A DNA stretch of 64,000 bases. Source: Setoptus koraiensis. Lineage: Eukaryota; Animalia; Arthropoda. Location of the stretch: the NCBI GenBank assembly GCA_048013815.1, contig CM106585.1, forward strand, positions 16,058,001 through 16,122,000, read 5' to 3'. This document shows, in pieces, positions 1 through 64,000 of this stretch (its first letter is position 1; the number at the start of each line of letters is the position of its first letter). The translations under genes were made by a program, and so were the position numbers. The notes beneath the pieces are model-generated. The model was not told the DNA's origin. It did not search any database and was given only the letters and a program-made list of their open reading frames with translations.

Positions 1-1651
1 CGTTCTCGTTGCAGGCATCGGGTGAGGGGGATACAGTGCGTCAATATAAGCTACTAATTGAGGATACTTTCTTAACTGAACTGATAGACACTGACTAGAC
101 GGCAATGAAAATGATTCGAATGCAACCAAATGAATTAAAATGCGTCAATTATGCAGATTATCGGAGTGTTGATTGCACGGGGCTGTTTTAATACGGCTTA
201 CGGGGGATTGCAATGATAATAATAATAAGCTAATTCTCACTTTGATGTTACTTTAATTGTCATTGACATGCGAACAGCATCGGTTTGTTTGTCCAATTGC
301 GACACAATCAATTAACTGATCACATAATATATTGTTGCGTCCTGGCAACAGGAAACGTTGGCGAGTTAAATTGCGTTGAAATGTTAATGCGTTGCTAAGA
401 TTAAGAAGGTTCGCCAACGGTCTGTCCGTTCCATCGGTGTCCGGGCGTTAAGTGATATTACGCGCGCCAACACAAAGCCAAGCGGATCCCGGATCGAACG
501 ATTGCCCCTCGATTGTCTCAATCGTTATGAGTCCATGCGCAACAATGGCGCCCAGAACTAACAATAGTTCGCTCGTTACTGACGAGCGATCGTTAGTTCT
601 CATTAGCGACCGGCACGCCTGTTGCAGTTTGTGCGCGGGATGGGGGGGACGGGGCGGGGGGCAATGCTCTAGTCACTGGAGTCCAGTCACTAGACTCTAC
701 TGGCGAGTTGTGTGGATAGAATCTTCACTGAAGTTCAGTGCGCCCGTGTGCCATGCATACCGAACATACTGCACACACACACACACACACTGTGTAGCCG
801 GCATGTCTGGTGTTTGTGCAGACGAATGCAAGGTGGTCGCAAATTGTAAGTCACACAACGCTCGCTTGCACAGTCGCAGTGGCCACATTGCCCAATAGCG
901 AATCACCACACCGTATGCGTGTGTGCGTGCGAGAAAGTTCGATCCCATGCAAAATGGCGACCCAGTTTGGGTGTGCGGCCGATCGAATGAATTGGTCGGC
1001 AACCGTGCTGACAATTCATTCGACGATTGTCACACAATTGCGTTCGTTCGACGCTCGACAAAGTGCGCGGCGCGCATACACAATTGCGCATGTCGACAGC
1101 AACACACCAACGACTCGTCCACACGAAGCGGCCAGCGCACGCACTGACCGCACTGCTCAAATCACTCGAAACCGGCACCGATCAACTGTTGACACCGCCG
1201 GCTCTAATTGGCTAATTCGCTTGCCCACTCAAGTGTGAGCCTCTTCTCCATTGGTAGCTCTGCCGAGTGCCCAAAGTCACTGTATGGCAGCATCGTGTCA
1301 AGCGGGCCACTAAGAACGCAACTGAAAGGGGGCGGTTTTGCCTCCATCATGCATGTGCTTGCAAGTTAGTGAGCCAGTTACTACGCTTACAATTAGACAA
1401 TTGTTGCTCTCGTTTGCTGAATCACCCATTTCCCAATTTAATTGATATTGGTCATTGCGTTCGTTAGACACTTAACTAACTTTACTTTCTGCCTACACTC
1501 ACTGGCGATCGAGTTTCATCTAACTAGCGAGCTTGCCAGCGTTTGGACTGTAGGATATTCGTAACGCAACAGTCGTCATTGTCAGTCGTAGTATTTTCTG
1601 AAAACATTTTCGGCCGTCCATAAGATCAACTGAAACAATGACAATAACTAG

Positions 1652-2044
1652 ATTAGTGCGAAAGGCCTGAAACTTATCGTGCGCGCTTTCTATAATCAGG
1701 CACAAAAACCAACTGACATCCTAATTCCACAGACAGGTTTACACATTAACGCTAAGCAGCAACCGTTGCTCGTTGTTGTTTGTTGTCCACAAACCGACGA
1801 CAAGTTTCAACAGTCACTCTATTCATTCGTTTACTATTTGGACAACAGTCAATTGAGACAACAACTAACGGCTGTGGACTTAATGAGCCGGATAAAACAC
1901 AGGGAAAGCGGTGAAATATTGGTCTGGTTAGCTTCGTCTCCCACTCTCCTGGAGCATCGCATGACAGCAAGCGACAAGCTGGTTTTGACCGTGGACCTGA
2001 TTTCAACTAGCAAGGAAATAGTCTACTATTGCTTGTCATGCTGA
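1652..2044 (+). CDS. Possible exon/ORF with weak resemblance to a divergent MATH (TRAF-like) domain
   Basis: Stop-free frame from 1652 to TGA 2044, preceded by a TAG that could be an acceptor (1649-1651). The ending TLLEHRMTASDKLVLTVDL resembles the last MATH strand (SPOP: [21 protein letters not shown]). No in-frame ATG until 1883. Confidence 0.25.
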   Translation: MSAKGLKLIVRAFYNQAQKPTDILIPQTGLHINAKQQPLLVVVCCPQTDDKFQQSLYSFVYYLDNSQLRQQLTAVDLMSRIKHRESGEILVWLASSPTLLEHRMTASDKLVLTVDLISTSKEIVYYCLSC

Positions 2045-2177
2045 CAATAATATTACAACAAATCTTATGCAGCAGCACACATCTCATTCATTCTAGTTGC
2101 TCGGATTCAAGCACACACACACACACACACAAAACCTAAAACATTCAGAGAGGGAGTGATAACTTGTATAATTAACA

Positions 2178-2822
2178 ATGGCTCATCATTTCAGACGACC
2201 AAATGGATACTGGATAACTAAGTATAAGTACGATCTTCACGACTATTACAGATTCTTTTCAAACAAACCGGAACCACTCGATGTTAGAGAGGCTCATCCG
2301 GAAAAGAATGACGTTGTACTAGTGTATAATGATCAACACGAAGTCGCCGGGCAGCGCGAAGTATTATCTAAATCTTGCCAATTCTTTGATAAGCTTCTTT
2401 GTGGATCGTTTAAAGAAGCCAAACTGCCACGCGTACCCATACGTGTTGATATGATTGAAAGTCCAAGGGCGTTCATCAAAATGATTGATTACATCCATAC
2501 AAAAAATATTATTATGGATAAAGGTCAAGTAGAAGTACTGGTGGAAACGCTAGAATTGTGTCTATTATATCTGTATGATGAGTTACGTGACATAATATAT
2601 CAGTTCCTAGACAAAAATATAGATGAGTCAACAATGATACACATATATGCTTTCGCGAAGAAGTATGATTTACACGATCTTAAGGCGAAATGCTTGGAGT
2701 TCAACTATAAACTCATGGCTTTGATGCAACCCAAGCTGAGGCGTATGGGAATGTGTCCATTTCCTGGACACGAAGAGCATACTTATCGTAGTTGCACATC
2801 TAGAATCTACTACAGACCGTAG
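2178..2822 (+). CDS. BTB/POZ domain protein with partial BACK helices, intronless, 214 aa
   Basis: DVVLV...EVLSKSCQFFDKLLCGSFKEA...AFIKMIDYIHT BTB pattern followed by IYAFAKKYDLHDLKAKCLEF. AATAAA lies immediately after the stop. Confidence 0.85.
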   Translation: MAHHFRRPNGYWITKYKYDLHDYYRFFSNKPEPLDVREAHPEKNDVVLVYNDQHEVAGQREVLSKSCQFFDKLLCGSFKEAKLPRVPIRVDMIESPRAFIKMIDYIHTKNIIMDKGQVEVLVETLELCLLYLYDELRDIIYQFLDKNIDESTMIHIYAFAKKYDLHDLKAKCLEFNYKLMALMQPKLRRMGMCPFPGHEEHTYRSCTSRIYYRP

Positions 2823-2915
2823 AATAAACTTCACTCTTCCATAATATATATAAAAAGATTCAATAAAGAATCTATTCAAATGTATTTGCTAAATATATAT
2901 ATAAATAATAAAACA

Positions 2916-4007
2916 CTACATGATCACGGTAGGCTCGTGAACTGAGGCTGATATAGTTTTGTTTTGTAATATTCTTGCACCATTCAGATATATTTCGTCT
3001 TCCACGACAACACTTTCGCCCAAGACGCATGTATTTTCCATTTGTACCCATTTACCAATTACACATTTCCATCCGATGATGCAGCCATCCAATCGGGTGT
3101 GCGAGCACAGTTTGGAACCGGCCAATATTGTGCTTTTCTTTATCAATAGGCCATCCTCAACAACAACATTAGGTCCAATGCAAACATCTGGTCCAATTTG
3201 GCAGCCTTTGCCAATCTTTGCACTCTTATCTATAAGCACGTCGCCTACAATTCCCTCGGAATTAGCAAGAATGGACGGATTGGTTTTTCTTGTCCAATTT
3301 AAGTAGAGTTGCATACCCTTGAGGAAATCGCCTGGTTGTCCGACGTCCATCCAGTAACTAGATAATTCTAACGCGTACAATTGCCCATCATCGGCCATTT
3401 CAGGGAATGTTTGTTTCTCTATGGAAGTTGGCTGCAGTGGTATTCGATCCAAAATGGATTTATTAAATAGATAAAGGCCAGCATTTATTTTGTTAGACAC
3501 AAATTCAATAGGTTTCTCTACAAATCTATCAACCTTTCCTGTTTTTTCATTATACACTACAACACCATATTTGGAGGGTTCCTCAACTCGGGTCACCACA
3601 ATAGTTCCTTCGCCACTATGAGAATTGTGAAAATCAATCATTTCTTGGAATGGATAATCGCAAATGATATCACTATTTAGTACAAAGAATGGCTCATTTA
3701 GATTGCCGTCATCCAAGAGTTGATCCCTGGCCAATGCCAATGGTCCTGCTGTACCGAGTGGTGTGTCCTCGTGAGATAGTGTGATTCTAATGCCCAATTC
3801 TCTGGCCTGCCGCTCCACTACTTGTGTCATCATTTCAGCTCTGTAACTGACAGCCAATATAACATGCTTGACGCCAACATTAACCAGATTTGTGATCTGG
3901 TGCATCATCATGGGCTGATTGCAAAATTCCACCAATGGCTTGGGTCGGCTTAATGTGAGCGGCCGAAGCCTGGTCCCGAAGCCTCCTACCAAAATCAAAG
4001 CCTTCAT
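2916..4007 (-). CDS. GMPPB: Mannose-1-phosphate guanylyltransferase beta (GDP-mannose pyrophosphorylase B), intronless, 363 aa
   Basis: [77 protein letters not shown] and a C-terminal hexapeptide beta-helix; full length. Confidence 0.97.
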
Positions 4008-5976
4008 CTTCGTTTAATTTAAATGTTTGCTGGAGTGTGTGGACAAAGAACTCTGGCCTTATTCATCTTACTGTACTTTGTATCAGACTGATCCTATCGC
4101 TGTGAGCTCCCTCTCGATGAATCTGCATTGTCAGCTGTTTATTTTTGCTTGTGTGTGTGTGTGTGTGTGTGTTGCTAACCAATCCTGACGGAGAGCTTCC
4201 ACGTGGGAGACGTCCGTCGAATCCCATATCCGACCCCAGTATTGTAGTGGCTAATTTTTGTTCCGGTTTGCATGGCATAAATCACACACTAGATGATGAT
4301 AATTGTGTAACATTTAATTTCGCATGATCAAATTGGAATTCAAGTGGGCACAAAGTCAACTGGAGACGCGTCTTGCGAGGACCGCTCCGTTTGTGTATGG
4401 GAGACTACCTCTGCCACAGTCTCCCTTGGCTGTGGAGCAAAATTGACAACTGCACATCGTTGAACTAGCGAATGAACTTTTATATATGACGTTTATTTGC
4501 GAGTTTTGTCCGCGAGCGGCGCAACCAGTGACTTTGAATATCGCTAAACACACACGGCGTGAGCTGCGAATGCACATAGGCACACACTTTGTGCGTGTGC
4601 TTTCCAGGCGAACACAAAACTCCGCCTCGCGGACGAATCCAAACACTTTGGCAGCAGCAAACTTTATACACTTGGCCATTCACCCGCCGGACTCATCCGA
4701 TAAACTAATGCCGCAAAAAAGTCTACCAGAGGATAAAATGCAAATATGAATCACATTTTGTTGGACACTGGCTCGCCAGGCTGAGAAAAGAGGTAGCGCC
4801 AGCCTGCGGCCAGTGTATTTCGGACCTCTCACAATGTCACTGGAAGAGTGTCACACTTGAATGTTGTCGATCAACTTTCATCATCGGCGTCGGATATTCA
4901 TGACATGCAAATAGCAAACTTTACTCGCTCGTCATGTCGTCATGTTATTCGTCAAGCTAATTTGCGCAAAGTCAAGTTCACGGACGAGCTACCGAAGATT
5001 TGCTTGTGTCAACTGCAAGCCATCGAGTCAGGTAACTTTGGCCTTTATAAAGAGTCAATCATATCGTTTGGCTAATTTCGGAGATTCGTAGCGGTCAGAC
5101 CGAGTGCAGATGCACCCCAAAAGGAAGCTCGGCAGCGGCCGGCGCGCAAGCCAGTGCAATACCCGAATTAGCCGAACGCCATCGTCATTCATTAGAGCGA
5201 ATTCGGCAGGTGAGTCAAGTCAGATATAATGCCCGCGTTCGAATATGTGTGTGAGTGTGTGTGTGTGTTTGTGTGTGTGTGTGAGTGCCTTGACGGCCTG
5301 GACATTCGCTCTGTCTCTTAATCCATCTAATGGATGGGTTCATCTTGTAGTCTGATAACATCGACAAGAAGGTGTGCGAGTGCACGATGCAAGCACCAGC
5401 GTCCTCGACCCGCTCTGCCGGGCCCCACTCGGGACATTGAGAGTTTTTTAGTGTGCAGCTCAAGCGACAGCCAACATCTCACATTATCACAAATCGGGCA
5501 CAAGGTGCGGGCCAACGGTCTGGCCCGGTGGCAGCCAATACGTTTTTTTTTAAATCGGGCGCTCGCAGAGCGGGCCCCAGTAGCCGGGCCGGCGGCCAGT
5601 GTTTGGGCAGCATATGCACATGCCAGACATACTAAGAGGCCCAATTGACAGCGCGTTGGATCATGCATTTATTTGTTTGTTTGTTTATTTGTTCGCTTCT
5701 TTCGCCAGCCCATGTTTTTCTATGCTCCATGGCGCGTATATCGTTTGTGTGTACCCAACTTGGTCACACACAAACGCAGAAGGAATAAAAGTTTGTTTGG
5801 CTTTGGGATAGGACTCGTTCGTTCGTCTGATTTGCCAGTTCTTTGGCAAACTGTTAGACTTCGGGCAGTCAGAGGCGAACCGGGCGCTGTTTACGTTGCT
5901 TCCAGCTGCTCACGGCAATCGATGTCTGTTTATCTCACAGCGTCTGTCGGACGTCGTCGTCGTCGTCGTCGCCGTC

Positions 5977-6137
<161 letters not shown>

Positions 6138-6479
6138 GCCGCTGTTATTGTTGCTGCTGGCTCACCGTAGGTCCACAAAAAGAGCGCTCGCTTGTGGTGC
6201 AAGCCCTTGGTCGGCTCATGCGACCACAACGCCGACGGGCCCCGGCCAGAGACCGGGACCCCAGGAAGCGCGATGCCCGCAACGTTCGTCGGCATCCGAC
6301 AGCCTACACTTGGCCCGCTAATATCTGGTGCCAGTATCTGATATGCGACCGCCGCATGTGCGTTCGATGGTGAGGCGCCCAACGCAATCACGATCTGCGT
6401 ACCTGGCGTGGCTTTATTTAGCTGGCTGCCAATGGCACCAATCATTACCCCATGCCCACAATGCCGCCAGCACCATCAA

Positions 6480-9133
6480 CAGCGGCCGCAACAACAGCCG
6501 CAACGATAGAAGCAGCAACAACAAACAACAAATAAAAACGGCAACGAAATTGACAACATCCGAAAAATATACAACAACAACAACAACAACAACAATATGT
6601 GATGGCGACTGGCAGCGAGCTTGTTTGCAAATTTCTTTCTAACATTGCAGCGGCAGCAGCAGCTGCATGATGAGCGAACGCAATCTATTTAGGTCTCTTT
6701 GTCGCTGTTGCTTATTGTTGTTTGTTGGTTGCTGTTAGTTGTTGTTGGTGTTGTTGTTGTTGCTGTTGTTGTTGTGTTGTTGTTGTTGTGCTGTTTGTTG
6801 TTGCTGTGTTGTTTGTTGTTGTTGGCGCTGCTGATGCTTTGCTCGAGAGCAGCCGCTGCCGCTGTTGTTGTTGTTGTTTGTTGAGAGCACTTGCCCAAGT
6901 TGTTTATTGTTGTTGTTGGTGGCAGTCGCATTGAATAGCGAGCTCGCCAAGCAATTTCCTAATCCCCCACTCTACACGCATGAATGTTGTGCCTAGCAGA
7001 CAACAACAACAACAACAAACTAGCGATAAATCGAGCCCATTTTCGGTTCAGGGGGGTGTGTCGTGGTTGGTTTGTGTCGGCAAGAATCTTGGCAGTGGCA
7101 GTGGCGTTAGTAGAAAGAAGTCAGCTAGCTGCTAGAGAGTAATAGAACGAATGAGAAAGAGATAAAATTGCCAATGTAACGATGCCATCGACTGGCGAGA
7201 ATTCCGCACGGGGGCGCGCTTGAAGGCTGTTTGCTGAGCTGCGTTGGTTCGTTTGTTTGTTTGTCACATCAACAACAACAACAACAACAACAACATTGAC
7301 TGGCACAACAACTAAACTGCACAACAACGGCCACAACAACAACAGCAACCACCATCCAAACTGTATACCAACAACAACAGCGGCAGCAGCAGCAACAACA
7401 ATAACAACAACAACAACAACGGCAACAACAACAACAACAACGACAACGACAACAACAACAACAACATCAACAACAAACAACAACAACAAATAGCAGCAAC
7501 AATAATAATGGCGATGGCAGCAGCAGCAACAACAACAACAACGGCGCCCGAATTCAACAACGGCGAGTTTGGCGATTGTTAGTTACGTTGGCACACAATT
7601 GAGTCTGAGCAGATACCCTGGCTTGTTTAGTTGAATAATGATTTCGCCAGCCAGCCAGCCTTGCACACAAAGCGCGTACACAAGCCAGCCTGTGTATGCG
7701 TTTGCGTCTAATGTAAACAAACCTAGTTACGCAATAGGAAGGGGCCGTTGGTGTATCTTCCTGTTACGAGCCACAACGCTCAAACAAACAAACAAACACA
7801 CACACACACACCCAGCCTGAATATAAATGCCTGTCTTTTGGTCGTTGTGCTGGATGTAGCGCCGAATGGGGCCCCGCCATTCGGGATAAACGCACAGTCG
7901 GAGTGTTACGCAAGCGCGGTTGTCGGCGCCCTTGAACGGGCCCAGTGCCGGCGCACGGACGGGCCGGCCACTAGGGTGCGCTGCAAGGGCACACTAGCAG
8001 CACTAGATCAGCGGTGTTCGGTGCCGCTGGTGATATATGGGCTAATTTGCCTATCAATGCATGGCAATGGCGCAATGGATTGGCGCTGGAATCGCTCCAC
8101 TGGTGATAAACCACTTACTTTTCATTTTTATACAACATTACAACTACTCAATTGCTACAATTGCTGCTGCTGCTGCCGCCGCCGCCGCCTCTGCTGCTTG
8201 CTGACAATTCAGGCCTGACTGCAATTCACGGCGACAAACAACCACAGCGGCAGCAGATCGAGCGAGTGCGAAAAGTTAAGTCAACTTGTCGGCTGTCAGT
8301 GAGTTTGCAGCAGCAGCAGCAGCGCCAGCAAACTCACTGACAATCCCAATGAGCTAGTTCAATGTTCGTTTGGCAAGCTAGGCGCAAATTATTATTATTC
8401 ACAGCAGCTATCAGCATTCTGACACAAACAACAGCTACAAGAACAAGAAAATGCGCTAAAGTTCAGACGACTAAACGCTTTTGATTGTGCGTGCGTGTGT
8501 GTGTGTGTGTTAACTAATCAGACTAGATACAGCAAACAATTTTTCTTTCAATGGCTCGTATGCGTTCCATGGTTAGCTTGTTAGCTAATAATTACATGGC
8601 TTTCAATAGCGACTGCTGCCAGTGGCTGCTTGTTGTCATTATTGGCGATCAAATCAACAACAACAACAACAGCAACAACGACAACAACAACACAACAACA
8701 ACATAAACAACAACACCAACAACAATGACAACAACAACAACATAAACAACAACAACATCATTACACATTTTGGTTAGATCGTCATTAATAGATAGATCCG
8801 CGAGCGCCACATACACTGGCATACACACTGATCAACATATACACGATGAAAATACATGACAAGCAAACAGCGCATAACAGATATAAAACTTCAGATAACA
8901 GCATGCATTTATAGTTTTTATTATTTTCTTTTTGTCGCCGTTGTCGCCGCTGTCGTCGTCGTCGTATCAACATAACGAATATACGTATATTCGCGTAACT
9001 TTGTATCAAATCTTTCTCTCACCTCACCTGTTAATGCAAATCAACGTGAGCACACCATTTTGATACAATTCAGCAACAACAACAACAATTCAGCAACAAC
9101 AACAACAATTCAGCAACAACAACAACAATTCAG
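6480..9133. repeat. Dense field of imperfect (CAA/GTT)n microsatellites plus a 20-bp unit (aattcagcaacaacaacaac) x3 at 9067-9133
   Basis: Direct reading; there are no coherent protein-like ORFs. Confidence 0.85.
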
Positions 9134-12100
9134 TGTCTGGACCAATTAGCATCGCACCATAGTGTCACACATTTATAATACATTGAGTTAATACACACCG
9201 ACTTGTGAGTAGCATAGTGTAGCTAGTGTGGTTGGCACAATCGTCACCAATAAAACAGACAATCGTTTACAGCAAGCCTACCACTGCATACGACTTACAC
9301 ATTGTCACATCGACTCACAACATTGTCAGCGACGCGAGATGCAAATATATCAAATCAAGCTATAGTTGATGAAGCACCAGTCAATACATGAGCTATCACG
9401 CAAATTTCATCACCAGCCAGCACACAAGACACACTTGAGATAGATAGTGTCGTAATCATCAGGTGAGTTTATACATTTATTCGGCCCGTCCAACGAGGGG
9501 CGCCTCTGCCAGTCTGACTGATCCGACAGCGTGAGGCTCAATGTGTGTGGGCCCATGAGTAACATAACAATTTTGAGTGTCGAGACACTTTCGCGCGCCA
9601 CTTCGCAAACAGTTGGCATCAGCCGTTTATGACAACAACGACGACAACAACCGCAATCGCATAGCTAATCATGTGACAAGCCCACGAAGTGGTCAGTGGC
9701 TGATCGACAACGATCGCTCGCTTGTTAATCGCAGCCTTCGCTGAATCCTGGAACAAAGTAGCCTCAAATTATAAATAGCTATGCATTGTACATGGCATGT
9801 GGCGCGTACAGGCGTTTGGCCAGTTGCCCGGCGTAACATGTATGCAAAGTTGAACATGGTCAAATTCGCTCAGATTAGTCTATTTTTGGACATTTAATTA
9901 GTCCGTTCAAACAGAGGCGACATGTGACTGGCGATCATCCGAGCGTCCTTGTTACATTATGACATTTGATTTTGCGAATCAGACACTTGACAGTTGATGC
10001 CAGCGTCACAATTTCCATTGATAGTGGGCAAGTTCAGGTTTGGCGAGCTTCCATGAAAGACTCATCCAACAGTTTTGCGGTTTCGCCATCGTGCCGGCGG
10101 CGCCCGTTTGCCTGTTTGTTTGTTGCCTGACTGCACCAGTTATTCCATTGCAAGCCCATCAAATTAAATATTGCAAATGATAATAATATTGTTGTTGACG
10201 AGCCAATGGAAGAAGCCCACCAATGGGCTCTAAATTTGCACCATAAATCACTGTGATATGTCTATTATAACTGCGTCGTCATGAACTGCCAACTACCTAA
10301 CGTCAATCGATGACAACATTGACAAATAATATAACAACAAATAATAATTGTCGTCGGCGAGTGCAAAATATAAAATGCACCATCTGAAGTTGTGGCACTC
10401 ACGTTTAGGCGGCGCCTTGCCACCGGGCGCAACTTTAGGACACGCGCAGAGAATGCTGGTGGCGCCGCCACAAGCCCGTTGCGACAAGTCGTCGTTGAAT
10501 GCGCTATCACGTTACACCGACGGACATTATTAGAGGCAATATAACTATTGTTTGAGCGATAATACCGATAAACGCGTATTTTAACACGGTGTACGATTAA
10601 CACGTATGATATGAATATGGTATAATATGAATGTGACATAATATGAATGTGACATAATATAAATGGAATATTAAATTGAAGACAACACTGGCCACTGCGA
10701 CAAACAACAAAAGTCGAATATGCATATTCATGTGCGGATTTGTGTGTCAATGAATTCGTCGTTTGCATCCAATTTTGACCAATTTGTCACGGCATCGCTG
10801 AAATTATTCACGCAATTTACCTGAAGCAGCAGCCAGCCAGCCAGCCACCCTGCACTGTTGTCCATGACAACTTGCCGGAACAGCTCACTCGGTTGGGTGT
10901 GCTGTTTCGGTGGTGCTGGCCGGCATGGCTAGCTAGCTAAAATTGTGACATTATTTCAACATTGTCAACATAAAATATGACCAACTATATTGACTATTTA
11001 TGACAATATAATCAATACAATGCAATGTGCAGCATGTGTGCCGGACACAGATAGTGTCTATATCACACTTGTAAGCCGAATGCACTAATCATGATCAATC
11101 GGCGGCGGTTGTTCAGTCGGTTCAGTCGGTTCAGTGGGCTCGGCACCAGCCAGCGCCGAGTTATGAGCAAGCGCCAAATGCAGCAAAGTGATGGGCCAGC
11201 ACTTTGCTGGCGATTGGCCCAACGATTGGCGGGAGATAATAGACGGCGACGAGCTTATCTCACAAGTACAATTGTCAGGTACGGTTGGGGCTGGCGCATT
11301 GAAATCATGGTGCATGATTTATAGAAAACAATTTGTAGTTATATCGATCTAGTTAGATTAGATTGGCGCGTCTGGCACACGGAGCAGCAGCGGCTCGTCC
11401 CACACAGTGATCATGACAAAGTTTGCCTGTTAGATATCGGCGACAGTGTTCACCTGTTTTGCAAGTGTTGGCTTAATTCGCATTGTTGGCCACGATTAAA
11501 CAAGCGCCATTGTACTAATAATATTGTTGTCTGGCTGCACTGTTGTCTGGCCGGGCTGTTGTCGATCTATCACTGACAGACTATTAGCGAAAATTATTGT
11601 TGTTGTTGTTTGTTTTGGGTGGTTGTTGTTGTTGTCGTTGTCGCTGTTGTCGTTGTCGCTGTCGTCGTTGTTGTTGTCGTTGTCGCACAATGAGGCAGTG
11701 CGATCTAACAAGAGCACGGAATAAAATTAGCTGCCAGCAACAATGTATCCACGGCCAACAGCGCAACTTATCTGACAGCGATGACAGCGCCCATATCCCC
11801 TGTATGGCGCTGCACACAAACATCGCTCACATGCGACAAACCGTGCGCACTAACAAAGTAAAGTATAAATACAGTTGCAGCGAGCCAACAATGTTTGTCA
11901 GCGATATTGTAATTAGCATCTCGGCATTCGAGAGCCGGGGCTCGCGACCGTCGGCGCTGCATGTTTCGTTGTGTATGTTTCGTTGTGTATGTTTCGGCTG
12001 TTGCTGTTTGGGTCGTTGTTGGCGCGCGAGAATCGGCCCGCCAGCGAGCGAGAATCGGCCCGCCGGCGAGCGAAACGTCGCAGCGGCGAGATTAGCGAGC

Positions 12101-12581
12101 GCCGGCAATTGTCTGAAATGTCTGACAATAGCGATCTGACAATAGTGAGTGCTAGCCAGCAGCGGCAGCGTCTTGTAATCGCCGGTTTTAAATCGCAAGA
12201 GAACACATGCTCGCGGAAAGCTTTGCAGATAAATACACTTGCAGCGAGCAGACACGTCACTGTTTGTTGTTGTTGTTGTTTCTAATGATGATGATCATGC
12301 GGACAACTCACTGCAAACAGTCACTACACTCATTATGGTGTGTGTATTTATAATGAAGGGCAACATCGTGGCAAATAGTATGAGTTTATATGATAGTAGG
12401 CGACAGAGAACAACACTTGAGTCTCGTCATTGGTGCACCGTCATCGAGATCGATCCAACAATAGCTAGCGAGACTAGACTCTAGCAGAGACTCTCTAGTC
12501 GTACATCGTATATTGGTTGTCTATGCACCACTAAACCGAGAATGTAGCATAGAGCTGCCACAGAGTCAGCCAGACAGCCAG

Positions 12582-12878
12582 ACAAACAAACAAACAAACA
12601 AACAAACAAACAAATGAACAAACAAACAAACAAATAAATAAACAAACAAAGACAACAAACACCAGCCAGTATTGCATACTCATGCCACTACCAACTCTGG
12701 CTAACTCTACTAACTTTCGGGGCACAGTCTGGCTGGTGTGCCCACCGCCAGAAAGTGCCCCGAAAGCAGCTAGGGTAGCCGCCGCCGTCGCCGCTATCCG
12801 TGCGTTTGGTTGGGAGCTAGGCAACTAAAAAGGTTTATTTAATCAGCATTTGCTGCCAGACTTACATGATTAGATCAT

Positions 12879-12955
<77 letters not shown>

Positions 12956-13127
12956 GCTGTTGTTGTTGCGCACATACTAATAGCAATGGTGCCTGCTGTT
13001 TGTAATAACAGCAGTTCCACTTTCATGGCATGCTGGTGGCGCTCGTTTGTCCGCTACCCAGTCGTTTGTGTAAGCGTTTGTGTGTTCATCCCGACCTAGC
13101 AGACTATTTGTTTGTTTGTTTGTTTGT

Positions 13128-13182
<55 letters not shown>

Positions 13183-13255
13183 CGTTGTTGTTGTTGGTGT
13201 TGTTGTTGCTGCTGTTGTTGTTGTTGTTGTTATTGTTGTTGTTGTTGCTGTTGTC
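12582..13255. repeat. (AAAC)n, (GTT)n and (GTTT)n microsatellite cluster upstream of FoxP
   Basis: Direct reading. Confidence 0.85.
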
Positions 13256-13555
13256 GCTATCGTCTGTCTCGTCGTCGTCGCTTGCAGCAGCCAAGAGTTG
13301 CTGGTCGCCGACATAATCGGTCGCCCTCCACTTTTCGCTCGCTTCAGAGCTCCATTCGCATTTGTTCGCCAAACGTGCACCACCACAATCTCGTCTACTC
13401 ATCGCAACACCACCACCACCACCACCACTAATACAACAACCACTATTATATATATACATATATAACTTTTCTCCATACACGATATAACTTGTCATAATAT
13501 CATCTAGGCAAGCGTATAAACGAACGTCACAAAGTAGCGAGCAACAACTCCTGTC

Positions 13556-15525
13556 ATGGCGACAATCAACAAACGAAAAAGAAAACTCATGGACTATTAT
13601 CTTAGCAGCAACACTTGTTCGCCATCAAAATATTCCTCATCGTCGCCGTCGTCCTCATCGTCGTCGTCGTCATCATCATCCTCTTCTTCCTCCTCTTCCG
13701 CCTCGTCGACATCACTGACGTCGTCGTCGTCGCTAGTGCCAACACAACAACAACAACAACAGCACCAGCAGCAAATCAACCAAATACCTCAAAAGGAACC
13801 ACTCAAACACCCGCAGCCAACAACACCAGCAGGCCAAACAGACAGCCCCCAACAGAACAATAATTTGGCCCCAAATCAAATGTCCACAACATCAGCAGCA
13901 ACGCTCACAACAACAGCAACACCGACCCCAGCAAACGTAGCTACTAACTACAATAATGTTGTTGCGTCATCCACCAACATGGCAACAAACACCAGCACCT
14001 CGCAAGCAATAGTGGACTCCTATTTGAACATGATGACCAGCGATCAATTGTTGGCCATGACCATCACATTGTTTGACAATAATCAAACTTGTGCCTGGCC
14101 TAATTGTCACGAGACCGTGCAAGATTTTCAAGCTTTTATTAAACATTTGATTGGAACGCATAATCTTACAAAACAAAACAGCGAAATCACCACTAGGGAC
14201 ACATTTACTCAATTGAATATTGTTCAACAATTAGAAACTAATTACAACAAAGAAAGACTTAAATTAACTACTATGCTTCAACATTTGAATTATCTCACTG
14301 AAAAACCCACCATCAACACCACCGCTAACAACAACACCACATCCACATCCATTGATGGCGCCAATCCAGTCACAGTTGCATTGCCATTTACTAACAATAT
14401 TTTTGGTCAGCAACAACATGATCAGCAACATGATCTAATTCGCGATTCCGGCTTCTTGATGCCAAATAGCAGCAACAACAACAACAGATCAACACATGGA
14501 ACAACAATGATTAACAACCAAAACCTATTAGATAATAACAACATTAGCCGTTATAACACAAATAATTTAAATAATAATTATATAATTGATTACAGCAATA
14601 GTAATAATAATAACAACAACAATCTCCAATCAAAGCATAGTTACAATGATGCTACCAGTACTATTTTTCCTAATTTAAACCCAATTAGCGCCATAAAATT
14701 AAACAACAATCGATCCAATGTACTATATGACATTGAATTAGACGCCATACCAAGCCTATCATCTCTCATAGATAAGAATATAAACTTGATCTCTTTGGCC
14801 AACAATGACACAGGCCACGATTTTAGTAGATCATCAATAGACAAGGATCTAACAATGGGCGATAGAAACGATGGAGTTTCACCAATGATTGGCGGCGAAC
14901 CGTCTCATCAGCAATCGATATCACCATCCGAACGTCATGTCCGTGTCATGGAAAGGACCAATATAGATGTTTCCGATGGTAAGTACTTATTAACATAAGG
15001 AGCTGAAAAAATTCAACATTCTCCTCTAACCCTAATCAACTTAACTGACCGAATTCCTATATACTATCAACATATATGATCACATTATACATGTAGAGAT
15101 TGAAAAAAACAGAGAATACTATAGGACGGTCGACGTCAGGCCCCCATTTACATACGCCTCTCTTATCCGGCAGGCCATCAAGGAGGCAAGTGATGATCAA
15201 TTGACCCTAAATGAGATCTACAATTGGTTTCAGGATACGTTCTGCTACTTCAGGCGGAATGCCGCCACATGGAAGGTAACTATTGCAATATCAGCTTGAG
15301 CTTAAACTTGAGACGTAACTTACACTTGAACAACAACTAATCATTGCTCCATTATTTTTTTGTTTTGTTGATTCATTTCAGAATGCTGTCCGACATAATC
15401 TAAGCTTGCACAAATGTTTCGCCAGGCTGGAAAATGTCAAGGGAGCCGTGTGGACGGTGAATGATAATGAATTTTATCAGCGTCACGAGGGTTCCACCAC
15501 TAGGAATCCAAAAAAGATCATTTAA
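13556..15525 (+). CDS. FoxP: Forkhead box P transcription factor, 581 aa; join(13556..14978,15097..15275,15382..15525)
   Basis: C2H2 finger plus leucine zipper (CAWPNC...HLIGTH...VQQLE...[13 protein letters not shown]) and forkhead ([16 protein letters not shown]...[25 protein letters not shown]|[13 protein letters not shown]...GAVWTV). GT-AG introns at 14979-15096 (phase 1) and 15276-15381 (phase 0) keep the frame. AATAAA overlaps the stop. Confidence 0.95.
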
Positions 15526-15916
15526 ATAAATAGAATTATCCAGTATAATGATGAAAAAAAAACAATAGTTAATTAAATGAGTCCAACTAATTTAGAGGGT
15601 CAGTGACAGTTTGTGTTTTCGTCGCAAAAAAAAATGTGCAACAGTTTGAAACTCGCGCTTTATTCTGACAATACAAAGAGCGGGCTTTTTTATCATCACA
15701 CTAGTGCGCATTCCTCAACGGTTTTGGGTTCAATGATTGAACTTCAATCGAACTGACCATCATCAAATCCAACTTACCTGTTTGACGCCGTTTAATATAA
15801 ACTAGCCAATATATCATAGCATCTAATATAATCATAATCATCATAAATACCCCACCCCAGCCTCGCCATTATCAATTAATTTCTATTTACTCATACACCA
15901 ATCAATTAGTCAGGCG

Positions 15917-18196
15917 ATGGCAACAGAGATACCCCTAATTTGTTTATCAGACGATGAGGAAGAAGAATTCGAATTCTCAGACGATGTCATTGAATATCAT
16001 GAAACTCCTAGTCTACCAGTAATAAATTTACACAGCCAACCTAATTTACCTGACAACACCGAACCCAAAGTGGTCTTCTACAACAACATCGATTATGACA
16101 CCATATCGTCAATACGTTCGTCTCAGACCCCTCGCACGGAGATCCCCTATGACCCGAGCGTTTATTTCAATCAAAAATACAAATCAAATACAAAATCTTC
16201 CAGCAACTTGCATCCTAACGGGAATCACGGGTCAGATTCGTTCACCGATAACTTTCATCCTTCTAGAAATAACGGAACTAATTCATTTACCAATAACATC
16301 AATTCGAACAGGAATAATGGCTCAGATTCATTCACCTATGATCATCATTCTAGTAGGAATAATGGGACTGATTCATATACAAACAACTATCATTCTAGTA
16401 GGAATAATATGACTGATTCATATACAAACAACTATCATTCTAGTAGGAATAATGGGACTGATTCATGTACCAACAACCATTATTCTAGCAGGAATAATGG
16501 AACTAATTCATTCACCAACAATTATCACCCTAGCAGGAATGATAGAACTGATTCATTTACCAACAACCATAACTCTAGTAGGAATAACGGAACTGGTCAA
16601 TTTACCAACAATTATCATTCTACTAGGAACCATGAAAATGATTCATTCAACCACAATTACCATTCTGCCACGAAAGACGAAACAGATTCGTTTGCTGATA
16701 ACTTGCATCTTAAAGAGAATCAAGAAACCGATATATTCACCTACATATCAATTGATGATGATGCCAGCCAAAAGAATAGTGGTGACGATTCTCACCTAAA
16801 GAGAACAGATTTCGCCCATTCGGCCAAGCTTCGATCTATGTTTGAGTCTCAGTTCAAATTCAAGGGATTTAGGAAAAACCAGTTCGAGGCAATCAATGCA
16901 GCATGTTTAGGTTTCGATTGTCTCATACTGATGCCAACTGGTGGAGGAAAATCCATCTGCTATCAATTACCTGCCATGGTTGGAGGCGGCGTCACAATTG
17001 TGGTCTCCCCACTCAGATCATTAATAGAGGATCAAGTTAACAAGTTGAGAAAATTAAATATTAGAGCTTCCGCTCTTTCTAGTGAGACTCCCGATGATGA
17101 GCAAGAAATGATTTACAATGACTTGCGATCCAGCCAACCAGGCCATAAATTGTTGTATGTTACCCCAGAAAAGTTGAGTAAAAGTAAACTCATGTTGAAT
17201 GTTCTCCAGCATTTATATGAGTCGCAAAAATTAGATCGCTTCGTGATCGACGAGGCTCATTGCGTAAGCCAATGGGGTTTCGATTTCAGGCCCGATTATA
17301 GCAAATTAGGATCGTTAAGGAAAGATTTTCCTACAGTGCCAATCATGGCCCTAACCGCTACCGCACCGCCAAAAGTAAGGCGAGATATCATATCACAATT
17401 GCGAATGCGCGATGATAGAAACAAAGTTTTTATTCAAAGTTTCAACCGACCCAACATCAAGTTTGAAGTGAGGAAGAAGATTGGCAAAACCTCTACGAGT
17501 GAAATAATCAAATTGATCGACAAAAATTTCAAAAACCAATCTGGTATTATTTATTGTCTATCTAGGAATGATTGTGAAACCGTTGCTGCAGAGCTGAGAG
17601 ATAATGGTATCAAAAGTGTTCCCTATCACGCCGGATTGGACCCTGTGAAGAGACGAAATGTTCAAAATGGCTGGGACAAAAACATATGCAATGTCATTTG
17701 TGCAACAATTGCCTTTGGTATGGGTATAGACAAGCCAGACGTTAGATTCGTTATTCATTATTCTATTCCTAAATCCATTGAAGGCTACTATCAAGAAGCT
17801 GGCCGTGCCGGACGTGACGGTGAGTTATCGCATTGTATTTTGTATTACAACGGAGGGGACATAGTTAGAATGAAGCACATGCTTAGGAGGAGCGGCGGTT
17901 TCGGTAACAAAGGACCTAATTTGGATGAAACTAATCTCAATCAGATCGCATCATACTGCCAGAATACTAAGGAATGTCGCCGTGCTTATCTATTGAGATA
18001 TTTAGGTCAGAAATTTGATCCCATAAACTGTATTTCAAACAGAGAAACAGCTTGTGATAATTGTTTGCGCAAGGAGCTTAAAGGGGGTTGCGATGAAAAT
18101 GATGAAATCTCGCCGAGTCAATCTGTCTATTTTAGTGAAGCAAGAAGTGCAAAGAAGCCCTTCTATTGCAGAAAAAAGCAGAAGACCACGACGTAG
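15917..18196 (+). CDS. BLM: RecQ-family DNA helicase, Bloom (BLM)-like, intronless, C-terminally short, 759 aa
   Basis: FRKNQFEAINA, MPTGGGKSICYQLPA, SPLRSLIEDQV, FVIDEAHCVSQWG, MALTATA, SGIIYCLSR, CATIAFGMGIDKPDVRFVIH, YYQEAGRAGRDG, and an RQC Zn motif (CRR...C...CDNC). Confidence 0.85.
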   Translation: MATEIPLICLSDDEEEEFEFSDDVIEYHETPSLPVINLHSQPNLPDNTEPKVVFYNNIDYDTISSIRSSQTPRTEIPYDPSVYFNQKYKSNTKSSSNLHPNGNHGSDSFTDNFHPSRNNGTNSFTNNINSNRNNGSDSFTYDHHSSRNNGTDSYTNNYHSSRNNMTDSYTNNYHSSRNNGTDSCTNNHYSSRNNGTNSFTNNYHPSRNDRTDSFTNNHNSSRNNGTGQFTNNYHSTRNHENDSFNHNYHSATKDETDSFADNLHLKENQETDIFTYISIDDDASQKNSGDDSHLKRTDFAHSAKLRSMFESQFKFKGFRKNQFEAINAACLGFDCLILMPTGGGKSICYQLPAMVGGGVTIVVSPLRSLIEDQVNKLRKLNIRASALSSETPDDEQEMIYNDLRSSQPGHKLLYVTPEKLSKSKLMLNVLQHLYESQKLDRFVIDEAHCVSQWGFDFRPDYSKLGSLRKDFPTVPIMALTATAPPKVRRDIISQLRMRDDRNKVFIQSFNRPNIKFEVRKKIGKTSTSEIIKLIDKNFKNQSGIIYCLSRNDCETVAAELRDNGIKSVPYHAGLDPVKRRNVQNGWDKNICNVICATIAFGMGIDKPDVRFVIHYSIPKSIEGYYQEAGRAGRDGELSHCILYYNGGDIVRMKHMLRRSGGFGNKGPNLDETNLNQIASYCQNTKECRRAYLLRYLGQKFDPINCISNRETACDNCLRKELKGGCDENDEISPSQSVYFSEARSAKKPFYCRKKQKTTT
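16211..16750 (+). repeat. Coding tandem repeat: ~12 copies of a 45-bp / 15-aa unit (HSSRNNGTDSFTNNY consensus) in the RecQ N-terminus
   Basis: Units read directly from the translation and DNA (cattctagtaggaataatgggactgattcatatacaaacaactat). Confidence 0.9.
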
Positions 18197-19248
18197 TCAG
18201 AATGATCAAGATCGCCTATTATTCTGATAAATGACCAGAAATTATTATAAAAAGATGTCGTATGCACCATATGATTGTTAGATATATTTTGACGGTCATT
18301 TTTAATCCAAAATGTCATCATGAATTTCTCATGACTAACAACAAAAGTTCAATTTTTCTATGACCTTGTCTACTCTATCGTCTATCACGACTGGCTCACT
18401 GGTAATGTGCACCGCAATTTGATATCTTTCTCTTTCTGCCGACTGGCTCACGCTTAGCTTGGTGGTCATAATTAGACATGTAGCTTTTTGTGTAACTATT
18501 GTGTAACTATTATGACCTCCAGCAAGTTGACTTGTGTGTGTGGCTTGGCACTAACAAGTTGAGATAAGCAACCTGGTGTTCTTTTCGAAGTTCGAACTTC
18601 GAACGCTCTAATCGACCGTTAGTGGAGAGGGCCGCGTGCACCGCCAGGGGACGCTCCGCAAAGATGGATTGCGCTTGGATCCATTTGTGTGTGATCACTG
18701 ACCAACTATGGGGCAATTGATGGTGGCCAGTGATATAAGTTGTTAGTGATGATGAACTAATGATTGTGTGAATACTCTAGATATGCCAGACACTAGGTAC
18801 ACACTTTCAATTCTTTGGCCAGATGAAAATTTCAAGTTATTTGAAGAGATGGATTTTCATCATGTTGCTGCGAAGATGATGATGATGAATTTCGGTCAAA
18901 AGTGGTTTCTTTAGCGCCAATTGTTGTATTGTTTGATGTTATGATGGCGACTACGACGACGACGACGGTGATGCTGATGCTGATGATGATGCTGATGATG
19001 TTGATGATGATGTGAGAGAATCGGCATCAGATGATGTGAATTCTTTTCTACTAGCCGCTAATGTCCGTTTATATTTAACCCTTGTTGGAGCTTGTTGCTC
19101 GAACACACACACACACACACATAGACACACGGCCGAGCGAAGTGAACTATGGCGAGCGATGGTCTTACCACTATCTAATCACTTTCAATTTGCTGGTCAT
19201 GTCCAATTTGTACTACTCAGCGAAGTTCGAACTCATTCTTAAATGTGC

Positions 19249-19283
<35 letters not shown>

Positions 19284-21697
19284 TATCTGGCATGTGTGTG
19301 TGTGTGTATGCGATCAGTGTCATATTACTGGACCACTTGAGGAGTTACTAGTTCACACTGGTTGGTGTCTCAAGTGAAAATTGGAAAACTTTTCAGTCGC
19401 CTGTATGTGTCTGTATGGACGAGTATCCGCGGGCAACGGTTGCGCCAGTGGACATTTGAATTGTTTAATATCGCACATCTTAAACAACCAACTCGAACAG
19501 CGGCGGCTCAAATGGACAGCGTTATTTAATTTGAATACACGAACAATTTTAGCAAATCAAGCTAGACAGCGAGAGAAAATGAATGTGTGAAGTGTGCTAC
19601 GAATGAGCGTCGTTATTGCGCAATCGATTAGAACTGGAGGATATATCACACGCAATTGTAATATTGAGCCAACATTCAACAGGTGCAACATACTTGTTGA
19701 GATTATTGCAACTTGCAACAGATTGTTCAGCGTCGAGCGTTTTGGTTGGTGCTTGACCAGCCAAAGTAGGCACATTGGCTGTAATTGTTGAGACTGAGCG
19801 GCTGAGTTGCTGAGTTGACCGCTGGCCAGTGGTCAGTGGTCACAAGACTGAGCGGCGGCCAGTGGCGAAAATAAAGTACATATTTCATAAACGAAATATG
19901 TGCAATGATATTCAGAGAAGCAATTGGCAATTTCGCAAAGACGAACGACGAAGAAGCGAGAAACAATTCGTTGCGAACACCCAACAGTCAACCGCCGGCC
20001 GCGAGCCACAAAACGAGATCGGGCGCCAACCGACAGATTAACAAGTGCCTTTAACGAGGGCCGCTATCAACCGGCGTTTCAAAACAACATTCGTGTCACC
20101 GTGCGCCGACCAGGCACCACGGTGCCCCCTCCCCCGCCCGATGCCTGCAACCTGTTGCAACTGGCCGGGCAGCGCTGGCAACGAGACAGGGTCAGACGGC
20201 CGACGGCGGCGGCGGCGGCGGCGGGCAGAGGCGGCAAGAGGAGAAACTTTTCGTTGGCCGTTACGCAATCCTTGTTGTTGTTGCTGTTGCTGCTGCTGCT
20301 GCTGTTGTCAGTGTTGTTGTTGCTGTCATGCAACAAAACTAGCAGCAGCATTGTTGCAGCAGCGACAAGACAACGGCACAATACCGTTACTTTGTGTGTG
20401 TGTGTGTTCGTACTCCAACAGTGTGTGTGCAACTGACAGGAGCGAGCTTGCCAGTGTGCATGACGCAACAGCTTGACGGCTGCATCACCTGACGGGGCAA
20501 GAGCATTCGCGGCGCCAGGCAACAGTAACAAGAGCGCTCGACAATAGGACAAGACGACAAGCGACAGTTTTCAGGTAGACAGACGCGCTCGCTCGCATTG
20601 ATAATTTTCGGTCCGTTAATGGCACTTGTCGACGCCAGCAGCAGCAGCATCTATACACCATAATACAAGCGTATAATACCAACGACACAACGGGAGCCCA
20701 ACGGACAGCGCTCGGTTTTTGGCCAAAGTCTCAACAAAGTCAACATAAACCAATTTACAACCAACTCAAATAAGTGCTCGCAACAAATATTCAAGACAAG
20801 TCGCCGATTGTGCAATAGTCAATTGCGCCCATCATCGATTAGCCCATCATCGATTGGGCAACAGCATCATAGGCAACGGCCCTCTGTTACATGATAATAA
20901 TATCACCTTGTTGTAACATCATCTTTGCGGGCAAGTTGATTTTTGCCGCCGTTAGTTGGCCCTGTAGTGCATTAGTAGTGGTGGCATTATCATTGCCAAT
21001 TGAGTGCTTCAAAGTTGCATCACTGTCACAACTTGTGACACTGTCAAAAATAACCGTGTCGAGCAACGGTCACTGGCAAACTGCTGTCCGCACACACACC
21101 AAGCAACCAAAGTAGCCCAATAGTGATAATTAGAGTAGAACAACAAGCGGCCTTGGCAACAATTGTGTGCATCGCATTGAACGGCCACCGATTGCATCAC
21201 TTGTTTTGGGCCTGCGACGGAGACAACATCAATTAGCAATTAGCTGTCGCTGTTCCTCCTCACAAGCAGCAGCAGCAACAACAACAACGACAACAACAAC
21301 GACAACAACAACGACAACAACAACAACGACAACAACAACGACAACAACAACGACAACAAGCAACGAAAAGACTGGAAAATGATAATGTTCCAGTTGCAGC
21401 AAACAAACTAATAGAGCATAAAGACTAGAGAATATTCATATTGTCACTAATTAACTGCTGCCACCACTCACACAGCCAGTTGGCGACTCACTTAGGCGGC
21501 CAATAACTGCTGGCTCAGTGTGACCTTGTTGCTGCTGCCGCACCGATGTTTTGTTGTCGTGATTTTCTGGCCTCGTCTCGTCACTGGAGTGGCTAGTTGC
21601 TCAGTTGTCCAATTCGAGGCTGTGTCAGCAGCGCAAAATATACAATAGCGCAAAATATCCACGACCATATATCGACAACCATCAATTCGGCCAACCT

Positions 21698-21763
21698 GCA
21701 ACCTGACAGCGGCCAGCAAGCAACCCGACAGCGGCCAGCAAGCAACCTGACAGCGGCCAGCAA
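21698..21763. repeat. 22-bp minisatellite x3 (gcaacc[t/c]gacagcggccagcaa)
   Basis: Direct reading. Confidence 0.9.
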
Positions 21764-22288
21764 GCGAACGCGCCCAAATGTTAGCCGGTGGCACTGTCGC
21801 CAATTACCAATTGTCAGTCAGCGTTTGTCATCATCGGCATGATAATTGCGAGCATCAATCCGACCTGAGCAAGCAAACAACAAATTGTATTAATTGTTGC
21901 CGTAATCAATCCGCAAACAATGGTCTCGCCGACAGCAATCACATCATGTGGGCACTGTAACGGTCAGCAGTCGAGACTGGCTATGAAGCCGTCGAAGAGA
22001 AGGAAACGAAGAAAAGACATACTAGTGTACAACGAGGCCATTTCATGCAGTATCATTCGCGCAAATTCTAATCACGTAATAAATCAGAGCCGCTTACACA
22101 CAACAGATCGACAACGACACAATAATCAACAGCAACACTGCCCACGGGCGTGTTCATTAAATTCATTCATGTTTCCTAATTATAATTATAAATCATCAAT
22201 TAACGCGACCATAATATGTTCACATGACAATAGCGACACAAATACTCGCCACTCAACACAAACAAATATCATCACAACGGCCGGCAGC

Positions 22289-22346
22289 ATGAAGAGGAGC
22301 AACAAGTGGCACAAGTTGTATTTGTTGCTGCTAATTGCAATCATAG
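22289..22346 (+). CDS. Exon 1 (signal peptide) of a giant secreted low-complexity protein
   Basis: MKRSNKWHKLYLLLLIAII (basic n-region plus hydrophobic core), followed directly by a consensus donor G|GTAAGT at 22347 (phase 1). Confidence 0.75.
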
Positions 22347-22498
22347 GTAAGTAGACACACAAACATAATTTAATGAGGCGACTGACAAACTAGATCTGAT
22401 AAGGCAACCGACAAACTAGATCTGATGAGGCCACTAACAAACTAGATTTTGTAAACTAACGAACCCGATCCTCTTTTGACAAACATCGCTCGCAACAG

Positions 22499-23142
22499 CT
22501 GACAATTCACATGGCGCCAACTATGCAAACAACAACGACGACAGGCCAAACGAGCATGCAAACTATAATCACAATCAAAATTCCATGGCGTCTAGCTCAA
22601 TCGGAGAGAGTAGCAATCAGCGGTTGGATTCAGCCAGTTCATTGGATCATGCACACGAAAATCGTCATGGCAAAGACGACAACAACAACAACAGCGACAC
22701 TACGGCCTGGTTATCGTTGTTAAACAGCTCAAGCAGATTAAGATCAGACCCGGCCAAGGCCTCTGCAACTACACTAAGCGACGGCCACAATAACAATGGC
22801 ACAACAGCAGCAACAACACCAGCAGCAACAACAACAACAACAACTACGACAACGACAACAACATCAACAAACCATGATGCTAGTGCAACAACCGAGCCAA
22901 CAACAAAAGATGATGATGATGACGCAACTACTGTCTATGCGATTAATAAGGTGTTACACACAGGCCATAGAGGCACACAGGTATCTGGAGCGGTATCGTA
23001 TGACGATATTGCAACAACAATCGCTCTTTCAGCCGCTAGTGCCGCTAATCAGCAGCAGCAGCATCACGACATTCAAGACCAACAACAACAACAACAACAG
23101 CAACAACAACAGCAACAACGACAACGACAACAACAGCAACAG
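22499..23142 (+). CDS. Exon 2 of the giant secreted protein (Thr/Gln/Asn/Asp-rich)
   Basis: Branch-like ACTAAC (~22455) and CAG acceptor at 22496-22498. G+CT gives Ala, in frame with the 22585 ORF. The exon ends CAG|GTGAGT (phase 0) at 23142. Confidence 0.75.
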
Positions 23143-24850
23143 GTGAGTTTTTTCATTTTCAATTCAATAGCCAATAATGAGTGGAGGCAAATCAATTGCA
23201 ATCAATTGAGTTGTTGGTCTTTTGTAGACGAAACCAAAGACGAGAATAGCTGCCCGGCCGCTTGCCGTTGAACGTTGATCTCTCGAGAGTTGCGAGTCAG
23301 AAGGTCGGCGCGGCTTGATGAACTTGCAGCAAAAAGACAATATGTCACTAGGGTTACTTTCGCCCTCTGCTGCTGTCAATACGACAGTTATATATATATA
23401 GCGCGCAACATTGGAGCACTGGACATGGCACAAACACAACGGGGCAACCCAGATCAATTGTTGCGACTTTGTATTTGTGGCCATTGTGACAAGTGGGCCA
23501 CATTATTATTATTATTATTATTATTATTGCTGTTGTTATTATTATGCTGATCGGTGTGCGTTCGGTGTGGAGCTCATCAATGGCCAGTTATTTCGCCATT
23601 GATGAGCCATCGAGTGTGTACGCACTGTGACAAATGACAATGCCAGCGTCAGCTGACCAGCATCTTTTGACAGGCCCACCAATGACCAATGTCACTGTCA
23701 CTGCTGTCACATTGACAAAGAGCCCTGGTGACCAGTGGTCACTGTCACCTGAGTGCCGCACACAACAGTCTGTTTGTGCGCCGTGGGCAGCTTGATTGCG
23801 CAGCTTGCGTCATTTATGCAAATAAACACACACACACACACACTCACATTGTGACACTGAAAACACTGTTGCGCAATGGTAGCGACACTCAACTGACCAA
23901 CTGGACGCCAACGAGTTTCAAACTGGCCAATTAACTGGCTGGAAAATAAACAAAATTTCAAGTGAGCGCTTGCAAATATTTGTCTCAGTAATTGTTTTAT
24001 GTCGTCCGAGCAGCCGACCGAGTTAGCTCGGCATAGTGCATAATTGTTGCTGGCGCCATTGTCGCAGCCATGACACAACACACGACACAACACACGACAC
24101 AACACACGACACAACACATAATGTGACACATGATGTGATACATGATGTAATATTGTGCCGCATTCCAGTGCAGTATTACATCATACATTATGCAGCGTGC
24201 GGTGTTAGACATCGCATGCAGGTGAGCACATATCTCACACTGGTTAGACACTGGTGCCCAACTAGTTATATTTAATTGCATCTTGGTGTTGTGAGTGTGT
24301 CCAATGGCAGCGCTCAGTTAATTTGATTAGAGCTTAGATTAGATTTGAGTGGAATGCGCATTGCGTCATATCTGTGGGGCTAACAAGTTTTGAGAGGTCG
24401 CAAAGACTCTGCCAAAGACTCTGCCAAAGACTCTGCCAAAGAGACGACAAACGATGAAAGTAAACAAACAAACGGCCGTGAGACAGATCCAGTGACAGTA
24501 GACAGAGCGAGACACAGTGTGCGGGGGAGAGCGAGAGTTCTCATCGAGATATGACCAACAAGACGCCAGCGATGACCCAAATGTCATCTGGTGCAAACAA
24601 ACTGCATTCAACTCTCTCTGTCTCTCTCCGTGTGCGACTTTCCCGATCACTGACAGTTCACAATTTGAACTTCATAACTCGAAATATCCCAACATCGTCA
24701 GTCACATATGTATGTATAGCTATAACTGTCATTGGGTAGACGTATTGTCACTTTCTTCTCACACACTCTGGCTGTCGTTACATTTATACATTGTTTGTAT
24801 TCTCAGCGGCTCGGGCTAATTGGCTCAGCGACGAAAATGAGCTCGCTCCC

Positions 24851-24950
24851 AAAAATGCCCGCCACTAAAATGCCCGCTACTAAAATGACCGCTCCCAGAA
24901 ATGGCCGCCACTGAAATGGCCGCCACTGAAATGGCCGCTACTAAAATAGC
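24851..24950. repeat. 15-bp minisatellite x~7 ([a/g]aaatg[g/c/a]ccgc[c/t]ac[t/c]); three copies contain GCCAT(TT) YY1/Pho-type sites on the minus strand
   Basis: Direct reading; the motif match is from the known YY1/Pho consensus. Confidence 0.85.
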
Positions 24951-26585
24951 CGCGATGGTCGCCACGGCGACCCCATCACTCATAGCCTATGAGTCATAGG
25001 CCATGAGCCGGCCACGGGCGCCAGCGGCGCGGGTTGGCACGTTGGGCGGCGGTCGAGGGCCGCCAGTCGCAACTGCCGAGACTCTTGACTCAAGAGCGGA
25101 ACGGCGCTCAGGGGGCGCTCCCGGCGAGAGAGCCCGATATCGAGAGGGCCCGATATCGAGCGAGACCGTTAATTGGTCGATTGGTTAATTGGTGCGTCGG
25201 TGCGCCAAAAAGAACTGACTGCAATCGCTGGGGCTGAGTTTTTCGGGCTCGGGCTCGGCCCGTTTGCATATGCCGGGCCAGCGGTATGTAAAGCGTGCCC
25301 GGCTGTGTCAGCTTGCTGTCAAATTGTTGGACGGCGGCGCTTCGAATGGCCGACCAACTATATTGAATATATCATACTGACTGTATGTGTATAGTGGATA
25401 CACTATGGCCAATATCAGTAATCAGCAGTGAATGCTTGATTGAGTTGCTTGATTGGTGTGAGAATAATCTCGTCGGCTGCCGATCAATACAGCCGCTGAC
25501 TAGTGCTGACTAGTGCTGATTAGTGCTGATTAGTGCTGATTAGTGCGGCCGCCGACGGGCCGACATGCGAGCCGACTGACCCCTGCCCGCATGCAGCCAA
25601 CAGGTGAGTTGGCACCAGTCGAGTTGGCAACAGGCGCACAGGTGAGCATGTGAATGGGCGAACAGGTGAACGGGCGCACAGGTGAATATGTGAATAGGTG
25701 AACATGTGAGAAGGTGAACGGGCGAACGGGTGAATGGAATTGCAAATTGGCCAATGGACGCCGCCACACTCGATCTGTATTTATTTAGACCACCGGCCGA
25801 TAGACGCCGATACCTGTAAAGTTTACAGTGTAAACTGGACAGGGCCGGTTCCGGTGACGATGCGGCATAGGGCACGGGCAATGGCGGGCAACAATGCTGC
25901 CGGTGTAAGCGAATTGAGTGGCGCCACAGCAGCAAGCTGGCCGAATCGGCTGGCCGGATCAGCTGAATTGTCGGGCCGAGTCAGCTGAATCGTCAGGCCG
26001 GATCCAATTGTCGGCGGTGAGTCACAATTGTCAGTATCGATCTGACAGTCAGCTGACCGTTGACAGGGGCTTGTGATCGAGTCAGCGCAAACAGTTGGCC
26101 TTGTTAATGGACGCCACTAATTCAATTGCCGGCGTTCCAACTGGCCGGCGCCACACTGTGCCGGCCAGACCGGTGAGAAGCGGCAAAAAATGCCACTGCC
26201 ACTTGCCCACAAGCGAGTCGCAACAAGCGAGTCGCAACAAGCGAGTCGCAACAAGCGCGTCGACAACAGGAACAGGAAAGTCTCATTATTGGCTGTCTGG
26301 TCGGTGGCGACGCCATTCTCAAGTTGAGAAGCCGCCGCGCCGCAAAGTGGCGCTCGTTTGTGGCCGACAGCCGCGAGCCGCCAGAGAAGCGCCAGCACAA
26401 ACAATGGCCCAATCAATGCGCGGCTCGGCCGCGATTGGCGATGCTCACTTATCATCGCCGATTCGCCAATATCCGTTTCTGGTCTCTGATTACGTAATTG
26501 ATGCGCGGCTCCGTGCGGTTCCGTGCGGCTCTTTGCGGTTCCGTGCGGCTCCGTGTGGCTCAAGTGTGATCGCCAACTGGACTGG

Positions 26586-26648
26586 ACCGACCGGCGGACT
26601 GACCGGCGGACTGACCGGCGGACTGACCGGCGGACCGACCGGCGGACC
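26586..26648. repeat. 12-bp minisatellite x5 (gaccggcggac[t/c])
   Basis: Direct reading. Confidence 0.9.
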
Positions 26649-28905
26649 GCACAGCCAAGTGCGGCCGATGAGACGGGGCGGGCGGCCATGCACAGGCGCG
26701 TATGACGCAACAGGTTGTGATTTAAATTTAAATTTAACCGCTGCTGGCCGGTGTGTGCCAAACGCAACTGGACAACGATGCGCTTCACGGTCAATTTGAC
26801 AATTGAAACCAAATCAGCTGAATGGAGTGGCCACAACAAACAATATGAATAACAGTGTTTGGCTTCTATTTTTGGCTTGTTTGTTGTGCTGCCACCGGTG
26901 CTGCCAGCAATCGGCGTTGTTGTTGCAACTCAAGGGCTTGTTAAGTTGCCTTCGAAATCAAATCAAACCGAAATCGACCCGCTGAACCGCTCACAAATTT
27001 GCTTGCGTCTGTTTGCGTTTGCCTGAGTTTGCTCAACAAGTGGCCACGTCGAGCAAATTCAGTGCCAAGCCAACAAAGCTGGCCAACGAAAACACCGCAT
27101 TGTCCCGAGTTGCCCAACAACTGATTGTGTGTCACGTAATCGCTTGCACAATGTGTTGCCGGCCAACGCTGGCTGACTTGCGGCCGGCCCACAGGTGAGC
27201 TCGCCGTTGTTGTTGTCGCTGTAGCCGCCGTTGCCGTTGTTGCTGTTGTTGCCGCTGTTGTGACTCACAACTTGTGAGATGAACGAATTAGCATCAACAA
27301 AGGAGCTGCGAGCGACGGCGATGCGGCCACCGCCGGCGCAATCATTGCATCTCTATCGGCTGCCATCGCTGTCCGCTGGCGCAACAGCAACAACACCAGC
27401 AACAGCGACAGCGACAACCGCTGCGAGTGTCCCCAAAATGACCGCTGGTCCGCCTCTCGATGGGCGCCTTTCGAATTGAAAGTTTCAATGGCGATCCCCG
27501 TCGCACGATCATGTAAATGTGAACGCAACATGGCCAATCGCGACAAATAACCGCTCTGGCGCTGGCTTGCGCCCGGCACGCCGACCACTCAAGTCGCCAA
27601 TTGCAACAATTTGCATAACACTTGTCCCGTTGACCACTGGCCAACTGCAGTTTGGCCAGCAGCAAATTGACTGGCCAGTTTTGGCCAAAGCGGCGCCACT
27701 GGCCACTGTGCAAGCCTGTGTATAACTGCCACTGGACATGAGTCATGTTACATGACTTCCGTCGCCGTGTTACGTAACTTTTGTTGACGTTGAGTAACTT
27801 TTGTTGACGTTGAGTAACTTTTGTTTGTGGCCGCAGTGCGGCGGCAACGCACACGTAACGGCCACAAGTTACGTTTGTGTTTGCGTTTGCGGTCCGGCCC
27901 GCCGGACGCTTGATGCGCTGGCCAGCCGGAGCACGCCCGGCCATGGTTGACCGGCCGAACGGCCGGCTGACCCACCGATCGACCGGCCGAACGGCCGGCT
28001 GACCGACCGACCGGCTCAAGCGACATTCGCGGAGAGACTGACGTTCACTGCGGCCCATCTGACAATACGATTGCAGCCCGTGGGCGCGTACAGTGATGAC
28101 AGTATCGGCCAAACAATCGGCGTACCCACATTGCATCGCATTGATGCGTTCAGTGATGCAAGCGCCAGTGGTCAGCCGGCAACTGGCCATTGTGCTATAA
28201 CGGTTATGCTATAACGGTTATACTATAACGGTTGTGCAATCTGTCATGACAGCGATCTGCGCAGCGCGCACACCAGATTGCATAACGGATTGCATAACAA
28301 ATTGCATAACGGATCATGCTTATGTGCGGCAATCCAATAAACAATATAGCGCAACAGGTGACTGTTTGATCTGTATCTGGCAACGTTGTCTGGTATCGCA
28401 CTTGCGGGGGTCGTTGAACTGGCCGGCCACATTGCACTGTCACTTGTTGCGCTCGCTCGGTCTACCGACACACGACAGCGGCGATATTGCCGGTTGCTGT
28501 CGGCTGTTTAAACTGACGGCTGGTTTAAATTGACAGCTGATTCGAATTGACGGCTGGCTCAATTCGACAGCTGATTTGAATTGACAGTTGCTGTGTTGCG
28601 TGCCATTGTCAATTGTTGCAGCGATTGACAACGATGCGGCGATAAACAAATTCCTGCTCGCTGCTGTGGCGTGTTCCAGGCAACGCGCATATCTGCACAA
28701 AGTTTACTGAACAAGTTAACTGAAAAAGTTAACAACACCGATTGGCCGATTGGCAATATCAAGTGGCGCGATCGAGAGTCATTGGCAATTTTCGCCCACT
28801 ATTGTTTACATTTGGCATTTCGCCGGCTCGTTCGGCCGCCATTACGCAAGAGCCAGCGCGGCCGCCATAAAGCGAGGTGAACGATTTCTCCAGAGCATCA
28901 CCTCA

Positions 28906-28908
<3 letters not shown>

Positions 28909-28958
<50 letters not shown>
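28909..28958. repeat. (AC)25 microsatellite
   Basis: Direct reading. Confidence 0.95.
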
Positions 28959-28960
<2 letters not shown>

Positions 28961-29352
28961 ACGCTGCCGCCACTTATGTAACCGCTGTGGTGATACGATG
29001 GTGATTATGTAATAAAATGATAAGCGCTTGCCGTACTCGAAGTGGCCAAGTGGCTGACAGCGAACAAGGAAATATGAGTTGCGCCACTGTAAACACTCGA
29101 CATGCCCAGTTGACAGCTACCGATACGAACAGCTGATGTTGACAGCAGCATGACAGATGACACGGCATGTAATGAGTTGCAGTCACAACAGCGCCACTTT
29201 CTCGATCACACTGCCAACAGCGTGATCGCCAGCAGCGACTGGCGCCAGTCGTCTAGTCACTGTTGACTACTACTGTCAAATGTCACGTGAGCCGGCCGAC
29301 GTGGCCCTATCTGCCAGTGGTTGTGTGGCGCAACAATTACGCAACCCGCAAC

Positions 29353-29412
29353 ACTCTTACGTAAGACTCTTACGTGAGACTCTTACGTAAGACTCTTACG
29401 TGAGACTCTTAT
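29353..29412. repeat. 13-bp minisatellite x4.6 (actcttacgt[a/g]ag), alternating A/G and so forming a 26-bp higher-order unit
   Basis: Direct reading. Confidence 0.9.
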
Positions 29413-29942
29413 GATGAGAGCCAGATAACTGTTTGTTGTCGATGCTAGCGCCGAGCAGCCCAATCGACAGAATCAATTCTGGCAGCATTTTGGCAGCACA
29501 AACAAAATTTGTGCAGCAAAATTTGTCACAATTTTGCAAAATTTTGCAATTTTGTGACAATTTCGCCGCATTGATCGGCTTCGGCGAGCATGGCATGCCT
29601 GATATTTGATAGTGAGAACGCTTCGCTCGGCATGCCAACGAGCGTGTATGTCCGGCGTGTGTAATGAGCGGCTTCGAACGGCGACACACTCGTCTCGTTT
29701 GCAGCAAACGGTTTGCTGACAACAATTTTTGCAAAGTTGACATCTAGCCGCTTGCTCGGCACCTCCGAGCAGCCTCGACAGCCTCAACGACATGATCGAC
29801 ACACATTGCATGCATCTCCGAGAGTGAAAGCGCCAATTGGTGTACACCTAGCGAGCGGTGCACTCAACTAAATATGCTACATCGGCCATTATTTATTTAC
29901 CATGTGTTACAATTTTATATTGATATTCACGCGTGAATGTAG

Positions 29943-32900
29943 GAACAGTACACAACGAGGAAGAAACGGCTCAGCAAACTTGACTTGAATCATCCTCATG
30001 TGGCACCTATTCAGCCGCAACATAAAAACTTTGCCACCAACCAAGTGCCCACTACTACACCGGCGCCACCTCTCGACAAATTGTTCACCGGAACAGTGGA
30101 TAGTGGGCCCGCAGTGGCGGATATTCGAGAGCCGTTGCAGCCGTTGGATATATCGCAAGCTGCAGCGCACCACGAGGGCCCACGAACGGCAGCGCCATCA
30201 GAAGCCGAAGTAGCAGCAGCAGCAACGACAGAGACGGCAGAGCGATCAACTAACAGTATAGTGCCAAACAAGGATTACAACGCAACCGGAAGTGAGCAGC
30301 ATGCTAACAATAATGTCAACAATGCGGCCGGATACACCAAGCACCGGTCGACGCCTAGCGACGGTGGCGATAATCAATTTAATTTTGCCTACGGCGATCA
30401 TTTGGCGGCCAGTAACGGCACTGCAACAAACAATGACCATGGCGCCATTGCGACAAACAACAAAACAAGTGACATCGTGCGATCCGGCGACCAGGGCCCC
30501 CCGCATCATCAACATCAGCAGCAACAAGTGTCCGAGGACTGGTCATCGGGGCAGCTGGAAGGGGGCTACTATCAGCACGACCATGGCGGACACACGACAA
30601 ACGGCAAAAGCGCCAACAACGAGCTCGATTTGGACAATTTTCCACTGGATGGGTACCAATTAGCCGAAAGTGACCAGTCCGCTACCATTGCGGATAAAAA
30701 TCGCCATCAACGGACACCGGACGACGCCGACGACGACAACATTGTGTCCTCGAGCTCGTTTGCCTCCATGGAAAGGATTCAACCGACAACGTTCGTCAAC
30801 AAAAGCCCACAGTTTGTGTCCAGCGATGGCCAGCGAAATACCACTTCCGGCCCATCGAACTCAAACCTGACCCTGGTTGGCGGCCGTGCCGGGCCCGAGT
30901 TGATACCCATCACGAAGCCGTTGGGCGCGGTAGAGGGCGCTGATGATGATTCAGAAAGTTATAACAGTGCCAGTAGCACCCATTTGCCCCACTATTACCC
31001 TAGCTCCCCGACATCGGGTTATCACGATCTAGGCGGCTTCACAATGTCGGCCACCACCGAGGCCACAAATCCGTGGATACCCACCACTCTAAGCGTGGAC
31101 AATGGCGCCAGCACAACGTCCGACGGCCAACTAGACGGCGAAACTGAGCCGGCCCCAACGGGCGCCAACACCGACGTCATGCTGTCTCAATCCTCTGAGC
31201 GCGCATCGTCATCGTCCCAACTAACGTCTGTCCAGCTGACCACTTCCGGTCACACTTCTGTCAGCAGCAACAGCGGTGGCGCCATGCAACACTGGCCGCT
31301 CTCAACGGTGAGCCCGGCCGCCCACGACGATCAGTTGGGCTTCGATCAAATCACTTCTCCAGTCACGACGCCCGTCAGCGCCCTCGTAGACTCGCCCAGC
31401 GTACCGGCGTATGTCGGCGCGCCCTCTAGTGAGTCAGCGACAACAACCATGCTGAGCAATGACATCGCCACAGGCTACAACAACGGATCGGCCATCAGCA
31501 ACTTTTGGCCCGGCGGCTCGGGCAGCGGTGATGCAAAGGCGCACGATGCGACTCGTATAGCGGGCCAAAACACTTCCGGTTCGGCGACAACACAACCCAG
31601 TTGGTCATCGCTGGACATCAGCGGCAACGATTCTGTCAGAAATAGTGATCACGGCGACAATTTGCTCATCGCGATCGGCTCTCAGCCGGTGTCGGCCAGC
31701 GACACTCAGTCGAACGGGACCCGGGCGGCCAGTGGCGCCGACGGTGCGGCCACCACGACCAGGCCAGACGGCGGGCAGCAGCAGCCGCCACCGCCCACAG
31801 AAAGTGACAGTTCCAATGATACGATCGCACAACAGAGCGGCTGGGTGGGCGACCGCAACTACTTGCCCGTGGCCGCCGTCACCACGCAAACGCCCGTGGT
31901 CGCTGCGAGCACGGGCGATCCGCTCAGCGGCGCCGGAAGCGCCGATCAAGACGAAATGGGTGTGTCGTCATCGTCGCCGCTAAGCGTTGTCGTGTTCGAC
32001 AACGGCGGCGCCGGATCGCCGCCGCCGTATAAGTACGCAGAAAATCCGCGTCACCTGCCCAACTATGGCGCTGTGTTCGGCGTGCGCAAATCGCCACTGG
32101 GCAACTCGTCTGCGTTGCAACTGACAGTTGCAAAGCAGCGATTTTCTGAGCCTCTGGCCATGGTGTCCGACAATGAGCTCGGCAACAACAGCAGCAGCAT
32201 CAGATCTCAGAGGGCGCCGGCGGCGGGCAGCGACCTCGGGCCGGACAGAGCGCCGAACTCGGGCGCACGCAATGAATGGCGCGAATCGTTGTCGCCAGTG
32301 CATCACATCAACAATCTGGACAGCGGCGGGGGCGCCGGTCTCGACACGGACACGTATAAGACGTCCACTGGGGCAACAACTGGCGTTGAGCAGCAGCGAC
32401 AGCTGGCGACAACAAGCAACAACAACAATGTCAACAACAATGACGATCGGGGGGCCTCGATTACGCAATCGAGCACGCTGGATCAGCTGGACAACACCGG
32501 AAGCAGCGAGCATGACGGCAACAAACAATTAGCGCCACCGTCGCCCGTAGGCGACGACGACGATTTTGAGCCATCTGTTGGGCCCGATGAAGCGGCCAAC
32601 AAGAAGCGCCAGCAATACTATTTGAGAGAACCGGAAGTAGCGGTTGTGCCGGCCAGCAGCAACAGGTCGGCGACGCCGGAACAGGCTAGACAGAGCAAAC
32701 AAAACAAGACACACAAACATAGCTATGTCTGGGGCAAGCGCGCCTCCAACAGTACCGACCGGAAGTGGACCGGTGAGTCGGACAAATCAGCACTGCGACC
32801 AAATCAGTTAGGCTCAGCGCAGGCCGACGCCGCTCGGCAATCCGCTTACGACGAAAGCTCAAGCGGCTCCGACCAGGCAAACGCTGACCATCATCACAAG

Positions 32901-35900
32901 TCGCCCTCATCGGGCGACTATTTTGTCGGGGGAAATAACGCGGGACAGTCACTCGTTCAACATTCAGACAGCAATAATCTGGACGGTAGTTTTTACACAA
33001 ACGATTGGAAGGGAGTCAGCACCTTAAACAATTACTACAATGTGTCAAGTGCGGCCGAACGGCACACCCACTCGGACGACACCGGCCCGCTGTCGGACTC
33101 GTCCGGAAGTGACTCGCCGGCCCGCGATGCAATGGCGCATCATACCACACGAGCGCCAAGCTCGCGACTTTTAAGCAGTCGCGTGCATGTGTCGGGCGAC
33201 ATAATTATATCGACAGCGTCGCCATCGTTGATGGCCAACAAACAGTGGCAGACCAAACAAAAACCGGCCACAAGGGGGCGATCGCACAGCGATAGGCTCG
33301 ACGAAGACCAGGCCGGCCCGACGGCGGCCGAACCGGACGAGCCGGGCCCCAACGAGCCGACCAACAGGCAGTATAGTAAACAGGTTGCAACAACAAGTGG
33401 CGACGACAACGCCGACTATGATCAGGTCTCGCCGGACAGTGACGCGCACAAGCGACCGAGACAAGAGAAGCGACAAGCGAATAAGAACCACGGGACCCGT
33501 GACTCCGGTCAGCATTCCAAGGCGGCCCGAAAGAAGCACAATCGCCTTGTGAGCGGCGACGAGGAACAGCAAGCCGGCAACGGGCCCGATGGCGCCGATC
33601 ATCCGGACGAACGAGGCACGCCCAATCGGGGCCCGACAACCAAACAATCGCTCAGCCGGCCTCAATCCAGCAATCAGTATCCAAATGGCGAGCGCAAATA
33701 CAACAGGAAACAACAGGAAGCAGATTTTGCGGGCCGGGACGCCGACCAACGGGCAAAGCAGCATCGGGCCAACGAGTTCGAACTGAGCAGCACCGGACCG
33801 GGCACCGCAGTCAGGTCGCCCGGCAGCGCCAACAGCAAGCAGCAGCAGCACCATAGTGAGGCACCCGGTGACACGCCCACCGGCCAGGAGTGGTCGGCGG
33901 GCGATCAAACGGAGCCCGAATCGATGGGCACCAGGCAGAAAGAAAATCACAACTACGGCTCTCAGACCATTGGCGTTCGTCTGGAGCCCAAGCTGCCGCC
34001 CACTATAAGCACGCTGCGCATTGTCAACGACGACTTTGCCCGCGAAAATCCGTCGCCGGCCCGCAGGCCGCCGTCGACATTTCCGGCGCCCGCACTGGAC
34101 GAAATGAATCTCAAATTGAAACAGCTGGCGGCCGAAAACAAGCAATCGGAGGCGCGTCGCCAGGCTCGCCAGCCCCAACAACATCAGCCGAGGCGCCACC
34201 TACAACGGGCCAACAGAAACGACACCAGCGGTCGGTACGGGCAACCGCCGCACCACACCGAGATGATGCACCGCGACGAGTCGGGATCGCAGCCCTTCAA
34301 GATGGCCGCGGCCGGAAACAAGTACCTGTTGCCGCGGCATCAGCTTATGCAGCACAACCCCTTTCAGCAGCATCAGTCGAGCGCGCCCTATCCGCAGCAC
34401 AGCGTGCACTACGGCCACTGGCAACCGGGCGGCCAGCCGCGACCGGTGCCCGGCGGCCAATATTACCCGGCCATGCAGCACAAGCAGCACCAGTCGCAGC
34501 AGTTTTACGGTGCGCCGGCGGCGCCAAACAGTCGCCCGCCGCATCACTACGGGCACCCGCAACAGCCGGCCCGACAGCCGCTTGCCAGCTACATGCACCA
34601 AGCGGACAACTCGCAAATCTTTCAACAATCACTGCAAATGGAATCGGACTTCCAGCCCATCATGGGCCAGCCGCACCAACACCAGAATGTCGTTCAGCAC
34701 AACAGAACCAACCACAACCGCTATTATGCGGTTGCGCACAACAATCCGCCGCAGCACCCGTCCGCGTCCGGCCCGACCATGGTTCAGTACAATGTGAGCT
34801 CGCTAGAGCCCATAACCGTGTACAATCCGCAGCCCACCTACGAGGAGTATCTCGCCGTCCAGGCGGGTCCTCCGCAACAACCAAACCTAGAGCCGTCGGG
34901 TCCTATCGGCCAGCCGTCGGACGACGACAATCGGGCCAGGTATCACGCCGCAAGTCAGGGCACCCGATTGAATCAAGGCTACGATCAGCAGCAGACCTTC
35001 ATGAGCGCCGGCTCGCCCGATCGGCAGTACTCTCAGATTCGCGATCCGCCGCCCAGATACCCGATGGCCGATGTCGGGCCGGCGCGGCCCGTCTACGGTC
35101 ACAGCCAACAGCAAGCGGACAGCCAGCGCTACCAAATAGCGACCATATACGACAACAAACCGCAAGTGGATCAACAGGGCGAACAATCGGTCAACAACGA
35201 CAACAGGTGGTCGGTGTCCACATTGCCCTACCCGCCGGCTGCGCCCCGCGCCAAAGAATACTTCACCCAGTACAAGGTGCTGGAATCGGGGCCGGCGCCG
35301 CCGCCGCCGCCCATGCTACTCAATCAAAGTCCCGCAGAAACGATCTTCGGACCGGCTCCGCCGGGCCAACAATTGGCGGACGGTCAGCCCGTCAGATATG
35401 TCCCGTCAACGGGCGCCAATATGGCCGGTTACGAATATGCAAACGAATACAGTCAGCCGATCGACCAACAACAACTATCGCACAACAACAAGCAACCAAA
35501 CATCTATCAAGCCTCGGCAACAAATATCGCCGACAAGCCGCCGCACGACCACTACCCCTTGCCCGTGTATCACCAGCAGCCGCAGCAGCAATACCCGTAC
35601 CCGGCACCGCCGCAATACGACGCGCCGAGGCACCGCCCGCCACAGTATAAGCACCAGCAGTCTTACCAGCAGCAGCAGCAGCAACATATGAGCAAGGCGC
35701 CGCCTCAATACCAGCCGATGCACCATCAACAGCAACAACTGGGAGATCCGGGCCCGAGCGGTCAGGCGGCCGACTACAGCGGTCAGCATCAGCCGGTTGA
35801 GCACACGGGTCTGTCGTCCAACCGGAACATTGTGCAACAGAACAGCAACCACAGCGGCAATAGAGCGCGGGATCCGCAATCCGCCGCGTTGCCGCCCACC

Positions 35901-38900
35901 GACGGCGCCCCCAAGGTCAACGAGCCGGCCACTGTCACCGGGCCCAATCAGCTGTTTTGGGAGGCTGCGGTTGCGGCGGCCGCCGCCGCCGACGAGGCCA
36001 ACAACCCAGGTCAGCAAAGCCGCAAAAGCAGGGCACCGCCCTCCAACGGTCACCATCCGCCCCAGCATAGGGTTCCGCCGCCAATACCGAACGGAGAACT
36101 GCCGGACCAGCCGCAGAATAATCCGATGCCTACGAGCAGCGGTACCCGAAGTTCCTATCAGCGCCCGGCCCAGTACAAGCCGCACAACAATAATGCGGTG
36201 ATGCACCAGCGCAGGCCAATGAGTTACCCCTATCAGACTGGCGCCTCGTCTAGCGTTTCGCCCTCGCTGGCCGGCGGCACCGCACACACCAACGGACACG
36301 CCTTTGCCGGCTTGCTGAATATGGCCGCTCTGGAGCGCTCTCTGTTGCCGCATTACCTGGGCTCCGCCAGTGTCATGGCGCCCAGCTTTCTGCCCATGGG
36401 CATGTCCGGCCCGATGGACCCGTTGGATTCGCTCAATCAGCAAGCGTTCAACATGGCCGAAGCCAGCCAATCGCTTCAGGCCGACGGACAGCAGCAGCCC
36501 GTAGTGTTGCCCGGCGCGTCGGGTACGTCGTCCAGCGGCGACGAGCTGCCGCCCCCCGCGTATCAATTGCAACAGGCGGGCCATTTTGCGGGCCATTCTC
36601 CCGCGGAGATGGCCGCCGAGGCGTACCGGCAATTCAATTTGCAACAACAGCAGTCCATTGGTTTGAACGCGGCCAGCATGACCAACGGGCCCGGCCAAGG
36701 CACCGCCAAGCACCCACAGATCGCGTCCGGGTCGCTGAGTGGGGTCGATCTGCCGCTGGCCAACCCGACCCTTGTGAGCGATCCCTTCGGGTGGCCCTTG
36801 GCGTACGGAAGTGACGCCGCCAAGGCGCTGATGAAGATCAATCACGTGGCGCCAGCGCCGAGCTATTTGTTGCCCGCCGGGGCGGGCAAGAACGGAGCGG
36901 GTGCCGTGGGTTCGTTGTCGCTCGAATCGGGCCGCCATCAGACCATGATGTCGGCCGCGGCGGCCGCAACGGCCGCTTTCAGCGCAAACGCACTCGGTCA
37001 GCCGCACGGCAGCTATTTCGATCACCAGATGGACGCGGGTTCGGGCCACTACATGATCTCGCCAGCGCCGCCCATGATTCATCATCACGTGCATCATCCG
37101 CAGCCGGGCGTGTTGCACGTGCCGCTGTCTACCCGACCGCCAACCACCCGACGACCGCTGTTTTGGGGACTTTTCCGGTCGCGACATCGCCAAACGAAGC
37201 GTCGAACCGGCGCCACCAACCAAGCCGACACAGCGTCATCATTGGCCCCTCTGAACAACACAACGGCAATCGGGGGCAACCCATCGGGGGCGACAAAACG
37301 ATCGGCTAGGCGCAAGCGCAACGTGCTGAGCACAATATGGAACAGTTTCAACGGGGCCGCCGGAAGTCGGTCCACGCCCGCCAACGCTAGCCAACTGGCG
37401 AACCATGGCAAGACAATGGTGCAAATGGGCACCAATTTGGGCCAAAATCAAAACATTGTCAACAATCAGCCCATTTTGCATGACTTCGAATCGTTGCTCA
37501 TGTTCGACGACGATCAGCAGCGGCCCGTGCAGCTGAACGGGATGCCGCCAGTGACGGGCACAAACCGGAATGGGCCCTCTACCGGCCCGACGCCGCTCAG
37601 AACCAGCAACGACAACCGGCCGCAGCAGCTGCAATTGTTGCGCGACCAAGACACCCAGATACAGAGCTACACGCGCGACATGATGAGCGATTCGGGTTTC
37701 AACATGAAAGACATCGAGTCGCTAGAGCGGGACATTCTCAGCTCGGCTCTGCAAGTCAACGCGAACGCACACGAAACCGGAAACGGAAACAAGCAAGCGG
37801 CCACGATGATGTCGCCGGCCACGGCCGCCTCCGTTCAGTCGGCGTTCATTCATCACGAGCCCGCTGTCGGCAACATTGAGCCGCCCGTCAATGTTCCGCC
37901 CCAATACAGGCAGCAGCAGCAAACGCTGGCCACGGTGCCCAGTTCGCCCGGCGAGGCACTCAAAAGTTTCTCTCGGGCCATTCTCAGAACGTCGGGCGAG
38001 TCGCTGTTGAATTTGCGCAAGGTCACCAATCAGATATTTGCGCCCAAATTGTCCGCCCAGATTGCAAATCCCAAATCGCCCGTGCCCACAAATCACTCGC
38101 AAATGGGCCCCGAAGAACAACTTCTAGGCACAAATTCTAGGGATTTTTCAGCCAGGCAGCAGCACATGCAATTCAACAACAACACGCCAGCGGCGCCCCA
38201 CTTCAATTTGCCCCTCATCGACATCCACACAATGCCCAACAACAAACCCTTCACTCACTTACAGCAACAGCTGACCGCCTTGCCCGCCGAAAGTCTCATG
38301 TTCAAGGTGGCCACCGGAAACGGCGCCCAGGACAGTCTGTCCGTTTTGCCGCTTCATCTTGATCTCATGACGCCGGCGCCGCCGCGACCCGTAATAGTAA
38401 ATTCCGTCAGCCAGGAGGCGGTCAAATATCAGCCACAACAGGTGTACCCGCGAATGGGGCCCAAGGCCAGCGTCAAAATCAAACAGCTCGACAATATGAC
38501 GCCGCCCGCTGCCGGCACGGGATCGATCGGGCCGGGCACGACGTCGTCCATAATGATGCAGCTGATAAACTCGATGGCGGCAGCGCCGCAGCAAAGCGTT
38601 GCCGCCGCAACCGGCCCGTTGGTGAGCGGCCTGCTGGAAAGAAAAACCAATTATATTCTCAATCCGCACAGGAGCACCGAAATCTATCGGCCCGTGCGCC
38701 TGATTCGACCCGGCCAACGGCGACCTCCAAATCGGCATCGGGTGCCCGCGTTCGGCATGTCGTCGGGACCCGACGACACCGCAGACCTGTTGGGTGTGAC
38801 GAGTCAACAGGTGGACCACGAAATGCCTCTCGTCGCCAGCAACAACATGAGCACAGTGGCGGCAACAAGCAAGTTTGACAACATTGGCGCCTCTAATGCG

Positions 38901-41060
38901 ACCAGCGCAATACCACCGGAAGTGACGCGCGATACCATGCGGGCGGCCGCCAATCAGCGCCACGATCATCTGATTTATCAGACCGACCATCAGGCCATGA
39001 GTGAGCACAACGAGCCGGAATCTACTACGCAAATAAAGCACACGTACCGGCGCAATCGGCACCATTATCATCCGCCCGGGTATGTGCACGGTCGTCACCA
39101 TTTGGCGCCCCATCATCATCATCAGTATCCGCTGATGAGCTCGCCCAGGGGCCAGTACAGTTTGACGGGCCCCAATCAGCGTCAGATCATGGAAAACAAC
39201 GGCAGGCACAATGCTGCAACAGCAGCGGCGGCCCTCATGCTCGCCAGCCAAAAGTCCGGGCCTCACAGGGGCCCGCACAAGGGCTCGCAACCGGCTCAGC
39301 GGCAGCAGCAGCGCGGCGAGACAACGACAATCAGCGACGACATGGATAATCTTCATTCGGCGCAATCGTCAGCCCACGATCACATAACCTCGTTGGACAA
39401 CAACAACAACGCCAACAACAACAACCTGTTCAACAACAAACTCACCAGTGACCCGAGCACGGGCGACTTTTTGCCCTCGGGGCACCACATAAGCTCGCAT
39501 TCAATGTTGCCCTCGCATCACCAGCAGGACCACACCTACACCATTGTGCCGACGGGCGCCACGGGTAGCGGCGGTGCGCCGGGCGGTAACGGCGGCGCCG
39601 GCAATGGTCAGTATCGGGCCATCACTCGGGACACGTTCACCACAATAAACGACGTGCCCGTGCCCCACACAGAATCCGCCGTGTCGGACCTGATGCTGGC
39701 CGATCAGCTGGGCTCGGCCTCGTCTCTGAGCGAGCCCACTTCGCCCACCAGCCAAGTGGGCGCCCCTGGCGACCAGGTAACGAAAAACTTTCCAACAAAC
39801 TACAACTATGACAATCATCATCATCACTACATGCCAGCGCAGGCCACCAATCAACCTGCCGGCTTTGCGTCGGCGGGTCACTATCACCATTCGCCGCTCA
39901 TACCCAGATATTTGACCATGGCCAACAGGTTTCGTCAGTCGTTGTATCAAAAACTGAAACACAGCAACCTGTTGCCGCGCCCCTTCGTTCAGCTGGCCCT
40001 CAAGCCGGCACTCATGTCCGCGTCGCCCAGTTTGCGTTACCCGAAATTTTTGCCCGGTCAGGGTATAATAAACGCCAACGGTCAGTTGCAGCACCCGAGC
40101 TTGCACCATTATCCGTCGTACCTGTTGCCCGCGATGCAAGCCTCCGCGCAGCAGCTAGAGGCGCACAACGACCCGACCGCCGCCGGCCAGTCGGGTTCGT
40201 TCTTTGTGGACAACATGGGCCAGTTGCAAGGCTCGGGCCCGAGTGGGGCCAACGGGGGCGCCGGCGACAACAGCGCCAGCTTTCATTACCAGTCTGCCGA
40301 TGGCGACCCGTCGCTGTTGAATCAGCACGAGGCAGCGCAATTGTTGCAGCATCATCATTCGCTTCAAGTTGCCACTTCTAGCCAGCAGGAGCCCACTATG
40401 AGCATAAGCCAGCAACAGTATCAGCAGCAGCAACAGCACATGTCGGGCCAGGCCGGATCCGCGGTGCTGATGGGCGGCGGCGGCGGTAGCCCGCAATCCG
40501 CAGTTGATGCAGCCGACAGTGGCGAACTGATGGAACTGGACCCGTTGACGGGCCAATTGCGCCCGCAAAGCCACTCACTGGCGGACGGATCGTCGGTCAT
40601 GCTCAACGACACAATGCCGTCGCAACCGCATCAGGTACCCATAATGCACCAGTCGTCCCAGAGTGAACAAATAGAGACACTGGAGCCGTATTCAGAGCAA
40701 ACCGGAAGTCAGAGCAACGACTACAACGGCAACAACAACAACATTCAGCATATCAAGCAGCAGCAGCATCATATCAACGGCGACGACCGGTACAACCAGG
40801 CCTTTCAGCAGCACCACGCCTTGCTGAAGAGTGACCATCATCATCACCATCATCCGCATCAGCAGCAGCATCAACAGTTGGACGATGGCCAGCCGACGGA
40901 CGAGCATCACAGCGAGCACGCTTGGACGACAAGCTCGCAAATGTTTGCCGACATGATGTCCGCCGATCACCATCCGAGCCACTACAATCACAGCAGCAAC
41001 AACAGCAGCGCTGCTGACCATTTGAACAATCGCAACATTGACAACTATCGCACCACCACC

Positions 41061-41092
<32 letters not shown>

Positions 41093-44000
41093 CAACAGCG
41101 TGATTCAAGACAGCCAAAGCGACAACTACGACAACAACACTCTGCACTACCATCACAACAACAACAACAACAACAACAACAACAGTTTGACAAACGTGGG
41201 CAGCGCAAACGCGCAACGCCAGCGTCACATGATGCTGATAAGGCCAAATCACACGAGACTCGACATTGTCGAGATGATGCCCATTGTCGACAACGGTCAA
41301 CAAATGAACAACAATGTCAACCTGTCCGACGATTCCGGCCCGACGGATGCATCGCGCGACAACGACGCGCCCGACCAAGCGAGCGAGCAGCAGCAATCGT
41401 CCAACTACCAGAATCACCAGAACCACCAGAGCCGCCACAAGAACCAAGATTACCACATGGTTCAGGCTGCGTCGGCCAGCGCCGAAACGGGCGCCACTCC
41501 GGACGGCCAACCGGACTCTAGCGGCGCTCAAACAGATCAATCGGCCAAAAACACACCAAACGACAGCTCAGAGGCGGACCCGGAACCGGAAGCAGAGTCA
41601 GCGGCCGATCAGCAGCAGCAGCAGGAACAGCAACACGATTCTCAGTCGGGTCAACAGCAGCAAGTGTATGAGGTGAGCCAGGCACCCGCTTCGCAACAGC
41701 ACCAGCACCAGCATCAGTCCCAAGGCGGGTACGCTCAGAATGGCGCCCAGGAGGACCCAAACATCGTGTACGGACGACAGCCGGGCATGTTGCTTGTGAT
41801 GAAGCAAAATGGAGACCAAACGAGCGAGCCCTTGCAGCGGCAACCCGCGGCCGGCATAGAGTACGATTTCAGACCCGTGTCGCCAGTCGTACAGCCGGCC
41901 CGCAACAGACCGCCCGCCAACGCGCCAATGTATCAATCGACAAAGCTCAGCAAACAACATTCAACAGACAGTGGCTTCGCTGGCGACAGTGGCGACACAA
42001 ACGAGCCCAACAGGCCTGTCGCCACTGACACTCACGAGGCCTCTTTTCGGCCGCTCGTTCCCCTGGTGACGAACCCCTTGAGTTACTTGCGATCCAATCA
42101 AATGCACGGCAACTCGAAGCAGCACCGCAACAACGCAATCAATTTCAAACTGGCCAACTACAATCACAACAACAACAGTAGATCTTCCACTAGTGGCATC
42201 AACGAGGAAACAACAACAATTCAGCAGCCAGATACAGATGCCGGCACACAAAACCAGATACCTAGCTACACACTGATTGACCAACCTGTCGTAATAAGAG
42301 GCTCCAATGATGCCGAGTCGGGCGTCATGATGCCCGCTTCCGTTACTAGTAGCACGGACGATCAATACTCTGTGTTGGCCACCCCAACAAATGTCAACAA
42401 CATTACATCGGCGACACCCACGGCAACTCCTAGTGCCATTACAACAGTGACAACATCACCGGATTCATCATTAATTAACGCAAAAAGATTATACAACAAT
42501 CAGCAGGCAGCAACGGTATACGATGCTGCAACAACTGCAAGCAAACCAAAGCTGTTTGTAATTAATAACGCCAGACCAATAGTTAATATCATCACGGCCA
42601 GTGGTCAGTCGTCTAGCAACAAGACCAGTATCGGTGTTGATGGCGACGACAGCGTGAGCGGCACGGATCACAATCAAACAGTGATACACATCAAGCAAAC
42701 CAAGAAGCGCCCAATTAAGTACAAACTCATCAGTAACAACAACAACAACAACGTCAGACAGCAGCAGCACAATAACGCGAAGCATCTGGTTTCAACTAAA
42801 ACCAACGATCTAGTGACCACTACTGACCAAAATACACCAAAACAAAGCTCGCTGGACAGCAGCTCTCATACGGTCGGCAAATCTAATGCGCCAACGAAAC
42901 AATCGCCACCCAAATACGCACAACATACCTACAGCAATCACAATACTCAGGTGAGGGGTCATCATGATCCCGACAATATAAAGAATCACAATTTGAAGAG
43001 CACCAATACGGGCTCGATGGGATCTCAATCGCAACGCCACGCGACAACTGCCGCCCATTTGAATCAGCGAAACGGGCACAATGCAACCACCAACCAATCG
43101 GCCTCAATGCAACAACAACAACAAATTAGCAAACAATTGGCCAAATCTAAAATCAGATGGCAAGGCATGATTGCGGGCGAGCACGGCGGCGCCAATAACA
43201 ACAATAAGCAAAACACTAGCAGCAGTAGTGGCAGCAACAGCAATTTCACAACAATTGGCGCAACAACACCTCAGACAACCACCACAATTGTGTTGGACAG
43301 TCACGAGGTTGCCGCCTCGAGTCACCAACACAAATTGAATGGCGCCAATACCCCAACAACAGTGTCGGTTTTGAGCAACAGGAAGGCAGAGCTGATGCAA
43401 CAACAACAGCAGCAACAGCAACATGATCAGGCGGCCGGATCAAATCCTTGGACAACCATAAGCAACAACATACCTGCAATAGTGAGAATGACCAAAACAA
43501 ACACAAACGTGCCACTTCAGTCTAATCAACAGGAAGTGGTTGTGACCAATTCAACATCGCCTATGACAATGATGATGATGATGATGGCCACTACATCGGC
43601 ACAAACGCCACAGCAGAATCAGCAGCAGCAGCAGTCAACAGTTAGCCATGTCGATCAAATGAACAATGTCGATCATGTGGACGGCAACCCAATGAGCCAA
43701 GACAACGACAGCCAATTGAATCAATTGGCACTTATCGAGCAACAGAGATTGCTGTATCAGACAAACAACGACACAACATCGTTGAAATCAGCCGATAATC
43801 AGCTCAGACAAAACAGTCAGTCATCATATCAGGAGCCAATGATGACCACCATGTCTAACAATATGGAAGAGGTCACTCAATTGCATAGACCGTATGCTGC
43901 CGCTGCTGACCACTCATTCATATCACCTGTGCCAACCACTACTACTACTAGCACCACTACTACTACTAGCACTACTACACCGCCACCAACTACAACCAGC

Positions 44001-44666
44001 ACTTCTACTACTACTACCAGTACAACTACTAGTCCGGCCAATAAAGAAATGAGAGTGTTCTCCAGTTACAGTGGAGGTCTGAGGCACCTTCAACACCAGC
44101 CGGTCACCTTGAGAAGCCAACAATTGATGCAGGCGGCCTCGGCTGCTCTGAAAGCCAGAACTCGTTCATCTAGAACGGCAACTACATCATTTAGGTTATC
44201 AAATTCAAGTGCCCTCACTAGCTTGATAGCCAGCAAGGCCAATGGCGCCGCAAGCATCAGCGCCAGCCTAGATAAACAGCCAAACAAGCCGACCAACTTC
44301 CATCATCACAGCTCTATAATCAAACGCATAGACGACGGAAGTCACATTGGAGAGGCCATCACGACAGAGGAATCTCCTACATTGCCACTAACATCGCCAC
44401 TGTCCAGTGCCGATGCCGCACCCACAAACAATGAGCCAGATACTAGGTGGTCACCCAAGGATTTTCAGCACTATCTCCTAGATAAAAAACAAGATAATGA
44501 ACAACAATCCATGATATCTGGCTTCACTCCATCTATTGTATCATTCATAATACGCCCGGTCATAACAACAACCACAACTACCACGACAACACATAAACCA
44601 GACAATAGGATGAGACTCGAGGTTTCCATGGGCACCGATCAACAACAATTGATCTTAAAAGAATAG
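29943..44666 (+). CDS. Exon 3 (14.7 kb, 4,907 aa) of a giant secreted, intrinsically disordered Q/S/N/H/P/T-rich protein (~5,141 aa total); no recognisable domain
   Basis: A 14.7 kb stop-free frame, with a TGTAG acceptor at 29942 opening it in phase 0 (EQYTTRKKRLSKLDLNHP...), matching the exon 2 donor. Stop TAG at 44664-44666. Confidence 0.9.
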
Positions 44667-44772
44667 TTGTATTTATTATTTTTCTCTTTTTAAGCTATAA
44701 CATATAACATTATTGATTTATATACATCTAAATGCCCATTTACTTAGATGTCTAACATCTAGACTGTGTCAT

Positions 44773-47115
44773 CTATTTCTTCGTTCTGGATATACTTGAC
44801 TGTTGTAATACTTTTCTAGATAGACGCATCTGGCCATTGGCAGCATCGCGTCCATAATATTTGACTTGAATTTGTTGGCCTACCTCTAGTCCCAGCGCGC
44901 TAGGGTGCTTAACTGGTCTAATGTCTAATTGTCTTAGAGGTAAAAGGGTTGGGGTCATCTTTGGATACATGGTGACCATCACGCCATGATCTTTGATTTC
45001 CGTTATAGTGGCCGAGTATATAGCATTAAACTCTAGCTCAGTCTCAACGGGATCATTCTCAATGAGACTCTTGATGTATTCCTCAGCTTCATCCATGGCA
45101 GCTTGATTTGGAGCGAACACAGTAAAGATATTATCATTGTTTATATTTTCAGAATCATCATTGTCAGTATAAGCGCTGCCAGTCACTCTTACACCAATTT
45201 CATGCATTAACTTCTTTATATTGCAACCACCAAATCCTAGGAACTTGGATCTCTTGTGTGGTGGTATGAGGATTGACTTAATAACAGGATGATTTTCTTT
45301 CCTTTCTTCTCTCGGTGTTTTTATCACATCCTCCATAATGTTGAGCACTTCAATCTTAGCAATGTGTCCCCTCCGGATGGCTTCGCTTAAAATATTCAGA
45401 GGCAGACCATCGCTCAGTTTGACATCCAGCTGAAAGGCAGTAATTCCATGTCGAGTTCCGGCCAACTTAAAATCTATATCTCCAACAAAATCTTCCAAAC
45501 CTAATATATCAGTGAGAAGATAATATTCTAAATCAGGCACTTCGTCATCTTTTTTCTCAAAGTAAGGCCAATCTGTCTGATTTCGTTGCTTGTTTGAGTT
45601 TTCAATATCATAAATCTGGTCTAAGTTACTTAATAAACCGATAGCTACACCCGCAGCTGGCTCTGATATTTTCACTCCAGCGTCCATCAGAGCCAAACTA
45701 CCAGCACAAACACTGGCCATAGAGGAGGATCCGTTCGATTCTAAAACTTCACAATTTAACCTGATAGTCATTCCAACATCGGATGGCACTATGGGTCTCA
45801 GCGCTCGTTCAGCCAAGTTACCATGACCTATCTCTCTACGGCCTATTTGAGTCTTTCCGGTTTCGTTAGTAGCGTAAGGTGGGAATTCGTAGTGCAACAT
45901 GAAGTTTTTATCTTTCACACCACCAGTCATAATTGTCATAGCGTCGTTCCTGAATGCGGCATCTAATGAATCATATGTACAAGAACAAAATACTTGTGTT
46001 TGACCTCTCTGAAAAATTCCTGACCCGTGTAGTGGTTGAAATAGATCCACGGCACATGATATCTTTCTTAGTTGGTTCAATTTCCTACCATCACATCTAA
46101 TTTCTTCGCTTTTTAATTGTTCTAGGTAAATTTTACGGAATAACTTCAGAAATGCAAAATTAAGCACGTTGGGATCAATAAGTGGATCCTGTTCTTTCAT
46201 CATTTCGAGAGCATCTCGTCTGATTGCTTGCATCTCTTTGTCCCGAGATACCTTATCGTGGTTGACGTTCCGAAGCGTATCGGTCAATCTAATCTTACAC
46301 AAGTTTTCATAGGTTTCTAATTGTTCTGGACTGAGACTATATTGCTGAGTGATGGGTTTTTTGGTTCGACCGTGTGACTCTTGTAGATTTCTTATATCTT
46401 TTATGATTTTTTGGCACTCTTTCACGCCTAGCTTGAGGGCTCTGAATAGATCAGGTTGCATAATAGGCTCATTACAGCAACCATCGAGCATCATGATATT
46501 ACCGCTTTCGGTGGCTGTAAGTATTAAATTCAATTTGCTCCGAGACATTTCTTTCCTCGATGGGTTAACAATGAGATCACCTTCTATCATGCCCATTCTA
46601 ACAGCACCAACAGGTCCATTCCAGGGTATATCGGACAGAGCCAGGCTAGCTGATGCGCCGTTTATGGCTAGAACATCTGGATCGTTTTGGCCATCCACGG
46701 CCAGTAAGTTACATATAACTTGGGTTTCATTTGAGTAGCCTTTGTAGAATAGAGGACGAATAGAACGATCAATCATGCGGCTAACGAGTGTTTCTTTTTC
46801 TGTGAAACCGAGCTCTCTACGTAAATGTGTCGTGGGGATCCTTCCAGCGGCAGCCGATTTCTGTCTGTATTCCACTGTGAGTGGAACAAATCCAGGACTT
46901 GATCGAGAAGACTTGTCACTAACAGCGGTGACTAGGACAGTCGTCCCTTCTCGTCGGACGGTGCAGGAGCCATCAGCAAATTTGGCAAGTTTTCCTGTCT
47001 CTATACAAATGCTACTATTGTTGGACTGAGAGGTCGTCGTGAACGATCTGTGAAGCCAGATTCTCTTGAGCCATGAGGTCGCGATACGCGATCTTTGAGG
47101 TGCCCTGGTCGCCAT
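44773..47115 (-). CDS. PNPT1: Polyribonucleotide nucleotidyltransferase 1, mitochondrial PNPase, intronless, 780 aa
   Basis: IETGKLAKFADGS, FVPLTVEYRQK, LVSRMIDRSIRPLF, RCDGR, HGSGIFQRGQTQV, RREIGHGNLAERAL, LESNGSSSMASVCAGSLALMDAGV, DFKLAGTRHGITAFQLD, plus KH and S1 domains. Confidence 0.97.
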   Translation of the reverse strand: MATRAPQRSRIATSWLKRIWLHRSFTTTSQSNNSSICIETGKLAKFADGSCTVRREGTTVLVTAVSDKSSRSSPGFVPLTVEYRQKSAAAGRIPTTHLRRELGFTEKETLVSRMIDRSIRPLFYKGYSNETQVICNLLAVDGQNDPDVLAINGASASLALSDIPWNGPVGAVRMGMIEGDLIVNPSRKEMSRSKLNLILTATESGNIMMLDGCCNEPIMQPDLFRALKLGVKECQKIIKDIRNLQESHGRTKKPITQQYSLSPEQLETYENLCKIRLTDTLRNVNHDKVSRDKEMQAIRRDALEMMKEQDPLIDPNVLNFAFLKLFRKIYLEQLKSEEIRCDGRKLNQLRKISCAVDLFQPLHGSGIFQRGQTQVFCSCTYDSLDAAFRNDAMTIMTGGVKDKNFMLHYEFPPYATNETGKTQIGRREIGHGNLAERALRPIVPSDVGMTIRLNCEVLESNGSSSMASVCAGSLALMDAGVKISEPAAGVAIGLLSNLDQIYDIENSNKQRNQTDWPYFEKKDDEVPDLEYYLLTDILGLEDFVGDIDFKLAGTRHGITAFQLDVKLSDGLPLNILSEAIRRGHIAKIEVLNIMEDVIKTPREERKENHPVIKSILIPPHKRSKFLGFGGCNIKKLMHEIGVRVTGSAYTDNDDSENINNDNIFTVFAPNQAAMDEAEEYIKSLIENDPVETELEFNAIYSATITEIKDHGVMVTMYPKMTPTLLPLRQLDIRPVKHPSALGLEVGQQIQVKYYGRDAANGQMRLSRKVLQQSSISRTKK

Positions 47116-47646
47116 GTTTTCAAAATAATAATTTAGTTTCTTATGGGCTCAGAGGGAGCTGGAACAATCTGGGCGATGCGGCCGATATAAAATTGTTGCG
47201 AGAACATAGAATGGACGGATAAAACTTGACTACACATGCTTTTGTAAACACAACATTCCGGTACTTATCTGCACATGTTCGAATGCATGCAGAACGTGGC
47301 GCCAGTTACAATTTGCTTATAGCCCTCAGGGTACAGGGTTTGTCCGCGGCACATGTTATGGGATTTTATCACCCAGCAGAAAAATGGGACCGTAAAAAAA
47401 ATTGTAACTGGCGCCAAATCCTATACGAACATGCGCAGACTAGTACCGGAATGTTGCATTTATATGAGCATGTCGTCGAATTTTATCTGTCTAATATTCT
47501 CAGATTAATTTTATCTCTCTCACATTCGTCGAATTGTTACAATCGAAGCTCGTGAGGATTATCAATTACCTTTGGAAAAATCGGATAAATATTTTGAAAA
47601 CATGGCGACCAAGGCACCCCAAAAATCGCGTCTTGCGACCTCATGG
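47071..47646. promoter_or_regulatory. Imperfect ~576-bp palindrome spanning the PNPT1/eIF3g bidirectional promoter and both start codons
   Basis: Outer arms 47071-47127 and 47590-47646 are reverse complements at 52/57. Inner arms 47297-47314 and 47399-47416 match 18/18. Revcomp of 47251-47281 vs 47426-47456 matches 28/31. Confidence 0.9.
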
Positions 47647-48444
47647 GTCGATCAGATGAAAGAGCACTACGCAGCAGATCATCTACCACCCAAAACGGAG
47701 ACTATTAAAGGCGACACGAAGGAGATAGTGGAATATAAATTTGATGAAAATGGAAAAAAGACCAAAACAGTAACAACTTACAGAATTATCAGGACACCAA
47801 TAACAGCTCAGATGTTGGCTAGGAAAAATTGGAAAAGTTTTGGTTCGACGGCGTCCGACGAAAGTAGCAAGCCCGAAACCCAGGACGAAGAGATTATTAT
47901 GCAATTCGTCAACACCAAGGATCCAGAGGGCGAAACTAAGGCCGAAGATGACCCCTGGACCAAGGCCAAAGCTGTCAATCAAAGCCTGTTCAAATGTCGT
48001 GTTTGTAAAGGTAATCACGCAACAGCACAATGTCCGCTCAGCGACAGACTGGACATTACACTTAGGGATGATCTCGTCTCCGCCGACGGGGCTGGTGCTA
48101 AGATTGGTGGAAGTGACAAGTACCAGATACCAGCAAGTAGAGGTGGTGAAGCTAGCGGCCGAACCAGAGAGACCATGAGCTCTAGAATCAGAGAGGATCT
48201 GAACACTGTCCGTGTGACAAACTTGCCAGGCGAAATACAAGATGGTGATCTGAAAGATCTCTTCCAAACTTTCGGAAAGATTACTAGAATATTCTTAGCC
48301 AAAGACAAGTACACAGGAACATCCAGAGGTTACGCATTCGTCAGTTTCGATTGCCCGCAGAGCGCACTGTTGGCCGTTAATACTTTAAATGGTTACGGTT
48401 ACGCGAATCTTATCCTCAAAGTCGAAGTTGCAAAGCCCTCATGA
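47602..48444 (+). CDS. EIF3G: Eukaryotic translation initiation factor 3 subunit G, intronless, 280 aa
   Basis: SWVDQ N-terminal motif, KEIVEYKFDENGKK, ARKNWKSFG, Zn knuckle CRVCKGNHATAQCP, and a C-terminal RRM (VRVTNL...IFLAKDKYTGTSRGYAFVSF...LNGYGYANLILKVEVAKPS). The true start is taken as ATG 47602 rather than TTG 47572. Confidence 0.96.
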   Translation: MATKAPQKSRLATSWVDQMKEHYAADHLPPKTETIKGDTKEIVEYKFDENGKKTKTVTTYRIIRTPITAQMLARKNWKSFGSTASDESSKPETQDEEIIMQFVNTKDPEGETKAEDDPWTKAKAVNQSLFKCRVCKGNHATAQCPLSDRLDITLRDDLVSADGAGAKIGGSDKYQIPASRGGEASGRTRETMSSRIREDLNTVRVTNLPGEIQDGDLKDLFQTFGKITRIFLAKDKYTGTSRGYAFVSFDCPQSALLAVNTLNGYGYANLILKVEVAKPS

Positions 48445-48653
48445 TAACCTTAACATATGTATTTATTAATAATTCTTCTAAGCTAATTTTTCAGTAATAA
48501 TAAACATGATGAGCCATCAAGGTCAAGACCCCCAGCAATATTACAATTGTTTCTGGTGTAGTTATTCGAAAACACTCATCTATTTTTAAGTACACAAGAC
48601 GTGTAGATCTATGCCCTTCGCGGTTGATGAATTGATGGGACGCGCCTTGGCAT

Positions 48654-48907
48654 CTAGATCTTAAAACCGAGATCCCTCATGCATTTTTTGTGGGCTTCAA
48701 TCAGTTTTGTGCAGTTCTCTTCGCCGTTTTCCATGATACTAGGAATGATAATAGAATCTGCATGTTAGTGGTTTTATTGTAGATGACTTATTACTGTATG
48801 TTTCATGCAAAAATTTCTTACCAGGCATCACGAGCTTTTCTCGTTTCGGGACAAGCGCAACATGGCTTGCATGGTGGTTTTGGAGCACCCTGTTTATCGT
48901 CCGACAT
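48654..48907 (-). CDS. COX17: Cytochrome c oxidase copper chaperone COX17, 56 aa; complement(join(48654..48738,48822..48907))
   Basis: Manual translation [29 protein letters not shown]|[27 protein letters not shown] shows the CCxC motif and twin Cx9C. The 83-bp GTAAG...CCTAG intron is phase 2. Absent from the ORF track. Confidence 0.95.
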
Positions 48908-49636
48908 CCTGGAATAATCGTAGATAAATTAATATCGATAATACTAATTGTTGTTTGAGTTTTGAATCGTCAGTACAATGATCTATATCTGAAGCCTACC
49001 ATGATATTGCGATGCATTCGTCTGTCAGCCAATAGAAGCCACGTGCAGATGGTTACAGTCATGCTCACTGAAAGCGCGAAAATAACTGCAGATTGCGTCA
49101 TTGAATTCTGATACAATTAATGGATTTTTTGCTTGCATCTACATGATTATTATCAAGAGTTGGATTCCACAACCGAAATCGTGTAGAAACATCACAAATG
49201 AAAAAAGTTCGTTGTCAGCACAACTATTTGTCATTACAATAAATGAGCAATCTAATACCAGCGGTGGCACTACTGCTAAAGAGAGACTTTGGCAATATTT
49301 CGTCATCGTGTCTCTCCACAAATAGGAGAGGATTACAATCCGGAGGGCTAGCCTAGAATAACAACCGATACTATACTCAAAACGGAATGCATGAAAACAA
49401 AATATCCGATGTGTAAAAACGTAGTTTTGAATTGACCTATATCTCAATAGGACTTCATATGGTAAAATAAATATTGAATTTGCATTAGCTTATTATTGAT
49501 ACAAACAATTTCCATTACAGGCATTATAACAGTGTCATTGTGGTCTTCTTTTGGTACCATTTGATGCTTTGATTTGCTAAGCTTGGACAATAAACATGCT
49601 GGCATGGCACGGATCAAATAGGCTGGCCACAAGTGC

Positions 49637-50011
49637 TCATTTCTGGCCTTGTATTGGATTGGCAATGCCGTCCGCGGAAGTAACTGACGTTTTCTCTTCT
49701 CTCTCATGCACTTTGTAGATAGTATAGTTCAAATGAATCAATTCGATGACAATCAGTAGTATGACAATGACGAGAAAGAGATTTGTGATGTTGAGCCGCA
49801 ATTTATCATTATTTTTGGAGGTGTCCCTCATCATTATTCGAGTGATTCTTGCACGGCATATTGGACATATGCTCTGGTAGGATTGATATTTTCGATATTT
49901 TTTAGCCTTTTCGATGCACCTGTAGCAGAAGGTGTGATGGCAATTCAAAACAACAGGCTTCTTGTAGTCCATCAGACATATGGAGCATTCTGATCCTCCA
50001 GTGGCCTCCAT
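49637..50011 (-). CDS. Small C3HC4 RING finger protein with a C-terminal transmembrane helix, 124 aa
   Basis: CSIC...CHHTFCYRC...CPIC, then LFLVIVILLIVIELIHL. The ATG at 50011 is in a perfect gccaccATGg context. Confidence 0.8.
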   Translation of the reverse strand: MEATGGSECSICLMDYKKPVVLNCHHTFCYRCIEKAKKYRKYQSYQSICPICRARITRIMMRDTSKNNDKLRLNITNLFLVIVILLIVIELIHLNYTIYKVHEREEKTSVTSADGIANPIQGQK

Positions 50012-50784
50012 GGTGGCTAGTCGGCAATGGCAGTAGGCGGTTGAAAGAAGAAGAAACTTTGGTGACCACAAATAATATCATCAATTTCGCGTTAGGTAAT
50101 AGTGATGGTAAAGTAATGGTGGATAAATACTAGGGCCTATTGATATACAATTGAGTGACCGATCATACAATATTTAGCTGTGAAGAGCGCAAGAAGTGCG
50201 CCACAATTAGCGTGTTTACAATGAAAATGTGAACATGCCCGTGGCAATCCTCCATTGCAATGCCAGGACATGGCGCCTCACTTTACCCCCCTTGGCAGAT
50301 TGCACTTTAATCATGAGGCTAGTTATTGTGACTTTTAGCCGCTAGTTGTTTGGCGCCCTTAAAACCATCCCGACTATTGTGGCAAGCCGAAGATTTCGCT
50401 GATTGCTCAGTTGTCTCGACATGCAAAAGGCCGAACTGGACAATTCTCTCGCCAACAGATAAAAATAGTTGTCGATTGCATGCAATGTCTGCTGTTTGTA
50501 TATCTCTCATCAATCGTATGATATTTATTTGTTCTCTCTCGATCTTTCTTTCTCTCTATCATTGATTTAATTTGAATATAAATTTAATCAGTCCAACACT
50601 ATCGCGTAAATCATCTACACCATGATATCACGACACATATATTAGGTATTAGAGTGTATGTATGTACATTAAGTTGTTTTTATGGGCTTGTATGTATGTT
50701 TGGTTGTCATATGCTAAAATCTAAACCATTAGTCTTAGACAATTGATCCATCTACTGTGCGACCTGGTGGCGGTCCAAATCAAT

Positions 50785-51962
50785 CTAGTTGGCTGCCTTG
50801 CCAAAAAGGAAGCCAGCATAGATCGATATGTATTGTGTCAATGGATTATCACTGAGTTTCCCTTTCGATTTGAAAGATGCGGGTGGTAGAGCTTTCTTGC
50901 ACGTGTCGGATTTTTCACTGAATACATCCTCGGGGCAAATTTGGCCATTGAAGCCGCCAAATGTGTCTAAGACGTATTGCTGGAATACGTCGTAGGCATC
51001 TTTTCCACAAGCGGCGCTAACACGATCCTTGGAACACCTTTGCCATTGAGTGAAACCACAACAAGCTGTATCGTATCTGTCATCTTGTGTGACCCTTGTG
51101 GTACTGTTTAGATAGTCCACAGCCGAGAGTAGTCTGTCTACACAATTCGATCTGTAGTCTTGCGTCTCAAACACTTTGTCCACGATGCAAGGTGAGTGCT
51201 CTAGAAGCTCTGTAATTGTCAAGTAATTATTAAATGAAGGTTGTTAGCGGATTGGATAACCAACTAGATAAGATGCACTGAAATGAATCAGTGTCGGATC
51301 ACTTACTTTGTTTGTTTTCGGGGCTCTTGCAAAATTCTTCCACTGTTTTGGTGAATGACTCCAAAAAGAAATCAAACAATTCACGCTGCAATGGCGTTGC
51401 ACACTTTTTGATGTAATTCTTTTGGCACTCAACTACGCCGTCGAAGGAACTGCAAAAAGAACGAAAGTGAAGTGAACAAGTGAATAAAGAATTAGTGTTG
51501 CCGTTATCATTATCATCATGACAGACGATTAGCCAATCAAATTTACATTTGTATCTAAGATCTACTTACTTGCACAATTTGTCGATGCCCTCCTTGGTTT
51601 TGAGAATGTCGCCCGGACGATCGGCCTTGCCGAAGCTCTGTAATGTTTCGTAGCATTTGTCGATTTCTTTGCCGTGACACAAGTCGGCCTTCTTTCCTTT
51701 AGGACGCGGACTTTGCTGTCTCGTGCGACCCTGTCTGACTTGGGCCTCGGCCAATGCAAACATAATGCATAGCCCCGCGCCTGTGGAATGGGAAACATTT
51801 CGATTATATAACAATTATGATTAATTACTGAAAAAATTTTGCTTGAAAATGACTGGACAATTGTGTTTGGAACTGAGCCTGTTTGAAGCTGCTGTCATTG
51901 ATTATCTGTTGTTATTCGATTTTCGTGGATTAATTACCTATAAGTATTGATTTGTTCATCAT
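50785..51962 (-). CDS. Secreted cysteine-rich protein of unknown function, 267 aa; complement(join(50785..51209,51307..51449,51570..51780,51938..51962))
   Basis: Three GT-AG introns (157, 120, 97 bp) join into one frame: signal peptide MMNKSILIGAGLCIMFALAEA, then ...LCKN SFDGVVECQKNYIKKCATPLQRELFDFFLESF...EFCKSPENKQKLLEHSPC...TACCGFTQWQRC...C...C...C. Confidence 0.85.
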
Positions 51963-52267
51963 GTTGCTGGTTAATCTGGTTTTCTTTATCTTGTTAAAAA
52001 TTACTTATGTTGTTTTTGCCTCGAACACTTGCGACAAGTGATAGTGATGAAATAATTCTTTCGAAGATTTTTTTCGACTGCTAGATTTATAAGAGTCACA
52101 CACTGTAAATCGCGACCAAATAATAATAATGCACACAACTAAATCGGACTCAATCCCACGATCATCTAACTAGCTGCGACCTTTCCTGATGCAAACATCA
52201 AAAAGACTAGAGTGATTCAGGCGCAACTACTTTATACCTGCCCCTTTAACAGGTTGTTCAAAGCGAT

Positions 52268-52306
<39 letters not shown>

Positions 52307-54523
52307 CTATTCAGCATTTTCGTACTGAAGAACCAACGACAACAACGAGTGGATAACGTGTGTCTAGTCATGCTAGAGCAACTTTACTATATGCTATTAT
52401 CATCATATAGTTTGTCATAAAGCTGCTTTCGCCATTAAACAGATAGAAGCATGCAACATCTCTTCGTTTGCATCTCTGACGTCTTGAGTCGTCGTGAGTT
52501 TTAGTTTGACGGTCAATTACTTTGTATGTTTGTATGTACACACCATATATGATTGAGCAAACTACAACCAAAACAAAACCACCTATGGTATGTTATGTGA
52601 GGATGAAACGAGTCTTTGAGGGTGACTCAGCCGAATTGACTCTCTTGAGAGACTCATGCTTATGGGGATCGAGCACTTCGAACATTTGCGAGAAAGCAAC
52701 AACAGGTTAGTTTGAAAAGGAAAGGAAGTTCTATAAAATAGTTGTAGATTGCACAGTTGAGCATGATATATCGTGACTAAATGTGGCACCGACAGTGGCA
52801 ACAGCAATGCAAACATTATTGTGAGATTACCTGAGGCAATCAGTCGTAAAGAGAATAACAGCCACAACACAAGGTGACATTTGACATGGTGATTGCTTTA
52901 TCTGCTCAAAGAAACTTACACAACACGCTGTCTCTCTTCATATATATACTATACAACCTATCTGCCTCATTCATTTATTATAAGCCAGATAAGTAAGTAC
53001 ACAAGCAAGCAGTATAGCACGTTCAAGGTAAACATACAGGTAATTCCAGGTATATTTTTGGTTCATGTTGATGCGTTGCAATTCGGTACCAATAATGCAA
53101 TAATGACAATACAGTACTTGCAACGAAGTTCGAAATACAATGACGTGAAATGGTGATTGGCTCTTTCTACTTGATCATTCTGCTACTTGCATTACAAGTA
53201 GATAAATTGAATCGCTTAGATCTCTATGTCTACAAAACGTATTCTATTCGTCACTCACTCGTCACTATATTTCAACTGCTTCCTGGATCTGAATCTGAGC
53301 CTAAAGTTTTCGTCATGGCGTAGTCATTCAGGTAGCGTATCTTATGATGAACAATATGCGACTGTAAACCTTTAGATTGTCGAGTGACAGTTATTCATAT
53401 ACAATCAACAACTAATCAAGCTTATTCAAGCTTTTTCAAGCCCGAAGAAATAAATCGAGAACAAATATTGTTGAATTCATTCATGATTTTGCAGCTCTCG
53501 CAATAAACTCGTGCAGTATCGAATGATACTGAATGCACTCTACCATGTATCATGGTAGAGTTCATCAAACATAGCACAATAAACAGATATACAACTAGCT
53601 CGATATGAACAAGAGAGATCAACGAACAGGTGAATGGAGCATATGTAAATCTATGTGTATCCAATTCTAGCTCAACTTCCTATACACCCATGTATATCGG
53701 TGCTATATCTACCTACACACGAAGTCATGTATGACCTTTGAGGCATTTTAGACTTGATCTGTTTATGACTGGCAATCAAGTTCACCATCATTTGAGCGTT
53801 TGAAAATTCCAAGACAGATAGGATTAGATAGATTATACACAACTATCTAATTGATCTTGTTGCTCTCTCTCTCTCTCTCTCTCTCTCCCTCTTTCAAAGG
53901 CCAAAGAACCCCGAAGAAGAATAAACTCGGTTAGTTCAAAGATTGCTGTTCTCTAAGATCAATCACTGTTAATGGACACATGAAGAGTTACATCGGTGGA
54001 TCTGCCTCATTTATTTAAATATATGGTATTTTATTGATAGAGGTCAGTCAACTTTGGAACGGCGGTCTTCCAAAGTTTGAGACCTTCAACTGATTAAGAT
54101 TGCACCGACTTGTATGATATTCCGATGACTAAAGAGTTAAGAACTTTAGCTTGTTTGTATTTTCGAGCTGTATCTATCATCCAAACAACCAGTTGAGCTT
54201 TCTATCGTTGAACAGATCAATAACAATAAGTAACTGGTCATTTTTTAATTCTCGATATATTCACTATGTGATTTAAATCCTTTCAATTCAAAGGCCGCTT
54301 TGAGCTGATGTTCTACTGCTCCGGCTGCCTCTCCAAATCTAGAATCTTACTATTATTCCATCCTTGACTTAGGAGCAGTATAGTGGCAAAAACTCAAGTT
54401 GTGACTGTGAATATTGGATCATACATCATCGATTGGTGTCTAAAGACAATTCGGTCCTGGTAAGTTGCATAAAACCGTTGTCAATATATGTTCTATGAGA
54501 TAGAAGAGAGTGACCTTATAAAG

Positions 54524-55618
54524 TTAGAATATATGCTTACCTTTTACAGTTGAATAGGCCCACATATTGCTCATATTGAGGTTGCTGCTGTCGAATTTGG
54601 GTGCACGATTGTGTTCCAGCTCAAAGTATTTCAGTTGCATAACTATTTGCAGCTCCACTTTGTCAGATGAACTTGTACTTTTTCCCCTGTTGGGATCTCT
54701 TCTAGTGTTCGAAGCCATGGTCAAAATTGTTTTATCTGATTTGATTGAACAATAAAATGTCTGTGATCTGTTACACCAATAGTGTTGGGATGAGTTTGAT
54801 TGGGGCGCGAATTTAATGGAATTATCCCCAGAAAAATCACATTCTATTTGTTGGGAAGAACTCTGATCATCCTCTGGAGATTTGTTCTTCATACCAGCAT
54901 GACTTGGATCATCAATGAGAGTCAGTTTTTCCCTGAACAGCTCAAATTTTTCAGCCTCTCTCGAATCGATCGGAGGTACTGTGCCAAATGGATCGGACTG
55001 AATATTCTCTCCGGAACGTTTCTCTAGATCCATTCCTTGACTAAAATCTGTATAATGCGACAATTTCAGAGATTCTTCGGGCCAATCTATGGGCTTGCGA
55101 AAGTTTAATATTGCTCTGGTCAAACTAGAGTAGTGTACAAGAGTCGGCCTTTCTCCATTTACACCTCCGATTGGCTGATATCCGGTACTCGTATTCAAAT
55201 CTATGAGAAATTTGAAGCACTCCATATCAACCCATAAACTAAGCGCGTTGTTTGCCTGTGGACGCACATCGGACTTTTCGATTGACAAACTTCTATTGGC
55301 GAACGATATGCCTTCGATCTTGGTCAATGGCATATAACCTAGAAGGTTAGATAAATTGGAATCTGTCCTGAGAACACTTCTTACCTCTATGTGACCCCTC
55401 AATGACAATCTGACCCTCTGATCAACACTGAGCGCCTCTAGATTTGTTGATATTGGCTCTTCATGAAGTAATCTGCACGGTGTTATTGCTAGTTCATATT
55501 GCTCAGTGTTGATATAATTCCAACTAACGTCACTATTGTGATAATGTAATAACAGTAGTGAGGCTAAAGCGATGACAGCGAAAACAAGGGCCAAGGATGC
55601 AAGAGTCTTGAGGAGCAT
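54524..55618 (-). CDS. Uncharacterised protein with N-terminal signal/anchor helix, >=358 aa; probably spliced at 54541 to a short last exon
   Basis: 364-codon ORF starting MLLKTLASLALVFAVIALASLLLLH. Donor AAAG|GTAAGC at 54540; candidate final exon 54492-54440 (EHILTTVLCNLPGPNCL*). Confidence 0.7.
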   Translation of the reverse strand: MLLKTLASLALVFAVIALASLLLLHYHNSDVSWNYINTEQYELAITPCRLLHEEPISTNLEALSVDQRVRLSLRGHIEVRSVLRTDSNLSNLLGYMPLTKIEGISFANRSLSIEKSDVRPQANNALSLWVDMECFKFLIDLNTSTGYQPIGGVNGERPTLVHYSSLTRAILNFRKPIDWPEESLKLSHYTDFSQGMDLEKRSGENIQSDPFGTVPPIDSREAEKFELFREKLTLIDDPSHAGMKNKSPEDDQSSSQQIECDFSGDNSIKFAPQSNSSQHYWCNRSQTFYCSIKSDKTILTMASNTRRDPNRGKSTSSSDKVELQIVMQLKYFELEHNRAPKFDSSNLNMSNMWAYSTVKGKHIF

Positions 55619-56819
55619 CTTCGGCTTGTTGGAATAATAAGTTATCTATAAATTTGAGTAATGCTTCTTTGTGCATGTACCTATTAACAATGGCAATGTT
55701 TCTGTGTATGAATCAATTGTGAGTAGTCATCGATTATTTCGAACTAATATTTGATTGAATTTATGTTATCAGTTAGAAAGATCCGAACAGGAAGCAACAA
55801 TAGTGGAGAAACATAATTATTTAGCGAGGTGTGTATTTGAGCCGTCCGGAAGCTAGCTTTATCGAAGCTATACCGATGATAGGCAGGGCTAACTGGACAT
55901 TGTTTGTTTTGTTGATAATTAGATCAACGGCTGCAAGCAAATCATTGTTCAAACAAATGTCAACAAATAAAACTAAATGTAGTTGATCGAAATGTTTACA
56001 CTAACCAACCAAACATTGAAATAATGAGCACAATGAATATTTCTTGAGTCAATGAACTAGTTGAAACTTGCATGAAGGTACACAGGTTGTCCGTACTCTA
56101 CTTGGGCCTGGCAAATTATTATTGTTGACACCTATTAAGGTCACAATATCAACTAAACAGAGAAACGAATGCTGACAATTGACCGACAGGTATTCCAGGA
56201 GTTGATTCAGTTGCAGTCAGCTTCAAAAATATCGGTCTCTTTTCCATAGGAATCTCTGAGGCCCCTCTCTGTCACTCAAATTCTATTCTAACCTTTTCTA
56301 GAACCATATTTACTGTGACAAAACCATCTATTCTTCAGATCTAATGGTAAGTTCGATAACTGTGTTCGCTCAATCAAATACTGAATCAGCCTTATGAGGA
56401 TCGTTATGCGTGATCTATCATGGCGCCTCCTGAAGTTTCGCCTCGATATCTCATCTGGTACTCTCGTTGCTCGAGTCAGGACTAAATCACAATGTCAAGT
56501 GAAAAGTGGATCGTACAGTCAAGAATCGTTCGACCTGGGATTTGAAGATGCGGATATTCATATGAATTCAGAGGAGAATTTTTTTTTTCGTTCGAACTTC
56601 GCGCGTCGCTATGTGTTCATCTTGAACCAATTCTCTCAAGGTGATCCCACGAGGCTCTGTGTCATGGTTAAATCAACTACTACTAGCACTAGGTTATAGT
56701 GTTACTCAGATGATATTCTTAACTTATTATTGCATTATTATTTATATTTATTATTAGTATTATTATTATTGAGAATCTAAATAAATTTTTTAACTTATTC
56801 GCTAGATTGATCCAGGAAA

Positions 56820-58090
56820 ATGCTAGGTCGCCAAGCAAGAAACCTTTTGAATTGTTTAGCCAATCAATCTATTAGATCGCAATCAACTTCGACTAAGACG
56901 ACAGTCACATTAATTCCCGGAGATGGTATAGGACCAGAAATTTCGTCTGCAGTTCAACAAATATTTGCTACTGCAAGCGTACCTATTGAATGGGATGTCG
57001 TCGACGTTACTCCAGTCAAGTATCCAGATGGAAAATTTGGTATACCACAAAAAGCTATAGAGTCTGTTAATAGGCACAAAATCGGATTAAAGGGGCCCCT
57101 TATGACACCTATAGGCAAAGGGCATAGATCTCTCAATCTTGAGATACGAAAAGTGTTTAATTTATATGCCAATATAAGACCATGTAGATCGCTAGAGGGC
57201 TATCAGACTCTTTACGATAATGTCGATGTTGTAACAATCAGAGAAAATACAGAGGGTGAATATAGCGGTATCGAGCATGAAATTGTCTCCGGAGTAGTAC
57301 AGAGTATTAAACTTATTACTGAACCTGCCAGCAGACGAGTTGCTGAGTATGCATTTGAATATGCCAAGGCGAATGGACGTAAAATGGTAACTGCCGTACA
57401 CAAAGCAAATATTATGCGTATGTCTGATGGATTATTTCTACAATGCTGCCGAGAGACCGCCGAAAGGCATCCAGAGATCACTTATACGGAGATGTATCTA
57501 GATACTGTTTGCCTTAACGTGAGTATGCTAAATATTATAATTGAGCACCCATAAACAATAATTAATATACTAATATACCATTGTTTTGATTTTTGCGTAG
57601 ATGGTCCAAGATCCCTCTAAATTTGACGTATTAGTCATGCCAAATCTCTATGGAGACATTCTAAGTGACTTGTGCGCGGGTCTGGTCGGAGGTTTGGGTG
57701 TCACTCCGTCTGGCAACATCGGAAAAGGTGGTGCTGTTTTCGAATCTGTGAGTAATACCATACATCTAATCATACACCTGAGTTAATCTCCTGAATCAAT
57801 GTATGCGCACAGAGATATATACAAAAATCTATAATCCCACACCTTCTACATCGACTGCTAATTAGGTTCACGGTACAGCCCCTGACATTGCCGGCCAAGA
57901 CAAGGCCAACCCGACGGCTCTTTTGCTCAGTGCTGTAATGATGCTTAGACATATGCACTTAAATGAATTTGCGGATAAAATAGAACGAGCATGTTTGGAC
58001 GTAATTAAAGAAGCGAGATACCTGACTGCCGATCTTGGCGGAAGAGCGAAATGCTCGGAATTTACGAAAGAAATCTGTGAGAAACTCTAA
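56820..58090 (+). CDS. IDH3A: Isocitrate dehydrogenase [NAD] subunit alpha, mitochondrial, 356 aa; join(56820..57518,57601..57747,57866..58090)
   Basis: [86 protein letters not shown]|[22 protein letters not shown]. Two phase-0 GT-AG introns. Confidence 0.97.
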
Positions 58091-58661
58091 TCATTAGGCA
58101 AAACTTGAGTCACAAATTTAGGTAACTCTCTTAGGTTGCTATATACTCAATGAAGCCCATAGCTTTTTTCCTAACTCAAATTATATTTGATTGGATTAGA
58201 TAAATCATCAATTTACCCCCTTATTAAGCCAGGGGTCTCTAGAGGGTATAGCAATTTCGTTTTTAGAATAGTGTTTCTATACTCATGACATTATGACACC
58301 TCGTCAGAACTTCTAATAGAGATAAATAATAAACAATTAAGATGATTTCATTATATCTTCTTTTTTGAAAACGTTAGACTATATCAATATCCAAGTATAT
58401 GTACGTTAGTTTACAAAATACAAACAGAAGTGACGTACTCTCCTGCTAAAAATAACATGTTTTTGTGGAGTTTCATAAACTCCTACTATCTCATAAATAT
58501 CCGATGGAATCACTGAATTTATCTTGGTCCCGGCATGCCCGTCGCCTGTCTCTATATGGACTCGAAATTCTGCCTATTGTGACGATACGTTGCTGATTGC
58601 TTTAAACTCATATCAAGGGTGCGCATAGGAAGGGGAAAGAGAGCGTACCATTTTTGATAAC

Positions 58662-60211
58662 TCAATCCTTGAGGGCCTCTACCAAGGTCTTTGTACATTC
58701 GCCTTCGAAGTGGAAACCTAAATGAAAGCAGGATCATTAGTTTTAGTTTTCACCATCATCATCATCATAATAGCTACTTAGCCATTTTTTATTTACTCAC
58801 CGAAGATACCTGTATTAGGGGTTGACTCTATGTTGAACTCGGCAACAGGCACGCCTCTAAAATTGTTCGATTGAGATTGAAAAAAAGTGATTAGTCAAAA
58901 GGTTGCTATAAGGCAGGGACCATCTGAATATCAGCATCTTTTGTAGTGCAGTTACCTTGAAGCTACCGCTGGTGCAAACATCGCCGCAGGATAAACTATA
59001 GAACTAGTTCCGATCTGGTCACAAATTAAATATTGCATCATTGAATGATGAGTTATGTAATTAAATATTGTCGAGGATGGAAAGTTAGTGACACCAGTAA
59101 AAAATCTCACTTACCACTAGGCATAGATCACAACCTTCAAGCTCTTTCTGAGCTTCTTCGAGAACCGATGGATCCAAGGCCTCTCCGAACCATACGACAG
59201 CAGGTCTATGCGAAACGAATTAATATGTTGAGTTATGCTTTCAATAGGGGGCAGTGACAAATAGCTAGACTTTATATGTGTCTCAAGTTCAAAACTCACC
59301 TAAGTAAACCTACGCTACATTTCTTGCATGTGGGTAGCTCTTTGATAGGTATATTGACCGGAGGTTCGCTATCATCGAACTCTGTCTCTCTCAGTTTAGG
59401 TGCGATGGGCGAATCATAATTCTCTGCTACATCGCCACAGGAAGTACACCTAGTCTTGAATAGAGTTCCATGTAATTCTAGAACGTTTTCGCTACCGGCT
59501 TTCTTGTGCAGTTCATCGATATTTTGCGTTACAATTACAAATCTCTTATTTTCTTGCTTAAACCTCTTCTCCACATCTGCTAATGCATGATGAGCAGCGT
59601 TGGGTGATCTGGACATGACTAACTCTCTGCGGTAGCTTTGGGGGCAAATAGGATCAAAAGAATTTTAGCAATTCATGTTGCATGTAGTAAAGTGATCGCT
59701 TGCCATAGATAAATCTACTTACTGGTAAAACTGCCACACAAGAGAAGGATTACTAGTGAAAGCTTCGTTGGTAGCGAGCTTCATGGGTTCATATCGCCTC
59801 CAGAAGCCGGCTGGTCCTCGAAATGTTGGGATGCCACTCTCAGCGCTAAACGTATGATGAGAATAGAAGCGAGTAAAATTCTAGTTAGCATATAGAATTG
59901 TCAGCTATCGAATTCTTCTACCCTACTGGTGCATATTAGGGTTAAGTTGAGATATTAGGTTCCAATTGGGACACTTGTTACCTTACGCCCGAGCCCGTTA
60001 AAGCGACAACATGTTTGGCTTTAGCGAATGCTTTCTTGAACTCGCTCATACTTGACGATGGCCTGTTTTGGGGTTTCATCATGGCTAATCCTGATTGTGT
60101 AACCCCGCCTAAACGATGTGAATTCGAGAACAATGAGTCAGGTGAAATTCTACAATATTTTTGTATGCTCGCCCCGATCGATTTGAATGCGCATGTTGGT
60201 GTCAAAGCCAT
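58662..60211 (-). CDS. SIRT5: NAD-dependent protein deacylase sirtuin-5; complement(join(58662..58717,58801..58856,58956..59014,59115..59205,59300..59635,59723..59845,59982..60211)), 316 aa (273 aa if the start is 60082)
   Basis: [28 protein letters not shown]|[15 protein letters not shown]|YRRE (succinyl-specificity Tyr/Arg), [12 protein letters not shown], CxxC...CxxC, LLR|[13 protein letters not shown]|[25 protein letters not shown]. The exon lengths sum to 951 nt in frame. Confidence 0.93.
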
Positions 60212-61569
60212 TACATTAGATCCAGTGATCCGATTTCCAAAAGATACTGAGCCTGAAAGATTGACGATGGATTTACAATCGTAATAAATTGAATTCGATA
60301 TTTGGTATCGCAAGAGAGCAGATCAAATGTCTTCTTGGACAAACCACCTTGTTGCGGAATGAAAAAGAGCTAATCCTCGGCCCTAACAAGCTTAATAAAC
60401 GAACAACAGCAAACGTTATGAGAAACAACCAGTAGATGGCGCCAGAAAATCATGAGAATCAACTGTCACGGATTGGCCTAATTCTTAGAATGTAACAGAT
60501 ACAGATTATTCCATGGAATTTTGTCTCTTTTGAAGTTGCTTTCATTTACTTGTCAGTGGTGTGTTTCTTTTCGAGGTTCGGAATGGGCTCTCCCATGTGT
60601 TCAGACGTGAGTTTGATACGATAACGTCAATCTAAAGATGCACATTGATGGTGTCTAGAGGTATTTCTAAGTTGGAAATTCTAATCATACCCTATTTACA
60701 AACTCAACAATGCGCTGCGCAGCTTTTCCATTTAAGCTTCATATTGAGAAATTCTCTTTTTTAAATAAATCAATGATCTCCCGTGTAGAATACCCTAGTT
60801 TGTCAAGCTGCTCGACCCGCCTCTAACTCAATCGAGTTTAGTTAGTTCATCTTGAACTTCAAGGGGGTAGCCTAGATATAGGGTGTCTCAAAACTCGTTT
60901 TTTTTCATGCTCGCCGTGTACAGGGCTTCTTGGCGCTTCGAATTGTACATTATTTTCGAAATTTTGGCCACTAGGTGGCTCTCAATCGAAGAAAACGTGT
61001 GCAGGAAACCCGCAGGGATCGTTCAGTCTGTGTTTACCAGCACAGGTGAGGTGACTCTCTTTACTATGCGAGATCCAGCCCTCTAGGGGCTAGTACTAGA
61101 ACGACAGAGACCTTCAGAGAGAGGCTGCAATATTAACTTTTGAAACGCCCTGTATCTGGGCTACATCAGAAAATGTATCAAAATAATGACAGAAAAAAGT
61201 ACTAACAGATAGAGCACGCAACTCATCGTCTGCGTCAGGCGACAGATTCTTATCAGCCTCCAGAAACGATCGAAATTTCATGAAGTAATCTGATGTATGC
61301 AGAAGACGGATACAATTAATGTCTAGAGAAAGCGGTATGTTTGAAGCACTAATGATATTAGACATCAATGAGAATGATAACCTAAATGAGTCCACAGAGA
61401 GGGCATTTTGTAAGAATTTATCTGGTAGTATTTACATTCATTAGATAGAAGGTATCAATTGTTTGAAGAAAACACCGCCTACAAAAGTGACTATTCTCTG
61501 TACGTTTTGATCCATATATCTCTTTTAATGATCTTCAATTAGTTATGGGGCAGGACTTTGTCGCTGAGG

Positions 61570-62844
61570 CTATTTTTGTTGTTGTCGCTTTTTCTTTTTT
61601 GTTTTAAAGAACCAACAGCATTTCGTTTCAGAAACGACATCAACATCAACTGCATTGATAGGGGTATTCGACCGTCCAGTCGCTGGATCATCGGCCGTTA
61701 AATCACCATTGGTCGAGCTCACTACTTGCACGGAACCTAGCATTTTTAGGGTAGATCGCGGATGATTCAAATTGCCAGAAGGCCGCGCTGACGGGTCTAT
61801 AGATGAGGTCTGTTTACTACGTCGATTATCGTTATTGTATGGATCTGGTTGGCGCTTATTGAGTTGTAACGCTCCTGGAGTGGACGATGATGTAGAACCG
61901 ACTTGGCAGTCATGCTTGATAGACCAATCAAATTCACCATCATCTGCATAATTTTCGCGATGGAACAAATCTTCAAACAATTTCCTAAGATAATCATAAT
62001 CAGGTTCTTCAAAAAAATCCAACCTTCTAACGTATCTTAAATAAGTGGCAAATTCTTCTGGATAACCTTCACAAAGTACGTCAATTGATGTAGTTCGTTT
62101 TGTGTCACCGATTTTCTGATATCTTTCTTTTAATGTCTCGGCCTTTAAACCTTGCCAAGGGAGACTACCCCGTAAAAAATACATAAACATATGACCAATG
62201 GCCTCTAGATCATCACGACGGCTTTGTTCAATTCCCATATGCGTATTGACACTCATATATCGAGCTGTGCCAGTCAAGCTTTTGTGCTCTCTGTAGGGTA
62301 TGTGTTTGCTAGTTTCTGAGTCTATAAATTCCTTAGCAAGACCGAAATCAATAATATGTAATGTATTTTGTTTTTTTGAATTGGGCTTGCCTAATAGAAA
62401 ATTTTCCGGTTTAATATCTCTATAAATGAGATGCTTCTTATGTAGATATTCTATTCGTGCCAATATCTGCAGCGCAATTTGGATTACTGTCTTTATGGAA
62501 AATTGTCTGTCACATAAATCAAACATATCTTCTAGGCTTGGTCCCAATAATTCCAAAACTAATGCATTATATTTGTTACAAGGTCCAAAATAATGTATTT
62601 TAGGTACACCTTCGGTATTTCCTAAAAGTTTATAAAATCTATACTCTAAATGTAGTTGTGGTGCCTTAGTTTTCATGGCCTCCAATTTGATTGCAACGTG
62701 TTCCCCCGTGTACATATTCTTGCCTAGTCTGATCTCTCCAAAATTGCCAGCACCAATTTTTTTGCCAACCTTAAAGTTCGGTCCCACCATCATCACATTG
62801 GCGGTGCTTGAACCAGAGGATGATGACCTCGGTTGTGAGTTCAT
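61570..62844 (-). CDS. CSNK1G: Casein kinase I gamma (gilgamesh orthologue), intronless, 424 aa
   Basis: [79 protein letters not shown], and the C-terminal palmitoylation motif TKCCWFF. Confidence 0.97.
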
Positions 62845-63859
62845 TTTTGATTCCTACTATCACTAGGGCCCAAATACTAATAAATGTGTGGGGTTTATCT
62901 AATAATGGCGATACTATTGTTGCTGTTGTTGTTGTGGTCGTCTATTTACGGCTAATAGTTATGAATGCCTTGGTGTAGGTAAAGTACAATTAATAATTAG
63001 TATAATAAAAGATGGTATAAATGAGACTATACAAATAAGAACGTTGATGATTAATAGTAATAATAATAAGAATGATGATAACCAATAATAATGATGATAA
63101 TAATAATTTAGCAGCGATGGCAATAATAAAATTAGTGGTGCTGTCGGCTAATAGGAATATAATAATGATGATAATAATAATAATAATAATAATAAAAATG
63201 ATACAAATACACACTCACACAGTCGCAGGCAGACACACAAACACAGAATACAGATTCTGTATACTGAGGAATGGCGCTGATGGTGGTGCTGGTGGTAGTA
63301 GTAGTAGAGGTGGTGGTGGTGGTGGTGGTGGTGTAGTTGTTGTGGTGGCGCTAGCTGAAGTAGGGATGTGGTTGAAGATGATGACAAAGAGTGATGGCAA
63401 AGTTAGGATGAAAACATCAAGAGGTGACTAATTTAGATAATGCTCTCTATATTCCCTTCAAATATCAATCACTGATTATACTCTCCCTGTCTCTCCCTCT
63501 CTGTCTACACTGATTGTTTGTCTCTGCATGCCTGGGTGTTATCTCTATCTTCTTTTTATGTCTGTATTTCTCTCTTCAGTTATACAGTGGTCATGAACAT
63601 ATTATCCATCATGCTATAGTTTTGTGGGATGAATTAAATTCGACCATAGAATGCTTAGACGTCTTCATGGACGTCGGTCAAATTTTGATATATGCCCATC
63701 TTGATATGCACATATTAATGCAGACTCACATAACATTCAATTGTCTAGGGAACAGTTTTTCTGCCAAAATAATTGTGTAAATAAGTTCGCATCAACCTAT
63801 TCGTTAAGCTCAATCGGTATTGCTATATTTAACGAAAAATCTGCCTTGGCCGAACACCG

Positions 63860-63974
<115 letters not shown>

Positions 63975-64000
63975 CATTGTGCCCGTTTGCCTGTGTGTGT

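Follow-up and report, generated by a model that had tools for sequence, protein, structure and literature searches.

A giant cysteine-free coding exon in the eriophyoid mite Setoptus koraiensis and candidate upstream exons for a putatively secreted, disordered product

The window analysed here is a stretch of 64,000 nucleotides of Setoptus koraiensis DNA (GenBank assembly GCA_048013815.1, contig CM106585.1, positions 16,058,001 to 16,122,000), on whose plus strand lies an exon of ~14.7 kb, referred to as exon 3 (29943..44666), with a reading frame that stays open from 29943 to 44663 and comprises 4,907 codons followed by a TAG stop. The listed open reading frame (29985-44666, 4,893 aa) begins at TTG, and the first Met of the exon is codon 276, in agreement with the initial annotation, which had described a 4,893-aa frame devoid of a start or a signal peptide. 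Codon-position structure is clear, and none of the 128 stops expected from codon-position composition is present, while the other plus-strand frames accumulate 140-176 stops across the same interval. A frame of this length with this expectation cannot stay open without selection. The sequence is non-repetitive and predicted to encode a disordered protein, and it is entirely free of cysteine codons (0 vs 54.5 expected), which points to selection on the protein itself. Exon 3 is a real coding exon of a giant, orphan, disordered protein.

Third-position GC content (GC3) amounts to 0.61-0.74 over the bulk of the exon and drops to 0.47 at its 3' end, 107 nt from the neighbouring gene, which encodes PNPase. 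Horizontal transfer and chimeric assembly were considered as origins of the GC-rich block and rejected, because the frame passes unbroken from GC-rich into AT-richer sequence and residues 2201-3400 are free of relatives. That last result comes from a HMMER search against 1.84 billion representatives; a word search with the whole of exon 3 and with the first 400 aa likewise returned no relatives. Moreover, no match to the giant protein was found in Pfam, among PDB sequences, in the ESM Atlas (two parts queried) or in two scans of metagenome loci, and the word, HMMER and metagenome searches yielded no homologue with a conserved gene structure. The nearest relatives of the adjacent PNPase, from Fragariocoptes and Aceria, are just 55-59% identical, so that orphan status means little for a disordered protein; around PNPase in these relatives the neighbouring genes differ, and no counterpart of the giant gene is found there.

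The exon-3 protein is rich in S, Q, A, P, N and T, with His/Tyr/Gln-rich zones and mucin-like Thr/Pro/Ser runs such as TTTPPPTTTSTSTTTTSTTTSP. Order-promoting residues account for 17% of it, and AlphaFold returned mean pLDDT values of 34.8 and 30.9 for two parts of the chain; together with the blank Pfam and PDB searches, this upholds the earlier statement that no globular domain is recognisable. No transmembrane segment was found in exon 3. Beyond three short arrays, no internal repeats were detected at either the DNA or the protein level, homopolymer runs hold 4.2% of the residues, and the idea that the exon arose by internal duplication was rejected. Enrichment in N-glycosylation sequons is absent, their number being slightly below expectation (53 vs 64-67). 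In addition, an RKKR motif of the furin type occupies residues 6-9 of the exon (29958..29969, plus strand); RX[KR]R occurs twice overall where ~1 occurrence is expected, and its reading as a cleavage site is only a hint.

Exon 3 must be entered by splicing and requires an upstream exon, since its frame opens exactly at an acceptor AG (tgtag/GAACAG) and then runs for 275 codons with neither Met nor stop, the other two frames containing 4 and 15 stops over the same codons. Between 18.2 and 29.9 kb, the only long ATG-containing open reading frame that ends in phase 0 at a good donor is a segment designated exon 2 (22499..23142, plus strand), which consists of 2 nt plus 214 codons rich in N, T, Q and D, follows a caacag/CT acceptor, contains no Cys and no stops (7 expected), and closes at the perfect donor CAG/GTGAGT at 23143, one of five donors on the plus strand of the window that match the consensus at 9 of 9 positions. 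A further perfect donor at 25604 was rejected as the end of a hidden exon, as next to it lies a (AACAGGTG)n minisatellite in which the donor-like motif CAGGTG recurs. The proposed intron 2 (23143..29942, plus strand, 6,800 nt) is packed with minisatellites and GC-rich from ~24.5 kb, and its last 85 nt are T-rich and AG-free up to the terminal TAG. Its AT skew is near 0, and an excess of A over T (skew 0.2-0.45) is seen in exons 2 and 3 and not in the intron. Rfam and tRNA searches of intron 2 were blank, and non-coding RNA genes within it were rejected on these grounds.

Upstream of exon 2 lies a micro-exon resembling a signal-peptide exon (exon 1, 22289..22346, plus strand), which encodes MKRSNKWHKLYLLLLIAII plus the G of a split codon and ends at the phase-1 donor TAG/GTAAGT. 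Its N-terminus would combine a basic n-region (MKRSNKWHK) with an 11-residue hydrophobic core (LYLLLLIAIIA), and a by-eye reading across the exon 1/2 junction places A at position -1 and I at -3, subject to the uncertainty of the start codon. On both strands of the window (128 kb), this is the only unit that joins an ATG, a basic n-region, a hydrophobic core and a donor that agrees with the consensus at 8 or more of its 9 positions, in keeping, at the level of sequence, with the signal-peptide micro-exon proposed in the initial annotation. Intron 1 (22347..22498, plus strand, 152 nt) carries a GTAAGT donor, a branch-like AACTAAC ~38 nt upstream of the acceptor, an AG-free zone of 51 nt, a CCTCTTTT tract and a CAG acceptor, signals like those of the homology-anchored IDH3 introns in the same window; it also encloses a 26-nt tandem repeat. 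The consensus GT-AG sites and matching junction phases (1/1 and 0/0) claimed earlier are thus present in the sequence, as are the branch site, pyrimidine tract and acceptors, and the three exons would total 5,141 aa. By sequence statistics, exons 1 and 2 are the best candidates for the upstream partners of exon 3.

The position of the translation start is less settled, because the exon-1 frame remains open over the 140 codons that precede its ATG. This stretch (21869..22288, plus strand) includes six Cys codons, is free of stops where the other frames have 6 and 9, and had no Pfam match; it may extend the N-terminus or be open by chance. If translation began at its ATG at 21920, whose context is good (A at -3, G at +4), the same splicing would produce a protein with the hydrophobic stretch 130 residues in, acting as an internal signal or signal-anchor between a basic, Cys-containing cytoplasmic head and a giant Cys-free ectodomain, in the manner of a membrane-tethered mucin. 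The strongly basic residues that precede the hydrophobic core comply with the positive-inside rule, the confinement of Cys to the putatively cytoplasmic part would suit such a topology, and a contig of the X2 set described below reaches upstream to 21358. However, an 11-residue core matches signal peptides in length and is too short to span a membrane, the stretch is without a recognised Pfam domain, and a candidate TATA box (TATAAAT, 22187..22193, plus strand, found by pattern scan), which lies inside it at a distance of ~100 nt from the exon-1 ATG, would suggest that the start site is downstream of 21920. We regard a start at 21920 as improbable.

Cysteine distribution provides a further line of evidence for the three-exon model. 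Across exons 1-3 no Cys occurs in 5,141 aa, while six Cys fall within 123 codons upstream and four within the 42 codons that follow the exon-2 donor, so that the Cys-free state extends precisely to the limits of the predicted exons. In the RecQ and FOXP-like proteins encoded in the same window, disordered stretches contain 0.43% Cys, a rate that would give 22 Cys here. Such a pattern fits passage of the predicted protein through the secretory pathway.

The four downstream Cys belong to the read-through tail of exon 2 (23143..23271, plus strand), 42 codons and a stop that would be coding only if the donor at 23143 were unused; splicing at this donor cuts the tail off, as had been pointed out earlier. 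The tail is central to a different arrangement, in which exons 1 and 2 form a small gene of their own, encoding a ~276-aa secreted protein with a four-Cys tail, a stop at 23269 and a 3' UTR extending to ~24.4 kb, and the giant exon is part of a separate transcript that has a different 5' exon. Its product need not then be secreted and could be a disordered scaffold of the nucleus or cytoplasm. Several observations lean this way: GC3 is 0.40 in exon 2 vs 0.61-0.74 in the bulk of exon 3, a comparison of the two exons revealed no similarity, and exon 3 carries basic clusters that could equally be nuclear localisation signals.

Contig evidence also bears on this arrangement, from a set (X2, identical to X3) that may be either RNA or DNA. 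These contigs run unbroken past the exon-2 donor, with a depth that fades gradually near 24.4-24.6 kb, leave 24.6-28.2 kb almost uncovered and, judged by word share, nearly lack the initial 2.2 kb of exon 3; if they are RNA, the abundant RNA at this locus is not the proposed mRNA. One of them, of 1,367 nt, is nevertheless collinear with the genome over 21358-22724 and unspliced through the canonical intron 1, a better fit to DNA or antisense RNA, and no contig with the junction 22346>22499 is listed. Furthermore, no alternative first exon with an ATG, phase 0 and a decent donor was found in 18.2-29.9 kb, the tail of 42 codons lies within chance length (estimated P ~0.1, assuming ~5% stops per codon), and freedom from Cys is a property that exons 1-2 share with exon 3. 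We consider two separate transcription units unlikely, though less so than the other rival readings.

Should X2/X3 represent DNA, a third possibility arises, namely that the frame is intact but silent, very young or variable in presence, with the GC-rich block (~24.5-42 kb) missing in some samples. Ratios of repeat to single-copy depth equal to those of X1, and a contig total of 55.7 Mb compared with a genome of ~47-50 Mb, suggest that X2/X3 are DNA, in which case they would lack 24.6-28.2 kb and the greater part of 28.2-32.2 kb while matching the flank at 99% or better. Coverage starts to fall at the onset of the GC hump, and no RNA run on record contains at least 5% of the words of 22200-32199, a result that also counts against the three-exon model. 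As technical sources of the loss, GC bias was discarded because depth does not follow GC, and Hi-C restriction-site bias because no HindIII site occurs in 18-46 kb. Yet the X2 depth declines gradually with no breakpoint, the smooth continuation of the frame to the vicinity of the PNPase gene argues against a chimeric join, and both the unbroken frame and the absence of Cys indicate selection. We judge a silent, very young or presence-variable frame to be very improbable.

The explanation we favour is a single gene with three coding exons (22289-22346, 22499-23142 and 29943-44666) that would encode a secreted, disordered protein of ~5,141 residues, to which we assign a probability of roughly 0.5. 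Of the lineage-specific giant extracellular protein envisaged in the initial annotation, the giant size, orphan status, disorder and reality of the exon stand; secretion is plausible, at about even odds. Under the three-exon model, a signal peptide at the N-terminus would direct the chain to the secretory pathway, and the remainder would form an intrinsically disordered polymer of unique sequence, from which all cysteines have been purged, precluding disulfide cross-links in the endoplasmic reticulum or outside the cell. A furin-type protease may cut at the RKKR just past the exon 2/3 junction, and the likeliest role would be that of an extracellular coat, lubricant or glue material. A bolder and distinctly doubtful extension holds that this ~5,100-residue Cys-purged chain is a new biomaterial from which eriophyoid mites make the bulk of a deposited structure, for example a spermatophore stalk, an egg glue or a feeding plug; such a role would limit expression to one sex or stage, which would explain the absence from bulk RNA.

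The open frame, its composition and the splice-signal geometry are observed and make the gene a well-founded prediction, whereas the joins, secretion, glycosylation, cleavage and role are inferred. If the model is true, one of the largest proteins encoded by this streamlined mite genome has probably been overlooked or cut short in annotation that relies on homology and not on RNA, and the locus would offer a clean natural case of selection stripping every cysteine from an extracellular disordered chain of 5,000 residues.

The predicted protein can be compared with several known classes. Arthropod mucins and mucin-like PTS-domain proteins combine a signal peptide with a very long disordered chain and Thr/Ser/Pro runs, features that the giant protein would share, as it would their Cys-free extended part; however, it has no tandemly repeated PTS domain, its S+T+P content is only ~27%, and large zones are rich in Q, H, Y and N. 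Unlike gel-forming or chitin-binding mucins, it possesses no vWD, CK or CBM14 domain and no Cys. Caseins, SIBLINGs and salivary proline-rich proteins are secreted, disordered and very Cys-poor vertebrate families of 100-1,000 residues; the giant protein resembles them in its disorder, Cys poverty and predicted secretory route and differs in its length of ~5,100 residues, with no sequence relation found. Nuclear co-regulators rich in Q, H and P display polyQ/H/N runs, basic clusters and disorder, all of which recur here, but to our knowledge they contain at least a few Cys, include a domain that can be recognised and bear no signal peptide, whereas no domain was found in the giant protein, which lacks Cys in all 5,141 residues.

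The giant frame at 29943-44663 is almost certainly a genuine protein-coding exon, as the initial annotation had proposed. Its 4,907 codons contain no stops against the 128 predicted from codon-position composition, while the remaining two plus-strand frames across it carry 176 and 140. Cysteine is likewise absent, against 54.5 residues predicted from composition, and the cysteine rate of 0.43% in disordered stretches of two intracellular proteins from the same window would be equivalent to about 22 in a frame of this length. A silent or variable young gene is, in the face of these stop and cysteine counts, a very improbable explanation of the locus.

The encoded protein is rich in S, Q, A, P, N and T, with order-promoting residues at 17% and homopolymer runs making up only 4.2% of residues; the giant exon shows no internal repeats at the protein or DNA level, and nowhere in exon 3 is a span hydrophobic enough for a transmembrane segment. 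Alignment-free AlphaFold prediction returned mean pLDDT values of 34.8 (residues 2100-3099) and 30.9 (residues 3708-4907), with no residue above 70, and comparison with Pfam and PDB sequences gave no match, in agreement with the earlier remark that no domain is recognisable. N-glycosylation sequons (53 vs 64-67 expected) are a reflection of composition, not a signal. Two RX[KR]R motifs are present where about one is expected, and one copy, RKKR, six residues into exon 3, is only suggestive of a meaningful site. The putative function is most like that of a non-cross-linking, mucin-like extracellular disordered protein, although the giant protein fails the tests of repeats and domains that define mucins.

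On the minus strand, 33171-39365 harbours long antisense ORFs of 582, 368 and 342 aa; stops number as few as 75 in one antisense frame, against 184 and 265 in the other two. We think the 75-stop frame is the codon-aligned one, in which few stops are expected because sense TTA, CTA and TCA should be rare in a T-poor, GC3-rich exon.

Exon 3 is very probably spliced to some upstream exon. The giant frame opens precisely at the AG of a TAG (29940-29942) that ends an AG-free, T-rich stretch of 85 nt, and its first 275 codons (29943-30767) contain neither a stop, with 4 and 15 in the other frames, nor a Met, where the protein average of 2.5% would give about seven. Because a second in-frame AG recurs 6 nt downstream, the exon would begin at either 29943 or 29949. 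The upstream partner is most probably exon 2 (22499-23142), preceded by a putative signal-peptide exon.

Exon 2 is open over 214 codons in which 7 stops are expected, is Cys-free and terminates, in phase 0, with the donor CAG/GTGAGT. Just five donors on the plus strand of the 64-kb window score a perfect 9 of 9, this one among them, and within 18.2-29.9 kb it is the only good donor closing a long ATG-containing phase-0 frame. Exon 1 (22289-22346) encodes MKRSNKWHKLYLLLLIAII and ends at the donor TAG/GTAAGT; a scan of both window strands for an ATG leading into a basic start, then a 9-mer of strong hydrophobicity and a donor in agreement with the consensus at 8 or more of 9 positions, returned this exon as its sole match. 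The 152-nt intron 1 combines a branch-like AACTAAC with a pyrimidine tract, a stretch of 51 nt free of AG and a CAG acceptor, signals that match both homology-fixed IDH3 introns of the window, and a TATAAAT lies about 100 nt upstream of the exon-1 ATG. The splice signals claimed for exons 1, 2 and 3 are borne out as consensus donors and acceptors in the sequence. Furthermore, a Cys-free state and a strong A>T skew are present in exons 1-3 and end at the predicted borders: six Cys occur in the 123 codons upstream, four in the 42 codons past the exon-2 donor, which corroborates the Cys-containing read-through tail described previously, and the AT skew in intron 2 is about zero. Judged from the sequence, the three-exon model is the best available, and we assign the full secreted version a probability of roughly 0.5.

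The exon-1 frame also stays open for 140 codons upstream (21869-22288, plus strand; no stops vs 6 and 9 in the other frames), a stretch with a well-placed ATG at 21920, the motif CGHC, a KRRKRRK cluster and no family match. Translation from this extended start is improbable and is kept as a minor rival, because the hydrophobic core, at 11 residues, is better suited to a cleaved signal peptide than to a membrane anchor.

From 0.40 in exon 2, GC3 rises to 0.61-0.74 over most of exon 3 and drops to 0.47 at its end. A GC-rich hump at ~24500-42000 (GC 0.55-0.66 vs ~0.40 around) spans the minisatellite-rich intron 2 as well as most of the giant exon; because the intron is also covered, the hump is a regional compositional property, and codon selection was rejected as its cause. 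The proposed intron 2 (23143-29942, 6.8 kb) contains some 25 distinct short tandem arrays whose periods range over 8-46 nt, including a (AACAGGTG)n array that yields donor-like motifs near 25604-25642.

The Setoptus koraiensis assembly comprises two chromosomes in 47 Mb, and its annotation was made without RNA data (PMC11920263). No public run recorded as RNA contains 5% or more of the words of 22200-32199. Of the words sampled there, the contig set X1 contains 93%, with even depth, and it appears to be genomic DNA. The sets X2 and X3 are a single data set filed twice, of unrecorded type, with contigs totalling 55.7 Mb and 23% of the words. On mapping to 22200-28199, a 1,367-nt X2 contig proved collinear with the genome over 21358-22724, across intron 1 and 930 nt upstream of the ATG, and other X2 contigs extend past the exon-2 donor as far as 24366. 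X2 agrees with the genome to 99% or better over the flank 21358-24366 and has almost no sequence over 24600-28199 (probably to ~32200), its depth dropping from 124 through 57, 36 and 3.6 to near zero up to 28199. Since the word share allows X2 a few hundred bases at most of 28.2-32.2 kb, the exon-3 start is essentially missing from it. Two causes of this loss were rejected: depth does not track GC, and the drop does not follow HindIII sites. Separately, HindIII (AAGCTT) has no site in 18000-46000 (28 kb), which may thin the Hi-C signal across the locus.

Uneven single-copy depth speaks for X2 being RNA; repeat-to-single-copy depth ratios near those of X1, a total contig size near genome size and collinearity through a canonical intron speak for DNA. 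On the RNA reading, the abundant RNA of this stretch would be unspliced or antisense, and exon 3 would be without comparable expression; on the DNA reading, the sample would lack the GC-rich block or differ there. The three-exon model is not supported by X2 under either reading, and the RNA reading counts against it. Two separate transcription units in place of the three-exon gene are unlikely, though they retain appreciable weight.

No relatives of the giant protein emerged from word searches, the ESM Atlas, PDB sequences, metagenome scans or full HMMER on residues 2201-3400, and synteny of the PNPase neighbourhood is not conserved in the two mite contigs compared. The best relatives of the window's PNPase, from the eriophyoid mites Fragariocoptes setiger and Aceria tosichella, reach only 55-59% identity. 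The nearest sequenced mites are too distant for a disordered protein to be recognisable, so the description of the protein as lineage-specific could not be sustained.

Neighbouring genes in the window encode GMPPB, a FOXP-CC protein, RecQ, mitochondrial PNPase, eIF3g, IDH3 and CK1-gamma. The 480-aa FOXP-CC ORF (13556-14995) has the coiled-coil/zinc-finger region and lacks the forkhead domain, with no obvious forkhead exon between it and the RecQ start at 15917. In its N-terminal region (residues ~95-260; 16200-16700), the RecQ helicase carries about ten tandem units of ~14 residues resembling SRNNGTDSFTNNYH.

What the first reader, a model, noticed from the sequence alone, without database searches (positions are those of the whole stretch)
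47071..47646. Palindromic bidirectional promoter: PNPT1 and eIF3g face away from a ~576-bp inverted duplication
Seen: the outer arms (12 nt of UTR plus 15 codons) match 52/57. Inner arms aaattgtaactggcgcca match 18/18, and cgaacatg[t/c]gcaga..agtaccggaatgttg match 28/31. Partial matches continue outward (agcatgt, ttttatc.gtc). All arms share a centre near 47355 around an ~84-bp unique core. The zone between the inner and outer arms is barely alignable. Inference: an inverted duplication of one gene's promoter and 5' end created a mirror-image promoter driving an unrelated gene. The patchy identity implies selection on core elements and/or intrachromosomal gene conversion between the arms. The two mRNAs would begin with near-identical sequence and could be co-regulated transcriptionally and translationally.
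Basis: partly seen in the sequence, partly recalled or inferred. Interest (0 to 1): 0.9.

Follow-up and report, generated by a model that had tools for sequence, protein, structure and literature searches.

The report
PNPase gene wears eIF3g's front
In this gall-mite genome, the mitochondrial RNA-degrading enzyme PNPase starts with a mirror-image copy of its neighbour eIF3g's promoter region, leader, start codon and first 15 codons, which shows how a gene can get a new front end from the gene next door.

Summary
Between the divergent, intronless PNPT1 (44773-47115, -) and eIF3g (47602-48444, +) genes lies a nested palindrome. Its arms are about 250 bp (47066-47314 and 47399-47651) around an 84-bp unique core. 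The local alignment scores 139 against 18.8±2.6 for shuffles. Identity is patchy: perfect runs of 22, 18 and 15 nt, reached in 14 of 20,000 column shuffles.

The direction is resolved. The N-terminus MA.K..Q.S..ATSWVD is ancestral to eIF3g in related mites. The 27 full-length eriophyoid PNPT1 relatives read at the N-terminus start MD[RK]VA... (a few M[EVI]…) and lack it. So eIF3g's upstream region, leader, ATG and 15 codons were copied in inverted orientation and fused in frame to PNPT1. The copy holds PNPT1's only usable start codon.

An 11-kb DNA contig from a public run spans the palindrome, and the arms have diverged, so mis-assembly is excluded.

An RNA-like contig starts at 47508. That puts eIF3g's transcript start inside the duplicated segment, but in its poorly conserved zone. 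The two mRNAs would therefore be alike around the AUG, not at their 5' ends.

Co-regulation and gene conversion remain untested. First-stage notes of this scan list seven other 5'-end capture cases elsewhere in this genome; I did not check them.

The parts
44773..47115 (-). PNPT1 (mitochondrial-type polynucleotide phosphorylase), intronless, 780 aa. Codons 1-15 are the captured eIF3g-derived segment.
   Evidence: ORF. Pfam RNase_PH x2, RNase_PH_C and KH. 56-61% identity to eriophyoid PNPT1. The next Met is at residue 114, inside the conserved domain.
47602..48444 (+). eIF3g, intronless, 280 aa. This is the donor gene.
   Evidence: ORF. Pfam eIF3g + RRM_1. Its N-terminus is conserved in relatives.
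47066..47314 (-). Left arm: the inverted copy. It now carries PNPT1's upstream region, leader, ATG and first 15 codons.
   Evidence: Global and local alignments. PNPT1 relatives lack this N-terminus.
47399..47651 (+). Right arm: the source copy. It carries eIF3g's upstream region, leader, ATG and first 15 codons.
   Evidence: The ancestral eIF3g N-terminus is shown.
47315..47398 (.). 84-bp unique core, the spacer between the arms.
   Evidence: No Rfam or tRNA match.
47106..47127 (-). Perfect 22-nt block across the PNPT1 start codon (-12 to +10). Its mirror is at 47590-47611.
47590..47611 (+). Perfect 22-nt block across the eIF3g start codon.
47297..47314 (-). Perfect 18-nt inner block AAATTGTAACTGGCGCCA, about 182-199 nt before the PNPT1 ATG. 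Candidate transcription-factor site (GGCGCC core).
   Evidence: The CTGGCGCCA 9-mer occurs 8 times in the window against 0.5 expected.
47399..47416 (+). Perfect 18-nt inner block, about 186-203 nt before the eIF3g ATG. Together with the next 3 bases it reads as the E2F-like TTTGGCGCC on the other strand.
47251..47265 (-). Perfect 15-nt block AGTACCGGAATGTTG (left copy), within arm I2 (47234-47284).
47442..47456 (+). Perfect 15-nt block AGTACCGGAATGTTG (right copy), within arm I2 (47423-47473).
47508..47601 (+). Inferred eIF3g 5' leader. The RNA-like contig of run X6 begins at 47508. This zone aligns only weakly with its mirror (47116 to about 47214).
   Evidence: 782-nt contig, depth 31, starting at 47508. 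The word shares of X6 and X7 fit coverage from about 47500 to the stop codon only. That these runs are RNA is an inference.

Best explanation
In an early-branching eriophyoid (gall/rust) mite lineage, about 250 bp of eIF3g was copied in inverted orientation. The copied piece comprised the upstream control region, the roughly 95-nt leader, the start codon and the first 15 codons. The copy was joined in frame to PNPT1 at about its codon 16, leaving an 84-bp spacer between copy and source. PNPT1 has since been transcribed and translated from this mirror copy. The intergenic space consists of nothing but the two arms and the core, and the copy holds PNPT1's only usable ATG. The captured peptide MATRAPQRSRIATSW is basic and has no acidic residue. 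It now forms the tip of PNPT1's mitochondrial-type presequence. Most of the copy has since decayed. Three upstream blocks (18, 15 and about 14 nt) kept their sequence and their distance to the ATG in both arms, and so did the start-codon context (22 nt perfect, 57/65 overall). The most likely reason is that these blocks are the working parts: factor-binding sites, the initiation context and the coding sequence. What is shown: the duplication, its direction, the in-frame fusion, the assembly support and the clustering of identity. What is inferred: promoter function of the left arm, the cause of the patchiness, mitochondrial targeting, and the molecular route. The route is probably break repair or replication template switching onto the neighbour's opposite strand (fold-back / MMBIR-type).
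For: Palindrome: (score 139 against 18.8 ± 2.6). Direction: eIF3g relatives at 55-60% identity begin MAAKTQQRSKFATSWVDTMKEHH, and even a non-eriophyoid mite and a copepod keep the SWA[DE] motif. The 27 eriophoid PNPT1 relatives whose N-terminus could be read (the F. setiger entry is truncated) start MD[RK]VA..L.RVV or close variants (a few start ME, MV or MI) and have no such segment. Lineage-specific adjacency: eIF3g in L001 and L002, and PNPT1 in L003 and L004, have other neighbours. Only usable start: the next Met is residue 114, beyond the conserved ETGKLAKFADG motif. Presequence-like composition: 6 K/R, 0 D/E and 12 S/T in the first 38 residues. Assembly: an 11,134-nt contig of run X2 spans 46900-47820 with one SNP at depth 108, and four runs from four studies hold 92-96% of the sampled words. 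Transcript start inside the duplicated segment: the X6 contig starts at 47508. Clustered identity: the sum of the three longest perfect runs (22 + 18 + 15) was reached in 14 of 20,000 shuffles. The blocks sit at matching distances from the two ATGs. Placement: the window falls inside the eriophyoid clade (100/100), outside the 28-row clade containing Aceria, next to Fragariocoptes.
Against: There is no transcript evidence for PNPT1, so its start site is only inferred by symmetry. Whether X6 and X7 are RNA runs is inferred from their coverage pattern; the two raw RNA runs I laid held no reads of this organism. No relative closer than about 60% protein identity was available, so the event cannot be dated and selection cannot be separated from gene conversion. 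The 15 shared codons differ at only 2 synonymous positions while the leader beside them is near saturation. Protein-level selection alone does not explain that. The nearest named relative's contig (F. setiger, L005) starts inside PNPT1, so its 5' end could not be compared.
Confidence: 0.8

Rival explanations
1. The origin is the same inverted duplication, but the well-preserved patches are kept alike by gene conversion between the arms (concerted evolution), not by selection on working elements.
For: The outer arm is 88% identical with only 2 synonymous differences in 15 codons, while the adjacent leader has almost lost its similarity. Arm-to-arm conversion is well known in larger palindromes (established knowledge).
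Against: The longest perfect run is 22 nt and the blocks are short islands in diverged sequence. That is poor substrate for homologous conversion. The islands lie where function is expected (ATG context, upstream blocks at conserved spacing). The 3 amino-acid differences (K4R, K8R, L11I) persist inside the best-preserved block.
Confidence: 0.2
2. [quoted passage not shown] The inverted segment would be a micro-inversion of the 84-bp core, or a larger rearrangement that also brought PNPT1 next to eIF3g. It did not arise by fold-back template switching.
For: The PNPT1-eIF3g adjacency is lineage-specific. The staggered-break model and micro-inversions with inverted duplicated ends are described in Drosophila (PMC7584159). 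A first-stage note of this scan proposes an inversion for another cassette in this genome (untested).
Against: The copies are only 84 bp apart, so the inverted segment would have to be tiny. The core holds no recognisable remnant of a PNPT1-type N-terminus (my reading of the ORFs). Synteny is poorly conserved among these mites in general, so the new adjacency says little.
Confidence: 0.15
3. The direction is the reverse: the segment is native to PNPT1 and eIF3g captured it.
For: None beyond the symmetry of the structure.
Against: The eIF3g N-terminus, including ATSWVD, is conserved across eriophyoid relatives, and the SWA[DE] motif is kept in more distant arthropods. PNPT1 relatives lack it.
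Confidence: 0.02
4. Assembly artefact (chimeric fold-back reads), or a foldback/MITE-type transposon whose terminal repeats happen to abut the two genes.
For: Palindromes are a known artefact class, and foldback elements do have such shapes.
Against: The arms are diverged and indel-rich, not perfect. Both arms are in frame with working genes. The X2 contig spans the region, and four studies hold it. No further copy of the arm blocks occurs in the 64-kb window beyond one 3-mismatch hit. The metagenome scan gave only single hits, none with the two inverted copies; the two of these loci that could be compared with the window matched over only 25 nt. The arm content is the conserved coding sequence of a host gene.
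Confidence: 0.03

Closest known systems
Chimeric genes made by partial duplication that recruits another gene's promoter and 5' end (described mainly in Drosophila; my own knowledge, not tested here)
   Same: A piece of one gene (promoter, leader, first codons) is copied and fused in frame to an unrelated gene, giving it a new start and new regulation. The donor stays intact.
   Different: Here the copy is inverted and sits right against its source. The result is a palindromic head-to-head promoter pair with an 84-bp spacer. The recipient is an essential single-copy housekeeping gene, not a spare duplicate.
Inverted duplications at inversion breakpoints (staggered-break models; PMC7584159)
   Same: Short inverted duplicates of gene-flanking sequence arise as by-products of rearrangement or repair. 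Sizes of tens to hundreds of bp match.
   Different: In that model the two copies flank the inverted segment, which is usually kilobases to megabases long. Here they are 84 bp apart and one copy was put to use as a gene's front end.
Fold-back, MMBIR/FoSTeS or ODIRA-type inverted repeat formation (PMC4689423)
   Same: Inverted copies separated by a short spacer, the geometry expected when a DNA end or nascent strand switches to the opposite strand nearby.
   Different: Those models were tested on large amplifications in yeast. Here the event is a 250-bp evolutionary fixation, and no junction microhomology could be demonstrated.
Bidirectional promoters of head-to-head gene pairs (animals; my own knowledge)
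   Same: Divergent genes less than 1 kb apart (486 bp between ATGs) with control elements in the shared interval.
   Different: Ordinary bidirectional promoters are not mirror duplicates and do not give the two proteins the same first codons.
Mitochondrial presequences acquired from other genes by duplication or exon shuffling (plant nuclear copies of transferred mitochondrial genes; my own knowledge)
   Same: A targeting N-terminus is borrowed from another gene.
   Different: The known donors are themselves mitochondrial proteins. Here the donor is the N-terminus of a cytosolic translation factor that merely has a suitable composition, and only the tip of the presequence was replaced or extended.

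Membership tests
Inverted (palindromic) duplication | Two homologous arms in reverse-complement orientation, sharing one centre, with similarity beyond chance | tested here: met
   (139 against 18.8 ± 2.6).
Chimeric gene by 5'-end capture | The shared segment is ancestral in the donor gene | tested here: met
   eIF3g relatives start MAAKTQQRSKFATSWVD.
Chimeric gene by 5'-end capture | Orthologues of the recipient lack the segment | tested here: met
   The 27 eriophyoid PNPT1 relatives with a readable N-terminus start MD[RK]VA... or close variants (a few ME, MV or MI). The F. setiger entry is truncated.
Chimeric gene by 5'-end capture | In-frame fusion that supplies the recipient's start codon | tested here: met
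   Single ORF of 780 aa from the shared ATG. The next Met is at residue 114, inside the conserved domain.
Chimeric gene by 5'-end capture | The chimeric transcript is expressed from the captured promoter | not testable with these tools
Bidirectional promoter | Divergent genes with start sites less than 1 kb apart | tested here: met
   486 bp between the ATGs. The eIF3g RNA-like contig starts at 47508.
Bidirectional promoter | Shared elements give coordinated expression of both genes | tested here: inconclusive
   The RNA-like runs X6-X8 cover eIF3g (0.71-0.92 of words) but little or none of PNPT1. That hints at unequal output. The kind of run is not confirmed.
Concerted evolution of palindrome arms (gene conversion) | Arms within a species are more alike than orthologous arms between species | not testable with these tools
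   No relative closer than about 60% protein identity was found.
Concerted evolution of palindrome arms (gene conversion) | Long uninterrupted identity tracts | tested here: not met
   The longest perfect run is 22 nt, and identity over all columns is 70%.
Foldback / MITE transposon | Multiple dispersed copies | tested here: not met
   No other copy in the 64-kb window. Metagenome hits were single copies, none with the inverted pair; only two of those loci were compared further, and each matched over 25 nt.
Mitochondrial presequence | N-terminus rich in basic and hydroxylated residues, with no acidic residues | tested here: met
   First 38 residues: 6 K/R, 0 D/E, 12 S/T.
Mitochondrial presequence | Directs import into mitochondria and is cleaved | not testable with these tools
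   Needs an import or localisation experiment.
Structured RNA element or small RNA gene in the palindrome | A fold more stable than shuffles, or a match to a known RNA family | tested here: not met
   Fold z-scores were 0.13-0.44 for both leaders. The only Rfam hit is sub-threshold and lies in the PNPT1 coding region. No tRNA.

The most novel reading that the evidence does not exclude
This locus is one instance of a recurrent, genome-wide process in this streamlined mite genome. Genes that lose their own front end at a break or rearrangement in the tiny intergenic spaces would be routinely 're-headed' by a fold-back copy of the head-to-head neighbour's promoter, leader, start codon and first codons. 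That would couple unrelated genes to the same control elements and remodel N-termini, including targeting signals. First-stage notes of this scan list seven further candidate pairs in the same genome: AP-4/E2F, MPND/Fip1, TAF6/p47, clathrin/Hsp70, adenylyl cyclase/PAT1, POLG/OPA3 and MTERF3/MRPL13. Two of them carry agreeing follow-ups. I could not check any of them. The two eriophyoid genome papers I searched hold none of the words bidirectional, head-to-head or palindrom.
Probability: 0.4. Interest if true: 0.85.

Novelty: new variant of a known kind. Interest (0 to 1): 0.6.

Why it matters
This is a clean case with the direction resolved. An essential single-copy gene had its whole 5' control region, leader and start replaced by a mirror copy of its neighbour's. 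The N-terminus of a cytosolic translation factor became the tip of a mitochondrial targeting peptide. The decayed arms act as a natural mutagenesis experiment. What survived in both copies (three upstream blocks at fixed spacing, and 22 nt around the AUG) marks the likely working parts of a promoter in an animal group with no promoter biology at all. If the same process is frequent in this genome, as the scan's other notes suggest, it would be a previously undescribed route of gene and promoter evolution linked to extreme genome compaction.

Tried and rejected
(1) RNA reads to map the start sites. The two raw poly-A/oligo-dT runs offered under the same species label (X20, X23) held no reads at all, so that label is probably a host. 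This gave no test.

(2) Orthologous loci. The eIF3g loci L001 and L002 and the PNPT1 loci L003 and L004 come from relatives too distant for promoter alignment, and they have different neighbours. The F. setiger contig starts inside PNPT1.

(3) Other palindromic head-to-head pairs. None of 4 further pairs in the window and none of 4 pairs in L001-L004 showed one. The sample is too small to say anything about frequency.

(4) Structured RNA or small RNA gene. No fold signal and no Rfam or tRNA match.

(5) Metagenome scan with the 18-mer. It returned 18 single hits, none with the two inverted copies. The two loci I could compare with the window matched over only 25 nt. I take the hits as chance.

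(6) A remnant of PNPT1's original start in the 84-bp core, which would test the micro-inversion model. The + strand ORF there (MLWDFITQQKNGTVK...) does not resemble MD[RK]VA. Not informative.

(7) Naming the factor sites. The right arm reads as the E2F-like TTTGGCGCC, and the 15-mer contains CCGGAA/GGAATG (ETS- or TEAD-like). These are resemblances from memory only and were not tested.
Full report
**What is there.** Two intronless genes face away from each other. One is a 780-aa polynucleotide phosphorylase (PNPT1; 44773-47115, minus strand; Pfam RNase_PH x2, RNase_PH_C, KH). The other is a 280-aa eIF3g (47602-48444, plus strand; Pfam eIF3g + RRM). The 486 bp between their start codons, plus the first 45-50 coding bases on each side, form a nested palindrome. 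Arm pairs lie at 47068-47132 / 47585-47649 (65 nt, 88%), 47214-47234 / 47471-47491 (81%), 47234-47284 / 47423-47473 (51 nt, 82%) and 47297-47314 / 47399-47416 (18/18). All are centred at 47352.5-47358.5, around an 84-bp core with no partner.

Aligned as wholes, 47066-47314 and the reverse complement of 47399-47651 give 269 columns with 189 matches. That fits one duplication followed by decay. The best local alignment scores 139, against 18.8 ± 2.6 (maximum 30) for shuffles.

**It is not an artefact or a mobile element.**
- The arms are diverged and carry indels, and both are in frame with conserved genes.
- An 11,134-nt contig from public run X2 covers 46900-47820 with one SNP. That run may be this assembly's own source.
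- Four runs from four studies hold 92-96% of the sampled 31-mers of 46300-48400.
- The arm blocks have no other copy in the window apart from one 3-mismatch hit.
- A metagenome scan returned only single hits, none with the two inverted copies. The two loci I could compare matched over only 25 nt.

**Who gave and who took.** The two proteins share 13 of their first 15 residues: MATRAPQRSRIATSW in PNPT1 and MATKAPQKSRLATSW in eIF3g. The eIF3g proteins of about 50 related mites (55-60% identity) begin MAAKTQQRSKFATSWVDTMKEHH. Even a non-eriophyoid mite and a copepod keep the SWA[DE] motif. In contrast, the 27 eriophyoid PNPT1 proteins whose N-terminus could be read begin MD[RK]VA..L.RVV or close variants (a few begin ME, MV or MI), about 15 residues shorter, with nothing like the eIF3g start. 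So the segment is native to eIF3g and was copied to PNPT1.

A PNPT1 tree places the window's species inside the eriophyoid clade (100/100). It is an early branch next to Fragariocoptes setiger and outside the 28-row clade containing Aceria tosichella. In relatives neither gene neighbours the other, so the adjacency is specific to this lineage, although synteny is poor in general. The closest named relative gave no test, because its contig begins inside PNPT1 at ...GDTSVLVTAVS.

**What the copy does now (inference).** The captured ATG is PNPT1's only usable start. The next Met is residue 114, well inside the conserved catalytic domain that begins near residue 39. Everything between the two ATGs is arm or core, so PNPT1's promoter must lie in the copied arm, perhaps with help from the core. 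The first 38 residues of PNPT1 have 6 K/R, no D/E and 12 S/T, a presequence-like composition. The captured 15 residues fit this, whereas eIF3g turns acidic right after them. From codon 16 the PNPT1 sequence (LKRIWLHRS...) loosely resembles the relatives' native ..AKRLTRVV... This suggests that the capture replaced only the first few native codons and lengthened the presequence. That is a suggestion, not a result.

**Where transcription starts.** The two raw RNA runs I laid contained no reads of this organism, so they gave no test. A 782-nt contig of run X6 (depth 31) begins sharply at 47508 and runs into eIF3g. The word shares of X6 and X7 (0.91-0.92 of 47420-48444, but only 0.40-0.49 of 46300-48400) fit coverage of eIF3g from about 47500 to its stop codon and little else. 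That pattern is what RNA gives, not DNA.

I therefore place the eIF3g start site near 47500, about 95-100 nt before the ATG. But it lies in the poorly conserved zone. The layout of each arm then reads outward from the core as follows:
- conserved upstream blocks: the 18-mer at about -185 to -200, the 15-mer at about -140 to -160, CGAACATG[C/T]GCAGA between them, and an ATGCT/TTTTATC block;
- the transcript start;
- a leader that has drifted freely;
- the start-codon context (22 nt perfect, -12 to +10) and the 15 codons.

This explains the patchiness without special pleading. It also corrects the idea that the mRNAs 'begin' alike: they are alike around the AUG. The same runs show almost no PNPT1 coverage, so the two mirrored promoters are probably not equally strong today.

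**Selection or conversion?** The clustering of identity is real. The three longest perfect runs (22, 18, 15) sum to a value reached in 14 of 20,000 column shuffles. The alignment itself was optimised, so this figure is approximate. Among the 15 shared codons there are three amino-acid changes (K4R, K8R, L11I) and only two synonymous differences, while the adjacent leader is near saturation. Protein-level constraint alone does not explain that.

Several things could: constraint on the nucleotides near the AUG (initiation context, low structure), downstream promoter elements of a second and closer start site, or past gene conversion. I favour selection on working elements, at about 0.55 against 0.2 for conversion. 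The islands are short (22 nt at most), they sit at functionally sensible places with conserved spacing, and they still contain fixed differences. Only sister-species data can settle this. There is no sign of a conserved RNA structure in either leader (z 0.13-0.44) and no known RNA family or tRNA.

**How it arose (inference).** Inverted copies with a short spacer are the expected product when a broken end or a nascent strand switches to the opposite strand nearby and copies back. Fold-back priming and MMBIR/FoSTeS-type models are summarised in PMC4689423. The geometry fits. The 3' end of the plus strand at about 47065 (PNPT1 body) would be extended by copying the plus strand of eIF3g from about 47651 down to 47399, and then rejoined at 47315. 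An alternative is an inversion with staggered breaks, which leaves inverted duplications at its ends (PMC7584159). With copies only 84 bp apart, that would have to be a micro-inversion of the core. I found no evidence to decide between the two routes, and the junctions show no clear microhomology.

**Context.** The window's other head-to-head pairs, and four pairs in relatives' loci, are not palindromic. However, the scan's first-stage notes on other windows of this genome list seven further 'neighbour's front end captured' candidates. They also list several palindromic or duplicated bidirectional promoters and one note proposing a recurrent system. Two of the capture candidates have agreeing follow-ups. 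These are unchecked AI notes on DNA I could not read, so I use them only as a lead. If they hold, the phenomenon is genome-wide and much more interesting than one locus. The Aculops genome paper (PMC7738191) and the telomere-to-telomere eriophyoid paper (PMC11879100) hold none of the words bidirectional, head-to-head or palindrom.

**Verdict.** The claims of co-regulation, near-identical mRNA 5' ends and gene conversion are untested or need correction. As a single locus this is a new variant of a known kind, chimeric gene formation by partial duplication. It stands out for its mirror geometry, for replacing the front of an essential gene, and for turning a cytosolic factor's N-terminus into part of a mitochondrial presequence.

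Noticed in passing
window 29985-44666 (+): A single open reading frame of 4,893 codons. It is very rich in S, Q, A, P, N and T and has no cysteine at all (0 of 4,893 residues, against 22 Trp). It ends 107 bp from the PNPT1 stop codon. It was also flagged by a first-stage note.
   Followed up: partly
window 24050, 29239, 31103, 36847, 47297, 47408, 60437: The 9-mer CTGGCGCCA, the core of the perfect 18-nt inner arm, occurs 8 times in the window against 0.5 expected. One longer relative (TAATTGTTGCTGGCGCCA) lies at 24041-24058, just before an ATG. It may be a common factor-binding motif of this genome, E2F-like by resemblance only.
   Followed up: partly
L005:1-160 (Fragariocoptes setiger JAIFTH010000055.1): In the nearest named relative the contig begins inside PNPT1, about 45 codons in. 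The deposited protein is a 1,307-aa fusion with a zinc-finger gene. An assembly break right at the PNPT1 5' end could hint at a repeat or palindrome there too, but this is unknown.
   Followed up: no
L001:5524-5595: A tRNA-Pro(AGG) gene sits in the 748-bp interval between a kinase gene and eIF3g in a related mite's contig.
   Followed up: partly
window 5965-6137 and 7369-7476: Long trinucleotide arrays, (GTT)n and (CAA/CAG)n, on opposite strands 1.2 kb apart. They dominate the window's list of inverted repeats. They are low-complexity, probably poly-Q/N coding, and not a true palindrome.
   Followed up: no
window 47479-47499 and 47507-47527: A 28-nt-spaced direct repeat, AATTTTATCT(G/C)TCT.A.ATTC (86%), lies just around the inferred eIF3g transcript start. 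Both copies have weaker counterparts in the left arm, so the repeat predates the inverted duplication. It contains GATA-like AGATAA on the other strand.
   Followed up: no
window 47083-47095: Within the captured codons of PNPT1, the L11I change turned eIF3g's TCGCGTCTTGCGA into the perfect small palindrome TCGCGATACGCGA. Its significance is unknown.
   Followed up: no

Follow-up and report, generated by a model that had tools for sequence, protein, structure and literature searches.

Why do a mitochondrial enzyme and a cytosolic translation factor, encoded side by side on opposite strands, begin with nearly the same peptide, and what did this sharing change for the gene that acquired it? The question is raised by the window, i.e., the whole 64-kb stretch of Setoptus koraiensis DNA that was analysed here, in which PNPT1 and eIF3g form a head-to-head pair with start codons at 47115 (minus strand) and 47602 (plus strand), thus with 486 bp between the two ATGs (<1 kb). 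PNPT1 opens with MATRAPQRSRIATSWLKRIWLHRSF (codons 1-35, corresponding to 47011-47115 on the minus strand), and eIF3g, read from 47602, opens with MATKAPQKSRLATSWVDQMKEH. The gain and remodelling of organelle-targeting peptides are usually reconstructed from old and blurred events, mostly in plants; at this locus, donor and copy would stand next to each other with 88% identity around the ATGs, and the palindrome that joins them keeps a readable trace of promoter, leader and codons. The two genes are the following:

44773..47115, minus strand: PNPT1 gene (mitochondrial polynucleotide phosphorylase), a single unbroken intronless ORF of 780 aa.
47602..48444, plus strand: eIF3g gene, 280 aa, with the Pfam domains eIF3g (PF12353) and RRM_1.

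The predicted PNPT1 protein displays 52-61% identity to arthropod PNPT1 across 95-97% of the length. Pfam matches were obtained for RNase_PH in two stretches (E 3.6e-48), for RNase_PH_C (E 1.4e-12) and for KH_1 (E 1.6e-06), with no match for S1 (PF00575) at E 0.001. Note that an S1 match is likewise unrecorded for most PNPT1 relatives of the clade. For eIF3g, PF12353 covers residues 34-149 (E 5.6e-24) and is accompanied by RRM_1 (E 7.6e-17), and the N-terminal motif SW(A/V/G)(D/E) is found in the window protein as in nearly all full-length matches, near and distant.

A codon-by-codon comparison of the two N-termini over codons 1-16 gave 42 identical bases out of 48, with eight of the nine four-fold degenerate sites the same, and both peptides proved to be exactly as an earlier note on this DNA had given them. 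The replacements, read from eIF3g to PNPT1, are K4R, K8R, L11I and V16L, and past codon 16 the similarity between the two genes stops. The earlier note had described a likeness of N-terminal codons, which is correct as far as it goes but understates its extent, since the likeness continues upstream of the ATGs through the whole intergenic palindrome. The local alignment of the two arms reached a score of 139, compared to 18.3 +/- 2.2 for shuffled sequences (z ~54) and to a maximum of 27 in 400 further, unshuffled stretches of the window, so that chance similarity is excluded. Region 47068-47649 forms one imperfect and decayed palindrome of ~580 bp, centred near 47357, with arms of ~290 bp each, in which the non-coding flank accounts for ~240 bp per side besides the coding part. 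A perfect block of 20 nt, TTTTGAAAACATGGCGACCA, extends over both start codons together with 11 nt of leader. In the global alignment of the arms, identity amounts to the 88% mentioned above in the 65 nt around the ATGs, to ~76% in the distal leader, which is rich in indels, and to 80% in the block 47399-47507, which holds perfect inverted blocks of 18 and 15 nt. The parts of this structure, with the stretch of PNPT1 that adjoins it, are as follows:

47071..47115, minus strand: PNPT1 codons 1-15 (MATRAPQRSRIATSW), apparent copy of eIF3g, the same as 47602-47649 at 42/48 bases over 16 codons.
47068-47070, minus strand: PNPT1 codon 16 (Leu), ambiguous between the donor Val16 and the old PNPT1 Met1.
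46990..47067, minus strand: PNPT1 residues 17-42 (KRIWLHRSFTTTSQSNNSSICIETGK), taken as the own old presequence of PNPT1 and the entry to the conserved LAKFADG core.
47116..47357, minus strand: PNPT1-side palindrome arm, a putatively copied leader and promoter-like region, defined by alignment to the eIF3g arm.
47358..47601, plus strand: eIF3g-side palindrome arm, eIF3g promoter and 5′UTR, defined by the arm alignment and by an RNA-like contig that starts at 47508.
47602..47649, plus strand: probable donor codons 1-16 of eIF3g (MATKAPQKSRLATSWV), with the same N-terminus in ~50 eIF3g relatives.
47297..47314, with its partner 47399-47416: perfect 18-nt inverted-repeat block holding TGGCGCCA, the innermost well-preserved part of the palindrome.
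47251..47265, with its partner 47442-47456: perfect 15-nt block AGTACCGGAATGTTG, with an ETS-like ACCGGAA core by resemblance only.
47315..47398: palindrome centre or spacer of ~84 nt, with little symmetry (32% of columns identical).

Note that the E2F-like and ETS-like matches in the palindrome are short consensus matches and carry little weight.

Initiation of PNPT1 downstream of the shared segment, a possibility raised by the earlier note itself, was ruled out. On the N-terminal side of PNPT1, Met is found at residues 1 and 114 only, the latter belonging to the first of the two RNase PH domains. A stop codon is in frame at -36, and no ATG occurs over the 91 nt of presumed leader that precede the start codon. 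Because the next in-frame Met is residue 114, the ATG at 47115 is the only possible start for a full-length PNPT1.

The comparison with relatives clearly points to the direction of the transfer. About 50 eIF3g relatives of the clade, which are 52-60% identical to the window protein, start with MAAKTQQRSKFATSWVD(T/Q)MKEHH, and more distant eIF3g proteins retain SW(A/G)(D/E); the copied peptide therefore belongs to eIF3g. The 29 PNPT1 relatives of the clade start with MD(R/K)VA instead. When aligned with MAFFT, the Met1 of these 29 proteins falls on residue 16 of the window PNPT1, and residues 16-42 of the latter align with their residues 1-29. In addition, the distance from the first Met to LAKFADG is 42 aa in the window compared to a clade median of 29, so that 15 residues would have been added and the old Met lost. 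Altogether, the proposal of the earlier note that eIF3g was the donor, with PNPT1 as the recipient, appears well supported by the distribution of both N-termini among the relatives.

Among the sampled relatives, the arrangement itself was found nowhere else. PNPT1 and eIF3g were not adjacent in the four relatives for which both loci were inspected (two loci per gene), and these four showed no inverted repeat comparable to the palindrome upstream of either gene. In a maximum-likelihood PNPT1 tree, the window falls in an eriophyoid-like clade with Aceria and Fragariocoptes (support 100/100), where it adjoins Fragariocoptes and stands outside the 29-species MD(R/K)VA group. The PNPT1 contig of Fragariocoptes (P0009), the nearest relative, starts at about codon 55, which leaves the N-terminus and the neighbouring gene off the contig, and this relative is consequently uninformative on the PNPT1 start. 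None of the 19 neighbour proteins from the loci of the four relatives is encoded in the 64-kb window, and synteny thus does not settle which of the two genes moved. As shown by these comparisons, the duplication appears to be specific to the window lineage among the sampled relatives.

We propose that ~290 bp of the eIF3g 5′ end would have been duplicated in inverted orientation in the lineage leading to Setoptus koraiensis, an eriophyoid-like mite that branches early; the copied piece would comprise the proximal promoter, the 5′UTR and the first 15-16 codons, with the ATG and its sequence context. The copy would then have been fused with PNPT1 in the correct reading frame, either exactly at the original PNPT1 start codon or right beside it, and the outcome would be a palindromic head-to-head pair in which the copied arm gives PNPT1 an eIF3g-type promoter, leader and start context. 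With the original Met of PNPT1 gone, the copied ATG at 47115 would have taken over as the sole usable start, and PNPT1 would be made with the copied 15-mer ahead of its former short presequence, of the MD(R/K)VAKKLTRVV type. We regard the event at the DNA level, that is, an inverted duplication of the eIF3g 5′ end fused to PNPT1, as highly probable, and the complete explanation, in which the inverted copy became promoter, leader, start and extension of PNPT1, as quite probable. It had been suggested earlier that the 15 codons were recruited as the first half of a targeting peptide; the copying of the codons agrees with this suggestion, but promoter and 5′UTR would have come along with them, and the peptide would have been added in front of a presequence that existed already. 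As for transcription, an RNA-like contig (set X6) covers 47508-48289 at a depth of 31 and coverage of eIF3g reaches ~48473; on PNPT1, the same set holds two internal pieces of low depth, and its coverage excludes the PNPT1 5′ end and the intergenic centre. The copied arm would now drive PNPT1 transcription.

The part that the copied residues may play in import is more delicate. Residues 1-38 of PNPT1 carry a net charge of +6 and no acidic residue, the first one being at position 39, and residues 1-36 contain five R, one K and 12 S/T, with D/E absent. The copied 15-mer contributes a charge of +3, is free of acidic residues and is rich in Ser, Thr and Ala. eIF3g, in contrast, turns acidic from residue 17 (VDQMKEH), and its first 25 residues have a net charge of only +2; the charge analysis thus bears out the earlier description of a basic and acid-free peptide that continues differently in the two proteins, and it may be through this acidic continuation of its own that eIF3g is kept cytosolic. 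The extension could then belong to a cleaved presequence whose net charge would thereby increase from about +3 to +6, and whose length ahead of the core would grow from ~29 to 42 residues, with a putative MPP cleavage near RSF/T (residues 23-26), a site that fits the R-2/R-3 rules by eye only. The hydrophobic moment peaks at 0.73 over residues 10-20, i.e., across the junction, a value within the range of the relatives (0.58-1.02). The binding pattern of Tom20 is hydrophobic-x-x-hydrophobic-hydrophobic, and the only motif of this type, as seen by eye, is LKRIW (residues 16-20), which lies at or beyond the junction. Residues 1-15 may be dispensable, since the junction precedes or falls within the best amphipathic and Tom20-like stretch, and we give slightly less than even chances to the view that they add measurably to import as opposed to being merely tolerated.

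The strongest competing explanation accordingly concerns the peptide and not the DNA. The capture of promoter and start codon may be what was selected or fixed, the basic and acid-free 15 residues being simply tolerated as a passenger while residues 16-42 drive import; we hold this to be about evenly balanced, falling a little short of an even probability. PNPT1 of the relatives manages with only ~29 residues before the core, which speaks for such a passenger, as do the amphipathic peak at residues 10-20 and the position of LKRIW at 16-20. The substitution rates point the same way: over 16 codons, the NG86 method gave dN 0.12 and dS 0.19, hence a dN/dS of ~0.65 (without power at this length), i.e., no adaptive signal. 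Against it, all four replacements keep or raise the basic or hydrophobic character of the peptide and none is acidic, an argument that remains weak with 16 codons. The same rates gave no signal for the earlier idea that the peptide was tuned by K-to-R changes, and K8R may have arisen on the eIF3g side, since position 8 is R in most eIF3g relatives and the K of the window eIF3g may be the derived state. The fuller alternative to a passenger peptide, in which the single duplication would have built a palindromic bidirectional promoter coupling both genes, replaced the PNPT1 start and supplied a functional, charge-adding part of the import signal, is a tentative reading that we consider rather doubtful in its entirety.

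The aligned non-coding arms are separated by a Jukes-Cantor distance of 0.24-0.29, to which the dS of 0.19 is close, so that the data are compatible with a single duplication and roughly neutral decay thereafter. Preservation is slightly better in the 65-nt block that surrounds the ATGs than in the remaining arm (Fisher P = 0.04), and this difference could stem from constraint on the start context or from patchy gene conversion, and not from pure neutral decay. This leads to a second competing explanation, which we consider improbable, namely, that the arrangement is old and that the inverted repeats undergo gene conversion, by which parts of the arms are kept alike. The patchy identity, with perfect blocks of 15-20 nt amid indel-rich stretches, would be expected from conversion, as would the better preservation of the 65-nt block; however, the four relatives have neither the adjacency nor the palindrome, the perfect runs of 18-20 nt are little above the ~15 nt expected by a rough estimate for 290 nt at 76% identity, and both donor and outcome would stay unchanged. 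The duplication is much later than the separation of the window lineage from any of the sampled relatives, the proteins of which are different at ~40% of residues, and it has no closer date because the N-terminus of Fragariocoptes PNPT1 is off its contig and because the window branches outside the MD(R/K)VA clade.

A foldback or MITE-like mobile element lying between the genes, with terminal inverted repeats that provide both gene starts, would have the same architecture of a long inverted repeat with a spacer. Nevertheless, such an element is very improbable here, as the end of the arm encodes an eIF3g N-terminus conserved in ~50 species, and so is ordinary eIF3g sequence, and as the conserved blocks have no further copy within the 64-kb window. 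Inverted (foldback) duplications at DNA breaks are documented (PMC10622511, PMC3907307), the described cases being large, somatic or pathological. The palindrome resembles them in that an inverted duplicate lies beside its template with a short spacer, and differs from them in its small size (~290 bp) and in being a fixed germline structure that reads in frame into a neighbouring gene. By this analogy, a foldback duplication at a break is the likely mechanical origin of the palindrome. A foldback chimera of the assembly, of the kind that some library types are known to yield, or chance similarity is hardly credible, since the arms are ~24% different with indels and run on into two distinct intact genes, since the alignment controls exclude chance, and since both arms are also carried by separately assembled contigs: set X3, with nine differences (its own SNPs) over 2.7 kb and none in the shared blocks, and set X1, with three differences and one contig across the whole structure, although X1 is possibly the source of the window DNA.

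The inverted duplication can be placed among several known systems. As far as the account in PMC2031878 goes, plants provide established cases in which a presequence was gained by copying the 5′ segment of another nuclear gene. According to the same account, cytosolic GapC provided the exons from which the presequence of plant cytochrome c1 derives (Long, de Souza, Rosenberg, Gilbert, PNAS 1996; in PMC2031878). As in that case, a mitochondrial protein would have obtained part of its presequence from the segment that encodes the N-terminus of a cytosolic housekeeping protein; however, the plant case, as summarised there, involved exon shuffling mediated by introns and a segment that itself gave targeting, whereas PNPT1 has no introns and its presequence would have pre-existed. 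Moreover, the PNPT1 copy would differ from that summary in including promoter and leader, in being inverted and in adjoining its donor. Rice rps11 copies, as reported in brief by this source, owe their presequences to atp2 and coxVb (Kadowaki et al., EMBO J 1996; in PMC2031878), so that a 5′ segment was gained there too by duplication from another nuclear gene, but from donors described as mitochondrial proteins with working signals, whereas the donor of PNPT1 would be a cytosolic translation factor. In hominids, the Par17 prepeptide evolved step by step from sequence that lies upstream in its own gene, and experiments have addressed its role in targeting (PMC2031878). It shares with PNPT1 a lineage-specific N-terminal extension placed before an existing protein in an animal, with mitochondrial targeting as its role in Par17 and as a candidate role in PNPT1; unlike it, the PNPT1 extension would have been copied from another gene. 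Finally, the pair resembles head-to-head bidirectional promoter pairs, with two divergent housekeeping genes separated by 486 bp between the ATGs, although in ordinary pairs of this type the promoter is no palindromic copy and the two proteins have no N-terminus in common, whereas both features are found here. What sets the locus apart is an animal case with a cytosolic translation factor as donor and with promoter, leader and codons copied together, in which the copy is inverted beside its donor to give a putative palindromic bidirectional promoter and an existing presequence is extended, not created.

The locus indicates that one local rearrangement can change the promoter, the leader, the start codon and the N-terminus of a gene in a single step. 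The two arms and the 15 residues offer a compact test system for the effect of a basic and acid-free addition on the strength of a presequence, and the same two arms could reveal if a duplicated promoter arm suffices to drive a second gene. Should the reading in which promoter, start and import signal were changed together be true, the locus would provide a datable animal example of an import signal lengthened or strengthened from a non-mitochondrial gene. For annotation, the N-terminus common to PNPT1 and eIF3g is a true feature, which gene callers should leave as it is instead of ‘correcting’ it. In this respect, many eIF3g models of the relatives begin at MKEHH, which could have indicated an intron right after the shared segment; this candidate was rejected, since in one such relative (L003) the ORF runs on continuously to and including the upstream ATG, so that these models are gene-caller truncations, with no intron involved.

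Predicted PNPT1 presequences in the eriophyoid-like clade are unusually short compared with those of other animals: the distance from the initial Met to LAKFADG, a conserved PNPT1 core motif, has a median of 29 residues in this clade (P0001-P0030) versus 62 in other animals (P0031-P0120). In the same clade relatives (P0001-P0030), residue 2 of PNPT1 is acidic, the protein starting with MD or ME.

For eIF3g, the gene model of many relatives begins at an internal MKEHH (P0151-P0166; L003:7947-8001). An intron as the cause of such starts was ruled out by the L003 eIF3g locus, where an in-frame ATG lies 54 nt upstream of the MKEHH start and encodes the usual MAAK...SWVD beginning. The MKEHH-start models are truncated gene calls.

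The deposited Fragariocoptes setiger 'PNPT1' (JAIFTH010000055.1; L006:1-420) is a 1307-aa fused model that includes zinc fingers, and its contig begins within PNPT1, at about codon 55, thus placing an assembly break exactly where any palindrome in this species would be expected. In the window, the palindrome centre is the break point of the contigs in the separately assembled set X3. A 55-nt X3 unitig links 46588-46612 (forward) to 47362-47391 (reverse), a junction that the inverted repeat has probably produced as an artefact of the assembly graph.

On its other side, PNPT1 lies tail to tail with a long open frame, with 107 bp between the frame end and the PNPT1 stop:

29985-44666, forward strand, 4893-codon open frame for a low-complexity protein rich in Gln, Asn, Ser, Thr and His

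Within the putative promoter region, an ETS-like ACCGGAA is retained in both the PNPT1 and the eIF3g arms. The E2F-like GCGCCAAA occurs at 47408-47416, at -191 relative to the eIF3g ATG, and the eIF3g of one relative has it about as far out (L003, ~170 nt upstream of the ATG); the mirrored position in the PNPT1 arm reads GCGCCACG. Elsewhere in the window, the 18-nt promoter block (47297-47314, partner 47399-47416) has a single near match, at 24041-24058, with 3 mismatches. Both contain TGCTGGCGCCA, a possible promoter motif that recurs.
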